A stretch of DNA of 64,000 nucleotides. Origin: Desulfurobacteriaceae bacterium (lineage in GTDB: Bacteria > Aquificota > Aquificia > Desulfurobacteriales > Desulfurobacteriaceae). Location of the stretch: contig JAMOTD010000017.1 in the NCBI GenBank assembly GCA_027068415.1, positions 3,074 through 67,073 of the forward strand. The letters are read 5' to 3'. The translations under genes were made by a program, and so were the position numbers. Positions 1-64,000 of the stretch are shown piece after piece; position 1 is the first letter of the stretch; the number at the start of each line of letters is the position of its first letter. The notes under the pieces were generated by a model, which did no database searches, was not told the origin of the DNA, and saw nothing but the letters and a program-made list of their open reading frames with translations.

Positions 1-1092
1 GAGGGGAAGTATTACCTCGTTAAGCTGAAAAAGAGGGACGTCTCTACCTTAGAAGCGCTCAGGGTTCTCTCCCGCCTTGAGAAGATTTCCCTTAAGAAAA
101 TCGGGTTTGCCGGGCTGAAAGACCGCTACGCAATAACCACCCAGTACCTAACGATTCCCGAGGATTACCCCGTAGAGAAGGCCTGCTACAGAATAGTTAA
201 AAACAGGTGGGTTAAAACGGAAAGTCTTGACTTTGATAGGGAGGCAGGTTTCTGTATTGAGCCTGTGGGAAGAGTTAACCGCCCCTTAACCCTTGGGGAC
301 TTAAAGGGAAACCGCTTTACGATAGTAATTAGGAACTTTGAGAAGAACTTAAGGGAGAAGTTTTACAGGAACTACGAAGTTGTTAAAAGGTACGGCTTTC
401 CCAACTACTTCGGTGAGCAGAGGTTCGGAAGCGTAAAGAGCAGGGATGACTTCGTTTTGAGGTATCTCTTAAGAGGTGATTTTGACGGAGCTCTCAGGAG
501 CTACTTCTTCGGCAAATCACAAATAGACTTCTGGGGAGACTGGAGAAGGCTCTACAAAACCCTCTCCCCTGCCCTTGAGGAGTACGAGAAAGACCTCATA
601 AGGGGCTTAATGAGGGGGCTTACTGCCGAAAAGGCCTTCAGGATTTTGCCCAAAAACGTAAGGTTAATGTTTAACTTTGCCTTTCAGAGCTTTCTGTGGA
701 ACGAGGTTTTGAGGGAGTACGTAGAGGCCAAGTACCCCTTTGTAAGGGTTCCCTTTATAAACAACTGGAAGCTCTCCTACTACCTTGAAGTTTACGATAT
801 TGACTACTTGAAGGAGCTCCGAATCCCCTACACCGGAAGAGAGTTTAAGGTTGAGGATAAAGTCTTAAAGAGGGCAATGGAAAGGGTATTTAAGAGGTAC
901 AGAATAAAGGAGGAGTGGTTTGACAAAGAAGTCGGGGGAATGGTTGTTATGACCGATGGTTTAAGGAGGGCGGCAGTCTTCCCCGAAGGGTTTAAAATTT
1001 TGGAAAAAAGCAAGAGGCACATGAAGTTAACCTTTACCCTGCCGCCCGGTTCCTACGCAACGGTTCTCTTAAGGTTTCTCCTTAAAGGGTAG
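1..1092 (+). CDS. truD: tRNA pseudouridine synthase TruD, 5' end outside the window
   Basis: Frame 1 is open from nt 1. The translation contains GFAGLKDRYAITTQ (the TruD catalytic-Asp motif) and GNRFTIVIRN. The listed ORF 265..1092 is only its Met-initiated part. Confidence 0.8.
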   Translation, partial: EGKYYLVKLKKRDVSTLEALRVLSRLEKISLKKIGFAGLKDRYAITTQYLTIPEDYPVEKACYRIVKNRWVKTESLDFDREAGFCIEPVGRVNRPLTLGDLKGNRFTIVIRNFEKNLREKFYRNYEVVKRYGFPNYFGEQRFGSVKSRDDFVLRYLLRGDFDGALRSYFFGKSQIDFWGDWRRLYKTLSPALEEYEKDLIRGLMRGLTAEKAFRILPKNVRLMFNFAFQSFLWNEVLREYVEAKYPFVRVPFINNWKLSYYLEVYDIDYLKELRIPYTGREFKVEDKVLKRAMERVFKRYRIKEEWFDKEVGGMVVMTDGLRRAAVFPEGFKILEKSKRHMKLTFTLPPGSYATVLLRFLLKG

Positions 1093-1732
1093 AGAGAACC
1101 GACTGGGCGCTGTCCTCTGCTAAAATGCAGCTCTCGGTAAGCTCATCCCTCTTCACTTCGGAGAGACCAGCAGGGAGCCCTACCTCCTTACCGCTAACGA
1201 GCTCATCGCAGATTCCCATGAGCTCTTTTGCATCCTTCTTCAACTCTCCAAGTTTGCTCGTGGGGTCAAGGAGTCCGGCAATTACGTAGTCGGAGACTCC
1301 GGCCTTATCAAGGATTTCCTTAATCTCCTCTCCGATTTCCTCCCTTACCGGCTCAAGGATTCCCACCATGTAGGCCTCGTCCTCGTGCTCGGGTATTAAC
1401 CTCTTTGCAAGCTCCCTCATCAGGTATGCAAACTTCAGGATTCTCTTTATCTCGTCCCTGTTTGCGTTTTTAAGGAGCGATGAAGTTAAAAGGACGAAGA
1501 CGTAATCCTTGAGGTTTCTGTACCCGAGGTAGGCTATTGCCTGAACTATTGACTTAATCTCCTTTTTAAGGCCGAAGAAGGGGGAATTTATAAACTTTAA
1601 GAGCCTTGCAGAGAGGTTTGGGTCCATGCTTATTATTTTTGCTATCTCGTCAAGCTCCTCTCCGTCAAGGAGCGCTTTTATAAGTTTCAGCATTACTTCC
1701 CTTTTAAGCTCTAAGTTCTCAATACTTGACAT
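1082..1732 (-). CDS. Stand-alone HDOD-domain protein (paralog 1)
   Basis: Pattern IISMDPNLSARLLKFINSPFFGLKKEIKSIVQAIAYLGYRNLKD matches the HDOD signature (DP.L..k.L...NS..f......I.s...Ai..LG). Confidence 0.7.
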   Translation of the reverse strand: MSSIENLELKREVMLKLIKALLDGEELDEIAKIISMDPNLSARLLKFINSPFFGLKKEIKSIVQAIAYLGYRNLKDYVFVLLTSSLLKNANRDEIKRILKFAYLMRELAKRLIPEHEDEAYMVGILEPVREEIGEEIKEILDKAGVSDYVIAGLLDPTSKLGELKKDAKELMGICDELVSGKEVGLPAGLSEVKRDELTESCILAEDSAQSVLSTL

Positions 1733-1763
1733 TCTTCCTCCCTGATTGCTGATTCCATATTCA

Positions 1764-2402
1764 TTATAACAGCTTTACAATCTTTTCCGCCTCATAGGTT
1801 GCGTCAAGGCAGACTTTTGTTAGAAAAGTCTTCTTAAACTTGGTTGTTTTTACGGGAATATCCTCAATTTCTCCCCTGTTGAGCTTGATGCAGTAGGGAA
1901 GTAATTTTAGGGCAAAGTTCCTCAGTATTCCCAGAGGGCTTTTCTCCTCAGTTAGCCCTTCTATTACAGTTTTGGAAACCCCTGCCTCTTTTAAAATCTT
2001 CACCACCTCTTCCGGGGATTCTGTGTAAACGGGGTAAAGTACCCCGACCATGAAGGCCTCTTCGCTGAGCTCAGGAAGATGCCTTTTTGCCGTAAGCTTC
2101 ATTAGATAGGCAAAGGTTAGTACTCCTTCTATTTCCTCTTTACTTTTTTCCGTTAAAAGTGAGGAAACTAAAACTGCAAAAGCTACTTCCTTAAGTTTTT
2201 TATAGCCTAAGTAGGCTATTGCATCCTCTACCGAGCTTATGGTTCTTCTAAGATTAAAGTAGGCCGAATTTACGAACTTTAAAACTTTGGCAGTTAAGAC
2301 CGGGTCTGCGGAAATTATTTGAGCTATAGTTTGGAGCTCCTCTTCTTCGTTAAGGGCTTTAATTAACCTCAGGAGTACGTGCCTTTCAACTCTCTCCTCC
2401 AT
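1764..2402 (-). CDS. Stand-alone HDOD-domain protein (paralog 2)
   Basis: IISADPVLTAKVLKFVNSAYFNLRRTISSVEDAIAYLGYKKLKE. Collinear with and similar to the neighbouring 216-aa ORF. Confidence 0.7.
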   Translation of the reverse strand: MEERVERHVLLRLIKALNEEEELQTIAQIISADPVLTAKVLKFVNSAYFNLRRTISSVEDAIAYLGYKKLKEVAFAVLVSSLLTEKSKEEIEGVLTFAYLMKLTAKRHLPELSEEAFMVGVLYPVYTESPEEVVKILKEAGVSKTVIEGLTEEKSPLGILRNFALKLLPYCIKLNRGEIEDIPVKTTKFKKTFLTKVCLDATYEAEKIVKLL

Positions 2403-2405
2403 CTT

Positions 2406-3749
2406 TTACTCCTGAAGTGTAAGTTTTGCGTAAAAGAAACCGTCGGTATCGTTTTTGTGGGGAAAGAGCCTCAACCCCCTTTTCCCGAGTTGGGAATTTA
2501 ATTCCTCGGGCAGGTTGTTGAATTGAGAAAGTTTGAATCCCTCTTTCAGGATAAACTCGGCGTTCTCTTCGCCCTCCTCCCTTTCTAAGGAGCAGACGCT
2601 GTAGAGGAGTACTCCCCCTTCTTTCAGTAAATCCTTGGCGGACCTTATTAACCTTCTCTGGATTTTCTGGTTGTACCTTATGAGCTCCAAGGATTTGTTC
2701 CACTTGCCCTCAGGGTGGCGCCTTATTACCCCGGTGGCTGAGCAGGGGGCGTCAATGAGGATTCTGTCAAAGCTCCTGTAGTAGCGTTTAATGAACTCTT
2801 CGTCCTTTGAGATGTCTGTTATTACCGATTCAAGGTTTTCTACTCCCAGCTTTTGGGCATTTTTCCTTAGGAGCTCCATTCTCTTGGGGCTCACGTCAAC
2901 CGCAACTATTTTTGCGCCGTTTTTCGTCAGAGAGGCTATTGCGGTAGTCTTTCCTCCGGGAGCCGCTCCTACGTCCAAAATGAGCTCTCCCGGCTTTGGC
3001 TCTAAGAGGTAGGCGGCCAGGAATGAGGCGGGGTCCTGAATGTAGAAGTAGCCCTCCCTGTAGCCCGGGAGCTCCTCAATCACGACCCTTCCCTTAACCC
3101 TAACCATATCTGGGATAAAGGGGTGGGGCTCGGCCTCAATTCCTGCCTCTTTCAGGAGTTTGAGGAGCTCTTTCTGAGTCGTTTTAATCCTATTTACCCT
3201 CAGAAAGAGTGGGGCAACCCTGTTTAGCCCCTCTAAAAAGGGAAGGAGCTCCCCTTTGCCGTAGAACTCCTCCCACCTCTTAACCATCCAGGTTTCAAAG
3301 GAGTAGAGGGTTGAAACTCTCTCGTAGTAATCTTCTATCCTCTCAATCTCCTTCTTGTAGTTAAAGCCGATTAGCCTTTTGGAGACTGCGTTTACAAATC
3401 CCGCCGCCTTTCTGTTTAAGAGCCTCTTAACCGCTTCTACGGTTTCGTTTATTGCCGCGTAGGGGGGAACTCCGGTAAAGAAGAGCTGGTAGGCTATCAG
3501 CCTGAGGGCGTTCCTAACTACCGGATGCTGCTTCTTTAAACTCTTTCCCGTTGCCCTCTCAACCGAAAAGTCAAGGAGCCTTAGGTAGCGGACAGTTCCG
3601 GAAGTTATCTCCCTAACAAAGGCCCTGCTTTGGGGCTCTACTCCGCGCAGCTTCCTCTCAACGTGCTCCTTTAACCTCTTATCCTTCTCAAAGGCCGTTA
3701 AAACCTTTATTGCCTTTGCCCTCTCACTCCAGCCAGTCAATTTCTTCAA
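2406..3749 (-). CDS. rsmB: 16S rRNA (cytosine967-C5)-methyltransferase RsmB/Sun
   Basis: NusB-like N-terminus, SAM motif LDVGAAPGGKT, and catalytic motifs DAPCSATGVIRRHPE and YSVCSL. Confidence 0.85.
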   Translation of the reverse strand: MKKLTGWSERAKAIKVLTAFEKDKRLKEHVERKLRGVEPQSRAFVREITSGTVRYLRLLDFSVERATGKSLKKQHPVVRNALRLIAYQLFFTGVPPYAAINETVEAVKRLLNRKAAGFVNAVSKRLIGFNYKKEIERIEDYYERVSTLYSFETWMVKRWEEFYGKGELLPFLEGLNRVAPLFLRVNRIKTTQKELLKLLKEAGIEAEPHPFIPDMVRVKGRVVIEELPGYREGYFYIQDPASFLAAYLLEPKPGELILDVGAAPGGKTTAIASLTKNGAKIVAVDVSPKRMELLRKNAQKLGVENLESVITDISKDEEFIKRYYRSFDRILIDAPCSATGVIRRHPEGKWNKSLELIRYNQKIQRRLIRSAKDLLKEGGVLLYSVCSLEREEGEENAEFILKEGFKLSQFNNLPEELNSQLGKRGLRLFPHKNDTDGFFYAKLTLQE

Positions 3750-4227
3750 AGAGCTCCTCCCCCTTTCTTATTGCCTCCTCAATTAGCTTCGCAACCTCCT
3801 CCGGACTCCTGTTTGTAGTGTCAATGTGGATAACCTTTTTAAAAAGAGGGTTCTCAAGGGCTTCGGTCGCTATCACTGCAAATCTCTCGGCCTCTGCGTT
3901 CTCGTTAATCTTCTCCTCGCTGTACGGCCTCTCCTTCAGCCTCTCCTTAACCGTTTCGGGGCTTGCCCTGAGAATTACGAGGTAGTCAACGGGAATGTAG
4001 TGGGCTACGAGCCCTTCGGCGATAAAGTCCTCCTTACCCTCAAAGAACTTCCTCAACTTCTCCGGCTCAACCTCGTAGGCCTCTCTTTCCTCGTCGTAGG
4101 AGGTGTAGAGCCCCTCTTCTCTGACGAGCCGGCTCAAGTTAAAGAGGGGTAGGTTTAACTTCCTTGCTAAAATCTCTGCAACCGTTGACTTTCCCGTTCC
4201 GGGCGTTCCGGTTATTCCTACTCTCAA
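3724..4227 (-). CDS. Fap7/AK6-type putative adenylate kinase (archaeal/eukaryal-type P-loop kinase)
   Basis: MRVGITGTPGTGKSTVAE P-loop, VILRASPETVKERLKERPYSEEKINENAEAE, HIDTT. This layout is typical of COG1936 / Fap7-like kinases. Confidence 0.6.
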   Translation of the reverse strand: MRVGITGTPGTGKSTVAEILARKLNLPLFNLSRLVREEGLYTSYDEEREAYEVEPEKLRKFFEGKEDFIAEGLVAHYIPVDYLVILRASPETVKERLKERPYSEEKINENAEAERFAVIATEALENPLFKKVIHIDTTNRSPEEVAKLIEEAIRKGEELFEEIDWLE

Positions 4228-4315
4228 GTTCCCTCCTTAAACACCTTTCAAAGATAACAAAATTAGCCTCTCTTCTGGTAATATTCCAGTTAACAAGGAG
4301 GTTAAGGAGGCTCCC

Positions 4316-7300
4316 TTGCCCAAGAGAACCGACCTTAAGAAAATCCTCATAATCGGCTCAGGCCCCATAGTAATCGGTCAGGCCGCCGAGTTTGACTACT
4401 CGGGAACTCAGGCCTGTAAGGCGCTTAAAGAAGAGGGCTATCAGGTAGTTTTAGTTAACTCAAACCCGGCAACCATTATGACAGACCCGGACGTTGCAGA
4501 CAGAACCTACATTGAGCCCCTTACGGTTGAAGTTCTTGAAAAGATAATTGAAAAGGAAAGGCCAGACGCACTCCTGCCAACCGTCGGAGGCCAGACTGCC
4601 CTAAACCTTGCGGTGAAGCTCCATGAAGCCGGAATTCTTGAAAAATACGGCGTTGAGCTAATTGGGGCGAAAGTTGAGGCCATAAAGAAGGCTGAAGACA
4701 GGGAGCTTTTTAAAGAGGCAATGCTCAAAATCGGCCTTGAGGTTCCCAAGAGCGGAGTTGCTCACACCTTAGAAGAGGCGATGGAGGTCCTTGAGGAGGT
4801 CGGACTTCCCGCAATTATCCGCCCGGCCTTCACCCTCGGAGGGGAGGGCGGAGGGGTTGCCTACAACGTTGAGGAGTTTAAGGAGATTGTCAGAAAAGGC
4901 CTTGCCGCCTCTCCGGTAAGTGAGGTTCTGATTGAGGAGAGCGTCCTCGGGTGGAAGGAGTTTGAGCTTGAGGTAATGAGGGACTTAAACGATAACGTCG
5001 TAATAATCTGCTCAATTGAGAACTTTGACCCGATGGGCGTCCACACCGGAGACTCAATCACCGTAGCTCCGGCCCAGACGCTAACAGACAAGGAGTACCA
5101 GCTCTTAAGGGACGCCGCAATTGCAATAATAAGGGAAATCGGCGTAGAGACCGGAGGCTCAAACGTCCAGTTTGCCGTTAACCCTGAAAACGGAAGGTTC
5201 ATCGTAATTGAGATGAATCCGAGGGTTTCCCGCTCCTCGGCCCTTGCCTCAAAGGCCACCGGCTTCCCAATTGCAAAAATTGCCGCTAAGTTGGCTGTTG
5301 GCTACACCCTTGACGAGCTTCCTAACGACATTACGAAGAAAACTCCCGCCTCCTTTGAGCCTGCAATAGACTACTGCGTCGTTAAGTTCCCCCGCTGGGC
5401 CTTTGAGAAGTTCCCTGAGGCAGACTCTACCCTCACCACCAGAATGAAGTCGGTGGGCGAGGTAATGGCAATAGGAAGGACATTCAAAGAGGCTCTCAAT
5501 AAAGCTATCCGCTCCCTTGAAATCGGAAGGTACGGCCTTTCTATGAAAGGAGCTTCTGAAGTAGGTGATTCTGAGCTTGAAACGAAGTTGGCCGTTCCCA
5601 ACGCCGACAGGATCTGGTTCATTGCGGAGGCCTTCAGAAGGGGCTGGGACTTAAACAGGGTTTACGAGCTTACAAAAATAGACAGGTGGTTCTTACACAA
5701 CATAAAGCAGCTGATTGAGGTTGAAAAGGAGATAAAGAAGCACACGGTTGAAACCCTTCCTGCTGAAGTCTTAAAGTGGGCAAAGAAGTGGGGCTTTTCT
5801 GATAGGGAAATTGCGGATTTGGTCGGGGCAACCGAAAAGGAGATAAGGGAAAAGAGGAAAGAGGTCAGCCCTGCTCTTTACAAAACAGTTGATACCTGTG
5901 CGGGGGAGTTTGAGGCCTACACCCCCTACTACTACTCAACCTACGACGGAAGAGAGTGTGAGGCAAACCCTACAGGTAAAGAGAAGGTTATAGTCTTTGG
6001 CTCCGGCCCCAACAGAATCGGGCAGGGGGTTGAGTTTGACTACTGCTGCGTCCACTCAGTTTGGGCTTTAAGGGAGCTCGGTTATGAAGCTCACATGGTT
6101 AACTGCAACCCCGAAACGGTCTCAACCGACTACGACACCTCAGACAAGCTCTTCTTTGAGCCCCTAACCCTTGAAGATGCTCTAAACGTAGTTGAAAAGG
6201 AAAAGCCCCTTGGGGTTATAGTTCAGTTCGGAGGTCAGACTCCCCTTAAGCTCTCGGTTCCCCTTGAGAGGGAAGGGGTAAGAATTCTCGGAACTTCTTC
6301 AGAGAGCATTGACATAGCCGAAGATAGGGAGAGGTTCAGGGAGCTCCTAAACCGCCTCGGCCTCAAGCAACCCCCTTCTGGAATTGCCCGCTCCCTTGAG
6401 GAGGCCGAGAGGATTGCTCAGGAAATCGGCTTTCCCGTTTTAATGAGGCCCTCCTACGTCCTCGGCGGAAGGGCAATGAGAATTGTTTACTCCTTAGGGG
6501 AGCTCCGCCAGTACATGGCCGAGGCCGTTGAGGTTTCCGAGGAAAAGCCCGTCTTAATAGACAAGTTCCTTGAGGACGCAGTTGAGTTTGACGTTGACGC
6601 TGTGGCCGACGGTAAGGAGGTCATAATAGGCGGAGTAATGGAGCACATTGAGGAGGCCGGAATCCACTCCGGAGACAGCGCCTGCGTCCTTCCGACCTTC
6701 TCGGTTGACAAGAAGATTGTTGAGGAGATTAAGGAGATAACGAGAAGGATTGCCCTTGAGCTGAAGGTAAAAGGGCTGATAAACATTCAGTTTGCCGTTA
6801 AGGACGGGGAAATCTACATAATTGAGGTTAACCCGAGGGCCTCAAGGACCGTTCCCTTTGTAAGTAAAGCCACCGGGGTTCCGCTGGCAAAGATTGCAAC
6901 AAAAGTTGCAATGGGTAAAACCCTTAAGGAGCTCGGGGTTAAGGAGGTTGAGCCTGAGTACTACTCGGTTAAGGAGGCAGTTTTCCCCTTTGACCGCTTC
7001 CCCGAAGTTGACCCGGTTCTCGGCCCTGAGATGAAGTCAACGGGCGAGGTAATGGGAATAGATAGGGATTTGGGAGTTGCCTTCTACAAGGCCCAGCTTG
7101 CTGCCGGCTCAAGGCTTCCCCTTGACCCCGGTTGTGGAAAAGTCTTCATAAGCGTTAAGGATAGGGATAAGCCCAAGATTTTCGGAATTGCCAAGAAGCT
7201 TGCCGACATGGGCTTTAAAATCGTCTCCACAGAGGGTACCTACAGGTTCCTGAAGGAGAGGGGAATTCCCGTTGAGCTGGTCTATAAGATTCAGGAGGGA

Positions 7301-7537
7301 AGGCGCCCCAACATCGGCGACCTTATTAAGAACGGTGAAATCTGCCTGATAATAAATACTCCCACCGGCAGTAAGTCTAAGAAGGACGCTTACAGCATAA
7401 GGCGTTTGGCCGTTAACTACAAAATTCCCTACTACACTACCGTGAGGGGAGCTCAGGCTGCCGTTATGGCAATTGAGTCTATGAGGAGGGAGAGGTTGAG
7501 GGTTAAACCACTTCAGGAGTACTACGGAGGTAAGTAA
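4316..7537 (+). CDS. carB: Carbamoyl-phosphate synthase large subunit
   Basis: 1073 aa with duplicated ATP-grasp halves ([19 protein letters not shown] / [18 protein letters not shown]) and a C-terminal MGS-like domain. TTG start after AAGGAGG. Confidence 0.95.
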
Positions 7538-8100
7538 TGGCCGAGGAGAAGAAAGAGCAGCAGCCTCAGGTTATAGTCGGAAGCATGCCTTACAGGGTCT
7601 CTATGGCCGAAGTTGACGCCTACGGCGTTATGTACTACTCAAGGTTCTTTGAGCTCTTTGAAAGGGGAAGGACGGAGCTCTTCAGAGCTCTGGGAATAGA
7701 GTACAGGAAGGTTTTACAGCAGGAAGGGGTTTTAATGCCCGTAGTTGAAGCCGCCTGCCGCTACATGGCTCCGGTTGTTTACGACGACCTTATAACCCTT
7801 GAAACTGCCATAACAAACGTAGGAACGAGGGGAATAAGGTTTGACTACAGGGTTTTGAGGGACGAGGCCGTTCTGGCGGTAGGCTTTACCCAGCACATTT
7901 TCATTGACCCTCAGGGGCGTCCGGTCTCCTACGGTAAGAAGATTTTTGAAATTCTTAAGGAAAAGGGGCTCATAAAGGAAGGACAGCTGGCTCAGGAGGA
8001 GCAGCCTCAGGAGGGCAAGAAAGAGGACATCTCCGAGAAGTTAAAGAAGCTTATAGTTAAAAGGGTTGAAGAGGGGAAACCTCCTACGGAGAACAACTAA
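7537..8100 (+). CDS. 4HBT/YbgC-like acyl-CoA thioesterase with acidic/lysine-rich C-terminal tail
   Basis: Hot-dog fold pattern VDAYGVMYYSRFFELFERGRTELFRALG...PVVEAACRY...GIRFDYRV. Confidence 0.65.
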   Translation: MAEEKKEQQPQVIVGSMPYRVSMAEVDAYGVMYYSRFFELFERGRTELFRALGIEYRKVLQQEGVLMPVVEAACRYMAPVVYDDLITLETAITNVGTRGIRFDYRVLRDEAVLAVGFTQHIFIDPQGRPVSYGKKIFEILKEKGLIKEGQLAQEEQPQEGKKEDISEKLKKLIVKRVEEGKPPTENN

Positions 8101-8120
8101 CTTGAGGGGGCTCTGCCCCC

Positions 8121-9206
8121 TTAACCTACCACAAACCTAACGGTAAAGAGCTTCTTGAAATCGTCCTTAACGTCAAATGAAATTCTCTTTCTTATTCCCA
8201 CCTTTCGCAGGTTTGCGTTAACGTCTTCTGTAATCGCGTTTGTTCCTTCTGTTCCGCGGAATGAGAGGAACTTTACGCTACTTCCCTTCGGGAGTTTAAA
8301 AGTCTTATCTGAGGAGACCTCTACTTTCCTGCCGTTAATGAGGAGCTGGGTACTGTAGCTAACCCTCGGCTCAAGGAACTCGTTTAGGTTTTTAAGCACC
8401 GTGTCAATTGAGGGCTCGGTCTCAACCCCGTGGAGCTTAAAGAACTCCCTAATCATGAGGATGTGGAACTTTACCTTGTGGTAGAGGTCCGGGAGCTGTT
8501 TTGAGACCTCAAGGCAGATAGCAGGAACCGAGCACTCCTTCAGGCAGAAGTAGGTAAGGGATTTCCTCTGCTCCGGGTGTTTTGTATTTTTTCTGAAGGT
8601 ATGGGTGTTAAAGACGGGGATTTTCCATTTTTTTCTATCTATCAGGGCATTTACCCTCTTTGAAACCGTTTTTGCAGCTTTCCCGAGCTCTATACCTTTG
8701 TAGACTTCCTCGTCTATTACGATGCACTGCCCCCAAGCCTTTGGGTTTACCGAGTGGAAGCCGAACCCGTCGTGAAGGGTTAGAAGCAAATCGGGTTTGT
8801 AGTTCTTTATTAACTCTTTCAGCTTTTTGACTTTAGGGTAGTCGGGGTCTTTTTTTGAAATGTGTGCAAACTTCCTGTTCATGTCCCCGTTGTAGCCCCG
8901 CCTGTTTGTTAGGATTGAGACGAAGTTCGTTCTCGGGGCTATGAGGAGCTCCCCCTTCTTTACCTTCAGGTGTCTTAAAATCTCCGCCGCCTTGTAGGCT
9001 CCCGGCTCGTTCCCGTGAATTCCCCCGACTATTAAGACTCTTCCTCCCTTCTCCCTGCCGGTAATTAGGCTCTCCTGGAAGGGAAGGGGAGGGAGCTCTA
9101 TGACTGCATTAACTCCTCCTGCAGAGGCCTTCCCCGTTTTCAGAAGCGAAAGGACTCCTCCCGCCCCCAGCAGTTTTATAAATTCTCTTCTCCGATAATT
9201 TTCCAT
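8121..9206 (-). CDS. M14-like zinc carboxypeptidase with Tat signal (Csd4/Pgp1-like candidate)
   Basis: Twin-arginine leader MENYRRREFIKLLGAGGVLSL. Zn-binding motif IVGGIHGNEPGAYKAAE. Further His/Glu motifs downstream (LLLTLHDGFGFH). Confidence 0.55.
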   Translation of the reverse strand: MENYRRREFIKLLGAGGVLSLLKTGKASAGGVNAVIELPPLPFQESLITGREKGGRVLIVGGIHGNEPGAYKAAEILRHLKVKKGELLIAPRTNFVSILTNRRGYNGDMNRKFAHISKKDPDYPKVKKLKELIKNYKPDLLLTLHDGFGFHSVNPKAWGQCIVIDEEVYKGIELGKAAKTVSKRVNALIDRKKWKIPVFNTHTFRKNTKHPEQRKSLTYFCLKECSVPAICLEVSKQLPDLYHKVKFHILMIREFFKLHGVETEPSIDTVLKNLNEFLEPRVSYSTQLLINGRKVEVSSDKTFKLPKGSSVKFLSFRGTEGTNAITEDVNANLRKVGIRKRISFDVKDDFKKLFTVRFVVG

Positions 9207-10240
9207 CTGGTTCCCTCTTTAATAATGTAGAGGAGCTTGTTGCTTATAGAATTAAAATTGTTTGAAGAATAGTCTACTTTCAACCTTACTACGTAGAGGT
9301 TCCCGAATTCTAAAATCCTTCCGTCCTTTACGGCAGTGATGTCGGAGAGCTTTATCTTAATCCACCTCTTAGCCTTTGTGATTCTCCTCTTATACCTCTC
9401 CCAGCTCCCGTAGTCTCCCCTCTTCCAGACGAAGTTTTTAGAGTAGCAGTTTAAGTAGGGCTCAATGTTTTTTGGGGTCTCCTCCCACGCCTTCTTCCAG
9501 TGGAGGATAAAGTTTAAGAGGGACTTCTGCTCGTTGAGGAACTCCTTCTTGGGAGCGAAGGAGAGCTCCGAGACTATTACTACCGGCGTTCTCTTGGGGA
9601 CTATGAGTTTTTTGAGCTCCTTGAGGTACTCGTTTTTCAGAACAATGCAGCCGTTTGTACTGTGGGGCGGACGGTTGGGGTTGTTTGTTCCGTGTATCCA
9701 GATGCCGTGGCCGTCCCTCTTTAGTATTTTCCCGTCAAGTAGGTTGGGGTAGTTGAGGGGGAAAGCTCCCAAACCGTAGAGGGGCGGAAGGTTTGACCTC
9801 CAGTAGAGGGGGAAGTAAATTCCCTCGGGAGTTCTCAGGTCTCCCTCCTCAAGCTTATCTCCCGGCCTCTTTCCCGTTATACAGGGGAACTTTTTTACTA
9901 TGAAGGGAACTCCCTTAACCATCTTTACTACGTAGAGGATTTCGTTTGTCTTATCTATGACTATTGCAGGCAGGTTCTCGGGGAGCTCCAAGATGTTGGT
10001 TATTAACTTGCCGCTGTAGAGCTTCTCTACCAGCTTTTTTACCTTTTCGTTCTCTCCCGAGTAGGTTAGCAGTAGGATTTCAAGCTTTATCTTCTCCTCC
10101 TGAGGGAGCTCCTTAATTCTCTTCGCCAGCTCTTTAGGAGGTATCACTCCTATTTCCGAGAGGATTTGACTAAGGGTTTCTCCGTAAGCACCGCTTAGTG
10201 AGAAAATTACTAAGAGCAGAGAGCTTAAAACCTTTTTCAT
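9176..10240 (-). CDS. YkuD-type L,D-transpeptidase-fold protein with NTF2-like C-terminal domain (Csd6/Pgp2-like candidate)
   Basis: Signal peptide. Catalytic motif HGIWIHGTNNPNRPPHSTNGCIVLKN. C-terminal ILHWKKAWEE...TRWKIIGEE resembles an NTF2/SnoaL-like module. Confidence 0.7.
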   Translation of the reverse strand: MKKVLSSLLLVIFSLSGAYGETLSQILSEIGVIPPKELAKRIKELPQEEKIKLEILLLTYSGENEKVKKLVEKLYSGKLITNILELPENLPAIVIDKTNEILYVVKMVKGVPFIVKKFPCITGKRPGDKLEEGDLRTPEGIYFPLYWRSNLPPLYGLGAFPLNYPNLLDGKILKRDGHGIWIHGTNNPNRPPHSTNGCIVLKNEYLKELKKLIVPKRTPVVIVSELSFAPKKEFLNEQKSLLNFILHWKKAWEETPKNIEPYLNCYSKNFVWKRGDYGSWERYKRRITKAKRWIKIKLSDITAVKDGRILEFGNLYVVRLKVDYSSNNFNSISNKLLYIIKEGTRWKIIGEENL

Positions 10241-10284
10241 CTTGTCTCCCTCTGAGTTTCTGGATGTCTATTTTAAAAAATCCT

Positions 10285-10547
10285 GCAAATTTGGTGGTTG
10301 ACATTCAGGAGTTTTCAGAGGTGGAAGTTGCTCAGAGAGAGAACCAGAGGTTTGACGTAGCCTCTCTCCTTTCAATTCAATGAGGACCGTTGCCGAGGTG
10401 GTTGAAAGGAGCGAGCAGGTTCCGATTTTAAGGAGGGTTGGGTGTAATGAAGGGCAGGGATTTCTCTTCTCCCCGCCCGTAGAGTTTGAGAAGTTAGCGG
10501 AGCTCCTAAAGAGGGGCTACTTAAAGCCTAAAGGGTTAAGTGATTGA
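10285..10547 (+). pseudogene. 3' remnant of an EAL-domain (c-di-GMP phosphodiesterase) gene, frameshifted and 5'-truncated
   Basis: Read by hand: ...VVDIQEFSEV...NQRFDVASLLSIQ (frame of ORF 10198..10383), then a frame change to MRTVAEVVERSEQVPILRRVGCNEGQGFLFSPPVEFEKLAELL. This is the AEGVE...lGc..~QGy.fs.P end of EAL domains. No upstream EAL sequence is present. Confidence 0.5.
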
Positions 10548-11075
10548 GGAGAGCTCCCTTACAATCTCCTCAACGTCCTCCTTTCTTACCTCCTTCCTCG
10601 TTGCAAAGTCTTCAACCCTTCCCGAGAGCCAGAAGAGGTACTGAGCCTCCTTAAAGTTCTTCCTTACTTTGCCCCTCATGACAGGCCTAAAGTACCCTAT
10701 TGGCCTGCTCCACAGGGTTACGTCCTCTGAGCCACACTTCTCGCAGGCCGTTTTCCTCCCCACCATCTTGTGGCCGCAGGAGTTGCACGTTGTAAGGAAG
10801 GGGGTTTTTGTTAGGTACTGAATGGGGAAGTTCTTGATTATTGAGAAGATTAACCTCTCCTGCTCCTCCGGCTTCATCTCCTCTGCAGTAAAGAGGTGCA
10901 TTATGCTTCCGCCGGTTGCGTAGCTCTGGAAGTGGGAGTTGACGTCAATCTGTTTCAGAAGGTCTCCCTCCTGGAAGGGAGCCTGAAAGCCCGAGGTAAG
11001 GAATACCCTTCCGGTGCTCGGGTCTCCTCCGACGAAGATTTTTGCCTTTACCTTTTTCTCACTAACGGCTTTCAT
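10536..11075 (-). CDS. nrdD: Anaerobic ribonucleoside-triphosphate reductase, C-terminal piece (Zn ribbon plus glycyl-radical domain)
   Basis: YATGGSIMHLF, CNSCGH...CEKCGS zinc ribbon, and glycyl-radical-like SRPIGYFRPV. Likely start is ATG 11075 (MKAVSEKK) preceded by GGAGGT, overlapping the stop of the upstream piece. Confidence 0.8.
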   Translation of the reverse strand: MKAVSEKKVKAKIFVGGDPSTGRVFLTSGFQAPFQEGDLLKQIDVNSHFQSYATGGSIMHLFTAEEMKPEEQERLIFSIIKNFPIQYLTKTPFLTTCNSCGHKMVGRKTACEKCGSEDVTLWSRPIGYFRPVMRGKVRKNFKEAQYLFWLSGRVEDFATRKEVRKEDVEEIVRELSSIT

Positions 11076-14000
11076 CTTTAACCTCCACCCTCTCAAAGAG
11101 GTTCTCTCCAAACTTGGTTATCGCTTCCTTAATAAATAGGTTTAGGTACGGGTCTTTTGAGATTTCGGGCTTCCTTTGGCCGTTTAAGACCTCCGCAAGG
11201 GCGTTTGCAAAGGCAATATCCTTCTCTGCCATTCTGCAGGCAGCGTTTTCACTGGGAGCGTACTCAAGGGAGTAGAGGACTTTATCCCTCTCCATAAACT
11301 GGTGGAGCTTCTTGTAGAGGTACTGGGCAATCCGGTGGGCGTACTCCTTGGCCTCGTCGTTAAAGAGGCCATCCTTAAAGCCGGCGTTTACCATTCCCTC
11401 GTGGACTCCTACCACCGAGAAGATGTTAAAGAGTGAGCGGTCGTCCTTCTGGTAGAAGGAGAGGTAGGGGAAGAGGTCTTTCCAGTGTTTCCTGAGCCAC
11501 TCTCTCTTCCTCTGGAGAGCTTTTGCCCCTATCTCCATAGTGTAGTCAATCATTCTCTTTAGGAATTCAAAGTCGTCTTTGGCCAAGAAGAGGAGCCTGT
11601 TGAGGTTGATTGCGTAAACGCCGATTCCCCCGACTCCGCTGCCCGAGTGGAAGGGGTTTGAGCCGGTTACCGCCTCAACCTGAGAGATGTCAAAGAGCAT
11701 TCGGCAGTTAAAGCTCACAATGCCGTTGGCCAAGATGAATGTCTCGTTGTCCTCAACCTCTATGTCAAGGTAGGTTTTCGGCTCTTTCAGTGTTCTCTCC
11801 TCAACAGATTCTACCTTGATAATTTCAACGTCCCACTCCCGGTAGTCTTTAATGGCTCCGCTATCTAACCGGTACTTCCTGATAAATTCCTCGGATACCG
11901 TAGGAGTTTTTATGTAGCTCCTGTTTCCTGAAGGGGTAACTACCGACTTTTCTCTGATAAGCGTAGAGGGAACCAGGCTGTAGCAGGAAGACTTTGTAGG
12001 TTTGGATAGTTTAAGGGTCTGAGAGTTCTCCCTTACCCTGAGTGTGTGTCTTATTCCGTGGGCCCACAGCAGGGATGAGAGCTCTCTTATTAAGGACTCG
12101 TCGTTTACGTGGAGCTCCGTATGCCCGCCTCTGGTGTAGCCGTCTCCGTCAATAAATCCCTTTAAGAAGGATTCTACAACCGACTTGGGAGAGCTCTTTA
12201 AGGCCGGCGGAATCTCAGCGTACTTAACTACCCCGTTTTTGAGGAGGAACTCTCCGAGTGCCCTTCCGTATATCCAGAGCTGGACGGAGCTCTCCTTACC
12301 CTGCCACTTTTCGGTGTAGTAGTTTGTTGAGGAAATTTTGTCCCCGAAGTACTTAAGGGCTATCTCCCCGGCCTTTTTGAGCTTATCCCTCTCCTTTAAG
12401 CCGGCTGTTAAGACTATTCCGTTAACCTTTTCCCTGTTTCGGGAGTCCTTTATAAAACACCCTTCGGCGTAGAAGTACCCGAAAAACCAGGCAATCTCTT
12501 CGTTTAACGGAGTTCCGTCTGAAAGTTTTTCGTAGTTCTCGGCCTCGGAGAGAGCTCTCTTAATGCTCAAACCAAAGTCTCCCGGCCTTACTTCGCAGGC
12601 CGGTTTCCAAGTGATTCTCTTCTCCTCGGGGGAGAATACGGCCACCCTGTGGCTCGGGTCGCAGGTCATCTCAAAGCCGTTTCTGAATTTAATCTTTACT
12701 TCCTTCTTTGAGCTGATTTGTAGGAGTTTGGTTATTTTCTTCTTCTCAATCTTTCCCGTTTTCGGGTTGATGGAGGGAACAGAAAGGCCTTTAACTTCCC
12801 ACCACTTCTCCGAGCTCCCCTGCGAAATGACTCTGCCTGTAAACTTTTCCTTAATTTCCCGAAGAGTTATCCAGTCGGGGAGCTCCTTTCCTTCGGTATA
12901 AACAAATAGCTTCGTTTCGGGGTCTAAGCAGCAGTTAGAGTAAATCATTCCCTCGTCAAAGGGCTTTATGAAGGGGTTTTTCTCCTTGTACTTTGAGGGC
13001 TTTGTGAAGGGCTCTTTAAGGTAGTTCTGAACGTAGAAGCCCCCGAAGTACTCGCTCTCTTTAAGTAAGAGTTTCCAGGCAGGGTTATTCCTGTCAAAGT
13101 CCTCTGTAATGTTTACCGTAATCAGGGGGAAGGTGAAGGGGTTTCCGTCGGCGTCTCCCCGCCTCATTGCCTTTATAAAGGCGGTATTAATCCTGTCAAA
13201 GTAGTGGGGAGGGATTTTCTCGTAGGTTATGTCAAGGAATTTTCCTGCATAAACGACCGGCTCGTACCTCAGGCGGCTGTTGGGCTTTCCGAAGTCAAGG
13301 GTGATGTTTGAGAAGGGGGAGTTCCCGCTTCTGAAAGGTAAGTTGATGTTGTAGAGGAACTCCTGCCAGAGGTTCTCAAGCTCGTAGTCCGAGTAGCTCT
13401 TCCTCCCCTCCTTTTCAAGGTAGTAGAGGTAGCCTGCCGCAACTGTTGAGAGGTCGTTTAGGGAAGTTGCCCCGGAAACCTCCTGAGCAATGAGGCAAAT
13501 CAGGTTTGCACACTGCATAAAGAGGGTTTCAAGCCTCTTGGGAGGAGCCGCCCTCCTTTCGTTCTTTGCGTTGCTCTGAAGCCCATAGAAGGCAATGTCT
13601 TTAGCCGAAAGACCTATGCAGTTGTGAACCCAAAGGTTGTGGAGAACGAAGGTGTGGGATTCGGTGGTAATGTCGTATACAAACTCGTACTCAGAGAGCG
13701 TCAGCTCGTTTTCGATTCTCCTTACCGATTGGACGCTGACCCAGTCGTTTACTCTGTAGAACTCGTTGTCTCCTATTCCTCTTTCCCTCTTCCACTCTAC
13801 TGCCCTTTTGAACTTTTCGCTGGGGAGCGTCTCATAACCCTGTTTGTAGGTGAACATTACGCCGTAAAGAGGGCGCCTTTGGGTAATTCCGTACTTGTTG
13901 GTAGTGTTTTTGCACTCTTCAAACCTCATTGCGGGCGGGTAGCCGAGAATCTGGAAGATGTAGGAGAGCTGGTAAGTCAGCTTGGGGGAGGAGAGCCTGA

Positions 14001-15102
14001 GGGAAATTTGGCCGTGGGCGTTGAGGGTTCCATCCCCGTCAAGTAGGCCTGCAACGATTCCCTTTAAGAACTCTTTTGAGTACCTGAGAATTCGGGGGGA
14101 GAGGCTCTTTTGGGGAGCTCTCCCGTAGGATACAAAGTTTTTTAGAAAGGCTATGAAAGCCCTGTTCGGAACTGAGAGGGCGTAGCCATTCTCGGCTTTT
14201 CCGATTGAGGAGTAGACGCCGCACTCCTTAAAGAGGATTTTCTGGAGCTTTTCTAAGGTTTTTTTCTCTTTCTGGACTATTGAGATTGAGGAGGGGATTC
14301 CGCCGGAAGTTTTTACGTAGCCTTCGGCGAGGAAGAAACCGATAAAGTAGCCGAGCTCCTCTGAGAGCTTTACCCTCCTCTTCATTCCGTTAAGGTTTGA
14401 GTTTTCTGAAGGCTTTAGGATTACGAAGTCTTCGGTAATCAGGAGGCCCTCTTCCTCAATGAGCTCTGCCGCGTCAACCTCTTCTACTTTAAATAGGTAG
14501 TCTTTTAAGAAGGGGGCAACTTCAACCCTAAACTGTTTGTCCTCAAAAGGAAGGAGCTCTTGGGCGGGCTTTGCATCTCTATCCTTATCCTCTCCCACTA
14601 TACAGGGATGGTCGGCCGTTACCTCAACCATCTCCCCCATTCGGGTTTTAACCACTACGATGTCCTTCTCCCTTCTCTTCTTTGTAATCCTCAAAAGCCT
14701 CGTCCAGCCCTTCCTGTCAAGTACGAAAATTTCCCTATTTGAAAGCTCCTTCTGGTAAACCTCCTTCTCCTCGTCAACTAAAATTTCCTCTTCCGGCAGG
14801 CTCTCGTAGAGCTCCTCAAAGGAGAGGAGCTTGACCTCGTCTCCCTCCCTGACTATTAGCTGGTTAACCGGTGAGTAGGAGTAGGCGCTGAGGCGGTAGG
14901 TTTGATGGTGGTAGGCCCAGCCCTCCTCGTGGTGGATTCTGACCGGGAGGCCCTTGTAGATAACGTCAAAGAGGTAGTCTTTCATAACTTCGCCTACTAC
15001 AACGTGCTCAAGGACGGGAACTCCCCGGACGAAGTTTGCGTTGTTCCTTGAGATGTCGTCGTTGTCTATGAAGAGTTCTATCAGCTTGAAGTACTTGTTC
15101 AT
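11062..15102 (-). CDS. nrdD: Anaerobic ribonucleoside-triphosphate reductase, N-terminal piece, interrupted by two inteins
   Basis: The extein reads ...RIHHEEGWAYHHQTYRLSAY|CIGLSAKDIAFYGL...AAPPKRLETLF...IAQEVSGA...YSNC|CRMLFD...EYAPSENAACRMAEKD. Likely start is ATG 15102 (MNKYFKL), in an ATGA overlap with the nrdG stop. Confidence 0.85.
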   Translation of the reverse strand: MNKYFKLIELFIDNDDISRNNANFVRGVPVLEHVVVGEVMKDYLFDVIYKGLPVRIHHEEGWAYHHQTYRLSAYSYSPVNQLIVREGDEVKLLSFEELYESLPEEEILVDEEKEVYQKELSNREIFVLDRKGWTRLLRITKKRREKDIVVVKTRMGEMVEVTADHPCIVGEDKDRDAKPAQELLPFEDKQFRVEVAPFLKDYLFKVEEVDAAELIEEEGLLITEDFVILKPSENSNLNGMKRRVKLSEELGYFIGFFLAEGYVKTSGGIPSSISIVQKEKKTLEKLQKILFKECGVYSSIGKAENGYALSVPNRAFIAFLKNFVSYGRAPQKSLSPRILRYSKEFLKGIVAGLLDGDGTLNAHGQISLRLSSPKLTYQLSYIFQILGYPPAMRFEECKNTTNKYGITQRRPLYGVMFTYKQGYETLPSEKFKRAVEWKRERGIGDNEFYRVNDWVSVQSVRRIENELTLSEYEFVYDITTESHTFVLHNLWVHNCIGLSAKDIAFYGLQSNAKNERRAAPPKRLETLFMQCANLICLIAQEVSGATSLNDLSTVAAGYLYYLEKEGRKSYSDYELENLWQEFLYNINLPFRSGNSPFSNITLDFGKPNSRLRYEPVVYAGKFLDITYEKIPPHYFDRINTAFIKAMRRGDADGNPFTFPLITVNITEDFDRNNPAWKLLLKESEYFGGFYVQNYLKEPFTKPSKYKEKNPFIKPFDEGMIYSNCCLDPETKLFVYTEGKELPDWITLREIKEKFTGRVISQGSSEKWWEVKGLSVPSINPKTGKIEKKKITKLLQISSKKEVKIKFRNGFEMTCDPSHRVAVFSPEEKRITWKPACEVRPGDFGLSIKRALSEAENYEKLSDGTPLNEEIAWFFGYFYAEGCFIKDSRNREKVNGIVLTAGLKERDKLKKAGEIALKYFGDKISSTNYYTEKWQGKESSVQLWIYGRALGEFLLKNGVVKYAEIPPALKSSPKSVVESFLKGFIDGDGYTRGGHTELHVNDESLIRELSSLLWAHGIRHTLRVRENSQTLKLSKPTKSSCYSLVPSTLIREKSVVTPSGNRSYIKTPTVSEEFIRKYRLDSGAIKDYREWDVEIIKVESVEERTLKEPKTYLDIEVEDNETFILANGIVSFNCRMLFDISQVEAVTGSNPFHSGSGVGGIGVYAINLNRLLFLAKDDFEFLKRMIDYTMEIGAKALQRKREWLRKHWKDLFPYLSFYQKDDRSLFNIFSVVGVHEGMVNAGFKDGLFNDEAKEYAHRIAQYLYKKLHQFMERDKVLYSLEYAPSENAACRMAEKDIAFANALAEVLNGQRKPEISKDPYLNLFIKEAITKFGENLFERVEVKDESR
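11707..12930 (-). mobile_element. Intein 2 of NrdD (408 aa) with LAGLIDADG homing-endonuclease domain
   Basis: Starts CLDPETKLFVYTEG and ends ILANGIVSFN followed by +1 Cys. LAGLIDADG motifs IAWFFGYFYAEGCF and FLKGFIDGDGYT. Removing it restores NCCRM(L), which matches my recollection of the NrdD NCCRL segment. Confidence 0.8.
13621..14880 (-). mobile_element. Intein 1 of NrdD (420 aa) with LAGLIDADG homing-endonuclease domain, Ser at position 1
   Basis: Starts SYSPVNQLIVREG (block A spacing as in VMA-type inteins). Has a TxxH block (VTADHP). LAGLIDADG motifs LGYFIGFFLAEGYV and FLKGIVAGLLDGDGTL. Ends FVLHNLWVHN followed by +1 Cys. Confidence 0.75.
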
Positions 15103-15755
15103 TCCTCCTCCACGGGGTAAAACGGGTTTACCTGGTGTGGAAGAGATTTTAGACACTCCCTGATGAGTGCGATTTCCTCCTCTTTCAGAAGGGGGTACTT
15201 AACGGTTCGGAGGATTGTGTAGGGCAGGGAATATCTCTTTATCACCTCTATTGTTATTTTTACTCTTTTGGAATAGTTATAAACTGCTGAAGGGTCTAAA
15301 CTTTTGTTTGAAAATAGAATTCTCCTAAAGCGTTCAAGCTGGTCGGGGGTGTACTCATCAAGGAGGGGAATTTTTACGTCAAGGGCTACTCCGTCTATTA
15401 ATCCATTTTCGGCCAGTTTTTCAACCCTTTCGGGGAGGGTTCCGTTTGTATCAACCCTTACTGGAAAGCCCTCCTCCTTTATCAGTTTGAGCCCTTCCTC
15501 CAGCCTCTCCTCTAAGGTGGGTTCTCCTCCCGAAACGATTATCAGCTCAACTCCTAAGAGCTTAAGCATTTGGAGTTTTTCCCTCAGCTCTTCCTCTTTA
15601 AAGAACTCCTCCTTTCCCCTGAAGGCGTGGCGGTTATGACACTGATAGCAGTTGAGGTTGCACTGGTGGATTTTTGTATAAAGGAGTGCTGAGAAAACTC
15701 CCGGGTGGTCGTTAAAAGTGGTGGGAATCTCAACTTTCAGGAAGGGGGTCTCCAT
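15099..15755 (-). CDS. nrdG: Anaerobic RNR activating protein (radical SAM)
   Basis: CNLNCYQCHN CxxxCxxC cluster motif, SGGEPTL, and position directly upstream of nrdD with an ATGA overlap. Confidence 0.85.
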   Translation of the reverse strand: METPFLKVEIPTTFNDHPGVFSALLYTKIHQCNLNCYQCHNRHAFRGKEEFFKEEELREKLQMLKLLGVELIIVSGGEPTLEERLEEGLKLIKEEGFPVRVDTNGTLPERVEKLAENGLIDGVALDVKIPLLDEYTPDQLERFRRILFSNKSLDPSAVYNYSKRVKITIEVIKRYSLPYTILRTVKYPLLKEEEIALIRECLKSLPHQVNPFYPVEEE

Positions 15756-15796
15756 AGTTCACCTGTTAAACGGTTTGTGAGAATAATATATGACTC

Positions 15797-15822
15797 TAAA
15801 AGAGGGGAGACCCGAAGGCCTC
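15797..15822 (-). terminator. Candidate intrinsic terminator downstream of metE
   Basis: On the minus strand, GAGGCC-TTCG-GGTCTC hairpin followed by CCCTCTTTT. Confidence 0.4.
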
Positions 15823-15843
15823 CGTCGGGGTTGGGTCGGTTCT

Positions 15844-18003
15844 TTATTGTTCTTCTTTCCTGAGTTTTCGGGCAAGTCTTACCAGGTTCCTTAAGGCGGG
15901 GATTACCTCTTCCCAGCGCCTCGTCTTCAAACCGCAGTCGGGGTTAACCCAGAACTTCTCTTTTGGAATTACCCTGAGAGCTCTCTCAACAATCTCGGCC
16001 ATCTCCTCAACCGAGGGGACGTAAGGGGTGTGAATGTCCCAGACTCCCAGACCTATCTGCCTGTCAAAGTTAACCTTTTCAAAGGCTTCAATTATGTCCC
16101 CCTTGGAGCGGGTGGCCTCAATTGAGATAACGTCAAAATCCATCTGGAGTATGTACTCCATAATCTCGCCGAACTCGGAGTAGCACATGTGGGTGTGGAT
16201 TTGGGTTTCGGGCTTTACACAGCTGTGGCAGAGCCTGAAGGCCTTTACCGCCCAGTCAAAGTACTCGTCCCACTCCCTCTTCTTTAGGGGGGCCTTCTCC
16301 CTTATCGCCGGCTCGTCTATCTGGACGATTTTTATCCCCTCCTTCTCGTAGTCGGCAATTTCATCTTTCAGGGCAAGGGCAATCTGGTATGCAACTTCCC
16401 TTATAGGAATGTCTTCCCTTACAAAGCTCCAGGCTATTATCGTTGTGGGTCCGGTCAGCATTCCCTTTACGGGCTTCTCTGTAAGGCTCTGGGCAAAGGC
16501 AATCTCCTTAACCGTCATTTGGCCGTCCCTTTCAACGTCTCCGTAGATAATCGGAGGCCTGTAGCACCTTGTTCCGTAGGAGATTACCCAGCCGTTTCCG
16601 GTTGTTGCTATTCCCTTCATCTTCTCTGCAAAGAACTCAACCATGTCGCTGCGCTCAAACTCCCCGTGAACGAGAACGTCAAGGCCGAGCTCCTTCTGAA
16701 TCTCTATCGCCTTTGCTATCTCGCCCCTTATGAATGTCTCGTAGTCCTCCTGAGAGAGCTTCCCTTTCTTGTAGAAGAGCCTAACTCTTCTAACCTCTTC
16801 CGTCTGGGGGAAGGAGCCGATTGTCGTTGTTGGGAAAAGGGGAAGGTTTAAGACCTCTTTCTGAATCTTTTCCCTCTCGGGGTAGGCCGGTCTCCTTACG
16901 AAGTCCTCCTCCTTTAAGGAGGCCACCCTTTCCCTTACCCTTTTAATCTCTCCGAAGGAGCTCTCAAGCCCTTCTACCCACTCTTTCGCCCTCTCCTCTT
17001 TGCCCTGTAGGAGCTCTGCCAAAAGGCTCAGCTCCTCCAACTTCTCCTGTGCAAAGGCAACCTTCTTTAAGAGTTCCTGGGGCAGAGTAGCTCCGGAGAG
17101 GCTTACGGGAAGGTGGAAGAGGGGAGCGGCGTTGGTTATTACGGTTTTAAACCTGCCTGAGAGCTCTTTTAGAACTCGGGCGGTTTTAAAGAGGTCGTTT
17201 CTCCAGACGTTCCTTCCGTCAACAACCCCCGCAAAGAGGGTTTTGTCGCTCTCAATCTCCTTTAACTGTTTAAGGTTCCCCCCTCCGTCGTGGATGAGGT
17301 CAACTCCGACTCCGCTTACCGGGAGCTCAAAAACTTCACTCAGCCTGTCCACTCCCGCGTAGTAGGTAAAGAGGTTTATCGGGATTTCCGCTTTTGAGAG
17401 CTCCCGGTAGACCTCCTTTAAAACCTCCCACTCCTTGTCTGAGAGCTCTAATGCCAGTGCCGGCTCGTCAATGTGGAGGCTCTTAAACTCCATCTCCTTT
17501 GCAAACTGAACCGTTAGGCGGGCAACCTCCAGTACCCTCTCCTTAAACTCCTCTTCCTTAACCTCTTTAGAGAGCTTTACGAAGGTGAAGGGGCCGATTA
17601 GGTAGGCGTTTTCCTCTCCCTTTTTCCACTTGGGGTAGGGGAGGTTTGAGAGGGAGAGCTCTTTTCCGGAAAAGTCGGGAACGAGGTAGTGGTAGTTGGT
17701 GTTAAACCACTTCTTCATCTGGAGGGCGTTTTTGCCCCTGCAGAGCTCAAAGTAGTCGGGGAGGCTTTCGGCCCTGTAGAGGCCGAAGAGGACTGCCTGG
17801 TCAACCATGTGGTCGTAGAGGGTCATCTCTGAACTCGGGTGGCCGCCGACTCTGGCGTAGGCCTCCTCCCTCTTTTTGTTGAGCTCCTCAATTCCCTTAA
17901 GGAGCTCCCCTTCTGTCAGCTTTCCCGACCAGTAGCCCTCTACCAGTCTCTTAAACTCCCTGTTCTTCCCGAGCCTCGGGAAGCCGTAAGCGTAGGTTTT
18001 CAT
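15844..18003 (-). CDS. metE: Cobalamin-independent methionine synthase
   Basis: MKTYAYGFPRLGKNREFK N-terminus and two Meth_synt halves (TTTIGSFPQT, HTHMCYS, NPDCGLKTR). ATG 18003 is preceded by GGAGGT. The longer listed ORF extension runs through the leader RNA. Confidence 0.9.
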   Translation of the reverse strand: MKTYAYGFPRLGKNREFKRLVEGYWSGKLTEGELLKGIEELNKKREEAYARVGGHPSSEMTLYDHMVDQAVLFGLYRAESLPDYFELCRGKNALQMKKWFNTNYHYLVPDFSGKELSLSNLPYPKWKKGEENAYLIGPFTFVKLSKEVKEEEFKERVLEVARLTVQFAKEMEFKSLHIDEPALALELSDKEWEVLKEVYRELSKAEIPINLFTYYAGVDRLSEVFELPVSGVGVDLIHDGGGNLKQLKEIESDKTLFAGVVDGRNVWRNDLFKTARVLKELSGRFKTVITNAAPLFHLPVSLSGATLPQELLKKVAFAQEKLEELSLLAELLQGKEERAKEWVEGLESSFGEIKRVRERVASLKEEDFVRRPAYPEREKIQKEVLNLPLFPTTTIGSFPQTEEVRRVRLFYKKGKLSQEDYETFIRGEIAKAIEIQKELGLDVLVHGEFERSDMVEFFAEKMKGIATTGNGWVISYGTRCYRPPIIYGDVERDGQMTVKEIAFAQSLTEKPVKGMLTGPTTIIAWSFVREDIPIREVAYQIALALKDEIADYEKEGIKIVQIDEPAIREKAPLKKREWDEYFDWAVKAFRLCHSCVKPETQIHTHMCYSEFGEIMEYILQMDFDVISIEATRSKGDIIEAFEKVNFDRQIGLGVWDIHTPYVPSVEEMAEIVERALRVIPKEKFWVNPDCGLKTRRWEEVIPALRNLVRLARKLRKEEQ

Positions 18004-18169
18004 GGGTTTACCTCCTGCGGCGTTTTTGTTTAAACGCCTGCAGGCGGTTCTTGAGGCGGGAAAAAGAGGAGGCAAAAAAGACAAAAGTAGCCCCTTCTCC
18101 TTTCCCGCGTCCCGAACCCCCGCAGGACGCGAAGGGGCAGGCTTTCGCCCGCCCATCTCGGGCCGGTCT

Positions 18170-18332
18170 CCCGGCTCGCAGGCTTCTTTTGTGCCGTAAA
18201 CCTTCCCGGAGCGGTGGCTCTTAACCTCTCCGCTCCAGTGGTTTACAGCCTTTTTAATGCCTGCTCACGGTTGCGAGGACAGCGCCGGACTTTCACCGGA
18301 CTTCCCGTTCACCCGAGACGGGGCAATTTTAG
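18170..18332 (-). promoter_or_regulatory. Cobalamin (B12) riboswitch in the metE leader
   Basis: The minus strand reads ...GGGTGAACGGGAAGTCCGGTGAAAGTCCGGCGCTGTCCTCGCAACCGTGAGC...GAGCCACCGCTCCGGGAAGG. This covers the conserved core and a B12-box-like GCCAC(C)G element, upstream of a B12-independent methionine synthase. Confidence 0.8.
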
Positions 18333-18345
18333 TTATTTTTCTCTC

Positions 18346-18450
18346 CTAAGAGAAGGGGAGCTTTCTGTGGAGTTTTTCAAGCTGGTACCAGAAAAAGGCT
18401 AATAGGACTGCTATTGTTGTTATTTCCCCCAGGAAAAAGAGGTCCGGCAT
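18346..18450 (-). CDS. Candidate 34-aa single-TM peptide (not in ORF track)
   Basis: GGGGGA-acc-ATG. Translation: MPDLFFLGEITTIAVLLAFFWYQLEKLHRKLPFS. Paralogous to the ORF at 18532..18627. Confidence 0.35.
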   Translation of the reverse strand: MPDLFFLGEITTIAVLLAFFWYQLEKLHRKLPFS

Positions 18451-18531
18451 GGTTCCCCCGTAATTAGAGTTTAATGGATTCATTATACAAAACGAAAATT
18501 TAGTTCTGAAACTCCTTCCCGGGGCTTTCGG

Positions 18532-18627
18532 TTAGAGGAGGTTGTCAAGCCTGTCGTAGAGCTCCTCAAGAAGGTACCACACCAGTGCAAAGATGATTAT
18601 CAGTAGAAATAGGCTTCCGAGAGCCAT
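18532..18627 (-). CDS. Candidate 31-aa single-TM peptide (not in ORF track)
   Basis: GGGGGA-att-ATG. Translation: MALGSLFLLIIIFALVWYLLEELYDRLDNLL. Shares TM plus WY.LE.L..(K/R)L with the ORF at 18346..18450. Confidence 0.35.
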   Translation of the reverse strand: MALGSLFLLIIIFALVWYLLEELYDRLDNLL

Positions 18628-18698
18628 AATTCCCCCGAATTTTTCTTAGCTCAATTAGGATAATATATTTACGATTCTATCAGATTCGGGAGGCAGAG

Positions 18699-18968
18699 TT
18701 GGAGGTTAAAGTAGAGCCGGGAAGGGTTTTCCTTAAACTGGATTCAGGAGAGGAGGCTTTTATAACTTTCGGAGTTGACCGGGAGAAAAGGGTTATAGTC
18801 GTCAGTACCACCTTCGTTCCCGAGAGCCATAGGGGTAAGGGGATAGCTGGCAAACTTACTGCAAAGCTCGTAGAGTACGCCGAGGAGAACGGATATAAGA
18901 TTTATCCCCTGTGCTCTTATACTCAGAAGTACCTTCAGAGAAAGAGACCCGACCTTTTAGCGGAGTAG
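18699..18968 (+). CDS. Small GNAT-like N-acetyltransferase (YjdJ-type)
   Basis: 89 aa; HRGKGIAGKLTAKLVEYAEENGYKIYPLCSY resembles the minimal GNAT-like family. Confidence 0.55.
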   Translation: MEVKVEPGRVFLKLDSGEEAFITFGVDREKRVIVVSTTFVPESHRGKGIAGKLTAKLVEYAEENGYKIYPLCSYTQKYLQRKRPDLLAE

Positions 18969-18972
18969 GGCG

Positions 18973-19758
18973 ATGGAGGTGGTGATAACGACAGACAGAA
19001 GGCCTACCCCCGAGATGATAAAGGAGGCCCGGGAGCTCTCTGAGAGGCTGGGAGCTCCCCTTGTAAAGCGCCGCCACAGGACGATAGCCTCAATAATGAG
19101 GGAATTCGGAAGGCCCGTTCTCGTTGTGGGTAAAGACCTCAACTTTACCCTTCACACCTTAAAGGACCAAAAGCTCTTCTTTCACCCCGGCCTCTTTAAA
19201 GTAAGGCTCGTTAACTACCTCTCAACGGGAAGGGAGTCTATGGTGGAGGCCATGGCACTTAAGGAGGGGGAGACCGTTTTGGACTGTAATCTCGGTCTTG
19301 CCCAAGACGCCCTTATGGCTGCCTTCGTAAGTAAGATGCCCGTAGTAGGCCTTGAGAAGGAGCCCGTTATCTACGAAATCGTTAAGAGAGGGCTTGAAAC
19401 CTTTAAACCCAAGGGGAAGTTAAAGGTTGCCGAGTTCGCCTATAAACTCGTTAAGCCCACTTTAGCCGATAACTATCAATTCCTTAAGAGCCAGCCCGAT
19501 AAGTCCTACGACATAGTCTACTTCTCTCCCATGTTCGTTAAGCCCAAGTGGAAAGACGGAGTTATGATGCCCTTCAGGGAGGTTGCCCCCAAGGACTTTG
19601 TCTCTCCCGAGGTTTTGAAAGAGGCCGAAAGGGTTGCAAGGAAGAGGGTTGTAATAAAGGTAAACAGGGGAGTGAAGGAGCTCTTCTCATACCTTGCCGA
19701 TTACTCCTCCCTTCCCTCCTCAACGAGGGTTGAGTACTTGTATAAAGAGGTTAAATAG
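18973..19758 (+). CDS. Class I SAM-dependent methyltransferase, RsmJ-like
   Basis: VLDCNLGLAQDALMAAFVSKMPVVGLEKEPVIYEIVKRGLE resembles the RsmJ motif (DATaGlG.D...la..G..V...E..P). Confidence 0.5.
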   Translation: MEVVITTDRRPTPEMIKEARELSERLGAPLVKRRHRTIASIMREFGRPVLVVGKDLNFTLHTLKDQKLFFHPGLFKVRLVNYLSTGRESMVEAMALKEGETVLDCNLGLAQDALMAAFVSKMPVVGLEKEPVIYEIVKRGLETFKPKGKLKVAEFAYKLVKPTLADNYQFLKSQPDKSYDIVYFSPMFVKPKWKDGVMMPFREVAPKDFVSPEVLKEAERVARKRVVIKVNRGVKELFSYLADYSSLPSSTRVEYLYKEVK

Positions 19759-19864
19759 CTCACTTATTGAGAATCTTAATCATTAAGAGGCAGATTTTCC
19801 TTGAAATTCAATACTATTTTCCTTAAAATCACGATAGAAAAACTCAATCAGTGGGAGGAGTAGA

Positions 19865-20371
19865 ATGGCAGAGACCGTAACTCTTAAGGGAAATCCCGTA
19901 GTTCTTGCAGGACCTACGCTCAGCGTGGGAGACGACGCTCCCGTTGCCTGCGTGGTTAAGAGCGACCTCTCCGAAAAGGCTGTGGGCGGAAAGAAGGAGA
20001 AAGTTCAGGTAATTATTACCGTTCCTTCACTTGACACCCCCGTTTGTGAAACCGAAACGAGGAAGTTTAACGAAATCCTTAAGGAGCTCCCCGTTGACGC
20101 AACAGTAGTTTCAATGGACTTACCCTTTGCAGAGAAGAGGTTCTGTGAGAGCTTTAACGTCGGGAACGTTGACGTTGCCTCCGACTTCAGGTACAGGGAC
20201 ATGGAAAAGTACGGAGTTTTAATCGCCGAAAGCGCACTCAAAGGCCTCCTTGCAAGGGCTGTTTTCGTAGTTGATAAGAACGGTAAAGTTGCCTACAAGC
20301 AGCTGGTTCCCGAAATTACTCAGGAGCCCAACTACGACGAGGTTGTAGAGGCGATAAAAAAGTTAATTTAA
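19865..20371 (+). CDS. tpx: Thiol peroxidase (atypical 2-Cys peroxiredoxin)
   Basis: VPSLDTPVCETETRKFN and LPFAEKRFC motifs. The 168-aa length fits. Confidence 0.85.
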   Translation: MAETVTLKGNPVVLAGPTLSVGDDAPVACVVKSDLSEKAVGGKKEKVQVIITVPSLDTPVCETETRKFNEILKELPVDATVVSMDLPFAEKRFCESFNVGNVDVASDFRYRDMEKYGVLIAESALKGLLARAVFVVDKNGKVAYKQLVPEITQEPNYDEVVEAIKKLI

Positions 20372-20627
20372 CGCTCCGGGGGCTCTCTGTCCCCTTCCTT
20401 GATAATCGGGCAGAAATTTTGTATTCCCCTTTTGGGGCTCCCCTTCCCGAAGAGAAAATTCATTCTCTCTTCGCCTAAGGGGTTTTTTAAACTTTGGTTT
20501 AATAGATTTCTGATAAAAGTTTGAAAATCTAATTTCTTATGGAAGAGGGGAACTTGACGAACTCCTCCCTTGAGGTAGACCCCTTCCTGTTGATTAAATA
20601 ACTTTCCATCCCCAATAGGGAGGAAGA

Positions 20628-22922
20628 ATGAACAGAATAACCGTAGTGAAGAGGAAAGGGGTAAGGGAGCCTCTCAACATTGAGAAAATCAGGAAGGTAA
20701 TCAACTGGGCTGCCGAAGGGCTGGACTTAAACCCCTTAAAGCTTGAGGCAAAGCTGAAACTCCACTTCTTTAACGGGATTACGACCCGCCAGATTCACGA
20801 GGCCGTTGTAAATACGGCACTCCATCTTACTACCCCAGAAGAGCCCGACTGGAGAATCTTAGCCGGAAGGCTCTTCATCTTTAACCTCTACAAAGAGGTT
20901 GCAATCAGGAGGGGAACCAGCAAGCTGGCCTACGTCGGCGGCGGAGAGGAGTACCTCAAGGTAGTTAAAGACTTAATAGAGAAAGGCCTCTACACTCCGG
21001 AGCTCCTTGAATCCTACACCGAAGAGGAGATTATTGAGGCCGGCGACTACCTGAAGCTCCGGTACGACTTCCTCTACGACTACGCAGGGGCAAACCTTCT
21101 TGCAAAAAGGTACCTCTGCGTCTACGAGGATTTCCCCATAGAGCTCCCTCAAGAGATGTACATGACAATTGCCCTGATGCTTGCAAAGAACGAACCGAAG
21201 GAAGTGAGGCTCAAAACTGCAAAGAAGTTTTACGACCTGATAGCCGGGAAGAAGCTTTCACTTGCCACCCCGATTCTCATTAACCTGCGCCGTCCCAACG
21301 GAAACCTCTCCTCCTGCTTCATTACGGCAATGGACGACAACCTTGACTCAATCATGTACACGGCAAACCAGGTTGCCCAGATTTCAAAGAGAGCAGGAGG
21401 AGTTGGGGTTAACCTCTCAAGAATCAGGGCTCAGGGCTCCTGGATTAAAAAGGTTTTCGGGGCAAGCGGCGGAATAGTTCCCTGGACCAAAATCCTTAAC
21501 GACGTTGCAGTTGCGGTTAACCAGGAGGGCAAAAGGGCAGGTGCGGTTACCGTGGCCCTTGACGTCTGGCACCTTGACATCTACGACTTCTTGGAACTTA
21601 AGACCGAAAACGGAGACCTAAGGCGCAAGGCCTTTGACATCTTCCCTCAGGTGGTAATCCCTGACCTCTTTATGGAGAGGGTAAAGTTCAACCAGGATTG
21701 GCTCTTAGTTGACCCCTACGAAGTTGAGAGGAAGTTCGGCTACAAACTCTACGAGCTGTGGGGAGACGAGTTTGAGAAGGCCTACATCCACATTGAGGCC
21801 GAGGCCGAAAAACTGAAGTTAAAGAAAAGGGTTAGGGCCAGAGAGCTCCTTAAGGAGATTTTGAAAACGCAAGTTGCAACCGGCCTGCCCTACATCTTTT
21901 TCAAGGACACCGCCAACCGCCTCAACCCCTTAAAGCACGACGGCTACATAGGCAACGGAAACCTCTGTATGGAGAGTTTCTCAAACTTTAAGCCCTCTAA
22001 AGGCTTTAAGACCTACGTGAAGGACGGTAAAATCATTAACGAGATAGAAGAGCCGGGGCTCGTCCACACATGTAACCTCCTCTCAATAAACCTTGCGAAC
22101 ATAGAAAACGATGCTGAGCTTGAGGAGGCAGTAAGGACTGCAGTAAGAATCCTTGATAACACCATAGAGCTAACCTCTCCTCCGATTTTAGAGAGTAAGT
22201 TCCACAACGACCGCTACAGAACAATAGGCATTGGGACACTGGGCCTTGCCGACTATCTTGCAAAGAGGGAAATTCCCTACGGAAGGCAGTCTTTGAAAGT
22301 TATTGACGAGCTCTACGAGAAAATTGCCTACTACGGAATTGACGAGAGCATTAACCTTGCTAAAGAAAGGGGAGTCTTCCCTGCCTACGAGGGCTCAGAC
22401 TGGAGCAAGGGAATAGTAATAGGTAAAGATGCCGAGTATTTAAGCGAAAAGACTACCCTGAAAGAGAAGTGGTTGGAGCTCCTTGCCAAGCTCAAGAAGT
22501 ACGGAATAAGGAACGGCCAGCTCTTTGCAATTGCTCCAAACACCAGCTCCGGCCTCCTTCAGGGTGCAACCCCCGGAGTTCTTCCGCCCTTCAGCAGGTT
22601 CTACATTGACAAGAACCAGAAGCAGGCCGTCCCGATTTGCCCTCCCTACATTAAGGAGAGGTTCTGGTTCTACAGGGAAAGCAAGTTTATGGACCAGAAG
22701 GAAGTTATAGACGTTATCTCAACTATTCAGAAGTGGGTTGATAGCGGAATTTCAATGGAGCTCCTATTCAACCTCAACCTCGGAATAAGGGCTAAAGACA
22801 TCTACGAAACCGTCCTCTACGCTTGGGAGAAGGGGATTAAGACCATTTACTACGTCAGGACTATTCAGAAAGATAGTCAAGGAGTTCTCAAGAAAGAGGA
22901 GTGTATCGCCTGCGCCAGCTAA
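20628..22922 (+). CDS. nrdA: Class I ribonucleoside-diphosphate reductase alpha subunit
   Basis: N-terminal ATP-cone (VVKRKGVREPLNIEKIRKVI), LSSCFI, NLCMES active-site segment, and C-terminal CIACAS Cys pair. Confidence 0.9.
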   Translation: MNRITVVKRKGVREPLNIEKIRKVINWAAEGLDLNPLKLEAKLKLHFFNGITTRQIHEAVVNTALHLTTPEEPDWRILAGRLFIFNLYKEVAIRRGTSKLAYVGGGEEYLKVVKDLIEKGLYTPELLESYTEEEIIEAGDYLKLRYDFLYDYAGANLLAKRYLCVYEDFPIELPQEMYMTIALMLAKNEPKEVRLKTAKKFYDLIAGKKLSLATPILINLRRPNGNLSSCFITAMDDNLDSIMYTANQVAQISKRAGGVGVNLSRIRAQGSWIKKVFGASGGIVPWTKILNDVAVAVNQEGKRAGAVTVALDVWHLDIYDFLELKTENGDLRRKAFDIFPQVVIPDLFMERVKFNQDWLLVDPYEVERKFGYKLYELWGDEFEKAYIHIEAEAEKLKLKKRVRARELLKEILKTQVATGLPYIFFKDTANRLNPLKHDGYIGNGNLCMESFSNFKPSKGFKTYVKDGKIINEIEEPGLVHTCNLLSINLANIENDAELEEAVRTAVRILDNTIELTSPPILESKFHNDRYRTIGIGTLGLADYLAKREIPYGRQSLKVIDELYEKIAYYGIDESINLAKERGVFPAYEGSDWSKGIVIGKDAEYLSEKTTLKEKWLELLAKLKKYGIRNGQLFAIAPNTSSGLLQGATPGVLPPFSRFYIDKNQKQAVPICPPYIKERFWFYRESKFMDQKEVIDVISTIQKWVDSGISMELLFNLNLGIRAKDIYETVLYAWEKGIKTIYYVRTIQKDSQGVLKKEECIACAS

Positions 22923-22927
22923 CCTTC

Positions 22928-22947
22928 GGGGGCTTGTGCCCCCTTTT
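22928..22947 (+). terminator. Intrinsic terminator after nrdA
   Basis: GGGGGC-TTGT-GCCCCC followed by TTTT. Confidence 0.6.
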
Positions 22948-22970
22948 AAAAACTAAATAACGGGGAGAGG

Positions 22971-23792
22971 GTGAAGCTGTTTATAACCCAGAACTCTTTC
23001 CTTTCCGTTTCACGGGGGATTTTGAAGGCAAAGGGAAGGGGGGAATGTCGGATACCCCTCAAAGAGCTTGAGGGAATAGGGCTTTTTGTCAACCTAAGGA
23101 GTTTTAAGACTTCTATTCTGCCGAAATTAAGGGAGAAAGGGATTTACGCTTTTTCGGTCCTTCCGGAAAAGGGGTTGGAGCTCTTCTCTTTTCCCGAGCT
23201 TTCCCCTTTTAACCTCTCCGTCCTTTCCTCCTACCTCTTTATTGAGCTTAAGGCCAAAGCGGTAGCTTCGGCTTTAAAGGGAATCGGCACTCTAAGCGGC
23301 TCTTCTCTTGAAGTTAAACCCTTCGTATCCGACGCCTTAAGGGTTTTAAGAGAGGTCGGGGGCATTAAAGGCTCTTTTGAGGTAAAAAGTCTAAACGGTT
23401 ATCTTGATAAAGCCCTTTACGGTTACCTTTTGAGGAAGCTGGAGTATGCACCTTTCCCCTCAAAGGATAAAGAACCCTATTTTGTTTCTCTCGTTCTTTA
23501 CTACAGGGAGGTTGTAAAGGGGCTTTTGGGATTCGTACTCCTTAAAGAGGGGATTAAGATTGAGAGGGAGCTCCAGGAGCTCCTTGGAAGTCTTTTAGAG
23601 CCCTTCGTAGCCTTTAAGAGCGCAGACGCTCTCTTTTCAACCCTTCTCCTTCCTGAAGATTTTAGGAAAAGGGGAGGTAAACTCTTTTTAAAGAGCTCAG
23701 CAGTTTCAGTTGCTGTTAAGGCCTTTATTGAGGGTTTCTTTTCAACTCAAACCCTTATGCCCGTAATTCTCTACCTGAGGGAAAGTAGATGA
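22971..23792 (+). CDS. Cas1-like protein, apparently lacking the catalytic His/Asp/Glu residues
   Basis: The N-terminus LFITQNSFLSVSRGILKAKGRGECRIPLKELEGIGLFVNLRSFKTSILPKLREKGIYAFSV has the Cas1 beta-domain pattern. The C-terminal ALYGYLL...VSLVLYYREVVKGLLGFVLL aligns by eye to Cas1 LNYGY...sLvlDLmEefRp.vvD with the acidic/His positions replaced. It sits directly upstream of cas2. Confidence 0.4.
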   Translation: MKLFITQNSFLSVSRGILKAKGRGECRIPLKELEGIGLFVNLRSFKTSILPKLREKGIYAFSVLPEKGLELFSFPELSPFNLSVLSSYLFIELKAKAVASALKGIGTLSGSSLEVKPFVSDALRVLREVGGIKGSFEVKSLNGYLDKALYGYLLRKLEYAPFPSKDKEPYFVSLVLYYREVVKGLLGFVLLKEGIKIERELQELLGSLLEPFVAFKSADALFSTLLLPEDFRKRGGKLFLKSSAVSVAVKAFIEGFFSTQTLMPVILYLRESR

Positions 23793-23793
23793 G

Positions 23794-24057
23794 ATGAGGT
23801 ACTTAGTAGTTTACGACATAGGGGATGACAAGGCCAGAGCGAAGTTTTCCAAGTTCTTGGAAAAGTTCGGGATTAGAGTTCAGCTGAGTTGTTTTGAAGT
23901 TGAGTGTGGCGAGGAGGATGTTAAAAGGATAGTAAAGAAGGCGGAGGAGCTTATTGAGCCTTCCTGCGACTCGGTCATTCTCTATCCTTTAACGGCAAAC
24001 TCCTTAAAGCAGGAAATAGTAATTAGGGGAGAGAGAGGGTGGAGTTCTTCGTTGTAA
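23794..24057 (+). CDS. cas2: CRISPR-associated endoribonuclease Cas2 family protein
   Basis: MRYLVVYDIGDDKARAKFSKFLEKFGIRVQLSCFEV is the canonical Cas2 N-terminal ferredoxin-fold pattern. 87 aa. Confidence 0.7.
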   Translation: MRYLVVYDIGDDKARAKFSKFLEKFGIRVQLSCFEVECGEEDVKRIVKKAEELIEPSCDSVILYPLTANSLKQEIVIRGERGWSSSL

Positions 24058-24344
24058 TCTACGACATCTTCTCCAAAGACCCTCAGAGAGGAGCCTGGTT
24101 CTCATGTGATTACTACAGGAGAGGCAGAGTTGCGAGGGAGCTCCTAAGGTTCGGCGTAAGGGTTCAGAGGAGCGTTTACGAGGTTTATTTAAACAAGAAA
24201 GAAAAGAGAAGATTTGTTGAAAACTTAAGAAAATTAACCATTGAAGGTGATAAGGTCTTTATCTATCTAATAGAAAAGAAGGTCAGAGACAGGAAGAAGG
24301 TTGTAGGAACACCTCTTTTCCCTAAAGACCTATTAATTATTTAG
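24039..24344 (+). CDS. Second, divergent Cas2 family protein
   Basis: FFVVIYDI...RGRVARELLRFGVRVQRSVYEVYL. GTG start overlaps the preceding cas2 by 19 nt. Confidence 0.6.
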   Translation: MEFFVVIYDIFSKDPQRGAWFSCDYYRRGRVARELLRFGVRVQRSVYEVYLNKKEKRRFVENLRKLTIEGDKVFIYLIEKKVRDRKKVVGTPLFPKDLLII

Positions 24345-24386
24345 AAGTGTTTAAATTTAGCATCTTGGTTTTCAAGTTGAACTCTT

Positions 24387-24935
24387 TCATTCTGTTTTTG
24401 CATTCCGATTTTGACTAAAATTATGTAAACCGCTTTTTCCATTTTTAGGTTTTAAGTTTGAGAAATGTCTTTCAAAGTCTTCTTTAGAAATAGGTATTAT
24501 TATTTCATTAATTTCTCCTTTTTGAACTTTTCTGATGTCTTCAAGGAATCTTAAAAGGGTTTTTCTCTCTTTCAGTTTTGAGTTGTTAAACCTGTTTTCA
24601 GGGTTGTTTTGAACCTGCCCCAATATACCCATTATCTCACTTCTGCTAATATCCTTTCTTAAAAGCTTTAATTTAGTATCAACCAATTCTTTCTCTTCAA
24701 CCTTCAACTTTATTGGAATTTCGTCCATACCCTTGCTGTACTCTCTATAGGCCAAAAAGGCCAAGACTGCCAATGCTACTGCTGAAGCAGTATCCAGTAC
24801 CGAGAAAAGTTCCCAAAGTTTAGTAAAGCTCTTAAAGCGGAAAAAGTCTCCTAAGAGACCAATAGCGAATGCTATTAAGACTATGGCTGCGAAAATTAAG
24901 AGTTCTTTATTCTTTTCCCAGTTCAAAAAGCTCAT
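24387..24935 (-). CDS. Hypothetical 2-TM membrane protein with charged cytoplasmic C-terminal domain (AT-rich islet)
   Basis: Two hydrophobic helices (LLIFAAIVLIAFAIGLL and ASAVALAVLAFLAY) followed by a ~110-aa K/E-rich domain. The base composition is clearly more AT-rich than the flanks. Confidence 0.5.
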   Translation of the reverse strand: MSFLNWEKNKELLIFAAIVLIAFAIGLLGDFFRFKSFTKLWELFSVLDTASAVALAVLAFLAYREYSKGMDEIPIKLKVEEKELVDTKLKLLRKDISRSEIMGILGQVQNNPENRFNNSKLKERKTLLRFLEDIRKVQKGEINEIIIPISKEDFERHFSNLKPKNGKSGLHNFSQNRNAKTE

Positions 24936-24995
24936 CTGTTCCTTCCTTTCGTTTGATTTGTAGTTAATTATAATTTAAGCTCTAAACTTTGAGAG

Positions 24996-25454
24996 GTGAA
25001 AGTGAAGTTTTTGATAGAATTTATAGCTACGGGCTTTTTTTCAGGGAAGCTTCCGAAAATGCCCGGTACTTGGGGCTCTATTTTAGCTGCCTTTCTTGTT
25101 TACCTCTTCTGGTCCAATAATGTTGCCCTTCAGCTATTGATAATTGGAATAACTTTCGCCCTCAGCGTGGTTTCGGCCGACTTTGTGGCAAAAGAGTCGG
25201 GGAACAAAGACCCCGACGAGGTTGTAATAGACGAGATTTTGGGGATAGAGCTAACCTTTTTCCTCCTCAATCCCCACGGGAACTGGAAGTTAGCCTTGGC
25301 CGGACTCGTTCTCTTTAGGATTATTGATATAATGAAACCGTTTCCTATTCGCCTTTTTGAGAGACTTCCCGGCGGCTGGGGAATTACCGTAGACGACGCA
25401 GTGGCCGGGATAATGGCCAACATTCTCCTTAGAATTCTCGGAGGGTTTCTTTAA
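24996..25454 (+). CDS. pgpA: Phosphatidylglycerophosphatase A
   Basis: GKLPKMPGTWGS, DPDEVVIDEILG, KPFPIR, GGWGITVDDAVAG. Confidence 0.8.
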   Translation: MKVKFLIEFIATGFFSGKLPKMPGTWGSILAAFLVYLFWSNNVALQLLIIGITFALSVVSADFVAKESGNKDPDEVVIDEILGIELTFFLLNPHGNWKLALAGLVLFRIIDIMKPFPIRLFERLPGGWGITVDDAVAGIMANILLRILGGFL

Positions 25455-26872
25455 TGTTTAAGAAGGTCTTGATAGCCAATAGGGGTGAGGTAGCAACAAG
25501 GGTTATAAGGGCCTGTAAGGAGCTCGGAATTCAAACCGTTGCAATCTACTCAGAGGCCGACGTCAACTCCCTCCACGTTAAGAAGGCCGACGAGGCCTAC
25601 CTCATTCACGGCGACCCCGTAAAGGCCTACCTCAACTACTACAAAATAGTTGACATAGCCAAAAGGGCGGGGGCTGAGGCGATTCACCCCGGCTACGGCT
25701 TCCTCTCAGAGAGGGCGGACTTTGCCGAGTACGCCAGAAAGCAGGGAATAGAGTTTATCGGTCCCTCGGTTGAACACCTAAAGGTCTTCGGCAGCAAGAT
25801 TGAGGCTAAAAGGTTAATGAAAGAGCTCGGAGTTCCTGTTGCTGAAGGAAGCGATGAGCCCGTTTCAGACCTTGAAGAGGCAAAGAAGATAGCAGAGGAA
25901 ATCGGCTATCCTGTAATGATTAAAGCAGCTCACGGTGGTGGTGGTAGGGGGTTAAGAGTTGCAAGGGACGAAAAGGAGCTTATCTCCCAGTTTCAGATAG
26001 CTGTAAAAGAAGCTGAAGCATCCTTTGGTAAGGGTGAAGTTTTTATTGAAAAATTCATAGAGAATCCTCGCCACATTGAGATTCAAATAGTTGCCGACAA
26101 GCACGGAAACGTCGTTCACTTAGGAGAGAGGGACTGTTCCCTTCAGAGGAGGCACCAGAAAGTTCTTGAGATAGCGCCCTCGCCGGTTCTAACCAGAAGG
26201 CAGAGGGAGAAGCTCGGAAGAATTTGCGTTGAGGCTGCAAAGAAAATCGGCTACTACGGGGTCGGAACCTGGGAATTCTTAATGGACAAGTACGGGAACT
26301 TCTACTTTATGGAGGTTAATCCCCGCCTTCAGGTTGAGCACACGATTACCGAAGAGGTTACAGGAATAGACATAGTTCAGGAGCAAATCAGAATAGCCGC
26401 CGGAATGGGCCTCTCCTTCTCCCAGAAAAGCGTCCAGATTAACGGCTTTGCAATGCAGTTTAGAATAAACGCAGAAGACCCCAAGAGGGACTTTATCCCC
26501 GTTCCCGGAACGATTACCGCCTACTACTCCCCCGGCGGAATCGGAGTGAGGATAGACGGCGTAGTTTACAAGGGTTACACGATTCCGCCCTACTACGACT
26601 CAATGGTTGCGAAGTTAATCGTCAGGGGAAGGAGCTGGGACGAAGTTATAAGGCGCTCCCGCAGGGCTCTCGGGGAGTTCGTAATCAGAGGCGTTCCGAC
26701 TACGATTCCCTTCTTTAAGAAAATCCTCAACGACCCCGAGTTCGTTAAGGGGCAGTTTGATACTTCGTTCATAGATAGGAAAATTAAGGACTTTACCTTT
26801 ATTGAAGAGACAGACCCGGAAGTCCTTGCCCTTGCAATATCTGCGGCAATTGCCGCCCATCACGGACTGTAA
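25454..26872 (+). CDS. Biotin carboxylase subunit (pyruvate carboxylase subunit A / 2-oxoglutarate carboxylase small-subunit type)
   Basis: MFKKVLIANRGEVATRVIRACKELGI, ATP-grasp GGGGRGLRV, EVNPRLQVEHTITE. Confidence 0.9.
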   Translation: MFKKVLIANRGEVATRVIRACKELGIQTVAIYSEADVNSLHVKKADEAYLIHGDPVKAYLNYYKIVDIAKRAGAEAIHPGYGFLSERADFAEYARKQGIEFIGPSVEHLKVFGSKIEAKRLMKELGVPVAEGSDEPVSDLEEAKKIAEEIGYPVMIKAAHGGGGRGLRVARDEKELISQFQIAVKEAEASFGKGEVFIEKFIENPRHIEIQIVADKHGNVVHLGERDCSLQRRHQKVLEIAPSPVLTRRQREKLGRICVEAAKKIGYYGVGTWEFLMDKYGNFYFMEVNPRLQVEHTITEEVTGIDIVQEQIRIAAGMGLSFSQKSVQINGFAMQFRINAEDPKRDFIPVPGTITAYYSPGGIGVRIDGVVYKGYTIPPYYDSMVAKLIVRGRSWDEVIRRSRRALGEFVIRGVPTTIPFFKKILNDPEFVKGQFDTSFIDRKIKDFTFIEETDPEVLALAISAAIAAHHGL

Positions 26873-26890
26873 TATCTGGAGGAGTAGCAG

Positions 26891-28747
26891 ATGGGAAAAA
26901 AGCTACAGTTTACAGACGTAACCTTAAGGGACGCCCACCAGTCTCTATTTGCCACCAGAATGAAGACCAGAGACATGGTTGACATAGCCCCGATTATAGA
27001 CAGGGCGGGTTTTTGGTCTGTTGAGATGTGGGGAGGGGCAACTTTTGACGTTTGCCTTCGCTTTTTAAGAGAAGACCCCTGGGAGAGGTTAAAGATTTTA
27101 AGGAAGTTGATGCCCAACTCCCGCCTTCAGATGCTCCTAAGGGGTCAGAACCTTGTAGGCTACCGCCACTACCCCGATGACGTTGTAAGGGCTTTTGTGA
27201 GAAAGGCTGCGGAGAACGGAATAGACGTCTTCAGGATTTTTGACGCTTTGAACGACCTAAGAAACGTTGAGGTTGCAGTTGAAACTGCAAAGGAGATGGG
27301 CAAGATAGTTGAGGGAGCTCTCTCCTACACCATAAGCCCCGTTCATACAGAAGACCTCTACATAGAGCTGGCCCTCCAGTTTAAGGAGATGGGGGCCGAC
27401 ATAATCGCAATTAAGGATATGGCAGGGCTTCTTTCACCCGAAAGGGCTTATTCTTTAGTTAAAGCTCTAAAGGAAGAGGTTGGTCTCCCCGTTCACGTCC
27501 ATACCCACTGTACCAGCGGAATGGCCGAGATGGCACAGCTCAAGGCCGCCGAGGCAGGTGCAGACATCTTTGACGTTGCTATCTCCCCGGTGGCCTCGGA
27601 CACCTCCCACCCGGCGGTTGAGACCATGGCCTACGCCCTCGGGGAGTTCGGCTTTGAAATCGGCCTTGATAAGAAGGCCTTAAAGAAGATGGCTCAGCAC
27701 TTGAAAGAGGTTAGGAAGAAGTACAAGAAGTACGACATAGACTTTAAGGGAATTGACGCGGCCGTCCTTGAACACCAGATACCCGGCGGAATGATTTCAA
27801 ACCTCATAAACCAGTTAAAGGAGCAGGGAGCTCTTGATAAGCTTGAGGATGTTTTAGAGGAAGTCCCGAGGGTCAGGGAAGACTTTGGCTATCCACCCCT
27901 CGTCACTCCGACCAGCCAGATAGTCGGAACCCAGGCCGTTCTTAACGTTCTGGCCGGTGAGCGCTACAAGATGATTACTCAGGAGACCAAGAACTACGTC
28001 AAGGGGCTTTACGGAAGGCCTCCTGCCCCGATTAAGGAGGAAATTATCAAAAAGGTTCTCGGAGACGAAGAGCCGATTACCTGCCGTCCGGCAGACCTCC
28101 TTCAGCCCGAGCTTGATAAGTGCAGGGAGGAGATTAAAGACTTTGCAAGGAGCGAGGAGGACGTTCTCTCCTATTGCCTCTTTCCCAAGGTTGCCAAGGA
28201 GTTCTTTGAGTGGAGAGAGAAGGTTGAGAGGGGAGAAATCCCTGCAATTTCGGAGGAGGACCTCCACGACATGGAGGAAGAGGAGAGGAAGTGTCCTCAG
28301 CCCCTTGCTCCTACGGAGTTTATCGTTAACGTCCACGGCGAGAGCTACCACGTTAAGATTGCCGGTGTCGGCCACAAGAAGGAAGGTAAGAAGCCCTACT
28401 TCATCAAGATTGACGGAAGACTTGAGGAGGTTGTTGTTGAGCCCCTCGTTGAGGTAGTTCCCACCGGCGAAGAGGTTGAAATCAGGGGCGAGCTGACTGC
28501 AGCTTCTAAAAGGCCGAGGGCTACTAAGGAGGGAGACGTTACCTCTCCGATGCCTGCTAAAGTTGTTGAGATTAAGGTTAAAGAGGGTGATAGGGTTAAC
28601 GAGGGTGACGTAGTTGCAATTGTTGAGGCGATGAAGATGCAGAACGAAGTTCACGCTCCTATTAGCGGAGTTGTTAAGGCCATTTACGTTCAACCCGGTG
28701 ATAACGTTAACCCTGACGAAGCAATCATGACAATTGAGCCCGAATAG
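26891..28747 (+). CDS. Carboxyltransferase plus biotinyl-carrier subunit (pyruvate carboxylase subunit B / 2-oxoglutarate carboxylase large-subunit type)
   Basis: TDVTLRDAHQSL, HTHCTSGMA, and C-terminal biotinylation motif EAMKMQNEV. Confidence 0.9.
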   Translation: MGKKLQFTDVTLRDAHQSLFATRMKTRDMVDIAPIIDRAGFWSVEMWGGATFDVCLRFLREDPWERLKILRKLMPNSRLQMLLRGQNLVGYRHYPDDVVRAFVRKAAENGIDVFRIFDALNDLRNVEVAVETAKEMGKIVEGALSYTISPVHTEDLYIELALQFKEMGADIIAIKDMAGLLSPERAYSLVKALKEEVGLPVHVHTHCTSGMAEMAQLKAAEAGADIFDVAISPVASDTSHPAVETMAYALGEFGFEIGLDKKALKKMAQHLKEVRKKYKKYDIDFKGIDAAVLEHQIPGGMISNLINQLKEQGALDKLEDVLEEVPRVREDFGYPPLVTPTSQIVGTQAVLNVLAGERYKMITQETKNYVKGLYGRPPAPIKEEIIKKVLGDEEPITCRPADLLQPELDKCREEIKDFARSEEDVLSYCLFPKVAKEFFEWREKVERGEIPAISEEDLHDMEEEERKCPQPLAPTEFIVNVHGESYHVKIAGVGHKKEGKKPYFIKIDGRLEEVVVEPLVEVVPTGEEVEIRGELTAASKRPRATKEGDVTSPMPAKVVEIKVKEGDRVNEGDVVAIVEAMKMQNEVHAPISGVVKAIYVQPGDNVNPDEAIMTIEPE

Positions 28748-28787
28748 GTTGATTTTTTCAGATTTCATCCTATATTATTCCGTGCGT

Positions 28788-28864
28788 CGGGGCGTGGCGT
28801 AGCCTGGTAGCGCGCTGGCATGGGGGGCCAGAGGTCGCCCGTTCAAGTCGGGTCGCCCCGACCA
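28788..28864 (+). tRNA. tRNA-Pro (anticodon GGG), CCA encoded
   Basis: Hand-folded cloverleaf. Acceptor CGGGGCG/CGCCCCG, D arm GCGT/GCGC, anticodon arm CTGGC-AUGGGGG-GCCAG (U33, GGG, G37), T arm GCCCG-TTCAAGT-CGGGT, and ACCA tail. Confidence 0.9.
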
Positions 28865-28894
28865 CTTAATTAAAAATAGAGGGGATAAGGGAGC

Positions 28895-29218
28895 TTGAGG
28901 AAAACCTCTTTTTTTATTTTTTCCCTTCTCCTTCTTACCTCAATTCCCTCACTCGCTTCCCAGAAAACAGGCTGGATAGAGAAAAACTCCTACTATAAAC
29001 CTTTCGTTCTCGTCAGTTCCCCTAAGGGAAAGCTCGTTCTCTTTATAACTCCTGAGGGAAGGGTTTATAGGGGTAAGTGCAGAAAGCGTTATTTAAACAG
29101 AAAAGTTTGTAAAGTTTTTCCGGGAAAGAGGTTCCCCTCTAAGGAGCCATTGAGATACATAGTTCTTCAGCTTACCGGCTCTGCCCCTTCACTTATTGAG
29201 ACAGGAGTCGTTTGGTAA
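28895..29218 (+). CDS. Small secreted hypothetical protein
   Basis: Signal-peptide-like N-terminus [18 protein letters not shown]. No recognisable domain. Confidence 0.4.
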
Positions 29219-30720
29219 TGGTTTCAAAGGTTAGGAGCTACGCAACTTCCGGAATAGACGCCCTTGAGGTTTTCGTTGAAGTTGACTCCTCAAGAGGGTT
29301 GCCCTCGGTCGTAATAGTCGGCCTGCCCGACAGTGCCGTTAAGGAGAGTAAAGAGAGGGTAAGGGCTGCAATCGTTAACTCCGGCTTTCCCTTTCCTTTA
29401 AAGAAGGTTGTTGTGAACCTTGCCCCTGCAGATATAAGGAAGGAGGGGACGGTTTACGACCTTCCGATAGCTTTGGGGATACTTGCCTCTTCGGGGATTT
29501 TAAAGGGAGAGAGGCTCGGCGATTACTTGATTGCCGGTGAGCTGGGTTTGGGAGGAGAGCTCCACCCGGTAAAAGGAGTTCTTCCCGCTGCTATTTTGGC
29601 TAAGGAGTTGGGAATTAAGGGGCTTATCGTTCCCGAGGCCAACGTTGAGGAGGCCCTCTTAATTGAGGGAATTGAGATAATTCCCGTAAAGAGCCTCTCT
29701 GAGTGTGTAAGCTTTTTAAACGGTGAGGTTGAGATAGAGCCGGCCGAGGGGAGCTCCCTCCCCGAAAATTCTTCCTACCCCGTTGATATGGCCGACGTTG
29801 TGGGCCAGTTCCACGCTAAGAGAGCCCTTGAAATAGCCGCCGCAGGCAGACACAACGTTTTTATGGTAGGGCCTCCCGGCTCGGGAAAGACGATGCTCGC
29901 AAGGCGCCTTCCTACCATAATGCCCCCTATGAGCCTTGAGGAAATTATAGAGACCAGCCGCATCTACTCCGTTGCAGGCTTAACGTCGGAAGTTCCCGTT
30001 GTTCAGAGGCCTTTTAGGGCTCCTCACTCAACCTCTTCAGATGCGGCGGTTATCGGAGGGGGGAATAGTGTTAAGCCGGGAGAGGTCTCCCTCGCCCATA
30101 ACGGAGTTCTCTTCATGGACGAGTTCCCGGAGTTTAAGCGGAGCGTCCTTGAGGCTCTGAGGCAGCCCCTTGAAGATAGAAGAGTAACCGTTTCAAGGGC
30201 TTCGGGCTCTTATACTTTCCCTGCCGACTTTATACTGGTTGCGGCAAGCAACCCCTGTCCCTGCGGCTTTTACGGCTTCTCAGACGGCAAAAACTACTGC
30301 CGCTGCTCCCCGGTTCAGATAAAGCGCTACCGGTCAAAACTTTCGGGCCCCATAATGGACAGGCTTGATTTAAAGGTAAACGTTCCGGCCGTTAAGCCCG
30401 AGGAGTTTAAGAATTCGGAGTCTGAGCCCTCTGAGAGGATAAGGGAGAGGGTTATTAAGGCCTACGAAATCCAGCAGAGGAGGTTTAAGGGGCTCAAAAT
30501 CTCCTTTAACGGCCAGATGGGAAGGAGAGAGATAAAGAGGTTCTGTAAGCTGGAGCTTGAGGCCGAGGAGCTCTTAAATCGCGCCGTCTCCTCCCTCGGC
30601 CTTTCAGCCAGAGCTTACGATAGGATTTTAAAGGTTGCAAGGACTATTGCAGACCTTGAGGCTTCCGACCTTATCTCTTCCTACCATATAGCCGAGGCTT
30701 TGAGCTACAAGGAAGTTTAA
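29212..30720 (+). CDS. comM: YifB/ComM family Mg-chelatase-like AAA+ ATPase
   Basis: Lon-protease-like N-domain, Walker A GPPGSGKTM, FMDEFPEF Walker B, and a Cys cluster NPCPCGFYG...CRCS. Confidence 0.85.
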   Translation: MVMVSKVRSYATSGIDALEVFVEVDSSRGLPSVVIVGLPDSAVKESKERVRAAIVNSGFPFPLKKVVVNLAPADIRKEGTVYDLPIALGILASSGILKGERLGDYLIAGELGLGGELHPVKGVLPAAILAKELGIKGLIVPEANVEEALLIEGIEIIPVKSLSECVSFLNGEVEIEPAEGSSLPENSSYPVDMADVVGQFHAKRALEIAAAGRHNVFMVGPPGSGKTMLARRLPTIMPPMSLEEIIETSRIYSVAGLTSEVPVVQRPFRAPHSTSSDAAVIGGGNSVKPGEVSLAHNGVLFMDEFPEFKRSVLEALRQPLEDRRVTVSRASGSYTFPADFILVAASNPCPCGFYGFSDGKNYCRCSPVQIKRYRSKLSGPIMDRLDLKVNVPAVKPEEFKNSESEPSERIRERVIKAYEIQQRRFKGLKISFNGQMGRREIKRFCKLELEAEELLNRAVSSLGLSARAYDRILKVARTIADLEASDLISSYHIAEALSYKEV

Positions 30721-31438
30721 CCTTACTGCATGTATTTTGCTCTTTAAGACGGCTGTTTATGGGATTTCCGTGCTTTCCAAGTCCGTACTCTTTTATAAGA
30801 GAAGAAATGTAGCTTTCTAATTCCGAAAATAACACTGAGAAATTCTCCCGAGTACAATAACGGATGCCACGGTTATTAAGGCAACATAGGAACTTCTTAG
30901 CAAATTCAATGCATTTATCTCCAAAATAGAGAAATTCTTTGCAAATAAAAACCCTATTTCCCCAAATATCTTGGATTATGGCTCCGTATTTTTCTTTTAA
31001 TTTTTCATTTCTGAAAAATTCATCTACTTTAGAGACCGGGATGTATGCTTCTTCATCTGGGATTGATTTACTGTCATGTTCGTGTCCTCTTATCCACTTC
31101 CAGTTATTATTTTCTATATAGTAAACATTGTCTCCTTGAGGGTTTGAAGGTGAATACTTTTTGTTCTCAAATCTTGGGTCGTAAAAGTATGAATTTAAGT
31201 CTAAAACTTCACATACTTTCCCAGCATAAATTAAACACCGTTCAATTTCTGGATGATAACCAGCCTTTATTCTCTCTTCAGATAGAGTTTCACCTTCAAC
31301 TCCAATAATCCAATCTCCTTTCCCTATGTTTGCTCTTTGGTGGTTTGGAGTACATGAAGCTAAGGTAAGATAGTTTTCAAAAGGGTTGGGGGCAAAACCT
31401 GAGTCTGATGTCATTTTATAGAGAAGAAATTTTCTCAT
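30671..31438 (-). CDS. Hypothetical protein, possibly Nmad2-like (nucleotide-modification-associated domain 2); AT-rich islet
   Basis: The N-terminal YKMTSDSGFAPNPFENYLTLASCTPNHQRANIGKGDWIIG resembles my recollection of the D.GFAPNP...TLA.CKP.IR...GDWI.G family. The assignment is from memory only. Confidence 0.35.
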   Translation of the reverse strand: MRKFLLYKMTSDSGFAPNPFENYLTLASCTPNHQRANIGKGDWIIGVEGETLSEERIKAGYHPEIERCLIYAGKVCEVLDLNSYFYDPRFENKKYSPSNPQGDNVYYIENNNWKWIRGHEHDSKSIPDEEAYIPVSKVDEFFRNEKLKEKYGAIIQDIWGNRVFICKEFLYFGDKCIEFAKKFLCCLNNRGIRYCTRENFSVLFSELESYISSLIKEYGLGKHGNPINSRLKEQNTCSKVKLPCSSKPRLYGRKR

Positions 31439-31444
31439 AATTAT

Positions 31445-32614
31445 TCAACCCTGATTCCCAAGTAATCTAATTAATTTTACTAAATCATTGAAATTATCTG
31501 AAGGGAACTTTTCAAGGAGAGCTCCCAAAATCGTTATAGACAGCATTGCCTCTCCTACAACCGCCGCTGCCGGAACGGCGCAGACGTCCGAGCGCTCAAT
31601 TAAGGCTTCAAAGGGCTCTTTCGTCCTCAGGTCAACGCTCCTTAAGGGCTTATAGAGGGTTGGAATCGGCTTCATTGCCGCCTTTACCACTATCGGCTCT
31701 CCGTTGGTTATTCCACCCTCAATTCCTCCTGCCCTGTTTGTTAGCCTGTAAAAGCCTTTTTCCTCGCTGTAGAAGATTTCGTCGTGGACTTTAGAGCCGG
31801 GTAGCCTTGCCGCCTCAAAGCCGAGGCCTATCTCAACTCCTTTAATTGCCTGAATTGACATAATTGCCTGAGCAATCCTGCCGTCTAAGCGCTTATCCCA
31901 CTGGGTATGGCTTCCCAGCCCCACGGGTACGCCCGTAGCGTAAACTACGAAAACACCTCCTAAGCTCTCTCCTTTGGCCTTTGCCTCGTCTATCTCCCTT
32001 TTAAATCTCTTTTCTACCTCTTCGTCCAAAACGGGGATTCTGACTTCGGACTTTTCTGCCGCCTCAAAGAGCTCCCTAAAACTCCTCCCTTCAATCAGCT
32101 CCCTCGGAACTTCAGCCGAGCCTATAGAGATAACGAAGCTCCCTATCTCAATTCCGAGTCTCCTTAAGATGTCCTTACACAGAGCTCCCGCCGCAACCCT
32201 TCCTGCGGTCTCCCTTGCCGAAGAGCGCTCTAAGACGTTCCTGACGTCGTTGAAGCCGTACTTTAAAACTCCCGGCAGGTCTGCGTGGCCGGGGCGGGGC
32301 CTTGTAACCATCTTCTCCGGCGGGAGCCGGCCCGGTTCAGGCTTCATAATCTCTTCCCAGTTCTTGTAGTCCCTGTTCCACACGGCCATTAAAATCGGAG
32401 AGCCAAGGGTCTTTCCTAATCTAACCCCGCTTAAAAACTCAACCCTATCCTTCTCAATCTTCATTCTTCCGCCCCTGCCGTATCCCCTCTGGCGGCGGGC
32501 GAGCTCAGAGTTAATGAAGTCAAAGTCTATCTCAAAGTTTGCAGGTACTCCCTCAAGGTAGGCAAAGATTCCCTTACCGTGGCTCTCTCCTGCCGTGTAG
32601 AACCTAAGCATCAA
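31445..32614 (-). CDS. aroC: Chorismate synthase
   Basis: FYTAGESHGKG, RRQRGYGRGGRM, RPGHAD, ERSSARETA. Confidence 0.9.
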   Translation of the reverse strand: MMLRFYTAGESHGKGIFAYLEGVPANFEIDFDFINSELARRQRGYGRGGRMKIEKDRVEFLSGVRLGKTLGSPILMAVWNRDYKNWEEIMKPEPGRLPPEKMVTRPRPGHADLPGVLKYGFNDVRNVLERSSARETAGRVAAGALCKDILRRLGIEIGSFVISIGSAEVPRELIEGRSFRELFEAAEKSEVRIPVLDEEVEKRFKREIDEAKAKGESLGGVFVVYATGVPVGLGSHTQWDKRLDGRIAQAIMSIQAIKGVEIGLGFEAARLPGSKVHDEIFYSEEKGFYRLTNRAGGIEGGITNGEPIVVKAAMKPIPTLYKPLRSVDLRTKEPFEALIERSDVCAVPAAAVVGEAMLSITILGALLEKFPSDNFNDLVKLIRLLGNQG

Positions 32615-32653
32615 GCTCCTCCAGAATTTTTGGCAAATTTTAGCCGTTTATTG

Positions 32654-32682
32654 TTGACACTTCAAATAAAAAGTCCTATCTT
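32654..32682 (+). promoter_or_regulatory. Sigma70-like promoter for tRNA-Arg
   Basis: TTGACA-17 nt-TATCTT, ending 12 nt before the tRNA 5' end. Confidence 0.5.
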
Positions 32683-32694
32683 ACCTATCGCAGT

Positions 32695-32771
32695 GCGCCC
32701 GTAGCTCAGTAGGATAGAGCGCGAGATTCCTAATCTCGAGGTCGCAGGTTCGAATCCTGCCGGGCGCACCA
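32695..32771 (+). tRNA. tRNA-Arg (anticodon CCU), CCA encoded
   Basis: Hand-folded. Acceptor GCGCCCG/CGGGCGC, D arm GCTC/GAGC, anticodon arm CGAGA-TTCCTAA-TCTCG, T arm GCAGG-TTCGAAT-CCTGC, and ACCA. Followed by a T8 run. Confidence 0.9.
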
Positions 32772-32784
32772 TTTTTTTTATTCC

Positions 32785-32812
32785 TTGACAAAAGAGGAAA
32801 AACCCATACAAT
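32785..32812 (+). promoter_or_regulatory. Sigma70-like promoter for rplS
   Basis: TTGACA-16 nt-TACAAT upstream of the rplS RBS GGGAGG. Confidence 0.5.
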
Positions 32813-32846
32813 TCCCCCTGCACTTTCACGACTTGGGAGGTTCATC

Positions 32847-33218
32847 ATGGCAAGCCTTGACGAGCTCATGAGGGCTGTTCAGGAGAAGTACACTGAAAAA
32901 GAAATCCCCGAATTCAGGGTTGGAGACACCGTTAGAGTTCACGTTAAAGTAAAAGAGGGCGATAAGGAGAGGATTCAGGCCTTTGAAGGTGTCGTAATCA
33001 GGAAGAGGGGAAGCGGAACGGACGCCACCTTTACCGTAAGGAAGGTCTCCTACGGAATCGGAATTGAGAGGACTTTCCCCCTCTACGCTCCCGTTGTTGA
33101 GAAAATTGAAGTCCTCAAGCGCGGTATCGTAAGAAGGGCAAGGCTCTACTACCTCAGGGAGCGTAAAGGTAAGGCTGCCCGTATTAAAGAGAAGAAGGAG
33201 TGGATGACAAAGAAGTAA
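32847..33218 (+). CDS. rplS: 50S ribosomal protein L19
   Basis: [32 protein letters not shown]...RRARLYYLR. Confidence 0.9.
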
Positions 33219-33904
33219 TCCTTGAGATAGAAAAGAGCCTCTGGAAGAAGGGCTACTTTCTCGTTGCGGGGATTGACGAGGCCGGGAGAGGGCCCCTGGC
33301 CGGGCCGGTTGTGGCCGCGGCGGTGGTCTTCCCCGAAAGCGTCAATCCTTTTTTATTTAAGGACTCAAAGAAGCTCACTCCCTCTCAGAGGCTGGAGCTC
33401 TTTAAGAGAATCTACTCCGAAGCCCTTGCCGTAGGCGTAGGCTTTGCCGACCCTTTGGAAATAGACGAAATTAACATATACAGAGCTACGATTTTAGCGG
33501 CCGAGAGGGCGATTTCGGAGCTCCCCTTCACTCCCCACTTCCTCATAACCGACTACCTGAAGATTCCCTCCTTTGCGGATAGAATCCTTCCCATACCCAA
33601 GGGAGACGAGAGGAGCTTTTCCTGTGCCTGTGCAAGCGTTATTGCAAAGGTTGTGAGGGATTTTATTATGGAGGAGCTCTCAGCCCTCTTCCCCGGCTAC
33701 GGCTTTGAAAAGCATAAGGGCTATCCCACCAAAGCCCACTGCCGGGCCATTAGAGAGCTCGGAATAACCCCTATTCACAGGAGGAGTTTTGGGAAGGTCA
33801 AGGGAGAGAGGGAGAGAAGGGGAGGAGATTGCTTCCCGGCTACTAAGGAGGAAAGGCTATCGTATTATCGCCAGAAATTACGCCAGCTCCTTCGGAGAGG
33901 TTGA
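33200..33904 (+). CDS. rnhB: Ribonuclease HII
   Basis: [20 protein letters not shown], and ITPIHRRSF near the usual C-terminus. Followed by a ~35-aa basic tail that overlaps the next gene. Confidence 0.85.
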
Positions 33905-34136
33905 CGTAATCGCTTTTGAGCCTGAAAGTAAAACCCTCGTCTTCGTTGAGGTTAGGCTGAGGAAGAGTTCCGCCTTCGGTCACCCCCTTGAGACAATTGA
34001 CAATAAGAAGGTTGAAAGGATAAGGAGAACTGCCCTTTCCTTTCTTCGGGAAACGTCAGTTGAGTACGAGAGCGTCAGGTTTGACGTTGTTGCTATCACC
34101 GAAAGTAAAGTTCTCCACTTAGTTAACGCTTTTTAA
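33789..34136 (+). CDS. YraN family (UPF0102) endonuclease-like protein
   Basis: [34 protein letters not shown]...LVFVEVRLR is the YraN pattern. Confidence 0.7.
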   Translation: MGRSRERGREGEEIASRLLRRKGYRIIARNYASSFGEVDVIAFEPESKTLVFVEVRLRKSSAFGHPLETIDNKKVERIRRTALSFLRETSVEYESVRFDVVAITESKVLHLVNAF

Positions 34137-34202
34137 TCATTGATATAATTTGCCAGCCGTCTATATTAAGAGCAGGCTTAACCGTAGTAAGGAGGTTTCG
34201 TT

Positions 34203-36809
34203 TTGGCAAAAGTAAGAGTCCACCAGCTTGCAAAAGAGCTGGGAATTTCCGGTAAGGAGCTCCTTGAGAAGTTAAGGAATGAGCTTGATATGAACGTTAA
34301 GAGCGTCCACTCCTCCCTTGACGAAAAGCAGGTAATGCTCGTTAAAGAGTTTATTAAGCCCATAGAGGTTAAGGAGGAGAAGCCTCCCGTTAAAGGGGAG
34401 AAGGTAGAGGTAAAGGAGAAAGAAGAGGTTAAGGCTCAGGAGAAGGTTGAGGCTGTTGAGACTCAACCTGAAGTAGCTCCTCAAGAGAAGCCTGCTCCTG
34501 TAGAGGAAGAGGTAAAGAAAGGGAAAGTTCAGGAGAAGAGAGCAGAGGAAAAGAGGGAGGAGAGAAGGAAGCGCTCGGACGTTAGAATCCTCTCACCCGA
34601 AGAGCTTGCAAGGAGGAGAAGGAGAAGAAGGCCTCCCCGCAGGAGGGATGAGAGAGAGGGAGCTCCGAGAGGAGAGAGGAGAGAAAGGCGTGGCAAACCT
34701 CCCGTCAGGAGGGAGCGCTTTAAGAAAGAGGAGGAGAAGGTTACCCGCGAGCAGCTTGAGAGGTTAGTAGCCTCAACTAAGGAGAGCTCCCAGAAGGAGA
34801 AGGAAAAGCCCAGAACCGAAGAGGAAATCCTTGCCCAGAAGAAGAGGGAGCAGAAGGAGCTTGAGGACCAGAAGCGCTTTGAAGAGTTAATGAGGAAGAT
34901 TGAGGAGAAGAACAGGGCGAAGAAGAAGAGGAAGAAGAAAAAGAAAAAAGAGGAAGTAAAAGAGGAAGTCCCGTTTGAGGAGCTCAGTGAAGAGGAGCAG
35001 CTCCAGAAGTTAATTGAGGAAGAGGAGAGGGCAAGGACTGTAGTAATTCCCGAAGTTATCTCGGTTAGGGAGTTTGCCGAAAAGCTCGGTGTTGAGCCCA
35101 ACCAGCTCCTTCAGGACTTAATTGCTCTTGGTAAGTTCGTTGCAATCAACCAGCCCATAGACTTTGAAACTGCCAAGAAAGTTGCTGAGAAGTACGATAA
35201 GGTGGTTAAGCTTGAGGGGGCAGAGGAAGAGGAGGAAGCTCTCCTTGAGGCCGAGCTTGAGGAGACCCCCGATAGGGAAGAGGACCTTAAGCCCCGTCCT
35301 CCTGTAATTACCGTTATGGGACACGTTGACCACGGTAAAACAACTCTCCTTGACTACATAAGGAACACGAAAGTTGCCGAGAGGGAGGCAGGAGGAATTA
35401 CCCAGCACATCGGTGCTTCCGTAGTTGAGACCGAGACGAGCGAGGGGAAGAAGACCTTGGTCTTCCTTGATACCCCGGGCCACGAGGCCTTTACGGCGAT
35501 GAGGGCAAGGGGTGCTCAGGCAACCGATATAGTCGTTCTCGTCGTTGCTGCCGACGACGGCGTGATGCCCCAGACAATTGAGGCCATAAACCACGCAAAG
35601 GCCGCAGGAGTTCCCATAATCGTTGCAATAAATAAGATAGACAAACCCGGTGCAAACCCCGACAGGGTCAAGCAGGAGTTAACTCAGCACGGCCTTATTC
35701 CCGAAGACTGGGGCGGCGATACCGTAATGGTTCCCGTCTCTGCAAAGACCGGTCAGGGAGTTGACGAGCTCCTTGAGATGATTGCCCTTCAGGCCGAGCT
35801 CATGGAACTCAAGGCCAACCCCAACAAGCCAGCCCGCGGAGTAGTTCTTGAGGCCAAGCTTGACAAGAAGAGGGGGCCCGTTGCAACCTTCCTCGTCCAG
35901 AGCGGAACCCTTAAGGTCGGAGATGCCGTAGTTGCAGGTCTCTACGCCGGTAAGGTAAGGGCGATGTTTGACGATAAGGGCAGGCAGGTTAAGGAGGCCG
36001 GTCCCTCTATGCCGGTAGAGGTTCTCGGTCTTGAAGGCGTTCCCATGGCCGGTGATAAGTTCTACGTTGTTGAGAGCTTGGAAAAGGCAAGGAAGATTGC
36101 CGAAAAGAGACAGGAGCTTGCAAGGGAGTCTGCCCTTGAGAAGGAGAAGAGGGTATCCCTTGAGGAGCTCTTTGCCAAGATGCAGGCAGGTGAAGTTAAG
36201 GAGCTCAACATCGTCCTTAAGGCCGACGCTCAGGGCTCAATTGAAGCCATAAGGAAGTCCTTAGAGGAGCTCTCAACCGACGAGGTTAAGGTAAACGTAA
36301 TTCACGCAGGCGTTGGTCCGATTACCGAGAACGACATTATGCTTGCGGCTGCTTCAAACGCCATCGTTATCGGCTTTAACGTCCGCCCCGACAGTGCCGC
36401 AAGGCAGGCTGCGGAAAGGGAGAAGGTTGATGTCAGAACCTACAGGGTGATTTACGATATCGTAGATGAGGTTAAAAAGGCTATGGCCGGCCTTCTTGAG
36501 CCTGAGGAGAAGGAGGTCTACTTGGGCTCAGCCGAAGTAAGGGCTACCTTCAAGGTTCCGAAGGTCGGAACGGTTGCCGGCTGCTACGTTAGGGACGGCG
36601 TAATCAGGAGGAACGCAAACGTAAGGTTGGTGCGGGACGGGGTCGTAATCTACGACGGCAAAATCGCCTCTCTCAAGCGTTTTAAGGAAGACGTTAGAGA
36701 AGTTCAGGCCGGCTACGAGTGTGGAGTTGGCCTTGAGAACTTTAACGACATCAAAGTTGGTGACGTTATAGAGTGTTATACTATTGAAAAGGTTCAGAGA
36801 GAAGTTTAA
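34203..36809 (+). CDS. infB: Translation initiation factor IF-2
   Basis: [24 protein letters not shown], a long K/E/R low-complexity linker, and the G-domain [17 protein letters not shown] / DTPGHEAF / NKID. TTG start after GGAGGT. Confidence 0.95.
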
Positions 36810-37099
36810 TGGAGAAGGCCAAAAGGGATTTAAGGGAGACCTACAGTCGCTACGTTAACGAAGGGCTTTCGCCGGACGAAGCCCTTAAGAGGGCAGTTTC
36901 TGAAGTAAAGGAGAGACATTCGGAGGAGGCTTTCAAGGGAGCTCTCTCTGAGTTTTTGAGGGAGCTCCTTTCCTCCTATAAACCCGAGAACCTTACCGAA
37001 GCCGACCCGCTTCTCTCCTTTATTGAGGCCCTCTACGAGGAGTACGAGTACTTAAAGCCGAAGTTTGAAGCCTTCCTTAAGAGGCTGAAGGGGGAATAG
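36809..37099 (+). CDS. Hypothetical 96-aa helical protein
   Basis: Start overlaps the infB stop (TAATG), and its composition looks coding. No recognisable motif. Confidence 0.4.
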   Translation: MEKAKRDLRETYSRYVNEGLSPDEALKRAVSEVKERHSEEAFKGALSEFLRELLSSYKPENLTEADPLLSFIEALYEEYEYLKPKFEAFLKRLKGE

Positions 37100-37103
37100 C
37101 AAA

Positions 37104-38036
37104 TTGCTTCTTTCCCTTTGTCCTAACCCCTGCCTTGACGTTTACTACTACACAGGAGTTTTAAAAGAGGACGACACGAACCGCGTTGAGAACCCTCTTC
37201 TCTCTCCCGGGGGAAAGGGGGTTAACGCCGCAAGGGTTGCTTCAAGGTTCTGCTCCGGCGTTTTCCTGGCTTTACCTTTGGGAGGATGTATAGGGGGGTG
37301 TGTAAAGGAACTTCTTGAAGCAGAAGGACTTTCCCTTATCGTCGTTGAGACCCAGGAAGAAACCAGAGTAAACACAATCCTTGAGCAGAGGGCAAAGGGG
37401 AGCCACATTCTCATAGCCTCAAGGGGAGCTCCCATTAAAGAGAGCGAGATTGAGAAGTTAAAGTACGCAGTCTGTAAGGAGTGCTCGCCGAGGGTTTTAA
37501 TCCTCGGGGGAAGTGTCCCCCCCGACCTTCCCTCCACCTACTACGCCGAGATTGTTGAGAGCTTTAAGGGAACGGAAACAAAAGTTATAGTTGATGCAGA
37601 CGGGGAGCTCTTAAAAAACGCCATAGAGGCCGGCCCTTTTGCCGTAAAGCCCAACAAGCACGAGCTTGAGCGTTTTGTGGGGCATTCTTTATTGAGCTTT
37701 GAAGACGTAGTCTCTGCGGCTAAAGAAGTTGCGAGTCATGGTGTTGAGGTGGTTATTGTCTCTTTGGGTGAGCACGGAGCCCTCGCCCTCTATCAAGATG
37801 AGGCTTACAGAATTATTCCTCCTAAGGTTGAAGTGAAGAATACAGTAGGAGCTGGAGACTCTGTTGTTGGGGGGTTTGCCTGTAGGTTATACTTAAACTC
37901 TGAGGTTGTAGAGGCTTTAAGGTTTGCCGTTGCCTGCGGGACTGCCACCGTAGTAGAAGAGGGGACGAAACTCTGTAGGCCTGAAGTCGTTCAAAAATTG
38001 GTTAAGGAAACAAGGGTTTTTAAATTCTCTCTTTAA
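37104..38036 (+). CDS. PfkB-family sugar kinase (1-phosphofructokinase/tagatose-6-P kinase type)
   Basis: CPNPCLDV, SPGGKGVNAARV, VKNTVGAGDSVVGGF. Confidence 0.75.
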   Translation: MLLSLCPNPCLDVYYYTGVLKEDDTNRVENPLLSPGGKGVNAARVASRFCSGVFLALPLGGCIGGCVKELLEAEGLSLIVVETQEETRVNTILEQRAKGSHILIASRGAPIKESEIEKLKYAVCKECSPRVLILGGSVPPDLPSTYYAEIVESFKGTETKVIVDADGELLKNAIEAGPFAVKPNKHELERFVGHSLLSFEDVVSAAKEVASHGVEVVIVSLGEHGALALYQDEAYRIIPPKVEVKNTVGAGDSVVGGFACRLYLNSEVVEALRFAVACGTATVVEEGTKLCRPEVVQKLVKETRVFKFSL

Positions 38037-38054
38037 ACCCTTTGAGGCTGAAAA

Positions 38055-39092
38055 ATGATTAACGATAAGGAGTCTAAAATAAGAAAAAAGACTCTTATTC
38101 TCTTCTCTTTTATGGCGGTAGCCTTCTTAAGTACTTTTGGTTATTACAATTACGCGTTTGAGCTAAAACAGTTGGGTATATTTGAACTTTTTAGTGCCTC
38201 AATTATTGCTACTAATTTAGTCTTCTTTGTGTTTTCTAAGAATTACTCTTTCTCATCTACAGTTTTCCTTTTAGTTATTACTGCTCTTTTTATAGCTCTT
38301 TTAATTACAGGGGGAATTCATAAGACGGGAATTTTTTGGCTTTACCTCTATCCGGTTGTAACTACTTTTCTTAAAGAACCCTCTAAGGCTTTATGGTGGA
38401 ATATCTCTTTTACTGTTTTGATATTTCTGGTCTGTGTTGCTGACTATTTTGGTATTATCTCACTGCCTTACGATGAGATTACCCTTAGACAGGCAATTGT
38501 TGTTTACTTTTCCGTTCTTATTCTCTCTTACTTTTACTCCAAGCTTTCCACGGAGCTTGTAAACAGCATGAAGACCCTTGCCGTTCGCGACCCTTTAACC
38601 GGACTTTACAACAGGGCTTTTGCCCTTTCATATCTTACACAGGAGCTTGAAAAGGTAAAAAGGCGTGAGCTTAAAAATCTCTGCGTTGCCTACATTGACC
38701 TTGATAATTTTAAGCTCGTAAACGACCTTCTTGGCCACTCTGTAGGAGATAACGTTTTGAGCGATATAGGGGAGCTCCTTCGGCAGCACTTCAGAAAGGG
38801 CGATGTCGTTGCAAGAATAGGGGGAGACGAGTTCATAATAATCTTTACAAACTGCGACCCCAAAAGAATTTCAAGAAGGTTGGAGTTCTTAAGGAAGAAA
38901 ATAGAGAACAAGTTTAAAAAGTTCGGTTTATCAATGAGTTTCGGTCTTGCTGAAGCCCCTAAAGATGCTCTTCTGCCCAGCTTCCTCGTTAGAATTGCCG
39001 ATGAGAGAATGTACAGGAACAAGAAAGCCCGTAAGATGGTAAGAGGGAGGGTAGAGGGCCTTAAAGAGGCCCCCGAGGAGATTTCTGACTAA
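38055..39092 (+). CDS. Diguanylate cyclase (GGDEF) with multi-TM N-terminal sensor region
   Basis: About 5-6 hydrophobic helices, then RDPLTGLYNR, DLDNFKLVND and ARIGGDEFIIIF. Confidence 0.85.
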   Translation: MINDKESKIRKKTLILFSFMAVAFLSTFGYYNYAFELKQLGIFELFSASIIATNLVFFVFSKNYSFSSTVFLLVITALFIALLITGGIHKTGIFWLYLYPVVTTFLKEPSKALWWNISFTVLIFLVCVADYFGIISLPYDEITLRQAIVVYFSVLILSYFYSKLSTELVNSMKTLAVRDPLTGLYNRAFALSYLTQELEKVKRRELKNLCVAYIDLDNFKLVNDLLGHSVGDNVLSDIGELLRQHFRKGDVVARIGGDEFIIIFTNCDPKRISRRLEFLRKKIENKFKKFGLSMSFGLAEAPKDALLPSFLVRIADERMYRNKKARKMVRGRVEGLKEAPEEISD

Positions 39093-40147
39093 ATCTCATC
39101 CCACCCTTCAACGGCACTTGCCTGGTTGTAGCTGGTTACCGTAGCCTCAAAGAAGTTTGCCTTAACGTTCCCTTCTCCGCCGGTATCTGCAATCCTCTCA
39201 AGGTGCTCGTAGGGGTTGGGTCTATCGGGGAAGATTGGCTCAAGGCCGAGGGCTTTTAACCTCTTATTTGCAATGTAGTAAGTGTAATCCTCAATTGATT
39301 GTTCATTCATTCCCAAGATTTTGTTGCCGATTACCTTCTTGCTGAACCTCTGCTCTTGGTCAACGGCGATTTTGAACATCTTGTAGATTTTGTCTTTTGT
39401 CAGGTACTTCTTAAATCCTTCGTCGGTTAGGTCCTTCATAAAGTGCTCAAAAAGGATGACGTGGGTTAGCTCGTCCCTGTTGATGTACCTGATTATGTCG
39501 GCAGTCCCCTGCATCAAGTTCCTTGAGGCGAGGTTGTAGAAGAACATGAAGCCGTTGTAGAAGTAGAGTCCCTCAAGGAGGTAGTTTCCGATTAAAACCT
39601 CCCCGTAGTTCTCCATAGTGGGCTCTTCAAGGAACTTCTGATAGATATCTGCAATGTACTTGTTCCTCTCAAAGAGAATCGGGTCTTTCTTCCACCAGTA
39701 GTAAACCTCCTCCCTCTTCTCTGCCGGAACAACGCTCTCAATTGTGTAGCCGTAGCTCTGGGAGTGGATTGCCTCCTGATAAGCGTGGATTGAGAGGTCA
39801 ATCGTAATTTCGGGAGCTTTAACGTAGGCGGCGATATTGGGAATGTTTGTTGTCTGAATTGAGTCAAGGAAAACGAGGAATGAGAGGATTTCGTCGTAGG
39901 CCTGTCTCTCGTCGTCGGTTAACTCTTTATAGTCCTGAACGTCCTGAGTAAGGTCAACGGTCTCGGGTATCCAGAAGTTGGCCATCATTACCCTGTAGAG
40001 CTTCGGTGCCCACTCGTACTTAATTACGTTCAGGTTGAAGATGTTTGTCGTATCCCCGTGGAGGATACCCCTCTTTGCCGGGTCGTCGTTCCCCTCGGGG
40101 TTAAAAATCGGACGGGGTTTCATTAACTCTTTTCTTATGTCTCCCAT
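39089..40147 (-). CDS. nrdB: Class I ribonucleotide reductase beta subunit
   Basis: FWIPETVDLTQD, FLDSIQT, HAYQEAIHSQSY, and EGLYFYNGF...RDELTH di-iron ligand motifs. No intein. Confidence 0.9.
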   Translation of the reverse strand: MGDIRKELMKPRPIFNPEGNDDPAKRGILHGDTTNIFNLNVIKYEWAPKLYRVMMANFWIPETVDLTQDVQDYKELTDDERQAYDEILSFLVFLDSIQTTNIPNIAAYVKAPEITIDLSIHAYQEAIHSQSYGYTIESVVPAEKREEVYYWWKKDPILFERNKYIADIYQKFLEEPTMENYGEVLIGNYLLEGLYFYNGFMFFYNLASRNLMQGTADIIRYINRDELTHVILFEHFMKDLTDEGFKKYLTKDKIYKMFKIAVDQEQRFSKKVIGNKILGMNEQSIEDYTYYIANKRLKALGLEPIFPDRPNPYEHLERIADTGGEGNVKANFFEATVTSYNQASAVEGWDEI

Positions 40148-40157
40148 GGAGCCTCCT

Positions 40158-41221
40158 CTATGTCGGTCTGAACGTTCCTATTATAACCCCGTCCCTCTCT
40201 TCCTGTTTTTCAAATGTGATTTCCGGGTGGTTGGGGAGCTCCTCCTCTATGAACCTTTTCAAGTATTCGTTTGCTTCCTCAGTGCTTATGTTCAAATTCC
40301 ACCTCGGCAGCCAGCTTCCGATTATAAGGCCGGTTTTTACTTCTCTATCTCTATCTATCCAGGAAAGGAGCGCTTTAAGCAATTTAGTTTTAAACTTCTC
40401 ATAGTTCGCTTCTATATTTTGAGACTGAGGAGAGTTGGTCCCTAATTTTTCCAGAAACTCATCAAGTTCCCATTTATAAAGGATGCTATCATAAGGGTTT
40501 TTAGAGTCGTGAAATCGTTTTAGATAATTTAAATCTTCGGACTTGATGATTTGTTTTACTGTTTCTAACTTATCGTTTAGCAGATAATGTATGGAATTTT
40601 TTATAGCTTTTTCAATTTGGAAGTCAAAATAGAGTATTTCGTTGTTTCTTAAGGTTGAAAGGTAAATTGAATTAACTCTTTCTCTAAATGTTGCCAATAT
40701 AATGGGTAATCCTGTGTGTTCTTTAAGCCAAACTATAAGGGGATATAAATCTATGTCGCAGGTTGCTATTACCACTCTGTCTGCTGGAATTTTCTTAATT
40801 GTTAAGTCTTCTATAGCCGATAGTGCAAGCGCAAGGTCTGCCGAATTTCTGGCTTTTTTCTTTTTTTGTGGGGAATGAACGGTGTAAAGGGTGTTGCTCC
40901 CACTTGGTGCAGTTGGGTAGGAAGGCCGGGAGAGAACCTTTGGGCGTGGGGTAAGTTTTCGTACTCTGCAAATACTTTAAAGCATAGAAGGTGAAAGTCG
41001 GAATTTGTAAAGGACATATTTGTTCTTATATCCCGGATAAAGTTGAGAAGGGTCTCTCTGAGAAGAGAAAACTGGAAGAGAGTTAAGTCTTCATTAGCAG
41101 GTAGTTGAAGGGCTGAGAGAAAAGCCCCGTAAATGTTGTCAAAATCCACGTATACAGCTACTCTTGAGATAATGGCCAATTCCCCCTCAATAAATAGTAG
41201 GGGAGAGGAACCTCCCCCCAA
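40158..41221 (-). CDS. NYN/LabA-like (PIN-like nuclease fold) protein with C-terminal extension, split by a -1 frame change at an A_AAA_AAG heptamer
   Basis: The N-part ORF (40811..41221) has VAVYVDFDNIYG. After the poly-A tract, the -1 frame reads KARNSADLALALSAIEDLTIKKIPADRVVIATCDIDLYPLIVWLKEHTGLPIILATF, which is the second half of the NYN fold, and continues to 40158. Confidence 0.6.
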
Positions 41222-41391
41222 TAGTTCGGTAATATTTGTAGCAATAGATAGTGGTGAGGGGTTAGCCCCCTCGGAATAGTTTGTGGGGAGGTGGGCTCCC
41301 CGGTAATAGTTTTTAATATCTTCCTGCTTAGGAATAATATACCTAATTTAGCCGAATTAGGTTTAAAAATTTTTAATTTTGTGGGGTAATT

Positions 41392-42594
41392 TTGGCGAAG
41401 TTTGAAGAGTTCTTTGAAGGGAAGGAGTTTAACTGGAAGCCGGGGCTTGAGAGGGTAAAAAGGGCCGTAGAGGAGTTCGGAGGTAAGGATTACCCCTCGG
41501 TTATTGTTTCAGGAACCAACGGTAAGGGTAGCACGGCGGTTCTGACAGCAGAAGCCCTCGTAAGGCAAGGTTTTACCGTCGGTCTCTTTACCTCTCCCCA
41601 CGTTTACAGGTTTAACGAGAGGATTAGGGTAAACCTTAAAGAAGTTGAGACCGAAGAGCTTGATAAAGCTTTTGAGAGTGTTAAGCCCCTTTTTGAGGAG
41701 TTTAACCTAACCTACTTTGAGGCCTCTCTCCTTTTAGCCCTTGAGGTTTTTAAGATGAAGAGGGTTAACTGTGCCGTTTTTGAAGTGGGGCTCGGCGGAA
41801 GGCTTGACGCTACAAACGTCTTAACCCATCAGGTCGGAGTTTTAACGAAGGTCTCTCTTGACCACAGGGATTGGCTCGGGGAGACTCTTGAAGAGATTGC
41901 CCGGGAGAAAGTTGCAGTTTTCAAAGAGGGGATGGTAGGGGTGGCTCTTAATAACCCTCCGGAGGTTTTAGAAGTTTTGAGGGCCGATTTTAAGGGGGAG
42001 CTCCACCTCTACGGCCGTGATTTCTGGACTGAAGAGGTTAAAGTAAGCCTTGAGGGAGCCCGCTTTTACTACATGGGGCAGCTGCCGGTTAAGTTAAAGA
42101 TGGTAGGGAGCCACTACGCCGAGAATGCAAGCGGTGCAATAAGGGCGGCACAGCTCTTAACTGAGAGGTTCTTGGGGAGGAAGTTCCTGATTCCGGGGGA
42201 GTTTAGCTCAACCCTCCCCGGGCGGTTTGAGGTTTTAAAGAGTGAGCCCCCCTTTATCTTTGACGGAGCTCACAACCCTCAGGCCTTGAGGGCCCTTTTC
42301 ACCACTTTGAGGGAGTTGGGGGTTAATGCTTCAGTAATCTTCGGGGGCTTTAAAGATAAGGAGCTGATGGAAAACCTTAAAGAGGTTAAGGCTTACCTTG
42401 AGAGCTCGGGGGGGAGGTTCTACGCCGTTTCACTTCCTCCTCCCCGGGGTCTGTCGGCGGTGGAGCTCCTAAAGGCCGCCGGCAAGTTAGGAATTAAAGG
42501 GGGAGAGCTTGAGACTGTTAAACTGAACGAGTTTAGAGAGCCTGCGGTTTTAACCGGCTCCTTCTACTTAGGAGGTAAGGTTGAGAGAAGTTGA
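41392..42594 (+). CDS. folC: Folylpolyglutamate synthase / dihydrofolate synthase
   Basis: VSGTNGKGST P-loop, EVGLGGRLDATN, DGAHNPQA. Confidence 0.85.
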   Translation: MAKFEEFFEGKEFNWKPGLERVKRAVEEFGGKDYPSVIVSGTNGKGSTAVLTAEALVRQGFTVGLFTSPHVYRFNERIRVNLKEVETEELDKAFESVKPLFEEFNLTYFEASLLLALEVFKMKRVNCAVFEVGLGGRLDATNVLTHQVGVLTKVSLDHRDWLGETLEEIAREKVAVFKEGMVGVALNNPPEVLEVLRADFKGELHLYGRDFWTEEVKVSLEGARFYYMGQLPVKLKMVGSHYAENASGAIRAAQLLTERFLGRKFLIPGEFSSTLPGRFEVLKSEPPFIFDGAHNPQALRALFTTLRELGVNASVIFGGFKDKELMENLKEVKAYLESSGGRFYAVSLPPPRGLSAVELLKAAGKLGIKGGELETVKLNEFREPAVLTGSFYLGGKVERS

Positions 42595-43462
42595 GTTTTC
42601 TTGGAAGAGGAAAAGACCCGAAGACTTCATTGTTAAAGAGGTTAGCGACTTTGAGGAGGACGAGAGAGGAGAGTACTACCTCTACCTCCTTGCCAAGAGA
42701 AACTACACGACGAAGGAGCTGGCGAAGGCCTTCAACCTCTCCTACGCCGGAATGAAGGACAGGTTCGCCCTTACCTTTCAGAAGGTCTCCTCCTCCGATT
42801 TTCTCGGAGACTTTATTTCAAACTCCGACGGTGAGAAGTGGTTTGCCCTCAAGTTTTTAAAGAGAATCCGCAGGAAGGTGAAAATCGGCCAGCTTAAAGG
42901 GAACAGGTTTGTCGTTAACCTTTCCGGCTTTCCCGTTAAGGAGAGAGGAGTGTTTATCAATTACTACGACGTTCAGAGGGTTTCGGGAAACAGGGAGAGG
43001 GGAAGGGAGCTCCTAAGGAAACTCCTTAAAAGGCCGAGGAGAAGGCTTAAGTGGATTGAAAACTTCCTCCTTGATTCCTACCTCTCCTACCTGTGGAACA
43101 GGAGTTTGGAACTCTACCTAAAGGAGAGGTTCGGAGGCTACTACTTGGTTGACGGAGGAGAGAAGTTCTTTATTCCCGAGGGGTTGGAGGAGGAGTTCTC
43201 AGAGCTCCCCAAGTTCTGGACTATTCTCGGCTACAAAAAGAAGCTTCTTGACTCTGAAGCCTATTACGAAGAGGTTTTAAAGGGTGAGGGTTTTACCCTG
43301 AAGGATGTTTTGGAGGGGCTGAGGGCCCTTGGCATAAAGGGAGACTACAGAATGAGCTACGTTCTGGTGAGAGATTTCAAAGTTATAGGAAAATACGGCC
43401 ACTTCTTCCTGCCCAAGGGCTCCTTCGCCACAATGTTCTTAAAACACATTCAGGCGGTTTAG
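42581..43462 (+). CDS. Short TruD-like pseudouridine synthase paralog
   Basis: PEDFIVKEV, YAGMKDRFALTFQ (catalytic-Asp motif), and LKGNRFVVNL. 293 aa, shorter than the TruD at the window start. Confidence 0.6.
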   Translation: MREVEFSWKRKRPEDFIVKEVSDFEEDERGEYYLYLLAKRNYTTKELAKAFNLSYAGMKDRFALTFQKVSSSDFLGDFISNSDGEKWFALKFLKRIRRKVKIGQLKGNRFVVNLSGFPVKERGVFINYYDVQRVSGNRERGRELLRKLLKRPRRRLKWIENFLLDSYLSYLWNRSLELYLKERFGGYYLVDGGEKFFIPEGLEEEFSELPKFWTILGYKKKLLDSEAYYEEVLKGEGFTLKDVLEGLRALGIKGDYRMSYVLVRDFKVIGKYGHFFLPKGSFATMFLKHIQAV

Positions 43463-43464
43463 TT

Positions 43465-44325
43465 ATGGAAGGGAAAATTAAAGAGCTCTACTCCTACATC
43501 TCCCCCTGTAGGCTCTGCCCGAGGGAGTGCCTCTCAAAGAGGAGAGAGGGAGAAGTTGGCTTTTGTAAAGTCTCTGATAAACCAATGGTTTCCTCCTTCG
43601 GACCCCACTTCGGCGAGGAGCCGGTCTTAGTCGGTTTCGGTGGAAGCGGAACGATTTTCTTTACCGGCTGTAACCTCGGCTGCGTCTTCTGTCAGAACTA
43701 CCAGATTTCTCACCTTATGGAGGGGGAGTACATCTCGGTTTCAGACCTTGCCGACATAATGCTCCACCTTCAGGAGAGGGGCTGCCACAACGTTAACGTC
43801 GTTACCCCTACCCATCAGGTTCCCCAGATTTTTGCGGCGGTTGAAGAGGCAAGGAGGAGAGGCTTAAAACTGCCGATAGTCTACAACTGCGGAGGCTACG
43901 AGAGTGTAGAGGTTTTAAGGGAGCTCCGAGGCCTTGTCCAGATATACATGCCCGACTTTAAAACCTTAAGCCCTGAGTTTGCCGCAAAATACCTCAAAGC
44001 CCCCGACTACCCCGAGGTTGTTCAGGATGCCCTCCTTGAGATGCACCGTCAAGTCGGCGACCTTGAGGTAAACGAGTACGGGATAGCGACTAAGGGATTG
44101 ATAGTAAGGCACCTCGTAATGCCGAGCTGGACTGAAGACAGTAAAAGAGTTTTAAAGTGGATAGCAGAGAACCTCGGGAGGAATACCTACACCAACGTTA
44201 TGGAGCAGTACTACCCCTACTACAAGGCCTGCGACTACCCCGAAATCTGCAGGAGAATTACCCCTGAGGAGTTTGAAGAAGTTTACTCCTATGCAAAGAG
44301 GCTCGGATTAAGGCTTGCGGTTTAG
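43465..44325 (+). CDS. Radical SAM protein, PflX-like (COG1313-type activase family)
   Basis: N-terminal Cys pair CRLCPREC plus the radical-SAM cluster GCNLGCVFCQNYQIS. Confidence 0.7.
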   Translation: MEGKIKELYSYISPCRLCPRECLSKRREGEVGFCKVSDKPMVSSFGPHFGEEPVLVGFGGSGTIFFTGCNLGCVFCQNYQISHLMEGEYISVSDLADIMLHLQERGCHNVNVVTPTHQVPQIFAAVEEARRRGLKLPIVYNCGGYESVEVLRELRGLVQIYMPDFKTLSPEFAAKYLKAPDYPEVVQDALLEMHRQVGDLEVNEYGIATKGLIVRHLVMPSWTEDSKRVLKWIAENLGRNTYTNVMEQYYPYYKACDYPEICRRITPEEFEEVYSYAKRLGLRLAV

Positions 44326-44333
44326 GGGGATAG

Positions 44334-45281
44334 GTGTTGAGGATAGAAAAGGAGGTAATCTTAGCTCCGATGGCGGGCTACACCCACTCGGCCTTCAGAC
44401 GCCTTGCAAGGGAGCTCGGTGCCGACAGAACCTACTCGGAGCTCATGAACGCAACCGGGATTATCTATAGAGGAGACGAGAGGGAGCTCTCCTACTTTAC
44501 CGATTTGGAGCGCCCGATTCACCTTCAGGTTTACGGAAGGAACCCCGAGGAAATCGCTCGGGCCTCTGAAATCCTCGTTAAAAAGTACCGCCCCGATGCG
44601 ATAGACATAAACTTCGGCTGCTCGGTTAAGAAGGTCTTAAAGGCGAAGGCCGCGGGCTACCTCCTCCAGTTCCCGAAGGAGATGGGAAAGATAGTTGAGG
44701 AGACGGTTAAAACCCTTAAACCCTACGGCGTTCCCGTTACTGCTAAGATAAGGCTGGGCTTTTACGAGGATAACTTAGAGGAGATAGCCGAAAACCTCCT
44801 CTCTGCCGGAGTCTCTGCAATTGCTCTCCACGCAAGAACCGCAAATCAGGGCTTTACCGGAGTGGCCGACTGGAAAAGGGTTAAAGATTTGAAAGAGATG
44901 GCAGGGAGCGTCCCCGTGATAGGCAGCGGAGACATCAGGAGCTGGAGAGAGATTAACGAGAAGTTTGAGGAGAGCGGCTGCGACGGGGTTATGGTGGGAA
45001 GGGCTGCGGTTTCAAACCCGTGGATATTTAAAGAGTATAGGGAAAAGAGGGACATTGAGGTTCCCCTGTCCGAGAGGGTTGACTTTATTCTGAAGGAGAT
45101 CTCTCTGATGTGGGAGTTCTTTGATAGGGAGAGGGCGTGCCGGGTAATTAAGGCCCACGTAACTCAGCTCTTTAAGGGAATAAGAGGTAAAGCAAGGCTT
45201 AACGACGCCGTTATGAGGAGTAAAACCTGCGCAGAGCTCATTGAGAGTCTCCTGAGGATTAAAGAGGAATTCTCCCCCTGA
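44334..45281 (+). CDS. tRNA-dihydrouridine synthase
   Basis: LAPMAGYT, DINFGCSVKKV, ALHARTA, GSGDI. Confidence 0.85.
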   Translation: MLRIEKEVILAPMAGYTHSAFRRLARELGADRTYSELMNATGIIYRGDERELSYFTDLERPIHLQVYGRNPEEIARASEILVKKYRPDAIDINFGCSVKKVLKAKAAGYLLQFPKEMGKIVEETVKTLKPYGVPVTAKIRLGFYEDNLEEIAENLLSAGVSAIALHARTANQGFTGVADWKRVKDLKEMAGSVPVIGSGDIRSWREINEKFEESGCDGVMVGRAAVSNPWIFKEYREKRDIEVPLSERVDFILKEISLMWEFFDRERACRVIKAHVTQLFKGIRGKARLNDAVMRSKTCAELIESLLRIKEEFSP

Positions 45282-45285
45282 CCAC

Positions 45286-45314
45286 TTTACAAACCACTCT
45301 CCCTTTGATAAATT
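45286..45314 (+). promoter_or_regulatory. Sigma70-like promoter for rpsO
   Basis: TTTACA-17 nt-TAAATT upstream of rpsO. Confidence 0.4.
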
Positions 45315-45360
45315 TCCACTTGCCTTTTGCCACCGGTGAAACAGTAATGGGAGGTCTTAG

Positions 45361-45630
45361 ATGCCACTGGATAAGGACGTAGTGCAGGAAATCGTTAAGA
45401 AGTACGGCTTCCACGAGAAGGACACCGGCTCTCCGGAAGTTCAGATTGCAATCCTTACAGAGAGGATTAAGAACCTTACCGAGCACTTTAAGGAGCACAA
45501 GCACGACAACTACAACAAAAGGGCCCTTCAGAGGCTCGTAGGACGCAGGAAGAAGCTCCTCAAGTACCTCAAGGAGAAGGACTTCAACAGGTACAGGAAT
45601 ATCGTCCTTAAACTCGGTCTCAGGAAGTAA
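45361..45630 (+). CDS. rpsO: 30S ribosomal protein S15
   Basis: [27 protein letters not shown]...[13 protein letters not shown]. Confidence 0.95.
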
Positions 45631-45635
45631 ATTTC

Positions 45636-45658
45636 GGGGCGCTCCGCCCCTTTCTCTT
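45636..45658 (+). terminator. Intrinsic terminator/attenuator after rpsO
   Basis: GGGGCG-CTC-CGCCCC followed by TTTCTCTT. Confidence 0.6.
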
Positions 45659-45745
45659 CCTTCCCTCCTTATCCCCTCCCTGTGATATTATTCCTCTGTT
45701 CTGTATTAAATTCTTTAATAAAAACACAATTACCGGAGGTTTTCT

Positions 45746-47884
45746 ATGCCGATATCCGAAGTTGCAGTTGAAGTTGGCGGACGGCCTATGCGCTTTCAGA
45801 CGGGAAAGCTGGCCAAACAGGCCGACGGCGCCGTTCTCGTTTCACAGGGCGATACTATGGTTCTCGTTACGGCCGTTATGAGTGAAGAACCGAGGGAGGA
45901 CATAGACTTCTTCCCCCTCTTAGTTGAATACAGGGAGAGGGCCTACGCCGCAGGTAAGATTCCCGGAGGTTTCATAAAGAGGGAGGGCAAACCGAGCGAC
46001 GAGGAAGTTTTAAAGGCAAGGGTTACAGACCGCTCAATCAGGCCGATTTTCCCCAAGGGTTTCAGGAATGACGTTCAGGTAATTGCCTTTGTAATCTCAG
46101 CCGACCAGGAGAACGACCCGGCTGTTTTAGCAATTAACGGAGCCTCCGCTGCCCTCCACATTTCAAGAATTCCCTTTGAGAAGCCCGTCGGAGCCGTAAG
46201 GGTTGCAAGGGTTGACGGCCAGTGGAAGATTAACCCCTCTTACGAGGAGCTCCAGAGTGCAGACATCAACCTTGTAGTCTCGGGAACCGAGGACGCTGTA
46301 GTTATGGTTGAGGGGGGAGCTAAAGAGGTTCCCGAGGAGGAAGTCCTTGACGCAATCATGCTTGCCCACGAGGAGATAAAGAAGATAGTTAAGGCTCAAG
46401 AAGAGCTTCGCCAGCTTGCAGGAAAGCCCAAGTACGAGTTTGTTGCTCCCTCACTTGACGAGGAGACGAAAGAGAAAATCAAGAAGTGGGTCTTTGAGAG
46501 GATTGAGCCCATTGTCACAATTCCCGACAAGCACGAGCGCCGTGAGAAGTTAAGAGAGCTCAAGGAGCTCATGCTCATAGAGCTTAACATTCCCGAAGAG
46601 GAGCACCACCTTGCCAAAGAAGCCTTTAACGAGGCCGAGAAAGAGTTTGTAAGGAAGATGGTTCTTGAAAGGGGCGTAAGGATTGACGGAAGGAAGCCCG
46701 ACGAAATAAGGCCTATTTCAATTGAAGTAGGTCTCCTTCCCAGGGCTCACGGCTCGGCCCTCTTTACGAGGGGTCAGACTCAGGCCCTCGTTACGACCAC
46801 CCTCGGAACTCCCGAGGAGTATCAGGTAGTTGAAGGGCTTTTACCCGAAGAGCAGAAGAGGTTTATGCTCCACTACAACTTCCCTCCCTTCTCCGTCGGC
46901 GAGATTTCACCCCTCAGGGGACCCGGAAGGAGGGAAATCGGACACGGAGCTCTGGCAGAGAGGGCACTTGCGCCTGTTATTCCTCCCGAAGAGGAGTTCC
47001 CCTATGTTATCAGGGTTGTTTCAGACATCTTGGAGTCAAACGGCTCCTCTTCTATGGCTACCGTCTGCGGCGGCTCACTCTCCCTCATGGACGCCGGCGT
47101 TCCTATAAAAGCCCAGGTTGCCGGTATAGCCATGGGGCTGATTATGGAGGGAGATAAGTTTGTCGTCCTGTCTGACATTCTCGGAGACGAAGACCACCTC
47201 GGAGACATGGACTTTAAGGTAGCCGGAACGAGGAAGGGCGTTACCGCAATTCAGATGGACTTGAAGGTTAAGGGAATAAGCAGAGAAGTCCTCTCAACGG
47301 CCCTTGAGCAGGCAAGAAAGGGAAGGCTCTACATACTTGACAAGATGGACGAGGTTATAAGCCAGCCCAGGAAGGAGATTTCCCAGTACGCTCCGAGAAT
47401 TGTTACTACTAAGATTGAGCCTGAGAAGACCAGGGACCTTATCGGTCCTTCCGGTAAGACAATTAAGGCCATAATAGATAAGGCCGGCGTTAAAATAACA
47501 ATTAAGGAGGACGGAACGGTTCTCGTCTCGGCTCCGTCTGAGGATGCTGCCGCTCAGGCCCTTAAGATGATTGAGGACGTTACTAAAGACCTTGCAGTAG
47601 GGAACACTTACCTCGGAAAGGTGACGAGGGTTGAGAACTACGGGGCCTTCGTTGAGCTTGCTCCGGGTAAGGTCGGCCTTATTCACATCTCCAAACTCCC
47701 GCCGGAGGTAAGGGAGAACATCTTTGAGCACATTAAGGTCTCTGACGTTATACCCGTTAAAATCGTTGAGTTTGACCAGCTTGGCAGACCCAAGCTCAGC
47801 CGTATAGACGTTACACCTGAGGAGGAGAAGAGACTAAGGGAGCAGGGAGGCTTCTACTCCGAGCCGGAGAAGGGAAATGAGTAG
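45746..47884 (+). CDS. pnp: Polyribonucleotide nucleotidyltransferase (PNPase)
   Basis: Two RNase PH domains (RPISIEVGLLPRAHGSALFTRGQTQ), then KH and S1 (GKVTRVENYGAFVEL) domains. Confidence 0.95.
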   Translation: MPISEVAVEVGGRPMRFQTGKLAKQADGAVLVSQGDTMVLVTAVMSEEPREDIDFFPLLVEYRERAYAAGKIPGGFIKREGKPSDEEVLKARVTDRSIRPIFPKGFRNDVQVIAFVISADQENDPAVLAINGASAALHISRIPFEKPVGAVRVARVDGQWKINPSYEELQSADINLVVSGTEDAVVMVEGGAKEVPEEEVLDAIMLAHEEIKKIVKAQEELRQLAGKPKYEFVAPSLDEETKEKIKKWVFERIEPIVTIPDKHERREKLRELKELMLIELNIPEEEHHLAKEAFNEAEKEFVRKMVLERGVRIDGRKPDEIRPISIEVGLLPRAHGSALFTRGQTQALVTTTLGTPEEYQVVEGLLPEEQKRFMLHYNFPPFSVGEISPLRGPGRREIGHGALAERALAPVIPPEEEFPYVIRVVSDILESNGSSSMATVCGGSLSLMDAGVPIKAQVAGIAMGLIMEGDKFVVLSDILGDEDHLGDMDFKVAGTRKGVTAIQMDLKVKGISREVLSTALEQARKGRLYILDKMDEVISQPRKEISQYAPRIVTTKIEPEKTRDLIGPSGKTIKAIIDKAGVKITIKEDGTVLVSAPSEDAAAQALKMIEDVTKDLAVGNTYLGKVTRVENYGAFVELAPGKVGLIHISKLPPEVRENIFEHIKVSDVIPVKIVEFDQLGRPKLSRIDVTPEEEKRLREQGGFYSEPEKGNE

Positions 47885-48731
47885 CTGGGCGGCTGCCTGG
47901 GTTCTTTATAGGGGAAAGGTTATTGAGTTTGACGAGAGGTTCCTTGACGTTGCCGTTAAGCTCCAGTCCCTTTTGGGAGGGCACTTAAAGAGGAAAGGGA
48001 GCTCCTTTACCCTCACCCTCCCATCCCTTCCTCAGGTTGATGAAGTTAACCTTGATTTCGTAAGAGGCCTTCTTGAGGCCGGCGGAGTCTTGGGGGAGGG
48101 AGCTCTCTACGTTCCGAAGTTAAAGGGTTTTGAGAAGGAGTTGGCCGAACTCCTGGCGCCCTTTAACCCCAGCGAAACGCAGGATGGTTTCTACTTTACC
48201 GGAGAGGGGGCTAACCTCCTCCTCCACGCCCTTTACGATGAGGGAGGTGAGGAGCGCTCGGAGCTCTTCTTTGAGAAGTTCCTAAAGTTCATAGCCGGAA
48301 GCGACTGGGAGAGGACCTTCTTTGAGTACTCTTTAGAGGAGAGAGCTCTCCCTCCCTTTAAAAAGAGAGTCTCGGACAGCGGCTTTGACCTCCACCTTGT
48401 AAAGCTCATTAAAAAAGAGGGGAACCTCTACTTCTTTGATACGGGAGTTAGGGTTTCTCCCCCTCCGGGTTACTACTTTGACCTCGTTCCCCGCTCATCA
48501 ATCTTTAAGAGCGGTTTTATCCTTGCCAACTCGGTAGGAATAATAGACATGACCTACAGGGGGACTATAAAGGTTCCCCTCATAAAGGTTAATCCCGATG
48601 CACGGGAGCCGGAGCTCCCCTGGAGGGCCGTTCAGTTAATTCCCCGACGCTTCTTCCCCCTTGAGGGCAGGCAGGTTGAAAGTTTAGACCCTACCCTCAG
48701 GGGAGAAGGGGGCTTCGGAAGTACCGGCTGA
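47877..48731 (+). CDS. dut: dUTP diphosphatase fused to an uncharacterised ~145-aa N-terminal domain
   Basis: The C-terminal half has all five trimeric dUTPase motifs: DSGFDLH, VPRSS, GIIDMTYRG, RAVQLIP, RGEGGFGSTG. The N-terminal half has no clear match. Confidence 0.8.
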   Translation: MSSWAAAWVLYRGKVIEFDERFLDVAVKLQSLLGGHLKRKGSSFTLTLPSLPQVDEVNLDFVRGLLEAGGVLGEGALYVPKLKGFEKELAELLAPFNPSETQDGFYFTGEGANLLLHALYDEGGEERSELFFEKFLKFIAGSDWERTFFEYSLEERALPPFKKRVSDSGFDLHLVKLIKKEGNLYFFDTGVRVSPPPGYYFDLVPRSSIFKSGFILANSVGIIDMTYRGTIKVPLIKVNPDAREPELPWRAVQLIPRRFFPLEGRQVESLDPTLRGEGGFGSTG

Positions 48732-48741
48732 GGAGTAGGAG

Positions 48742-49422
48742 TTGATACCCTTAAAGGACATTAATCCCAGCAGGACGACTCCGGTAGTAACGATTTTAAT
48801 CATTGTTGCCTGCTTTTCCGTCTTCCTATACGAGGTTATCCTTCCCCCGGAGTTAAGGGAAGTATTTATCTCAATGTTCGCCGTTATCCCCTACGAGATT
48901 ACCCACGGGGTTGACGTTCCCCCTCCCGACCCCCTGACCCCCTACGGCAACCTCGTTTCCTACCAGTACCTCCACGGAGGATGGATGCACATTCTCGGGA
49001 ATATGCTCTTTTTGTGGGTTTTCGGCGATAACGTTGAGGACAGGCTGGGCAAGTTGAAGTACTTTATCTTCTATACCCTTTGCGGTATCGTTGCCGCCCT
49101 TATCCAGGCCCTCGTTTACCCTAACTCTTTAATTCCGCTAATCGGGGCTTCCGGGGCAATAAGCGGAGTTTTGGGAGCCTACGCGGTTCTTTTCCCGAGG
49201 GCTCAGATAATAACCCTAATTTTTATCTTCTTCCTCGTTGACGTAGTTGCCGTTCCGGCTCTGGTCTGGATTGCTGCTTGGTTTATGATGCAGTTTATCA
49301 GCGCCATGGTTTCCGCCACCCACCTCTCAATGGGAGGGGTTGCCTGGTTTGCCCACATCGGCGGATTTGTTACGGGAGTAATTCTTATAAAGCTTTTGGG
49401 AGTGAGGGGGAGAGCTCCTTAA
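48742..49422 (+). CDS. Rhomboid-family intramembrane serine protease
   Basis: Six TM helices, HGGWMHILGNMLFLWVFG, catalytic GASGAISGVLGAY, and AHIGGF. Confidence 0.8.
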   Translation: MIPLKDINPSRTTPVVTILIIVACFSVFLYEVILPPELREVFISMFAVIPYEITHGVDVPPPDPLTPYGNLVSYQYLHGGWMHILGNMLFLWVFGDNVEDRLGKLKYFIFYTLCGIVAALIQALVYPNSLIPLIGASGAISGVLGAYAVLFPRAQIITLIFIFFLVDVVAVPALVWIAAWFMMQFISAMVSATHLSMGGVAWFAHIGGFVTGVILIKLLGVRGRAP

Positions 49423-50513
49423 AAGCCGAGATTTCGGCTGTAGCTCTCCTCCCTCTTTGAAATCCCCTTTCCCTTAAGGTAGGTTCTCCTATCCCTCCCC
49501 TTGAGCTCCTCAAGGAGCTGGGCTATCGGAATGGTTTCCCTCTCTTTAAAGAGGTGCTTAACCCTCTCAAGCTCCGGTTGTTTCTTTAGGAGCTCCTCAA
49601 AGTACTCCCTGTCTATCTCCTTCAGCTCCAAGATGTCAAAGAGCCTGCTCGGTCTTAAGAGGGCCGGGTCAATCTCTTTAAAGGGCTGGTTTGTGCTGAT
49701 TATTACCTTTACCCTTTTGGGTATAAAGCCGTCGGTTGCCGACAGGAGGGTTGAGATAAAGCCGGTAACGTCCTCGTCTTCACCCCTTTTTAGGCTCGTC
49801 AGCTCAATGTCGTCCATCACGACTACGTCGTAGTAGAGAAAGGTGTGAAGGTCTGAGGCTGCCTCCCTCAGGGCCTCAACCCCTTTCAGCACGAGAACCT
49901 CAACTCCCCTTTCGTAAACTTCCGGAGCTCTTGAGAGGAGGTACTGGATTAACTTGCTCTTTCCCGTTCCCGGCCTGCCGAAGAGGATTAAGAGGCTCTG
50001 GGGCGATGTAAAGAAGCTCTCGGCCAACGAGCGGGGCTCAATTCCGTAGAAGAAATCGGGCTCAATTCCCCTTCTGAACTCTTCCGGCAGGAGGGAGTAC
50101 TCCGGGTTCTGTCCCCACTGGTTGTAGAATGAGAGCCTTACCGAGAACTCGCTCATGAGGAACTCTTTTAGCCGCTCCTTAAGGAGCTCCTCAACCTCCC
50201 TTGCCGCCTCTACCGGCGCCATTGTCAGGACTACTAGAAAGAACCTGTCGCTCAGGAGAGAGCACTCCCTGTTAACCGAGATAAGGCCTACTCTCTTTCC
50301 CTCTTTATCGGTAATTAAGACCTTATCTACCCTCTCCTTCTCCCTTGTTGACTGGGAGCTGATAAAGAGGTTAAACTTACCTTTAAGCTCGCCAAGGAGC
50401 TCTCTTAGCTTCTTTTCCGGGAGCTCTCTGAGCCAGAACTTCCTCCTCCAGAACCTCTCCTTGAGAAGGAGCTCCTGGCTTTTGTCGGTACACTTCCTCA
50501 TAAATTGGTTCAA
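49419..50513 (-). CDS. Classical AAA ATPase with uncharacterised N-terminal domain
   Basis: Walker A GRPGTGKSKL, Walker B VVVMDDIE, and DPALLRPSRLFDILEL (second region of homology / Arg finger segment). Confidence 0.6.
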   Translation of the reverse strand: MNQFMRKCTDKSQELLLKERFWRRKFWLRELPEKKLRELLGELKGKFNLFISSQSTREKERVDKVLITDKEGKRVGLISVNRECSLLSDRFFLVVLTMAPVEAAREVEELLKERLKEFLMSEFSVRLSFYNQWGQNPEYSLLPEEFRRGIEPDFFYGIEPRSLAESFFTSPQSLLILFGRPGTGKSKLIQYLLSRAPEVYERGVEVLVLKGVEALREAASDLHTFLYYDVVVMDDIELTSLKRGEDEDVTGFISTLLSATDGFIPKRVKVIISTNQPFKEIDPALLRPSRLFDILELKEIDREYFEELLKKQPELERVKHLFKERETIPIAQLLEELKGRDRRTYLKGKGISKREESYSRNLGF

Positions 50514-50652
50514 CTTCTCTGCCTCCTTCTGAGCTTCCTGACTTATACTAACGGGATAAAGGGACTTTTTCTGACCTTTAAGGGAGCCTTTTTAAGTAGA
50601 ATTAGTGGGTTGAATTTGGGAGCTCCCCGCCATAAGTTTAATTGCAAATAGT

Positions 50653-52215
50653 TTGCAGTTGGAGGCCGCCTTGGAAAGGGAAAAGCTGTACATCTTTGAT
50701 ACGACCCTGAGGGACGGTGAGCAGACCCCGGGTGTTAACCTAACCGTTGACGAAAAGGTTCAGATAGCCAAGCAGCTTGAAAGGCTCGGCGTTGACGTTA
50801 TAGAGGCCGGTTTTGCAGTTAGCTCTCCGGCAGACTTTGAGGCGGTTAGGAGGATTGCTAAAGAGGTTAAGAACTCAACCGTCTGCTCCCTTGCAAGGGC
50901 TGTTGAGCTTGACATAAAGACCGCCTGGGAGGCCCTAAAAGAGGGGCACAAGGTAAGGATTCACACCTTTATAGCCACTTCCGACATTCACCTTAAGTAC
51001 AAACTGAAGATGAGCCGTGAGGAGGCCTTAAGGAGGGCCGTTGAGGCGGTTAAGCTGATTAGAGAGGTAAGTGAGGGAAGGGCGGAAGTTGAGTTTTCGG
51101 CCGAAGATGCCGGAAGGACAGACCTTAAGTACCTGTGTGAGGTTATTGAGGCCGTTATAGAGGCCGGAGCTCAGGTCGTAAACATTCCCGACACGGTTGG
51201 ATACGCCGTTCCCGACGAGTGGTACGAGAAAATCCTCTACATCAGGGAGAATGTCCCCAACATAGACAGGGCAATTATAAGCGTCCACTGCCACAACGAC
51301 CTCGGCCTTGCAACTGCAAACTCCCTCATGGCCGTTAAGGCCGGAGCCCGTCAGGTTGAGTGCACTATAAACGGAATCGGCGAGAGGGCCGGGAACGCCG
51401 CCCTTGAGGAAGTAGTTATGGCAATTAAAGTTCGCCCCGACCAGTTTCCCGTCTACACCGATATTGACACCAAGCAGATTTACAAGACCTCACAGCTTGT
51501 CAGCAGGTTAACCGGAGTTCTGATTTCCAAAACCAAGCCCATTGTCGGCGATAACGCCTTTGCCCACGAGTCTGGAATTCACCAGCACGGCGTCCTTGAG
51601 TGCCCCGAAACCTACGAGATTATGAGGCCTTCGGACATCGGCTTAACCGAGAGCAAGATAGTTCTCGGTAAGCACTCGGGAAGGCACGCCTTTAAGAAGA
51701 AGCTTGAGGAGATGGGGGTGGAGCTCTCTCCCGAAAAGTTTGAGGAGGCCTTCAGGAAGTTTAAGGAGCTTGCCTCAAGGAAGAAGGAGATTTACGATGT
51801 TGACGTTGAGCTTATAGTTGAGGGCCTTGAGGGAGCTAAGGAGAAGACCTATCGGCTCCTCTACAATCAGGCGGTAAGCGGGGAGGGAATAATCCCCTCT
51901 GCCACCGTTAAAATAGCGACTCCCCAAGGGGAGAAGTTGGGACTTGCCGTCGGAAACGGACCCGTTGACGCAACTTATAAAGCAATAAAGAATGCCCTCT
52001 CAATCGGAGATGAAGTTCAGCTGAGGGACTTTAAGATTAGGGCTTTAACTGCTGGAACTGACGCCCTTGCAGAGGTGTTCGTCACGATTGAGGGAAACGG
52101 CTTCAGGGTCAGCGGAAGGGGAGTTGACCCCGACATTGTCAGGGCCTCTGCCCTTGCCTTTATTGAGGCCTTGAACAGGCTTGAGAGAAGGAAGTCTAAG
52201 AGAAGTGGTGTGTGA
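50653..52215 (+). CDS. leuA: 2-isopropylmalate synthase (or related citramalate synthase)
   Basis: IFDTTLRDGEQTPG, HCHNDLGLATAN, and a C-terminal LeuA-dimer regulatory domain. The TTG start is uncertain. Confidence 0.85.
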   Translation: MQLEAALEREKLYIFDTTLRDGEQTPGVNLTVDEKVQIAKQLERLGVDVIEAGFAVSSPADFEAVRRIAKEVKNSTVCSLARAVELDIKTAWEALKEGHKVRIHTFIATSDIHLKYKLKMSREEALRRAVEAVKLIREVSEGRAEVEFSAEDAGRTDLKYLCEVIEAVIEAGAQVVNIPDTVGYAVPDEWYEKILYIRENVPNIDRAIISVHCHNDLGLATANSLMAVKAGARQVECTINGIGERAGNAALEEVVMAIKVRPDQFPVYTDIDTKQIYKTSQLVSRLTGVLISKTKPIVGDNAFAHESGIHQHGVLECPETYEIMRPSDIGLTESKIVLGKHSGRHAFKKKLEEMGVELSPEKFEEAFRKFKELASRKKEIYDVDVELIVEGLEGAKEKTYRLLYNQAVSGEGIIPSATVKIATPQGEKLGLAVGNGPVDATYKAIKNALSIGDEVQLRDFKIRALTAGTDALAEVFVTIEGNGFRVSGRGVDPDIVRASALAFIEALNRLERRKSKRSGV

Positions 52216-52268
52216 TTAGGGGGGAGCTCCCTCCCTTGCCCTCCCTCCTTTTCTCCCTATTATTTTCC

Positions 52269-52297
52269 TTGACAAACTCTTCTCCCTTTGCTTATAT
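52269..52297 (+). promoter_or_regulatory. Sigma70-like promoter of the str operon
   Basis: TTGACA-17 nt-TTATAT upstream of rpsL. Confidence 0.5.
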
Positions 52298-52329
52298 TCA
52301 GCCCGTCAAACTATATCAGGAGGAGTAGT

Positions 52330-52710
52330 ATGCCCACGATTAACCAACTGGTTAGGAAGGGGCGCGAGAAGAAGGTCAAGCGCTCAAAAGCCCCTGCTCT
52401 ACAGGGCAACCCTCAGAAGAGGGGAGTCTGCGTAAGGGTTTTCACGACTACACCTAAGAAGCCTAACTCTGCTCTGCGTAAGGTTGCAAGGGTAAGGCTC
52501 TCAAACGGAATCTCAGTTACCGCCTACATTCCCGGTATCGGCCACAACCTTCAGGAGCACTCGGTTGTTCTTGTAAGGGGCGGAAGGGTTAAGGACCTTC
52601 CGGGTGTTAGGTACAAGATAATCCGTGGAGCCCTTGACGCTGCCGGAGTTGAGGGAAGAAGACAGTCCCGTTCTAAGTACGGAACAAAGAGACCTAAGGA
52701 GAAAAAATAA
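52330..52710 (+). CDS. rpsL: 30S ribosomal protein S12
   Basis: [13 protein letters not shown]...[13 protein letters not shown] 52330 is preceded by AGGAGG. The upstream 14 codons of the listed ORF are probably not translated. Confidence 0.95.
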
Positions 52711-52714
52711 TTAG

Positions 52715-53197
<483 letters not shown>

Positions 53198-53221
53198 TTA
53201 ACAGCAATTCAGGAGGACGCC

Positions 53222-55324
53222 TTGAGCAAGCAGCAGGCACTTATAAAGAAGATTAAAGTTCCCCTTGAAAAGGTTAGGAACATAGGAATCATCGCCCACA
53301 TTGACGCCGGTAAAACTACAACTACCGAGCGTATTCTTTACTACACCGGCCGTATCCACAAAATCGGTGAAGTTCACGAGGGTGCGGCCGAGATGGACTG
53401 GATGGAGCAGGAGAAGGAGAGGGGTATTACAATTACCTCCGCTACGACCACCTGCTTCTGGAGAGACCACCGGATTAACATCGTTGACACTCCCGGACAC
53501 GTTGACTTTACCATTGAAGTTGAGCGTTCTCTAAGGGTTCTTGACGGTGCAGTAACAATCCTGTGCTCCGTCGGCGGCGTTCAGCCACAGACAGAGACTG
53601 TCTGGCGTCAGGCTGACAAGTACAGGGTTCCCCGTATCATATTCGTCAACAAGATGGACAGAATCGGTGCCGACTTCTTTAAGGTAGTTGCGGACGTTGA
53701 GGAGAAGCTCGGAGCAAAGCCGGTTCCCGTTCAAATCCCGATTGGTGCCGAGGACGAGTTTAAAGGAGTAGTTGACCTTATTACCATGAAGGCAATCATC
53801 TGGGAAGAGGAGACCCTCGGTGCCAAGTACCACTACGAGGAGATTCCCGAGGAGCTCAAGGACTTGGCCGAAGAGTGGCGTGAGAAGATGCTTGAGGCCA
53901 TTGCCGATATTGATGAAGAGATAATGATGAAGTACCTTGAGGGCGAGGAGATTACCGAAGACGAGATTAAGGCCGCCCTCAGGAAGGGTACAATTGAGCT
54001 CAAGTTCTTCCCGATGCTCTGCGGTTCTGCCTTTAAGAACAAAGGTGTTCAGCCCCTCCTTGACGCAATCGTTGACTACCTCCCCTCTCCCCTTGACATT
54101 CCTCCTGTTAAGGGAGTCAACCCCAAGACCGGAGAGGAAGAGGAGAGGCCTGCTTCCTACGATGCACCCTTTGCGGCACTTGCCTTTAAGATTCTTACCG
54201 ACCCTTACGTAGGTCAGCTTACCTTCATCAGGGTCTACTCAGGTTTAATGGAGTCCGGCTCCTACGTCTACAACGCTACGAGGGATAAGAAGGAGAGGCT
54301 TGCAAGGATTCTCCGTATGCACGCGAACAAGCGTGAGGAGATTCCGGTTCTCGGTGCCGGAGACATCGCCGCGGCCGTCGGTCTCAGGGAGACCTACACC
54401 GGTGATACCCTCTGTGACCCTGAGCACCCGATTCTCCTTGAGGCCATGGAGTTCCCAGAGCCCGTTATCTCTATTGCCGTTGAACCCAAGACGAAGGCCG
54501 ACCAGGAAAAGCTATCAATTGCCCTTCAGAAGCTTGCTAAGGAAGACCCCTCATTTAGGGTCTCTACCGACCACGAAACAGGGCAAACAATCATCTCCGG
54601 TATGGGAGAGCTCCACCTTGAGATTATCGTTGACCGTTTAAAGCGTGAGTTCGGCGTTGAGGTTAACGTAGGTAAGCCTCAGGTTGCCTACAGGGAGACA
54701 ATCAAGAGCGAAGTTACCCAGGAAGGTAAGTTCATCAAGCAGACAGGTGGTCGCGGTCAGTACGGACACGTCTGGCTCAAGATTGAGCCCCTTGAGAGGG
54801 GTAAGGGCTTTGAGTTCCATGAGACAATTAAGGGCGGTGTTGTTCCGAAGGAGTACATCCCCGCAGTTGAGGCCGGCGTAAGGGAGGCTATGGAGACCGG
54901 AGTAGTTGCCGGCTACCCGATGACCGACATCAAGGTTACCCTCTTTGACGGTTCGTACCACGAGGTTGACTCTTCGGAGCTCGCCTTCAAGATTGCCGGC
55001 TCAATCGCCTTTAAAGAAGGCGCCAAGAAGGCCAACCCCGTTCTCCTTGAGCCCATAATGGAGGTTGAGGTTACAACTCCCGAGGAGTTCATGGGAGACG
55101 TAATCGGCGACCTCAACAAGAGGCGCGGTAGGGTTCAGGGAATGGAGGCCCGCGGAAACGCTCAGGTTATTAGAGCTCTCGTTCCCCTTGCAGAGATGTT
55201 CGGATACGCAACCGACCTTCGCTCAATGACTCAGGGCCGTGCGACCTACATAATGAAGTTCAGCCACTACGAGGAAGTTCCTCCAAATGTTGCCGAGCAG
55301 ATAATCGGCGAAAGGAACAAGTAA
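53222..55324 (+). CDS. fusA: Elongation factor G
   Basis: [35 protein letters not shown]. 700 aa. Confidence 0.95.
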
Positions 55325-55331
55325 TAACTTG

Positions 55332-55353
55332 AGCCCCCTTCGGGGGGCTTTTT
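55332..55353 (+). terminator. Intrinsic terminator after fusA
   Basis: AGCCCCC-TTCG-GGGGGCT followed by TTTT. Confidence 0.6.
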
Positions 55354-55359
55354 ATACTC

Positions 55360-55387
55360 TTTACATTTTGAGCTCTTTGCATATAAT
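55360..55387 (+). promoter_or_regulatory. Sigma70-like promoter for tuf
   Basis: TTTACA-16 nt-TATAAT, about 55 nt upstream of the tuf ATG. Confidence 0.55.
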
Positions 55388-55444
55388 TCCAGCCTGCAAG
55401 AGTAGGTCTTTTAAAAACCAATACGGCTATTCAGGAGGATAGAG

Positions 55445-56641
55445 ATGGCAAAGCAGAAGTTTGAAAGGACGAAGCCCCACAAGAACGTGGGAACAATCGG
55501 CCACGTTGACCACGGAAAAACAACCCTAACAGCAGCAATCACCCACTGCCTTGCACTTCAGGGTAAGGCCCAGGAAGTCTCCTACGACCAGATTGACAAA
55601 GCCCCCGAAGAGAGGGAAAGGGGAATTACAATCGCAACAGCCCACGTAGAGTACGAATCTGACAAGTACCACTACGCCCACGTAGACTGCCCCGGCCACG
55701 CAGACTACATCAAGAACATGATTACCGGTGCGGCTCAGATGGACGGAGCGATTCTCGTAGTCTCCGCAGCAGACGGCCCGATGCCCCAGACGAGGGAGCA
55801 CGTACTCCTTGCAAGGCAAGTTAACGTTCCCGCAATTGTAGTATTCCTCAACAAAGTAGACATGGTAGACGACGAAGAGCTTCTTGAGCTCGTTGAGCTT
55901 GAAGTTAGGGAACTTCTCTCTGAGTACGGCTACCCCGGAGACGAAGTACCCGTAATCAAAGGCTCTGCTCTTAAGGCCCTTGAGTGCACTTCACCCGACT
56001 GTGAGTGGTGCCAGCCTATTTACGAGCTTGTAAAGGCCCTTGACGAGTACGTACCTGAGCCTGTAAGGGAAGTAGACAAGCCCTTCCTCATGCCGATAGA
56101 GGACGTCTTCACAATCTCCGGACGCGGAACAGTTGTAACCGGAAGGGTAGAGCGTGGAACCCTGAAAGTAGGAGACGAAGTAGAAATCGTAGGACTGAGG
56201 GAAGAGCCCCTCAAGACAGTAGCGACCGGAATAGAGATGTTCAGGAAAGTACTTGACGAAGCTCTCCCGGGAGACAACATCGGAGTGCTTCTTAGGGGAG
56301 TGGCAAAGGACGAAGTAGAGCGTGGAATGGTACTTGCTAAGCCTGGCAGCATTAAGCCCCACAAGAAGTTCAAGGCTGAAGTTTACATTCTGTCCAAGGA
56401 GGAAGGAGGAAGGCACACGCCGTTCTTTAACGGCTACCAGCCCCAGTTCTACTTCAGGACTACAGACGTAACAGGGAAGGTTAAGCTACCTGAAGGCGTA
56501 GAGATGGTAATGCCCGGAGATAACGTTACCTTTGAGGTAGAGCTTTTAAAGCCTGTAGCTATTGAGGAAGGACTCAGGTTTGCTATCCGTGAGGGTGGTA
56601 GGACTGTCGGTGCAGGCGTTGTTACCGAAATTCTTGACTAA
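55445..56641 (+). CDS. tuf: Elongation factor Tu
   Basis: [31 protein letters not shown]. Confidence 0.97.
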
Positions 56642-56657
56642 TTAGAGAGGGGTAGTT

Positions 56658-56969
56658 ATGGCTCAGGACCGCATTAGGATAAAGCTAACAGCTTACGACC
56701 ACAGGCTCCTTGACAGGTCTGTTCAGGAGATTATTGATACGGTTAAGAGGACCGGCGCAATCGTCGCCGGCCCTATACCTCTTCCCACAAAGCGCTCCTG
56801 GTGGAGCGTTATCCGCTCTCCCCACAAATACAAGTACTCTCAGGAGCAGTTTGAAATCAGGAAGCACAGAAGACTTCTTGACATTAAAAACCCCAAACCT
56901 CAAACCGTGGAAGCTCTTATGGACCTCAAGCTTCCCGCCGGTGTTGATGTAGAGATAAAGCTTGATTAA
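56658..56969 (+). CDS. rpsJ: 30S ribosomal protein S10
   Basis: [14 protein letters not shown]...GPIPLPT...[13 protein letters not shown]. Confidence 0.95.
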
Positions 56970-56977
56970 GAGGTGAA

Positions 56978-57604
56978 GTGATGAAAGGTATCCTCGGTAG
57001 AAAAGTCGGTATGACTCAAGTCTTTACCGAAGACGGAAAGGCTATAGCCGTTACCGTTATAGAGGCCGGACCCTGTACCGTTGTTATGAAAAGGACTCCC
57101 GAGAGGGACGGCTACAGCGCCCTTCAGCTCGGCTTTATGGAGAAGAATAAGGCCGAGAGCAAGTTTCCCAAGCCTCTCCTCGGCCACTTTAAGAAGGCCG
57201 GTATTAAGCCCACGAGGTGGCTCAGGGAAGTTAAGTTTGACAACATTGAGCAGTACTCAATCGGAGACAAGATAACCGTAGATATCTTTAAGCCCGGTGA
57301 GAAGGTTGATGTAACCGGTACCTCAAAGGGTAGGGGATTTGCCGGCTACCACAAGAGGCACGGCTTCGGTGGTGGTAGGCGCTCCCACGGTTCAGACTTC
57401 CACGAGGGACCCGGTTCAATAGGGGCCTGTGCAGACCCCGGAAGGGTTCACAAAGGTAAGAGGATGGCCGGTCACTACGGAAACGAGACCGTGACGGTCA
57501 AGAACCTTGAGATTGTTGACGTTATCCCTGAGAGGAACCTCCTCCTTGTAAAGGGTGCCGTTCCCGGACACAAGGGAGGCCTCGTAATAGTTAAAGGAAA
57601 GTAA
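56978..57604 (+). CDS. rplC: 50S ribosomal protein L3
   Basis: [13 protein letters not shown]...[10 protein letters not shown]. The true start may be ATG 56981. Confidence 0.95.
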
Positions 57605-57614
57605 GGGGTGAGAA

Positions 57615-58241
57615 ATGGAGATTAAGGTAGTAAACCTGCAGAACCAGGAAGCCGGTACTGTAGAGATAAAGGATGAGATTGCAAACGCTCCCATAAAGAA
57701 GCACGCAGTTTGGGAGACCGTTAAGTGGCAGCTTGCCAAGAGGAGAAGGGGAACCCACTCCACCAAGACCCGCGGCGAAGTAAGGGGAGGCGGAAGGAAG
57801 CCCTGGCCCCAGAAGCACACCGGTAGGGCAAGGCAGGGTTCAATCAGAGCTCCCCAGTGGGTCGGCGGCGGCGTAGTCCACGGCCCCAAGCCCAGGGACT
57901 ACTCCTACAACCTCCCCAAGAAGGTAAGGAAGGTTGCCCTTAAGAGCGTTATTGCCGGAAGGATTCAGGAGGGCAACTTCATCGTAGTTGAGGACTTCTC
58001 CTTTGAGAAGCCCAAGACTAAGCAGGCAGTTGAGTTCCTCAAGAACCTCGGCCTTGAGAACGCCAAAGTTCTCTTAGTAGTTCCTGCCGAGCTTGACGAG
58101 AACACTTATCTCTCATTCAGGAACCTTCCCAACGTTAAGGTTCTTCCCGTTGAGGGACTCAACGTTTACGACGTTCTCTGCTACGACAAGTGCGTAGTAT
58201 TTAAGTCAATCCTACCCAAAATAGAGGAGAGGCTGTCATGA
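57615..58241 (+). CDS. rplD: 50S ribosomal protein L4
   Basis: RRGTHSTKTRGEVRGGGRKPWPQKHTGRARQGSIRAPQW. Confidence 0.95.
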   Translation: MEIKVVNLQNQEAGTVEIKDEIANAPIKKHAVWETVKWQLAKRRRGTHSTKTRGEVRGGGRKPWPQKHTGRARQGSIRAPQWVGGGVVHGPKPRDYSYNLPKKVRKVALKSVIAGRIQEGNFIVVEDFSFEKPKTKQAVEFLKNLGLENAKVLLVVPAELDENTYLSFRNLPNVKVLPVEGLNVYDVLCYDKCVVFKSILPKIEERLS

Positions 58242-58561
58242 AAACTCCCTATGATATAATCCTGCGCCCTGTGATTACCGAGAAGAGCGTAAGGCTTGCG
58301 AACCTTGAGGTAAAGAGCTCCAAAACCAAGGAGCCCAAGAAGATTACAAAGGTAACCTTTGAAGTTGCAATGGACGCCACCAAGCCGGAAATCAAAGAGG
58401 CAGTTGAGAGGATTTTCGGCGTTAAGGTTGAGAAAGTTAACACCATGATAGTTAAGGGTAAGAGGAAGGGTATCAGGCTCTTCCGCGGTAGGAAGAAGGA
58501 CTGGAAGAAGGCCGTAGTTACCTTAAAGCCCGGCTACGAGATTGACCTTGAGAAACTCTAA
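58238..58561 (+). CDS. rplW: 50S ribosomal protein L23
   Basis: YDIILRPVITEKS...VTFEV...KPEIKEAVE..FGVKV.KVNT. Confidence 0.9.
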   Translation: MKTPYDIILRPVITEKSVRLANLEVKSSKTKEPKKITKVTFEVAMDATKPEIKEAVERIFGVKVEKVNTMIVKGKRKGIRLFRGRKKDWKKAVVTLKPGYEIDLEKL

Positions 58562-58578
58562 GGTAAGAGGAGTTAGAA

Positions 58579-59406
58579 ATGGGAATTAAGAGGTTTAAAC
58601 CATACACGCCTTCAAGGCGTTTTATGACGGTTTCAGACTTTGCGGAGATTACAAAGACCGAGCCCGAGAAGTCCCTTACCGTCGGCTTTGTAAGGGGAAC
58701 CGGCAGGAACAACCAGGGTAGGATTACCTGCCGCCACAAGGGTGGCGGACACAAGCGCCGCTACAGGATTATTGACTTTAGGCGCGATAAAATCGGCGTT
58801 CCTGCTAAAGTGGCCGCAATTGAGTACGACCCCAACCGCTCTGCGAGGATTGCTCTCTTAGTTTACGCCGACGGTGAGAAGCGCTACATCATCTGGCCCG
58901 AGGGGCTTAAGGTCGGCGATACCGTAGTTGCAGGCCCCGACGCCGAGATTAAGGTCGGAAACGCCCTTCCCCTCAGGAACATTCCCGTAGGTACAATCGT
59001 TCACAACGTTGAGCTTAAACCCGGTAAGGGCGGACAGCTTGCCCGTGCAGCCGGCTCCTTTGCCCAGATTATGGGTAAGGTCGGAGACTACGCACAGCTC
59101 AGGCTCCCCTCCGGAGAGCTCCGCCTCGTTCACCTTGACTGTATGGCTACAATCGGTCAGGTAGGAAACCTTGACCACGAGAACATCGTTCTCGGTAAGG
59201 CCGGCCGTTCAAGGTGGCTCGGCATCAGGCCGACAGTTCGCGGTACTGCAATGAACCCCGTTGACCACCCCCACGGTGGTGGTGAGGGTAGGACTTTCGG
59301 TAAGCACCCCGTTACTCCTTGGGGTCAGCCTACCAAAGGCTACAAGACGAGGCGCTCCAAGAAGTACTCCGATAAGTTCATCATTAAACGCCGTAATCAG
59401 AAGTAG
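58579..59406 (+). CDS. rplB: 50S ribosomal protein L2
   Basis: [38 protein letters not shown]. Confidence 0.95.
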
Positions 59407-59415
59407 GAGGTTTAA

Positions 59416-59694
59416 ATGGGCCGTTCACTGAAAAAGGGTCCCTACGTGAACCCTAAGATACTCAAGAAAGTCCGTAAGATGAACGAGACCGGCGAGAAGA
59501 AGGTTATTAAGGTGTGGGATAGGGCATGTACAATAGTGCCCGAGTTTATTGGCCACACCTTTGCCGTTTACAACGGCCAGAAGTTCATTCCCGTTTACGT
59601 AACCGAGCAGATGGTCGGCCACAGGCTCGGAGAGTTCTCCCTTACCAGAACTTTCCGCGGCCACGCCGGACAGAAAGTTGCCAAGAAGAAGTAA
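59416..59694 (+). CDS. rpsS: 30S ribosomal protein S19
   Basis: [10 protein letters not shown]...[29 protein letters not shown]. Confidence 0.95.
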
Positions 59695-59707
59695 GGAGAG
59701 GTAGAAG

Positions 59708-60106
59708 ATGGCTGTTGAGCAGAGAGAGTACTACCAGCAGGGAGAAAGGGGCTTTGAGACCCCGGCCGAGGCAAGGGCTATCTGGAGAAGGGCTCGTATG
59801 TCTGCCTCTAAGGTTAGGCTCGTAGTTGACCTCATAAGGGGCAAGCACGTAGAGCAGGCCCTTGCGATTCTCCAGAACTCACCTAAGAAAGCTGCAAGAA
59901 TGGTTGAGAAAGTTTTAAAGAGCGCCATTGCAAACGCCGAGCAGAAAGGGCTTGACCCTGAAGAGCTCATCGTTAAGAGGGCTTACGTTGATGAAGGCCC
60001 GACCATGAAGAGGGTAAAGCCCAGGGCTATGGGTAGGGCCAACATCATTAGGCGCAGAACCTGCCACATCACCGTAGTGGTAGGAAAACCTGAAGCAAAA
60101 AAGTAA
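59708..60106 (+). CDS. rplV: 50S ribosomal protein L22
   Basis: [25 protein letters not shown]...[24 protein letters not shown]. Confidence 0.9.
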
Positions 60107-60120
60107 TTTGGGGGTAAACC

Positions 60121-60819
60121 TTGGGACAGAAAGTACATCCTATCGGATTTAGACTCGGAATTACTAAGGATTGGGAGTCTAAGTGGGTAGTTAAGGAGAA
60201 GGGGAAGTTCGTTAACTTCCTCCACGAGGACCTTAAAATCCGCGACCTTATCAAGAAAAAGTACTACCACGCCGGAATCGCCCGTATAGACATTGAGAGA
60301 ACCCTTGACAAGATTGACATCAGGATTTGGGCTGCCCGTCCCGGTCTCCTCATTGCGAGGAAGGGAGCCGAGGTAAAAGCTCTCAGAAGGTTCCTTGAGG
60401 AGCTTACTGGAAAGAGCGTCCGGATTAACATTGAGGAAGTTAAGTACCCTCAGCTTAACGCTCAGCTCGTTGCAGAGAACGTTGCCCAGCAGCTAGAGCG
60501 CCGTGTGGCGTTCAGGCGCGCCATGAAGAGGGTTATTGCAGACGCCATGAAGGCCGGCGCAAAGGGAATTAAGGTAATGTGTGCCGGGAGGCTCGGCGGT
60601 GCCGACATGGCCCGTAAAGAGTGGTACAGGGAAGGAAGGGTACCTTTGCAGACAATCCGCGCCGACATAGATTATGGCACTGCAATAGCCAAGACTAAGT
60701 ACGGTGTAATCGGCGTAAAGGTCTGGATTTACAAGGGTGACGTTTACAAGGACGAGACCGAGGAGCTCCTTAAGAAGATTGAGAAGGAAGTAAAACAAGA
60801 GATGGCGAGAGGTGAGTAG
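60121..60819 (+). CDS. rpsC: 30S ribosomal protein S3
   Basis: [20 protein letters not shown] domain, [13 protein letters not shown] start. Confidence 0.95.
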
Positions 60820-60821
60820 TC

Positions 60822-61250
60822 ATGTTAATGCCAAGGAGGACTAAGTACAGGAAGCAGCAGAGGGGTAGGCTGAAGGGTAAGGCCTACCGCGGAAACAGGC
60901 TTGCCTTCGGCGACTACGGAATTCAGGCCCTTGAGCCTCACTACGTTACCACCAACCAGATTGAGGCTGCAAGGGTTGCCATAACCAGGACGATGAAGAG
61001 GGGCGGTAAGGTCTGGATTAGGATTTTCCCCGACAAGCCCTACACCAAGAAGCCCCTTGAAACCCGTATGGGTAAAGGTAAGGGTAACGTTGAGACCTGG
61101 GTGGCAAAGGTCCTTCCCGGCAGGATTATGTTTGAGGTTGCCGGAGTTCCCGAAGACGTTGCAATGGAAGCCTTAAGGCTTGCTATCCATAAGCTCCCTA
61201 TGAAGTGCAGAATCGTTAAGAGGGAAGAAACTCCAGCTGGTGAGGAGTAA
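60822..61250 (+). CDS. rplP: 50S ribosomal protein L16
   Basis: [38 protein letters not shown]. Confidence 0.95.
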
Positions 61251-61253
61251 ACG

Positions 61254-61454
61254 ATGAAAAAGTACACTGAAGAGCTCAGGAAGAAGTCAACTGAGGAGCT
61301 CCAGAAGATGGTAGTTGAGCTCAAAGAGAAGCTCCTCAAACTTCGCTTTAAGAACGCCTTTGGTCAGCTTGAAAACCCCATGGAAATCCGTAAGACCAGG
61401 CGTCAAATTGCCCGCATCTTAACCATACTTAGAGAGCGCGGCGTTAAGGCTTAA
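61254..61454 (+). CDS. rpmC: 50S ribosomal protein L29
   Basis: 66 aa, [10 protein letters not shown]...[24 protein letters not shown]. Position between rplP and rpsQ. Confidence 0.9.
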
Positions 61455-61465
61455 CGGAGGAAGAT

Positions 61466-61756
61466 ATGGCAGAAAGGCTCAACAGAAGAAAGGTTAGGGT
61501 CGGCGTCGTAGTTAGCGATAAGATGGACAAGACCGTCGTCGTAAGGGTTACCAGGGAGTTCCGTCATCCCCTCTACGGTAAGAGGGTTAAGAAGTCCAAG
61601 AAGTACATGGCCCACGACGAGCTTAACCAGTGTCAGGTCGGCGACGTCGTAAAAATCATGGAGACCCGTCCCCTCTCAAGGCACAAGAGGTGGAGGGTCG
61701 TTGAAATTATTGAGAAGGCCAAGAAGCTCGGCGAAGCCGAGACTCCAGAGGAGTAA
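61466..61756 (+). CDS. rpsQ: 30S ribosomal protein S17
   Basis: [16 protein letters not shown]......[18 protein letters not shown]....VGD.V.I.ETRPLS..K. Confidence 0.95.
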
Positions 61757-61780
61757 ATCCTTTTGTAAAGGAGTGAGGAG

Positions 61781-62149
61781 ATGATTCAGGTTCAAACCTA
61801 CCTTAATGTTACCGATAACACGGGAGCAAAGAGGGTTCAGTGTATAAGGGTCCTCGGAGGCTCAAACAGGAAGTACGCCTCCCTCGGTGACCAGATAGTG
61901 GTTACCGTTAAGGACGCCATTCCCAACGCTACGGCCAAGAAGGGAGAGGTTTACAGGGCCGTAGTTGTCAGGACGAAGAAAGAGGTTAGGCGTCCCGACG
62001 GAACCTACATAAAATTTGACGACAATGCCTGCGTTCTCCTCAACAAGCAGGGAGAGCCCCTCGGAACCCGTATTCTCGGGCCCGTTGCGAGGGAGGCAAG
62101 GCAGAAAGGGTTCACAAAGATTACAACCCTTGCCCCTGAAGTTATTTAA
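61781..62149 (+). CDS. rplN: 50S ribosomal protein L14
   Basis: [25 protein letters not shown]. Confidence 0.95.
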
Positions 62150-62163
62150 GGAGGAAGCAGACT

Positions 62164-62517
62164 ATGGCGAAGAAAAAGTTCAAGATAAAGGCCGGCGATA
62201 AGGTTATGGTCATAGCCGGGAAGGACAAGGGAAAGGTCGGTAAGGTCCTTAAGGTCCTTCCCGAGGAAGAGAGGGTTATAGTTGAGGGCGTAAGGATTGT
62301 TAAGAAGCACCTTCGCCCCAGCCAGAAGTACCCCGAAGGGGGAATTATTGAGAGGGAGGCTCCCATTCACATCAGCAACGTAATGCTCGTTGACCCCAAG
62401 ACTGGCCAGCCTACGAGGGTCGGCATAAAGTTTGTTGACGGCAAGAAGGTTCGCTACGCAAAGAAGTCCGGCGAAGTAATTGATGAAATCAGCAAACCCC
62501 AGAAGGCGGGTCGGTAA
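62164..62517 (+). CDS. rplX: 50S ribosomal protein L24
   Basis: [27 protein letters not shown] motif; operon position. Confidence 0.9.
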
Positions 62518-62538
62518 TCCGCCCTTTAAGGAGGAGTT

Positions 62539-63096
62539 ATGGCAGAGGAGAAGTACGTTCCGAGGTTAAAGCAGAAGTACAAAGAGGAAGTAATTCCCGC
62601 CCTTATGAAGAAGTTCGGCTACAAGAACGTAATGGAAGTTCCCAAGATTGAGAAAATCGTGGTTAACATGGGTGTGGGCGAGGCCGTTCAGAACATTAAG
62701 GAGCTTGAGAACGCAATGAACGACCTTGCTCTCATCACCGGTCAGAAGCCTTCCGTTAGGAGGGCCAAGCGCTCAGAGGCGGGGTTTAAGCTCCGTAAGG
62801 GAATGCCCATCGGCGCCAAGGTTACCTTAAGGCGCGACAGAATGTGGGAATTCCTTGACAGGCTGATTTCAATTGCCCTTCCCAGGACGAGGGACTTTAA
62901 AGGTCTTTCCCCCAAGTCCTTTGACGGAAGGGGCAACTACAACTTCGGTCTTGAGGAGCAGACCGTCTTCCCCGAGATTGACTACGATAAAGTTGACAAA
63001 ATCAGGGGAATGAACATTACAATCGTTACAACCGCGGAGACCGACGAGGAGGCCAAGGCCCTCCTTGAAGCTCTCGGTTTCCCATTTAGGAAGTAA
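62539..63096 (+). CDS. rplE: 50S ribosomal protein L5
   Basis: [44 protein letters not shown]...[16 protein letters not shown]. Confidence 0.95.
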
Positions 63097-63113
63097 TTAA
63101 TCAGGAGGAGTTT

Positions 63114-63299
63114 ATGGCAAGGAAAGCTCTGATTGTTAAAGCTCAGAAGGAGCCCAAGTACAAGGTAAGGAAGTACAACAGGTGTCCCCTCTGCGGTCGT
63201 CCGAGGGGGTACATAAGGGAGTTCGGAATGTGCAGGCTCTGTTTCAGGACCCTTGCACTTCAGGGTAAAATTCCCGGCCTTAAGAAGGCCAGCTGGTAA
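63114..63299 (+). CDS. rpsN: 30S ribosomal protein S14, zinc-binding type Z
   Basis: 61 aa with CPLCGR...CRLCFR Cys pairs. Confidence 0.9.
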
Positions 63300-63325
63300 A
63301 AAACGGTAAGAGGGGTAGAGAAGCC

Positions 63326-63748
63326 ATGATGATGGATACTGTTTCCGATTTCCTCACGAGGATTAGGAACGCAAACCTCGTTTACAAGGAGTACACCGAC
63401 GCTCCATACTCTAAGGTTAACGAGGCTATTGCAAAAATCCTCAAGGAAGAGGGTTTTATAAAGGACTACGAGATTATTGAAGAGCCCTTTAAGAGGGCCA
63501 AGAACCCCGAGAACAAGAAGAAGTTAATCAGGGTTCACCTTAAGTACGGCCCCAACAAGGAGAGGGTTATTAACGAGATTAAGAGGGTTTCAAAGCCCGG
63601 TAGGAGGATTTACGTCGGTAAGGACGAGATTCCACTTGTTAAGGCCGGCCTTGGAGTGGCGATTCTCTCAACGAACAAGGGGATTATCCCCGGCTACAAG
63701 GCCAGGAGGCTCGGCGTAGGCGGAGAGGTTCTCTGCTACGTCTGGTAA
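63326..63748 (+). CDS. rpsH: 30S ribosomal protein S8
   Basis: [14 protein letters not shown]......V..P.SK....[15 protein letters not shown]...GGEVLCYVW. Confidence 0.95.
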
Positions 63749-63772
63749 AACCAACACAGAAGGAGTGGAAAG

Positions 63773-64000
63773 ATGTCAAGGATAGGAAGGCTTCCCGTTG
63801 AGATACCTCAGGGCGTAACTGTTGAGGTTAAGCCCGGAAACCACGTTGTCGTTAAGGGTCCTAAGGGGCAACTTGAGTTTACCTTCAACCCCAAGCTAAC
63901 AATTAAGGTTGAGGACAACAAGGTTATAGTTGAAAGGCCCAACGACGAGAAGCAGATGAGGGCTCTTCACGGAACGACGAGAGCTCTCATCAACAACATG
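63773..64000 (+). CDS. rplF: 50S ribosomal protein L6, 3' end outside the window
   Basis: Hand translation gives [44 protein letters not shown]. Expected position after rpsH. Confidence 0.9.

Follow-up and report, generated by a model that had tools for sequence, protein, structure and literature searches.

The class III ribonucleotide reductase (RNR) NrdD of a Desulfurobacteriaceae bacterium is likely (probability roughly 0.8) to be a translationally coupled two-polypeptide enzyme, with its radical-bearing end on a separate chain of ~20 kDa. The DNA analysed, referred to below as the window, comprises 64,000 nt of assembly GCA_027068415.1 (contig JAMOTD010000017.1, positions 3,074 to 67,073). 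Within it, nrdD occupies the minus strand as two consecutive ORFs. The original prediction had the NrdD frame stopping at the TAG 11062..11064, with the rest in a separate frame that starts at ATG 11075 behind its own GGAGGT, and direct reading found all of its coordinates to be correct to the base. The features of the locus are:

15806..15823, minus strand: terminator-like hairpin between metE and nrdG, at the upstream edge of the nrdG-nrdD operon
15099..15755, minus strand: nrdG, 218 aa, Pfam Radical_SAM and Fer4_12 matches, first gene of the operon and upstream of nrdD
11062..15102, minus strand: nrdD large ORF, from ATG 15102 to TAG 11064..11062
13621..14880, minus strand: intein 1, 420 aa, LAGLIDADG_3 match, from comparison with the intein-free L003 orthologue
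11707..12930, minus strand: intein 2, 408 aa, Intein_splicing and Hom_end matches, from comparison with the same L003 orthologue
11081..11086, minus strand: Shine-Dalgarno (SD) GGAGGT of the small piece, read directly, 5 nt before ATG 11075
11062..11075, minus strand: 14-nt overlap ATGAAAGCCGTTAG, containing the small-ORF start and the large-ORF stop
10536..11075, minus strand: nrdD small ORF, 179 aa, ATG 11075..11073, begins MKAVSEKKVKAKIFVGGDPSTGRVFLTSGF...
10734..10787, minus strand: Cys4 zinc ribbon, formed by small-piece residues C97, C100, C111, and C114, all invariant in alignment A1
10680..10706, minus strand: glycyl-radical motif RPIGYFRPV, with Gly127 at 10697..10695, invariant in 21 sequences

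GTG 15156 is an alternative start for the large ORF, while ATG 15102 (MNKYFKLIELF...) is the likelier one because intein-free orthologues appear to align there (L003: MKKNKYFKLIELF). The C-terminal tail of the large ORF reads ...EYAPSENAACRMAEKD...KFGENLFERVEVKDESR* and ends with the TAG at 11064..11062. The small ORF lies one base ahead of the large-ORF frame (frame difference 1) and its GGAGGT sits inside VEV codons of the large ORF. When junctions were compared, GTGGAGGT and the ATG of the small piece were found to be conserved among relatives, and a search for promoter-like and terminator-like sites on the minus strand in 10200..11300, which spans the junction, found none. The 14-nt overlap had been proposed to reflect coupling rather than decay, a view supported by the orthologues, all of which keep the split, the start codon, and the ribosome binding site. 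At the other end of the large ORF, the nrdG stop codon overlaps the nrdD ATG (ATGA). nrdG adjoins in all relatives examined, and its best NCBIfam match is TIGR02495 NrdG2 (E 2e-31), with a score of 108.8 bits that falls below the cut-off of 131.

Pfam NRDD (PF13597) matches both ORFs, the small piece corresponding to positions 437-547. TIGR02487 is covered at 2-443 by the spliced large piece and at 455-565 by the small piece, and the two pieces are therefore complementary; the large piece stops short of the glycyl-radical region, at position 443 of the 581 in the profile. Besides family homology, the locus has the RxxGY motif, the Cys4 zinc ribbon, the finger-loop cysteines, a predicted barrel fold, and a nearby NrdG. 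These features are common to the canonical NrdD enzymes of T4, E. coli, T. maritima, P. copri, and S. thermophilus, which belong to the same family and have the same predicted fold and NRDD profile. The finger loop contains a double-Cys "CCR", matching the T. maritima-type NrdD subgroup of PMC9669993, and its NCCR has no Met. Unlike the canonical single chain, NrdD is interrupted here, probably between barrel strand eight and the final two strands, which gives the glycyl-radical part a gene of its own, and there is an extra tail of ~50 aa on the large piece and a head of ~12 aa on the small piece. As in split RNRs, there are two ORFs, each with its own start signals, that are kept among relatives.

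The large ORF was said to hold two inteins, and the Intein_splicing, LAGLIDADG_3, and Hom_end matches agree. Intein 1 begins with Ser and ends in HN with a +1 Cys, and its insertion point (RLSAY|CIGLSAK) is directly N-terminal to an invariant Cys. Intein 2 begins with Cys and ends in FN, likewise with a +1 Cys, and its insertion point (NC|CRM) splits the two cysteines of the finger-loop motif; NCCRM is restored once intein 2 is removed, and CCR is invariant in alignment A2. Judging from the intein comparison, removal of both would yield a spliced product of 518 aa, and we infer that this large piece carries barrel strands A-H, the beta-A Cys, and the NCCR finger loop.

The small piece was predicted to be a separately encoded glycyl-radical domain of ~179 aa, which it is, and the ORF also includes the zinc ribbon and the last barrel strands. 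According to the AF2 secondary structure, it consists of the IFV/VFLTSGF hairpin, two barrel strands, the zinc ribbon, the glycyl-radical loop, and C-terminal helices. RPIGYFRPV aligns with RIVGY of T. maritima NrdD. The small ORF has a dN of 0.10-0.16 with dS saturated, which gives dN/dS ≤0.09; judged by these substitution rates, it is under strong purifying selection.

An AF2 model was built for an artificial fusion of the large and small pieces from an alignment of only 6 sequences, and it reached a pLDDT of 80 and a pTM of 0.85. Its sole long stretch of low confidence, 510-529, is the junction. In Foldseek, the fused model matched the class III RNRs 8P2S, 4COJ, 9DAU, and 1H79 at a probability of 1.0 and a TM of 0.6-0.7, while identity to solved structures is only 13-17%; the barrel positions given for the strands are putative and come from DSSP. 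A sequence search of the PDB with the fused protein returned only T. maritima NrdD (E about 5e-16) with the junction region unaligned, and the break was therefore mapped from unsplit relatives and the AF2 model. It falls after the "APSE...A(E/R)KD" helix and ahead of the "IFVxG..VFLTSGF" hairpin. At this point P0047, P0049, P0051, P0053, and P0062, the closest unsplit relatives, have a variable linker of 7-31 aa, and the insert is continuous in them. The break lies in this lineage-specific, variable surface insert, where the fold should stay undisturbed.

Homologues of the small ORF are stand-alone in 46/46 protein clusters, with lengths of 167-180 aa where complete and identity down to 47%. 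Some come from cultured Desulfurobacterium, Thermovibrio, and Phorcysia, and the carriers of the stand-alone protein include D. thermolithotrophum, D. pacificum, Phorcysia thermohydrogeniphila, and T. guaymasensis. Among 14 genome loci, the junction is visible in 11, all from Desulfurobacteriaceae, with the break at the same place in all 11. Every related locus in which both pieces are adjacent shares this break point, i.e. these 11, one more distant genome, and the 7 IMG/VR viral contigs that carry both pieces, and for this reason the two-gene arrangement is far beyond chance. The form of the junction does vary, however, from overlaps of 14 nt or 4 nt to an in-frame double stop (L009) and spacers with stops in all frames, such as the 61-nt spacer of L003; L012 has a short stop-filled spacer and a large gene that is cut by the contig end. 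Overall, the Desulfurobacteriaceae pieces either overlap or sit ≤61 nt apart. More distant loci include L015, which has the order nrdG-large-small with an ATGA overlap and a small piece that is 51% identical, L017 (large-nrdG-small), and L023/L022 (small-x-nrdG-large). L023 groups with the unsplit P0049, which suggests that a second lineage acquired a cut in this loop on its own. The lone small genes of L013, L019, and L020 lie in a phage-like region, and a large piece was not found within ±10 kb of them. L025 has the small gene and nrdG, with no large piece nearby. The PHROG profile phrog_29160 (158 positions) matches the small piece weakly, while a search of phage GenBank entries with the small piece returned only distant full-length NrdD, such as a 656-aa ORF of Clostridium phage FA67, and no annotated split.

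For the two-chain enzyme we propose the following. The large precursor would lose both inteins by protein splicing to give the 518-aa chain, and ribosomes ending the large ORF would re-initiate at the ATG 14 nt before the stop, aided by the GGAGGT in the VEV codons, which would yield the 179-aa piece in roughly equal amount to the large chain. The two chains would then join non-covalently, with the small chain completing the ten-stranded barrel by its final two strands and also providing the zinc ribbon and a glycine loop that extends to the finger-loop cysteines, and NrdG would generate the radical at Gly127 of this small chain. One observation against this reading is the published T. ammonificans proteome, whose 780 proteins include RNRs of classes I and II but no NrdD (PMC5441870 supplement). 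NrdD is therefore probably not the sole RNR in Desulfurobacteriaceae.

The small chain might go further than an ordinary subunit and represent a functional innovation, a glycyl-radical subunit of RNR that stands free and can be activated and replaced separately, although we regard this as unlikely. If true, a cell, or a virus with its own copy, could renew the oxygen-damaged part without remaking the large, twice-spliced precursor. Slightly less probable still is that the small piece acts as an exchangeable radical cartridge, a built-in spare part, such that the 20 kDa subunit alone would be renewed once oxygen has cleaved the glycyl-radical chain; the further parts of this idea, that NrdG may activate the piece before docking and that mobile elements can bring their own copy, are improbable to the same degree. 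The lone small genes in a phage-like region, the small gene accompanied by nrdG in L025, and the free gene order among relatives would all fit, as would YfiD/GrcA, which acts in this manner for pyruvate formate-lyase (PFL) and whose authors speculate that spare parts may exist for other glycyl-radical enzymes (GREs) as well (PMC8683613). The genes of the window and of most relatives, however, are present 1:1 and apparently translationally coupled, as befits an obligate stoichiometric subunit. The two barrel strands of the small piece also imply that exchange would need partial unfolding, and the unseen parts of the L025 and L013-type contigs may hold a large piece.

A very improbable alternative is that ribosomes undergo a programmed +1 frameshift within the 14-nt overlap and so produce a single full-length NrdD. 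The frames are indeed one base apart and the upstream SD-like GGAGGT superficially resembles a prfB site. In the prfB frameshift site, the SD is spaced by ~3 nt. Here, in contrast, 14 nt separate the SD from the last sense codon, and no slippery codon was seen. Furthermore, the junctions of L009, L003, and L012 are unfusable by any frameshift, and in L017 and L023 nrdG or other genes lie between the pieces or their order is reversed. An independent ATG and SD at the right spacing are kept in every relative, and together with the non-fusable junctions and the differing gene order they led us to reject this mechanism.

The remaining two explanations are less probable again. A sequencing or assembly indel in what is really one ORF, or a decaying strain-specific pseudogene, could account for two overlapping frames, since one base lost or gained gives such a frame change, yet the exact small protein is found on 5 contigs (sources listed as NCBI, JGI, Logan, and ENA), the split is common to cultured isolates and to every related locus with the pieces side by side, and several junctions have all-frame stop spacers or an intervening gene that no 1-2 nt indel could fuse, which, with the dN/dS of the small ORF, effectively refutes it. 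Similarly, a split intein at the junction might join the pieces by protein trans-splicing, as this intein hot spot already has two cis-inteins and there are known cases of fractured genes that carry split inteins (PMC2677866), but this is just as remote, since Pfam intein matches are confined to the two cis-inteins, the small piece begins ~12 residues ahead of the conserved core without an HN + Cys/Ser/Thr junction, and the large tail lacks a Cys or Ser at its start after the extein and is predicted with high pLDDT to be an ordinary helix. Thus, no N- or C-intein halves flank the break.

The two-chain reading of NrdD also invites comparison with other fragmented enzymes. In Pseudomonas aeruginosa, the class II RNR is encoded by two consecutive genes, NrdJa and NrdJb, conserved in a group of related bacteria, and the smaller C-terminal NrdJb is required for turnover and mediates dithiol exchange (PMC4520616). 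Both systems have a cellular RNR catalytic protein as two consecutive genes with the split conserved among related bacteria; unlike NrdJb, the small piece of this class III enzyme would carry the radical itself. The Aeh1 nrdA gene was cited in the original prediction as a comparable case, and as an analogy it is apt: in Aeromonas phage Aeh1, the large RNR subunit consists of two polypeptides that reassemble, NrdA-a and NrdA-b, whose unique C- and N-terminal tails flanking the break are essential, and a mobE homing endonuclease gene lies between the pieces (PMC3045599). Tails at the break are present here as well. In contrast to this class I case from a single phage, the class III split occurs in a bacterial family and in viral contigs, and no endonuclease gene sits between the pieces in any locus. 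The suggestion that the break is a scar of a mobile element consequently gained no direct support. Where genes lie between the pieces, they are nrdG or encode proteins without an endonuclease domain; a Pfam scan of the proteins between or beside the pieces in L023, L022, L025, L017, and L013 gave only sub-threshold noise and no endonuclease domain, as did comparison of the neighbour proteins of L023, L022, L025, and L013 with PHROGs. With neither an endonuclease gene nor a recognisable remnant at any break, a split of the Aeh1 mobE type was rejected.

YfiD/GrcA and T4 Y06I are autonomous glycyl-radical spare parts for PFL (PMC8683613). Like YfiD/GrcA, the small piece is a small, separate glycyl-radical-loop protein with a large barrel partner and a cognate radical-SAM activase, with docking and activation being proposed here. 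GrcA, however, is a second copy of a part already contained in PFL and comes into play only after damage, whereas the large piece ends before that region, such that there is no duplicated glycyl-radical domain and assignment to the spare-part class was rejected; the small piece would instead be obligatory, and it adds two barrel strands and the zinc ribbon. Phage nrdD genes in two coding regions have been described as well, in T4 (I-TevII intron), Aeromonas phage phiAS4, and Lactococcus phage 949, cases in single phages that involve RNA-level intron splicing or whose functionality is unestablished (PMC3653736). The window, unlike these intron-interrupted genes, has no intron-sized gap, and each piece has its own translation signals.

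In GREs, the radical glycine sits deep in the barrel and the activase nevertheless needs access to it, which raises the mechanistic question of how this domain leaves the barrel and returns. A separate 20 kDa radical domain, if real, would be a ready-made system for testing whether the free domain or the complex is activated, how docking proceeds, and whether damaged domains are exchangeable. Full-text literature searches, exact phrases included, found no description of a two-chain or split nrdD, and such an enzyme is likewise absent from reviews of RNRs and of GREs, among the latter one from 2026. In 2015, the class II split RNR was called unique for a free-living organism (PMC4520616). The arrangement described here would add a third class to the naturally split RNRs already known from class I (Aeh1) and class II (NrdJa/b), with the same surface insert tolerating fission in hydrothermal-vent bacteria and virus-classified contigs in any gene order. 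Automatic annotation labels the 177-180 aa proteins simply as "anaerobic ribonucleoside-triphosphate reductase". Each piece alone scores under the curated NCBIfam cut-off for full-length NrdD, and surveys of RNR distribution may therefore miscount these organisms.

The class III RNR NrdD of the window is encoded by two minus-strand ORFs, arranged as follows together with their upstream neighbors.

15823..15806, minus strand: terminator-like hairpin, after metE and upstream of the operon
15755..15099, minus strand: nrdG, radical-SAM activase, upstream of the large piece
15156..11062, minus strand: nrdD large ORF, 1364 aa counted from GTG, tail ...KFGENLFERVEVKDESR
11064..11062, minus strand: TAG stop of the large ORF
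11086..11081, minus strand: GGAGGT Shine-Dalgarno (SD) sequence, 5 nt upstream of the small-ORF ATG
ATG 11075 to 10536, minus strand: nrdD small ORF, 179 aa, in the next frame, opening MKAVSEKKVKAKIFVGGDPSTGRVFLTSGF...

The original prediction had proposed an NrdD encoded in pieces, and its ORFs, stop, ATG, SD sequence, and overlap were all correct when re-read on the minus strand. The sequence common to both ORFs is ATGAAAGCCGTTAG. Large-piece orthologues begin MKKNKYFKLIELF in the comparison with relatives, and this makes ATG 15102, joined to the nrdG stop in an ATGA overlap, the most likely true start of the large piece. The operon order is nrdG, nrdD-large, nrdD-small, and both boundaries (nrdG/large and large/small) consist of overlapping genes. 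Such overlaps are the usual mark of translational coupling, which we infer at both boundaries. No minus-strand promoter-like or terminator-like sites were found in 10200..11300, the region spanning the junction. It should be noted that a cobalamin riboswitch (18144..18331, minus strand, 92 bits) lies upstream of metE, the cobalamin-independent methionine synthase gene (about 18156..15844). Since the listed metE ORF start falls inside the riboswitch, metE itself probably starts farther down, at MKTYAYGFPRLG.... A 55-aa ORF (10380..10547, plus strand) sits between nrdD-small and a YkuD-type L,D-transpeptidase gene, convergent with the small ORF and overlapping its 3' end by 12 nt; its match to the EAL profile (E 1e-6) is confined to the final 33 positions, and the ORF appears to be the remnant of a c-di-GMP phosphodiesterase gene.

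Pfam NRDD matches both ORFs, with the small ORF occupying profile positions 437-547 of 562, and NCBIfam TIGR02487 (581 positions) is covered at 2-443 by the spliced large piece and at 455-565 by the small piece. This complementary coverage indicates that the pieces are two halves of one NrdD. A search with the 179-aa small ORF returned 46 protein clusters, with identity as low as 47%, and the protein stands alone in all 46, at 167-180 aa except for a few truncated calls. Small-piece homologues occur in cultured Desulfurobacterium thermolithotrophum, D. pacificum, Phorcysia thermohydrogeniphila, and Thermovibrio guaymasensis. The exact window small protein is present on 5 contigs (listed sources NCBI, JGI, Logan, and ENA), and the small gene was located in 14 genome loci, all MAGs (9 labelled Desulfurobacteriaceae, Desulfurobacterium, or Thermovibrio and 5 labelled 'uncultured bacterium'). 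The large gene ends directly before the small gene in 11 of these; at L012, a contig end leaves its last ~40 residues, followed by a short spacer, and at L013 the large piece was not found in the sequence in view. The form of the junction varies: in most loci the genes overlap and the SD is encoded by the large-ORF VEV codons, L009 has two in-frame stops ahead of the small-gene ATG, and the spacers of L003 (61 nt) and L012 each contain a dedicated SD and are blocked by stops in all three frames. Among more distant relatives, L015/L016 encode nrdG, large (517 aa), and small (173 aa, 51% identical to that of the window) with a 4-nt overlap. The order is large, nrdG, small in the virus- or mobile-element-like region of L017/L018 (small piece 61% identical) and small, unknown gene, nrdG, large in the phage-like context of L023/L024 and L022, while 7 IMG/VR viral contigs carry both pieces as nrdG-large-small or large-nrdG-small. 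For relatives with estimable dS, the small ORF has a dN of 0.10-0.16 and a saturated dS, giving dN/dS ≤0.09.

Taken together, the protein, genome-locus, and selection results rule out any need for frameshifting. A strain-specific pseudogene is excluded by the homologues elsewhere, the shared split, and the dN/dS, and a sequencing indel by the stand-alone homologues, the split shared across loci, the varied junctions (with separating stops at L009, L003, and L012), and the same dN/dS. The split is real, and its interpretation as a genuine two-gene layout is supported by the stand-alone small proteins, the purifying-level dN/dS, and orthologues that share the split.

The nearest unsplit NrdDs (P0047, P0049, P0051, P0053, and P0062; 654-668 aa), identified by profile searching among 1.84 billion representative proteins, run unbroken across the break point when aligned to an artificial fusion of the intein-free large piece and the small piece. 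They share a conserved EYAPSE...A(R/E)KD helix, a variable linker of 7-31 residues, and then a conserved IFVxG...VFLTSGF; the window has a longer linker, divided between the pieces: the large one ends in a 51-aa tail, and the small one opens with a 12-aa head. In an AlphaFold2 model of the fusion (697 aa; pLDDT 80, pTM 0.85), the sole long low-confidence stretch is residues 510-529, the large piece ending at 518 with a confidently predicted helix (490-507) in its tail. Past the break are a short hairpin (534-543), strands 576-581 (SIMHLF) and 605-610 (IQYLTK), a zinc ribbon, a glycine loop containing Gly645 (Gly127 of the small piece), and two C-terminal helices. Foldseek matched the model to class III RNRs (P. 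copri 8P2S, T. maritima 4COJ, S. thermophilus 9DAU, and T4 1H79) with probability 1.0 and TM 0.6-0.7. Judging from the order of elements, eight of the barrel strands would come from the large chain, and the small chain would complete the barrel with the last two and bring in the entire glycyl-radical domain.

The possible origin of the break as a mobile-element scar found no direct support, because an endonuclease gene or remnant was absent from the break in every locus examined. In a neighbor-joining tree of fused sequences, a crude distance method applied to 10 taxa, the window, L003, L017, and L015 form one split clade (100% support), and the split L023 groups with the unsplit P0049 (bootstrap 94.5%). 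The latter grouping points to a single permissive loop that was either split twice independently or re-fused once. The permuted loci (L023 4960-8709, L024, and L022 777-3632) are on phage-like contigs with RecA, a DEAD helicase, and a baseplate-V hit, and the unknown protein between their small piece and nrdG has 163-307 aa. The large-nrdG-small variant (L017 2839-5134 and 9897-11384) is on 45-170 kb contigs, beside a resolvase with a Cas12f/TnpB-like gene and type IB topoisomerase, ThyX, PTPS, and NUDIX genes; this unusual element looks viral or mobile. On one IMG/VR contig (L028 160-2676), the match to the large piece is broken into two blocks that overlap (residues 1-320 and 212-497) and are separated by about 720 nt, which points to a duplication within the gene or to an insertion at a site other than the usual ones.

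No paper on a two-chain cellular NrdD was found: literature phrase searches were empty, and RNR and GRE reviews to 2026 are silent. Public small-piece genes are labelled 'anaerobic ribonucleoside-triphosphate reductase'. To our knowledge, a separate glycyl-radical protein is known solely as the PFL spare part YfiD/GrcA, whose authors speculated that other GREs may also have spare parts (PMC8683613). Split RNR catalytic subunits have been characterized both in phage Aeh1 (class I), whose break-point tails are essential (PMC3045599), and in P. aeruginosa (class II; PMC4520616), and intron-interrupted or fragmented phage nrdD genes have been catalogued (PMC3653736). The solitary occurrence of the small gene in phage-like regions gives a hint that the small chain could be a replaceable radical cartridge, a reading that we consider improbable. 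A lone 172-aa small piece, 73% identical to that of the window, occurs at L013 7995-8513 (also L019 and L020 10001-10519) in a phage-like setting of DNA methylases, SNase, VRR-NUC, a sigma-70-like factor, SNF2 helicases, and many ORFans, with no large piece or nrdG within ±10 kb. In the cellular-looking context of L025 6001-7810 (GCA_054027755.1), the gene order is small piece (188 aa), a 104-aa protein with just weak, sub-threshold zinc-ribbon-type Pfam matches, and nrdG; the large piece is absent from the 11.7 kb available.

In the proposed two-chain enzyme, the large precursor would have to splice twice before assembling non-covalently with the small chain. On the small chain, Gly127 would lose a hydrogen to NrdG, and, following the pattern of other NrdDs, the radical would move on to the cysteine of the finger loop; expression, assembly, activation, and activity of the two chains are all predictions. 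The finger loop is of the double-cysteine 'CCR' type without methionine, which has been tied to the T. maritima lineage and possibly to thioredoxin-type reduction (PMC9669993), for the window NrdD only a lead. The RNR proteins listed in the T. ammonificans proteome (PMC5441870 supplement) belong to classes I and II, with no NrdD among them, so Desulfurobacteriaceae probably possess several RNRs, of which NrdD is one.

The large ORF carries two inteins, each with a LAGLIDADG endonuclease domain (Pfam), whose positions were set by comparison with an intein-free orthologue.

14880..13621, minus strand: intein 1, 420 aa, inserted between RLSAY and CIGLSAK, directly before the invariant Cys; first residue Ser, not Cys
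12930..11707, minus strand: intein 2, 408 aa, inserted between NC and CRM, between both finger-loop cysteines

Intein content varies among close relatives (L001-L014), and both insertion sites lie at conserved cysteines. Large pieces have 515-539 aa with no intein, ~930 aa with an intein at the finger-loop site only, and ~1350 aa with both. There was also a 624-aa N6/N4 DNA methyltransferase (L013 2464-4338, minus strand) with an apparent intein-like insertion reading ...IIWCLEENTMMF...NGIWTHNCKPN..., as judged by eye from the translation.

What the first reader, a model, noticed from the sequence alone, without database searches (positions are those of the whole stretch)
22971..24344. Orphan Cas1-like pseudoenzyme plus two tandem Cas2 genes, with no CRISPR array or effector genes
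This three-gene cassette lies directly after the nrdA terminator.

- A 273-aa protein has an N-terminal half that follows the Cas1 beta-domain pattern. In the C-terminal half, the positions that align by eye to the Cas1 metal-binding/catalytic residues are substituted (SLVLYYREVVKG versus sLvlDLmEefRp.vvD). The protein is also about 50 aa shorter than typical Cas1.
- A canonical 87-aa Cas2 follows, separated by 1 nt.
- A second, divergent 101-aa Cas2 overlaps the first by 19 nt.

I found no repeat-spacer array, leader or cas effector genes anywhere in the 64 kb, and the flanks are housekeeping genes (nrdA, pgpA). Possible explanations are a decaying adaptation module, or a Cas1/Cas2-derived module exapted for a non-CRISPR role. 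For example, a Cas2 nuclease pair could act as a toxin-like or signalling module with the Cas1-like protein as a scaffold.
Basis: partly seen in the sequence, partly recalled or inferred. Interest (0 to 1): 0.75.

Follow-up and report, generated by a model that had tools for sequence, protein, structure and literature searches.

The report
Dead Cas1 paralog with two Cas2
A small operon in a hot-vent bacterium (Thermovibrio) encodes a conserved Cas1 copy that has lost every catalytic residue, plus two different Cas2 proteins; relatives keep this operon at the far end of a CRISPR array, but here the array is gone, so it may be an undescribed non-enzymatic helper of CRISPR memory formation.

Summary
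The three ORFs are real and lie at the stated coordinates. Both small proteins are true Cas2 (Pfam 5.5e-21 and 3.4e-11).

**The 273-aa protein ("X")**
- X matches no Pfam, NCBIfam or PADLOC model.
- It is nevertheless a full-length Cas1 homolog. Profile-profile comparison gives E 1e-6 to 3e-6 over about 231 colinear columns, against a best score of half that in 30 shuffled controls. All top 50 Foldseek hits are Cas1 or casposase. It also sits at the cas1 position.
- All eight invariant Cas1 motif residues, including the E/D-H-D triad, are replaced in all five known X homologs.
- X is not decaying: dN/dS is 0.11 at dS of about 1.

**Context**
- The Cas2a+Cas2b pair is normal for this lineage's type III-linked adaptation module. 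A comparable pair is required in Vibrio vulnificus.
- In T. ammonificans and two metagenomic relatives the trio abuts the trailer end of a CRISPR array. T. ammonificans also has an active cas1 plus a cas2::cas2 fusion at the leader end.
- In this genome the array and active module are missing.

**Verdict:** this is a lineage-specific, selectively maintained Cas1 pseudoenzyme operon. It is CRISPR-associated by ancestry and orphaned here. Its mechanism is inferred, not shown.

The parts
22928..22947 (+). Hairpin GGGGGC-UUGU-GCCCCC followed by UUUU, just after the nrdA stop. It is a possible intrinsic terminator. Only about 23 nt separate it from the X start codon.
   Evidence: -14.5 kcal/mol, z = -0.7, so not distinctive. 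The sequence is shown.
22971..23792 (+). X: a 273-aa Cas1-derived pseudoenzyme. It has the N-terminal beta domain and C-terminal alpha domain of Cas1. All canonical catalytic and motif residues are replaced, it has no His, and it is net basic.
   Evidence: - hhalign 88-91% probability, E 1e-6 to 2.8e-6, about 231 columns.
- BLASTP against the L007 Cas1, 6e-5.
- Foldseek top 50 hits are all Cas1.
- Residue table.
- dN/dS 0.11.
23794..24057 (+). cas2a: a canonical 87-aa Cas2, 1 nt after the X stop. In relatives the two genes overlap by 4 nt.
   Evidence: PF09827 5.5e-21, TIGR01573 8.5e-19. It is 45% identical to the Cas2a next to the active Cas1 in L007.
24039..24344 (+). cas2b: a 101-aa Cas2 subfamily with an insertion of about 12 aa after beta1 and a conserved C-terminal G-T-P-x-x-P-x-D-I/L-x-I-L tail. 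It overlaps cas2a by 19 nt.
   Evidence: PF09827 3.4e-11. It is 42% identical to L007 Cas2b. Subfamily alignment.
24181..24190 (.). Recombination or allele breakpoint inside cas2b. Identity to L003 drops from about 0.82 to about 0.65 here. Several independent assemblies of the same strain end here.
   Evidence: L015 (99.8% identical) spans the junction, so the arrangement is real.
24387..24935 (-). csx23: a type III CRISPR ancillary protein with two N-terminal hydrophobic helices and a Csx23 C-terminal domain. It occupies the place that holds the array, cas2::cas2 and cas1 in T. ammonificans.
   Evidence: PADLOC PDLC01550 4e-17. PDB 8qjk Csx23 E 0.024. Synteny.
24996..25454 (+). pgpA: the downstream synteny anchor, shared with the T. 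ammonificans locus together with accC and oadA.
20628..22922 (+). nrdA: the upstream synteny anchor, shared with L003 and L005. T. ammonificans has a mur ligase here instead, because of an inversion.

Best explanation
**What it is**
- The cassette is a duplicated CRISPR adaptation operon in which the Cas1 integrase has become a conserved, catalytically dead paralog (X).
- X is tightly co-encoded with a Cas2a/Cas2b pair. The genes are separated by 1 nt and overlap by 19 nt here, and show 4-nt and 19-36-nt overlaps in relatives.
- The operon is specific to the genus Thermovibrio. It sits next to pgpA, facing the trailer end of a CRISPR array whose repeat (GTTGAAATGCCCGAAAAAGnnnnCGGGATTGCGAC) belongs to a type III-linked system (cas6, csx1/Card1, CARF-TM, csx3).
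- In this genome, recombination with a breakpoint inside cas2b removed the array and the neighbouring active cas1-cas2::cas2 module. It left csx23 in their place.

**How it most likely works (inferred)**
1. Cas2a and Cas2b form a heterodimer.
2. X dimers dock on that heterodimer to give a Cas1-Cas2-like assembly.
3. The assembly can hold DNA, since X is net +13.
4. It cannot perform transesterification.
5. It therefore acts non-catalytically in adaptation, either as a scaffold, prespacer holder or regulator, or as the supplier of Cas2 to a Cas1 encoded elsewhere.

**Shown:** homology, loss of catalytic residues, purifying selection, operon conservation, array association in relatives.
**Inferred:** complex formation, DNA binding, role in adaptation.
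For: **X is a Cas1 homolog**
- hhalign of the X family against 16 Cas1 sequences: 88-91% probability, E 1e-6 to 2.8e-6, about 231 colinear columns. Thirty column-shuffled controls score at most 25.6, against 51.2 for the real comparison.
- Pairwise BLASTP against the L007 Cas1: 6e-5.
- The P0005 N-terminus hits Cas1 profiles: PADLOC 2.9e-5, Pfam 0.0042, TIGR00287 0.0086.
- An X-only AF2 model gives Cas1 or casposase as all top 50 PDB hits.
- The joint-MSA model has pLDDT 89 and TMq up to 0.72 to Cas1.

**Catalytic loss**
- Eight positions are invariant in 15 Cas1 sequences and all are replaced in 5 X sequences.

**Selection**
- dN/dS is 0.11 (X), 0.08 (cas2a) and 0.07 (cas2b) at dS of about 1.

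**Synteny**
- L007: active cas1-cas2a-cas2b-array.
- T. ammonificans: X-cas2a-cas2b, then the array, then cas2::cas2 and cas1 on the other strand, then pgpA.
- L003 and L005: nrdA-X-cas2a-cas2b-array.

**Cas2 heterodimer**
- Cas2::Cas2 fusions occur in T. ammonificans and L023.
- Both Cas2A and Cas2B are required in V. vulnificus (PMC6821258).

**Breakpoint and junction:**
Against: - No experimental or multimer-model evidence shows that X binds Cas2a/Cas2b or DNA.
- HMM-to-sequence searches do not link X to Cas1. The window protein has no hit at E<=1 in Pfam, NCBIfam or PADLOC, and the X-family HMM finds nothing in PDB sequences.
- The confident AF2 model used an MSA that contained Cas1 sequences, so it is partly circular.
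- In this genome no array or active cas1 is visible within 64 kb, so a role in adaptation cannot be demonstrated here.
- The X family keeps invariant acidic residues (D146, E193, E200, E229, E254). These might form a different active site.
- Within the T. ammonificans lineage the few substitutions (6 nonsynonymous, 3 synonymous) do not demonstrate constraint.
Confidence: 0.6

Rival explanations
1. The trio has been exapted for a function unrelated to CRISPR arrays. One example is a Cas2-based nuclease, toxin-like or signalling module with X as scaffold or antidote. This would explain why it survives here without an array.
For: - In the window lineage the trio persists, fully intact and identical across several samples, with no array or cas1 in 64 kb.
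- The trio always lies at the trailer end with no leader of its own, which is an odd place for an acquisition module.
Against: - Three of four other lineages keep the trio directly beside an array.
- Its Cas2a/Cas2b are orthologous to the pair serving an active Cas1.
- The replacement neighbour, csx23, is itself a CRISPR type III accessory gene.
- No viral or mobile-element copies were found.
Confidence: 0.17
2. X is still an enzyme. It would have a relocated or alternative active site built from family-invariant D146, E193, E200, E229 and E254, and would carry out integration or another DNA transaction.
For: Invariant acidic residues flank the positions of the lost His and Asp. Purifying selection is strong.
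Against: - Every one of eight Cas1-invariant positions is lost, and the substitutes differ among X homologs: N/I, L/M, L/F/Q/K, S/R/L/N.
- The window X has no His at all.
- X evolves about twice as fast as its Cas2 partners: 26% identity to T. ammonificans, against 47-51% for the Cas2s.
Confidence: 0.1
3. The cassette is a non-functional remnant of an adaptation module on its way to being lost.
For: - The array and active cas1 are absent here.
- X is undetectable by standard Cas1 models.
- The few T. ammonificans-lineage substitutions are mostly nonsynonymous.
Against: - dN/dS is 0.07-0.11 at saturating dS.
- ORF lengths are identical (273, 273, 273 and 272 aa), with no frameshifts or stops across lineages down to 26% identity.
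- Translational-coupling overlaps are conserved.
Confidence: 0.07
4. X is not related to Cas1. It could instead be a TetR-like or other helical protein, as RefSeq's name for Theam_1532 suggests, and the similarity would be chance plus gene-order coincidence.
For: RefSeq calls it a 'TetR-like C-terminal domain-containing protein'. Pfam TetR_C_8 scores 0.057 on P0005. The X-family HMM finds nothing in PDB sequences.
Against: - Cas_Cas1 outscores TetR_C_8 on the same protein.
- The full-length colinear profile-profile match is far above shuffled controls.
- Foldseek hits are unanimously Cas1, even from a model built without any Cas1 sequence.
- X sits at the cas1 position, upstream of an orthologous cas2a-cas2b pair.
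Confidence: 0.03

Closest known systems
Cas1 integrase (PF01867 / TIGR00287), specifically the Desulfurobacteriaceae type III-linked clade (L007 Cas1; T. ammonificans Cas1, L009 12692-13588)
   Same: - Two-domain fold.
- Colinear motifs: EYAPFPS ~ REYYPPPD, LGFV ~ LGFFH, PEDF..G..LK ~ KEDF..G..L.
- Position immediately upstream of cas2a-cas2b.
- Proximity to an array of the same repeat family.
   Different: - All catalytic and motif residues are replaced (E/D, R, D, N, H, D, E, R).
- It is 25-40 aa shorter.
- It falls below every curated model threshold.
- It faces the trailer end of the array, not the leader end.
- It evolves much faster.
Two-Cas2 adaptation operons (RT-Cas1-Cas2A-Cas2B of the Vibrio vulnificus YJ016 type III-D system; PMC6821258)
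   Same: - Two different Cas2 genes follow the Cas1-family gene in one operon.
- The association is with type III systems.
- A heterodimeric Cas2 unit is proposed there. Here it is supported by natural Cas2::Cas2 fusions in T. ammonificans and L023.
   Different: - There is no reverse transcriptase.
- Cas2a and Cas2b are only about 28-35% identical here, against about 70% in Vibrio.
- The Cas1-family partner is catalytically dead.
Cas1-solo proteins and casposases
   Same: They are Cas1-fold proteins found away from CRISPR arrays. Casposase structures appear among the Foldseek hits.
   Different: - By my own knowledge, casposases keep the catalytic residues and lie in elements with terminal inverted repeats and a family B polymerase.
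- X has lost the residues.
- X is flanked by cas2 genes and housekeeping genes at a conserved chromosomal site.
Non-catalytic protomer of the Cas1 dimer in Cas1-Cas2 complexes (e.g. PDB 5ds4, 7ei1)
   Same: By my own knowledge of these structures, only one Cas1 of each dimer uses its active site and the other is structural. A dead Cas1 could in principle fill a purely structural role.
   Different: There the two protomers are the same polypeptide. Here a separate gene would be dedicated to the non-catalytic role. This was not tested.

Membership tests
Cas1 (PF01867 / TIGR00287) | Score above the curated family threshold in sequence-profile models | tested here: not met
   - The window X has no hit at E<=1 in Pfam, NCBIfam or PADLOC.
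- Its homolog P0005 scores 16.7 bits against a 22.3 cut-off (Pfam), and 15.2 against 71.7 (TIGR00287).
Cas1 (PF01867 / TIGR00287) | Two-domain fold: N-terminal beta-sandwich plus C-terminal alpha-helical domain | tested here: met
   - Secondary structure shows beta strands at 1-73 and helices at 87-271.
- The Foldseek top 50 are all Cas1 or casposase from both models. The best are 7ei1_H at 4.7e-4 (X-only MSA) and 2yzs_A at 2.2e-8, with TMq up to 0.72 (joint MSA).
Cas1 (PF01867 / TIGR00287) | Conserved metal-binding and catalytic residues (Glu/Asp, His, Asp) and the associated R..PP.DP.N and D..E..RP motifs | tested here: not met
   In the joint alignment, 15 of 15 Cas1 sequences keep all eight positions and 5 of 5 X sequences have none. 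X has N142, S164, K167, L190, L204, S207 and E210, plus a gap at the R position. The window X contains no His.
Cas1 (PF01867 / TIGR00287) | Encoded next to cas2 | tested here: met
   cas2a starts 1 nt after the X stop. The order X-cas2a-cas2b is conserved in L003, L005 and L009.
Cas1 (PF01867 / TIGR00287) | Spacer integrase activity | not testable with these tools
   This needs biochemistry.
Cas2 (PF09827 / TIGR01573) | Score above curated thresholds, and the conserved Asp at the end of beta1 | tested here: met
   - cas2a scores 75 bits and cas2b 43.6 bits, against a 23.8 cut-off.
- TIGR01573 scores are 67.6 and 39.1, against 24.5.
- The motifs VVYDI and VIYDI are present.
Two-Cas2 (Cas2A/Cas2B) type III adaptation module | Two distinct cas2 genes in one operon downstream of a Cas1-family gene, linked to a type III locus | tested here: met
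   - The window trio.
- The orthologous pair next to an active Cas1 in a cas6-csx1-CARF_TM-csx3 locus (L007).
- Literature precedent: PMC6821258.
Two-Cas2 (Cas2A/Cas2B) type III adaptation module | An active Cas1 (or RT-Cas1) partner in the same operon | tested here: not met
   X lacks the catalytic residues. No RT domain was detected.
Complete CRISPR-Cas locus | A repeat-spacer array and effector-complex genes in the vicinity | tested here: not met
   - No array was found by TRF, repeat finder or Rfam, and no copy of the family repeat.
- The only other CRISPR-linked gene seen is csx23.
- The remaining non-obvious ORFs checked are not cas genes.
- The rest of the genome could not be examined.
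Csx23 (type III ancillary, cA4-binding membrane protein) | Match to Csx23 profiles, with N-terminal transmembrane helices and a C-terminal Csx23 domain | tested here: met
   - PADLOC PDLC01550 4e-17 and PDLC01072 1.2e-14.
- PDB 8qjk Csx23, 0.024, over residues 68-158.
- Two hydrophobic stretches at about residues 12-32 and 45-63, read directly from the sequence.
Casposon / Cas1-solo | Catalytically intact Cas1 within a mobile element (family B polymerase, terminal inverted repeats) | tested here: not met
   - The catalytic residues are absent.
- The neighbours are nrdA, cas2a, cas2b, csx23 and pgpA.
- The chromosomal position is conserved across species.
- Terminal inverted repeats were not specifically searched for.

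The most novel reading that the evidence does not exclude
X-Cas2a-Cas2b is a natural 'pseudo-integrase': a Cas1-Cas2-shaped complex that has given up catalysis. It would be kept at the trailer end of type III-linked arrays for one of three roles:
- to control adaptation, for example by capturing or sequestering prespacers or limiting self-acquisition;
- to maintain the array end;
- to supply the Cas2 heterodimer to solo cas1 genes such as those in L030 and L035.

It would be the first dedicated non-catalytic Cas1 paralog with a role in CRISPR memory formation.
Probability: 0.3. Interest if true: 0.8.

Novelty: new variant of a known kind. Interest (0 to 1): 0.62.

Why it matters
Cas1 is the universal, most conserved enzyme of CRISPR systems, and its integrase chemistry is regarded as its reason for being. 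A Cas1 paralog that has lost every catalytic residue but is still held under purifying selection, together with its own Cas2 heterodimer, would show that the Cas1-Cas2 architecture has a useful non-enzymatic function.

Possible functions are prespacer handling, regulation of acquisition, or array-end maintenance. This would add a pseudoenzyme to the adaptation machinery.

The family is invisible to current Cas annotation models. RefSeq calls one member 'TetR-like'. Similar cases may therefore be overlooked elsewhere.

T. ammonificans HB-1 is a cultured strain with a complete genome. It carries both the dead module (X = Theam_1532) and the active module around one five-repeat array, which makes the question directly testable.

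Tried and rejected
- **Standard family scans of X.** Pfam, NCBIfam and PADLOC gave nothing at E<=1.
- **phmmer of X against PDB.** Only noise, including a 0.16 match to Csm2 that I rejected.
- **X-family HMM against PDB sequences.** Nothing at E<=10.
- **Exhaustive HMM search of 1.84 billion representatives.** Only two clusters, so the family is very narrow.
- **Genome-collection scan with X peptide patterns.** Nothing found. The window's own stretch may be masked there.
- **Viral contigs.** Neither X nor the repeat was found, so a phage-encoded decoy origin is not supported.
- **Rfam on the repeat.** No CRISPR-DR family matched. I inferred repeat orientation from the ATTGCGAC 3' tag and from the cas1-leader-array order in L007, L009 and L030.
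- **First AF2 run with four sequences.** Low confidence, pLDDT 44.
- **Misassembly of the cas2b-csx23 junction.** Rejected, because L015 spans it at 99.8% identity.
- **The Desulfurobacteriaceae MAG (L007/L024) as the window's own genome.** Rejected on GC content, 42.7% against 49.3%.
- **Finding an active cas1 or array in the window's organism.** Candidates L023, L030, L031, L035 and L036 are other species or cannot be linked to it.
- **dN/dS within the T. ammonificans lineage.** Too few substitutions to be informative.
- **Literature searches.** Searches for inactive Cas1, Cas1 paralog, tandem Cas2 or Cas2 fusion found no prior description of this family. Only the Cas2A/Cas2B precedent turned up.
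Full report
**1. The observation**

The three ORFs exist exactly as described:

| ORF | Coordinates | Length | Note |
|---|---|---|---|
| X | 22971-23792 | 273 aa | GTG start, preceded by GGGGAGAGG |
| cas2a | 23794-24057 | 87 aa | 1 nt after the X stop |
| cas2b | 24039-24344 | 101 aa | 19-nt overlap with cas2a |

- Both small proteins are true Cas2. PF09827 gives 5.5e-21 and 3.4e-11, and TIGR01573 gives 8.5e-19 and 6.9e-10. They also match many PADLOC Cas2 models.
- The window contains no CRISPR array by Tandem Repeats Finder, the direct-repeat finder or Rfam.
It is csx23, a type III CRISPR ancillary membrane protein (PADLOC 4e-17; weak match to the solved Csx23 domain 8qjk).
- The organism is a Thermovibrio sp. 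(Aquificota, Desulfurobacteriaceae) from hydrothermal-vent metagenomes.

**2. What the 273-aa protein is**

Standard searches fail:
- X has no Pfam, NCBIfam or PADLOC hit at E<=1.
- It has no Cas1 hit by phmmer against PDB.
- An HMM of the X family finds nothing in PDB sequences.
- The family is tiny. There are four close homologs among 5.8 billion proteins. An exhaustive HMM search of 1.84 billion representatives adds only one more distant member, P0005. P0005 is Theam_1532 of T. ammonificans HB-1.

Five independent lines show that X is a full-length Cas1 homolog:
1. **Profile-profile comparison.** The X family against 16 Cas1 sequences of the local clade gives 88-91% probability and E 1e-6 to 2.8e-6. 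About 231 colinear columns are aligned (X 6-254 to Cas1 14-282). Thirty column-shuffled controls reach at most a score of 25.6 over at most 62 columns, against 51.2 for the real comparison.
2. **Pairwise BLASTP.** X against the Cas1 of a related MAG (L007) gives E 6e-5 over the C-terminal catalytic half. All weaker BLASTP hits are colinear.
3. **N-terminal domain.** The N-terminus of P0005 hits Cas1 models: PADLOC 2.9e-5, Pfam 0.0042, TIGR00287 0.0086. This outscores the TetR_C_8 match (0.057) that presumably underlies RefSeq's 'TetR-like' name.
4. **Structure.** A low-confidence AlphaFold2 model was built only from X-family sequences (pLDDT 44). It still returns Cas1 or casposase as all 50 top Foldseek hits among 350,542 PDB chains (best 4.7e-4). 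With a joint X+Cas1 alignment the model becomes confident (pLDDT 89, pTM 0.89) and superposes on Cas1 structures. The best is Aquifex aeolicus 2yzs at 2.2e-8, with TMq up to 0.72. This second model is partly circular.
5. **Gene order**, described in section 4.

**3. Loss of the active site, and selection**

In the joint alignment, 15 of 15 Cas1 sequences keep all of the following and 5 of 5 X sequences keep none:
- the acid of G[DE]G;
- R, D and N of R..PP.DP.N;
- His of GFFH;
- D and E of SD..E;
- R of RP.

In the window protein the corresponding residues are N142, a gap, S164, K167, L190, L204, S207 and E210. Only two structural prolines (P161, P211) survive. The window protein has no histidine.

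Its by-eye register (residues 173-184) was about 30 residues off.

X is not decaying:

| Gene | dN/dS, window vs L003 (dS about 0.9-2.0) |
|---|---|
| X | 0.11 |
| cas2a | 0.08 |
| cas2b | 0.07 |
| nrdA | 0.03-0.04 |

- ORF lengths are 273, 273, 273 and 272 aa, with no disruptions down to 26% identity.
- X evolves faster than its partners. It is 26% identical to the T. ammonificans X, against 47-51% for the two Cas2 proteins.
- X is basic, with 40 K+R against 27 D+E.

**4. Context in relatives**

- **L007.** A Desulfurobacteriaceae MAG carries cas6, csx1 (CARF-PD-DExK), a CARF-TM gene, csx3, an active cas1 (PADLOC 2.9e-58), cas2a (90 aa), cas2b (105 aa) and then an array. The window's Cas2a and Cas2b are 45% and 42% identical to their positional counterparts there. 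They fall into the same two subfamilies. Cas2b has an insertion of about 12 aa after beta1 and a conserved C-terminal tail. The two-Cas2 arrangement is therefore the normal state of this lineage's type III-linked adaptation module, and X sits where cas1 sits.
- **T. ammonificans HB-1 (L009).** The complete genome shows X, cas2a and cas2b, then a five-repeat array (GTCGCAATCCCGTCTACTTTTTCGGGCATTTCAAC on this strand). On the opposite strand lie a cas2::cas2 fusion (210 aa, two Pfam Cas2 stretches) and a Pfam-recognisable cas1. Two small ORFs follow. Then come pgpA, accC and oadA, which is the same downstream synteny as the window.
- **Repeat orientation.** Read on the other strand, the repeat ends in ATTGCGAC. 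That strand is co-directional with cas1 and the leader in L007, L009 and L030. The active module therefore sits at the leader end, and the X trio faces the trailer end.
- **L003 and L005.** Metagenomic relatives (X 81% and 64% identical) show nrdA-X-cas2a-cas2b followed by the same repeat in the same orientation. In L003 a degenerate terminal repeat abuts the cas2b stop codon.
- **The window.** The stretch between cas2b and pgpA holds only csx23. Nucleotide identity to L003 falls from about 0.82 to about 0.65 at about 24187, inside cas2b. Assemblies of the same strain from several samples end at that exact base or overlap it by one k-mer, which indicates co-existing alleles. L015 (99.8% identical) spans cas2a-cas2b-csx23-pgpA, so the junction is real.
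- **Upstream flank.** It differs from T. ammonificans because of an inversion. The mur-truD-radical SAM block lies at 41392-44325 in the window.

**5. How it most likely works**

Shown here:
- X is a Cas1-fold protein without the Cas1 active site.
- It is tightly co-encoded with two Cas2 paralogs.
- The unit is conserved under purifying selection.
- The unit is ancestrally attached to a type III-linked array.

Inferred:
- Cas2a and Cas2b form a heterodimer. Natural Cas2::Cas2 fusions in T. ammonificans and L023 act as Rosetta-stone evidence. In V. vulnificus both Cas2A and Cas2B are required for acquisition, and a heterodimer was proposed there (PMC6821258).
- X dimers dock on this heterodimer to give a Cas1-Cas2-shaped complex that binds DNA but cannot integrate it.
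- The complex's role would be non-catalytic. It could hold prespacers, regulate acquisition or maintain the array end.
- Alternatively it could supply Cas2 in trans to solo cas1 genes. L030 and L035 have an active cas1, a leader and an array with no adjacent cas2. I could not link those contigs to an X-bearing genome.

My confidence in the identity and evolutionary picture is high, about 0.85. My confidence in the mechanistic role is modest, about 0.35.

**6. Rivals**

- **Exaptation to a non-CRISPR role.** This is possible for this genome, but the array association in relatives and the csx23 neighbour argue against it.
- **A relocated active site.** Family-invariant D146, E193, E200, E229 and E254 cannot be excluded as an alternative site without structures and assays.
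- **Decay.** dN/dS contradicts this.
- **Non-homology, as in the RefSeq 'TetR-like' label.** The controls above contradict this.

**7. Comparison with known systems, and novelty**

- The tandem Cas2 pair is already known in type III-D RT-Cas1 modules (PMC6821258).
- Csx23 and the repeat type are ordinary.
- What appears undescribed is a conserved, catalytically dead Cas1 paralog with its own Cas2 pair. Literature searches for inactive or paralogous Cas1, tandem Cas2 or Cas2 fusions found nothing equivalent.
- Public annotations call the family 'hypothetical' or 'TetR-like'.
- X fails two defining Cas1 features (model thresholds and catalytic residues), so I do not file it as a Cas1 integrase. 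I file it as a Cas1-derived pseudoenzyme, which is a new variant of a known kind.
- Its narrow taxonomic range (one genus so far) tempers the interest. The availability of a cultured strain carrying both dead and active modules around one small array raises it.

Noticed in passing
L009 12059-12691 (T. ammonificans HB-1) and L023 7678-8313: Single polypeptides of 210-211 aa contain two Cas2 domains (two Pfam Cas2 stretches). They lie directly downstream of an active cas1. This is a natural Cas2::Cas2 fusion, which implies that the Cas2 dimer of this lineage is a pseudo-heterodimer.
   Followed up: partly
L030 3521-4662 and L035 10001-11154: An active-looking cas1 (300 aa) is followed after about 145 nt by the array in its functional orientation, with no cas2 gene beside it. 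The contigs have window-like GC (49%). Cas2 may be supplied from elsewhere.
   Followed up: partly
L031 26-2468: csx1 (Card1-like CARF plus endonuclease), a CARF-TM gene and csx3 are followed directly by the array. There is no cas1-cas2a-cas2b, unlike the otherwise similar L007 locus. The adaptation genes have moved or been lost in that lineage.
   Followed up: partly
window 24181-24190: Assembly graphs from several independent samples (L001, L002, L016, L020-L022) branch at the same base inside cas2b. This suggests two co-existing alleles in the vent populations. The alternative allele was not recovered.
   Followed up: partly
window 11062-15156 (-) and 15099-15755 (-): An anaerobic ribonucleotide reductase NrdD of 1364 aa carries an intein with LAGLIDADG traces (precomputed Pfam hits on the identical L001 gene). 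Its radical-SAM activase lies next to it. The same window also holds class I nrdA (20628-22922) and nrdB (39089-40147, -).
   Followed up: no
window 18144-18331 (-): A cobalamin riboswitch (Rfam RF00174, 91.9 bits) lies upstream of the methionine synthase metE gene (15844-18156, -). This is an ordinary arrangement.
   Followed up: no
window 30671-31438 (-): A 255-aa protein carries an Nmad2 domain (nucleotide modification associated domain 2, PF18753, 2e-32). It sits between a Mg-chelatase-like ATPase gene and aroC.
   Followed up: no
window 1082-1732 (-) and 1764-2402 (-): Two tandem paralogous HDOD-domain proteins (PF08668, about 1e-22 each).
   Followed up: no
window 40158-40775 (-) and 40811-41221 (-): Two adjacent ORFs (205 and 136 aa) with no Pfam match lie next to nrdB. 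They are close to the inversion boundary relative to T. ammonificans (the mur-truD-rSAM block at 41392-44325).
   Followed up: no
L009 5708-6973 (T. ammonificans): csx1 (CARF plus HEPN) is split into three consecutive ORFs of 58, 145 and 234 aa. It may be a disrupted type III ancillary gene, a few kb upstream of the X trio.
   Followed up: no
L009 10001-10819 (WP_013538278.1): RefSeq names the T. ammonificans X homolog 'TetR-like C-terminal domain-containing protein'. On that protein Pfam TetR_C_8 scores only E 0.057, which is weaker than Cas_Cas1 (0.0042). The name is probably misleading.
   Followed up: yes
L029 331-1293: A 320-aa ORF that looks by eye like an IS200/IS605-type OrfB/TnpB protein (C-terminal zinc-ribbon motif). 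It lies on a contig that ends in an array of the same repeat family. It was not tested with any profile.
   Followed up: no

Follow-up and report, generated by a model that had tools for sequence, protein, structure and literature searches.

The 64-kb window (the whole stretch of DNA analysed here, from a metagenome-assembled contig) carries a gene for an NYN nuclease-like protein that is split between two reading frames at a poly-A run. Based on comparison with near-identical contigs, we consider it on balance probable that this run is a hypermutable tract that generates heritable ON (A8) and OFF (A7 and A9) alleles, and that the window holds an OFF allele. A sequence-only reading of the same DNA had listed a homopolymer phase switch among its explanations; this is the best supported of them, although the variable site is the first A run, one base 5′ of the heptamer to which that reading had pointed. 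Its headline proposal of frameshifting at the heptamer fails, because one more A yields a single ORF and the orthologues are uninterrupted. The question of programmed frameshifting could be settled because near-identical wild alleles were compared.

Organisation of the interrupted gene

On the minus strand, the sequence around the junction reads ...TTC ATT CCC CAC AAA AAA AGA AAA AAG CCA GAA ATT CGG..., that is, CAC-A7-G-A6-GCC (Table 1). The AAAAAAG heptamer (40859..40853) has the phase A_AAA_AAG in the frame of ORF1, and ORF1 is interrupted there, as the sequence-only reading had described. Past the heptamer, ORF1 continues as PEIRQTLRLHYRL, with 13 sense codons and a stop as the 14th, in agreement with the stop 14 codons past the junction given earlier. 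The -1 frame lacks any stop codon from 40976 to the terminal stop at 40158; beyond the junction it reads GCC AGA AAT TCG GCA GAC (ARNSAD...; ARNSADLALALSAIEDL...CDIDLYP...). This frame had been proposed to encode the rest of the NYN fold, and it does so, with the Pfam NYN match crossing the junction.

ORF1 had been listed as 41221..40811 with a TTG start at 41221, a codon that lies inside a leader hairpin. Judged from the sequence, the likelier start is the second in-frame TTG, at 41179, which follows GAGGGGG; the Thermovibrio ammonificans orthologue is also TTG-started. From TTG 41179 the products would be about 122 aa and 340 aa, instead of the 136 and ~355 aa of the earlier reading. Public gene calls contain only the last 205 aa of ORF2, from GTG 40775, and the family annotation is currently misleading because these calls give that fragment alone.

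The junction has the X_XXY_YYZ pattern of a shift-prone heptamer, in phase in the A7 allele only. AAAAAAG occurs 17 times in the 64-kb window compared with 43.9 +/- 6.3 times in shuffled sequences, and is thus depleted. The heptamer alone is unremarkable; the non-random part is that it coincides with a break of the frame within a conserved domain. Among the Lys codons of the window, AAG (946) outnumbers AAA (462), whereas AAA accounts for 4 of the 5 Lys codons of the tract (binomial P about 0.04), a weak hint that the run is more than codon-usage noise.

Table 1. Coordinates of the split NYN gene, its tract alleles and neighbouring features in the window
Feature	Position	Strand	Remarks
Whole NYN + winged-helix-like gene	40158..41179	-	Two frames in the window; repaired product about 340 aa
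ORF1, zero frame, N-terminal NYN part	40811..41179	-	Stop at 40813..40811; contains only the first acidic motif (YVDFDN)
First A run, polymorphic	40861..40867	-	A7 here; A8 in frame; A9 out of frame the other way
A7 alleles	40861..40867	-	Window, L009, L010, L011, L013, L015, L016, L018
A8 allele	40861..40867	-	L004 only
A9 alleles	40861..40867	-	L005, L012 (same contig as L017), L014
A_AAA_AAG heptamer	40853..40859	-	Zero frame only in the A7 allele; G-A6-G constant in related contigs
ORF2, -1 frame	40158..40976	-	Remaining NYN domain, helical linker and winged-helix-like tail
nrdB, ribonucleotide reductase small subunit	39089..40147	-	Begins 10 nt past the NYN stop
Leader with three G+C-rich hairpins	41200..41301	-	Hairpins at 41301..41285, 41272..41256 and 41219..41200

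Predicted protein and its family

The repaired protein matches the Pfam NYN family (PF01936) over residues 20-180, across the junction, scoring 25.1 bits where the cut-off is 24.2 (E = 2.8e-5). The margin over this curated threshold is small; most orthologues carry a precomputed PF01936 match. The AlphaFold2 model of the repaired protein (pLDDT 86.5) has a predicted NYN/PIN-like alpha-beta fold, and a Foldseek search matched residues 1-185 to 2qip (E = 2.2e-6, TM on target 0.75) and the NYN domain of MARF1 (6fdl and 5yaa, TM on target 0.67-0.76). The NYN assignment of the sequence-only reading was therefore right.

The model places the junction in a Lys loop that connects strand 96-98 to helix 113-128 and is the only loop of the NYN domain with low confidence. 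Across 20 aligned sequences, N112, D115, D142 and D144 never vary, and D14 hardly does. The four invariant residues are all encoded 3′ of the junction, so that most of the presumed active site is absent from the ORF1 product.

The C-terminal ~90 aa are modelled as a helix-helix-helix-hairpin arrangement, for which the winged-helix matches are weak and PadR-like (E = 0.03, probability 0.96), and this part has no family in Pfam. Based on the model, the gene product consists of an NYN (PIN-like) nuclease domain, a helical linker and a winged-helix-like tail; its predicted activity is that of a metal-dependent (ribo)nuclease. A search of NCBIfam with the protein returned no family, a PDB sequence-profile search gave noise only, and PADLOC reported nothing meaningful, hence no sign of a known defence system. 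The family is small, with 72 representatives at E <= 1e-3 among 1.84 billion sequences.

Tract length in closely related contigs

Records in NCBI, ENA, Logan and GEM contain the ORF2 protein, and exact-protein look-ups retrieved 12 related loci from 11 distinct records, with 99.2-100% identity to the window. When JGI metagenome contigs were scanned for a 27-nt pattern beside the tract, the one contig found was already known. All the compared sequences are short-read metagenome consensus contigs, and the allele counts are non-independent because some of the ENA, Logan, JGI and NCBI records may come from common samples.

The length of the first A run sets the reading frame, with A8 in frame and both A7 and A9 out of frame. 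L004, which is 99.6% identical to the window and has one A more, reads CAC AAA AAA AAG AAA AAA GCC and forms one ORF that encodes HKKKKKARNSADL (P0001). In the A9 allele, the frame is off in the direction opposite to that of the window, and the heptamer is out of phase. Of the 12 distinct records, 11 are out of frame and a single one has the rare in-frame allele.

The tract is the sole coding indel in comparisons spanning 3.4 kb (L004) and 6.6 kb (L005). The adjacent A6, a C7, a G7 and the other readable 6-base runs are constant, two runs being unreadable in some loci. Three contigs match the window at 100% identity, including the tract, over 1.3-3.6 kb. One SNP haplotype occurs with A7 (window, L011, L013 and L016) and with A9 (L012), and another carries A7 in L015 and A9 in L014; over about 1.9 kb, 1-2 SNPs separate A7 from A9 alleles. 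Because A7 and A9 share SNP haplotypes, the tract appears to have changed faster than point substitutions accumulate, and more than once. Length polymorphism among near-identical strains, its recurrence on the same background and the presence of both ON and OFF lengths are all found in these consensus contigs, which come from partly shared samples. Another gene of the window with an A7 run (8121..9206) was considered as a tract-stability control, and exact-protein look-up gave too few contigs for this use. In the lineage represented by L006 and L007 (about 93% nucleotide identity), the gene is in frame and the run is interrupted (TAC AAG AAA AAG AAA AAA GCC).

Orthologues, genomic neighbourhood and selection

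Searching the fused sequence against 5.8 billion proteins yielded 21 relatives. Eighteen of them are more distant orthologues (33-47% identity), including a protein of Thermovibrio ammonificans HB-1, a cultured isolate with a complete genome (CP002444.1). The length is 339-375 aa in 15 of the 18; P0021 (313 aa) is missing N-terminal residues, and the C-terminus is cut short in P0016 (329 aa) and P0018 (306 aa). All 18 are single ORFs with an unbroken Lys loop, ...NPF(I/V)..SKKKKNRNAAD..., and the tracts of the homologues are in-frame A5-A8 runs or interrupted runs. Neither the heptamer nor the two-frame arrangement, for which comparison with orthologues had been suggested, is conserved. The N-terminal third is missing from L019 (P0015); this locus was rejected as a second frameshifted orthologue, its N-terminus being unrelated sequence at a contig end.

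The gene lies directly 5′ of nrdB, with nrdA on its other side in T. ammonificans, L001, L023 and L025; its operon position beside the ribonucleotide reductase genes is kept across Desulfurobacteriaceae. Downstream, nrdB is probably co-transcribed with the NYN gene and is intact (352 aa) wherever it is spanned whole (L004, L005, L009-L012, L017 and L018). Likewise, folC (400 aa) is intact in all loci that span it whole. In the 64-kb window, no other gene looks split or broken; the overlapping ORFs at 33200..34136 were considered as a frameshift and set aside, since by their sequences they appear to be two separate neighbours, RNase HII-like and YraN-like. Of the leader hairpins, the one at 41219..41200 is terminator-like and stands immediately 5′ of the SD and start. 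Equivalent hairpins precede the orthologues in T. ammonificans, L001, L002 and L003; a search of Rfam gave no match in the gene or its leader.

Comparing the window lineage with L006/L007 gave a dN/dS of 0.17 in the ORF1 part and 0.22 in the ORF2 part; the C-terminal domain has 0.10, and folC, for comparison, 0.25. The repair base in the input to this calculation was placed one position off, which changed two codons (PQQ for PHK) with negligible effect. The indels that separate the two lineages have lengths divisible by three, and the ORF stays open through about 10% nucleotide divergence. Low dN/dS together with indels of this kind indicates purifying selection over most of the divergence. 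To judge from these sequences, the frameshift alleles appear to be young or compensated. Some loci carry further changes: L018, an A7 contig, has a nonsense mutation (TCA>TAA) in ORF2, and L006/L007 have TCG at the position of the window's likely TTG start.

A second poly-A tract was found in a sister lineage. In L001, L002 and L023, from other Desulfurobacteriaceae MAGs, the Lys loop is encoded by an in-frame A8 (AAG AAG AAA AAA AAT), and a 3′-proximal run, GCAG-A(n)-TTTAG, is one base too long for the frame in L001 (A8) and one too short in L002/L023 (A6), the in-frame length being A7. The tail of about 32 residues that follows (NLVFEMEDAENGFIKGRFLKL..., homologous to the C-terminus of P0010) is in a different frame, and in L002/L023 it contains an extra TAA. 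Because of this second tract, poly-A frame breaks in both directions can be said to recur in the gene family.

Alternative explanations

Programmed -1 ribosomal frameshifting of the dnaX type at A_AAA_AAG would yield two products, one short and one long, at a fixed ratio, and we regard it as very improbable. The heptamer is in the zero frame, tandem slippage on it leads to the productive frame, and no heptamer is more shift-prone in E. coli than A_AAA_AAG (PMC5009743); some unprogrammed shifting there is plausible. Nevertheless, the downstream stimulatory hairpin that had been suggested for a search by RNA folding is absent: the 83 nt past the heptamer have an MFE of -10.1 kcal/mol at 37 °C (z = +1.42) and the 101-nt context has z = +1.82, both folding worse than shuffled sequences in this pseudoknot-free search. 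Relatives of the organism grow near 70 °C. The upstream sequence, TTCATTCCCCACAAAAAAAG, holds no SD-like stimulator (no GGAGG-like element), the heptamer is depleted in the window, and the ORF1 product would be without most of the presumed catalytic residues. The proposal that slippage at the heptamer gives two products is contradicted by the orthologues, which are single ORFs with the motif not in phase, and by the alleles themselves, as A8 needs no shift and A9 needs the opposite shift with the heptamer out of phase. That the frame break of the window is a recoding signal with a selected, set ratio is not supported by these sequences; leaky full-length expression through incidental ribosomal slippage at A_AAA_AAG, or through RNA polymerase slippage, is possible. 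Transcription offers a different route, although an unlikely one: RNA polymerase would stutter on the T-run template, so that A7 and A9 genes yield some A8 (or A8 +/- 3n) mRNA and enough full-length protein, and the tract length in the DNA would be nearly neutral or act as an expression rheostat. Such slippage is efficient on 9A runs in bacteria, including that of Thermus thermophilus dnaX, and is seen on 8A in some species (PMC1088944), and poly-A rescue in endosymbionts produces 12-50% corrected transcripts (PMC5009743). It would also fit the frequency of both out-of-frame directions in an otherwise clean gene and the two out-of-frame lengths at the second tract of the sister lineage; products with more or fewer Lys residues would be tolerated because the loop is disordered and its Lys number varies among orthologues. 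Nevertheless, the window has only A7, and the alleles here are A7, A8 and A9 where the usual slippage-prone run has 9 A/T or more (8 in some species); a 7-base run is marginal for E. coli RNA polymerase, which requires 7 T or more, and a longer run still in the case of A (PMC6260861). The combination of a run with overlapping ORFs is not kept in orthologues, and the nonsense codons past the shift in L018 and L002/L023 leave the downstream frame seemingly unprotected.

Plain pseudogenisation, in which the gene is being lost and the poly-A run is simply the most mutable site at which it breaks, with no functional switching, seems to us about as unlikely as transcriptional slippage. The preponderance of out-of-frame alleles (11 of 12 distinct records) agrees with it, as do the additional nonsense mutations in L018 and L002/L023, the TCG at the likely start in L006/L007 and the missing N-terminal third of L019. 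On the other hand, dN/dS is about 0.2 in both halves, the indels relative to L006/L007 preserve an open frame, an intact A8 allele is present in the same population, the alleles show very few changes besides the tract, and the gene keeps the same operon position across the family. Less likely still is a sequencing or assembly artefact, with A8 as the true, single-ORF gene and A7 and A9 as homopolymer errors. Homopolymers are classic sites of indel error, the window is a metagenome-assembled contig, and a one-base change exactly restores the frame; an assembly indel was also among the explanations of the sequence-only reading. But A7 is found in eight records and A9 in three distinct ones from various assemblers and sources (MEGAHIT-style ENA, JGI, Logan and NCBI MAGs), so the calls are reproducible across assemblers and samples. 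A7 and A9 are moreover two bases apart, with the supposedly true length the rarest, three contigs match the window exactly through the tract, the neighbouring runs (A6, G7, C7 and the readable 6-base runs) do not vary, and the window has no other broken-looking gene.

Proposed mechanism and significance

Under the favoured reading of ON and OFF alleles, a Lys-rich surface loop is encoded in this population by A(n)-G-A6, whose first A run probably changes length by replication slippage, at a pace well above that at which point mutations build up. Mutation at poly-A tracts of coding genes is about 1000-fold faster than point mutation and turns inlA on and off (PMC2831843). An A8 run gives a single intact ORF (ON); A7 or A9 puts everything after the loop out of frame, including N112, D115 and the DxD of the presumed active site (OFF). 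The allele of the window would then be frameshift-null or strongly hypomorphic, given a presumed loss of function of the ORF1 product. The OFF state would be heritable and probably reversible, as at a locus of the phase-variable type, and switching may have an adaptive value. The predominance of OFF alleles fits selection for OFF, and equally fits gene loss or expression independent of the DNA frame. Candidate reasons why two out-of-frame lengths predominate at two tracts are OFF selection in situ, drift permitted by transcriptional slippage at high temperature, and small-sample chance.

The gene is a concrete candidate for a phase-variable locus in an uncultured, deep-branching thermophile, with A7, A8 and A9 seen across environmental assemblies, and it belongs to a small uncharacterised NYN + winged-helix family inside or beside the ribonucleotide reductase operon. 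The comparison of alleles also disposes of an attractive false positive, since an in-phase A_AAA_AAG at a frame break is by itself insufficient evidence of programmed frameshifting. A more speculative proposal, which we hold to be improbable, is that the out-of-frame alleles are the working state: RNA polymerase slippage on short poly-A tracts would set nuclease expression, with tract length as a heritable rheostat, both at the A7/A8/A9 tract and at the A6/A8 tract of the sister lineage, in a host that is a chemolithoautotroph of roughly 70 °C. If true, Aquificota would have their first described locus of the contingency or slippage-controlled kind, and the slippage threshold would be lower in thermophiles.

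Comparison with known systems

The closest parallel to the favoured ON/OFF reading is the 5′ poly-A tract of Listeria monocytogenes inlA (Orsi et al. 2010, PMC2831843), where, as here, a one-base change in a short coding A run determines whether the product is truncated or intact. Our locus further resembles inlA and contingency loci in the recurrence of independent events on close backgrounds and in a tract that outpaces point mutation, while A7-A9 is short for a classical contingency tract. Unlike inlA, it belongs to an uncultured thermophilic vent member of the Desulfurobacteriaceae, is part of the nrd gene cluster, and encodes a cytoplasmic NYN nuclease-like protein instead of a surface or virulence factor; its tract lies one third into the gene, in a conserved Lys loop, and its switching is putative.

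The window and E. coli dnaX have the same heptamer, which is in phase here when the run is A7, but the window has neither the upstream SD stimulator nor the downstream stem-loop nor conservation of the site; in addition, the shifted product here would be the ancestral full-length protein and not an alternative one. The A9 run of T. thermophilus dnaX and the IS elements (PMC1088944) are comparable in placing an A run at a frame junction, in the former case also in a thermophile, and poly-A rescue in Buchnera and Blochmannia (PMC5009743) is comparable in that frameshifted alleles persist without further decay. All these cases differ from ours, in which the run is A7-A9 and polymorphic in length and the two-frame layout is not conserved.

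As for the protein, it is like the LabA/MARF1-type NYN proteins (PF01936; 2qip, 6fdl and 5yaa) in its modelled NYN fold and, apparently, in its conserved acidic motifs, and like the NYN + LOTUS/OST-HTH proteins in the order of a nuclease followed by a winged-helix-type nucleic-acid-binding module. Nevertheless, its identity to solved NYN domains is only 14-16% and its Pfam score is marginal. It differs from known NYN proteins in a C-terminal domain that belongs to no Pfam family and whose structural matches are weak and PadR-like, in the very small size of its family, and in a placement inside or beside nrdA-nrdB that is specific to this family.

Disruption and divergence of the NYN gene

The NYN gene carries changes additional to the length of its first A run. 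In L018 (GCA_053939625.1), which shares the A7 run of the window, a TCA-to-TAA change interrupts the ORF2 frame, i.e., the -1 frame holding the rest of the gene, at position ~1229 (window equivalent ~40657), and the gene call is consequently reduced to a 74-aa fragment. At the TTG codon that probably starts the window gene, the in-frame lineage represented by L006 and L007 has TCG (L006 ~2270), and at the upstream TTG (41221) it has TTC. Either this lineage initiates at a non-canonical ATT or ATC 2-3 codons further on, or its start has been lost. In MAG L019 (GCA_054042685.1), the terminal ~330 nt of the contig show no relationship, in any frame, to the NYN N-terminus. Truncation or rearrangement of the gene and a chimeric contig end are the alternatives.

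Between the window and L006/L007, hyperdivergence marks the central helical linker (residues ~183-262): blastn gives no alignment, dS is saturated and dN is 0.39, whereas the flanking genes are ~93% identical. This contrast suggests recombination or diversifying change in the linker segment.

In the sister lineage, the orthologue has another poly-A tract close to its 3′ end. This tract is A8 in L001 and, at the equivalent position, A6 in L002 and L023; seven A's would keep the frame. The frame break in these three MAGs removes the last ~32 aa, which correspond to the wing of the winged helix, and the displaced tails of L002 and L023 also contain a TAA.

The gene calls of NCBI, ENA, Logan and GEM include only a 205-aa, GTG-started fragment of ORF2, unnamed and without a Pfam hit, while the in-frame allele is called as 286 aa from an internal ATG. 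Because only fragments are called, the N-terminal NYN half of the family is missed in these records.

Coordinates of the features discussed
Feature	Sequence	Position (strand)
Leader hairpins	window	41200..41301 (-)
Leader hairpins	L020 (T. ammonificans)	3870..3990
Leader hairpins	L001	2919..2970
Leader hairpins	L003	2893..2975
Likely TTG start	window	41177..41179
Central helical linker	window	40406..40655 (-)
205-aa ORF2 fragment	window	40158..40775 (-)
Second poly-A tract	L001	3970..4065
L019 unrelated end	L019	1..330
nrdA-NYN-nrdB	L020 (T. ammonificans)	741..6140
nrdA-NYN-nrdB	L001	522..5126
NYN-nrdB	window	39089..41179 (-)
AhpC-like and 764-aa ORFs	window	19865..22922 (+)
Cobalamin riboswitch	window	18144..18331 (-)
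770-aa ORF	window	15844..18156
T8 run	window	32772..32779

Gene neighbourhood and leader region

The order nrdA-NYN-nrdB is found in T. ammonificans, L001, L023 and L025, and the window retains NYN-nrdB-GGDEF-PfkB. An AhpC-like ORF and a 764-aa ORF, the latter an nrdA candidate by length and neighbours alone, lie ~18 kb from the NYN gene on the opposite strand, which points to an inversion or rearrangement. Our literature search found no paper linking an NYN protein to nrd operons.

Upstream of the NYN gene, each of the five lineages examined has two or three G+C-rich hairpins (GGGAGG-loop-CCTCCC type), with an AYCAYTA-type motif between successive hairpins. Their stems are kept across lineages and their loops vary; the final hairpin is terminator-like and immediately precedes the SD. 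The leader matched no Rfam family, and its hairpins may constitute a leader/attenuator, mark a site of processing or form an array for protein binding. Elsewhere in the window, a cobalamin riboswitch (RF00174, 91.9 bits) is located upstream of a 770-aa ORF.

Slippery runs across the window

The AAAAAAG heptamer, flagged at 40859..40853 by the sequence-only reading, is strongly depleted in the window, with 17 occurrences versus 43.9 ± 6.3 in shuffled sequences. A/T runs of at least 7 bases number only seven in 64 kb, and the sole T8 immediately follows tRNA-Arg. The heptamer depletion and the scarcity of long A/T runs are consistent with slippery runs being disfavoured by selection in this genome.
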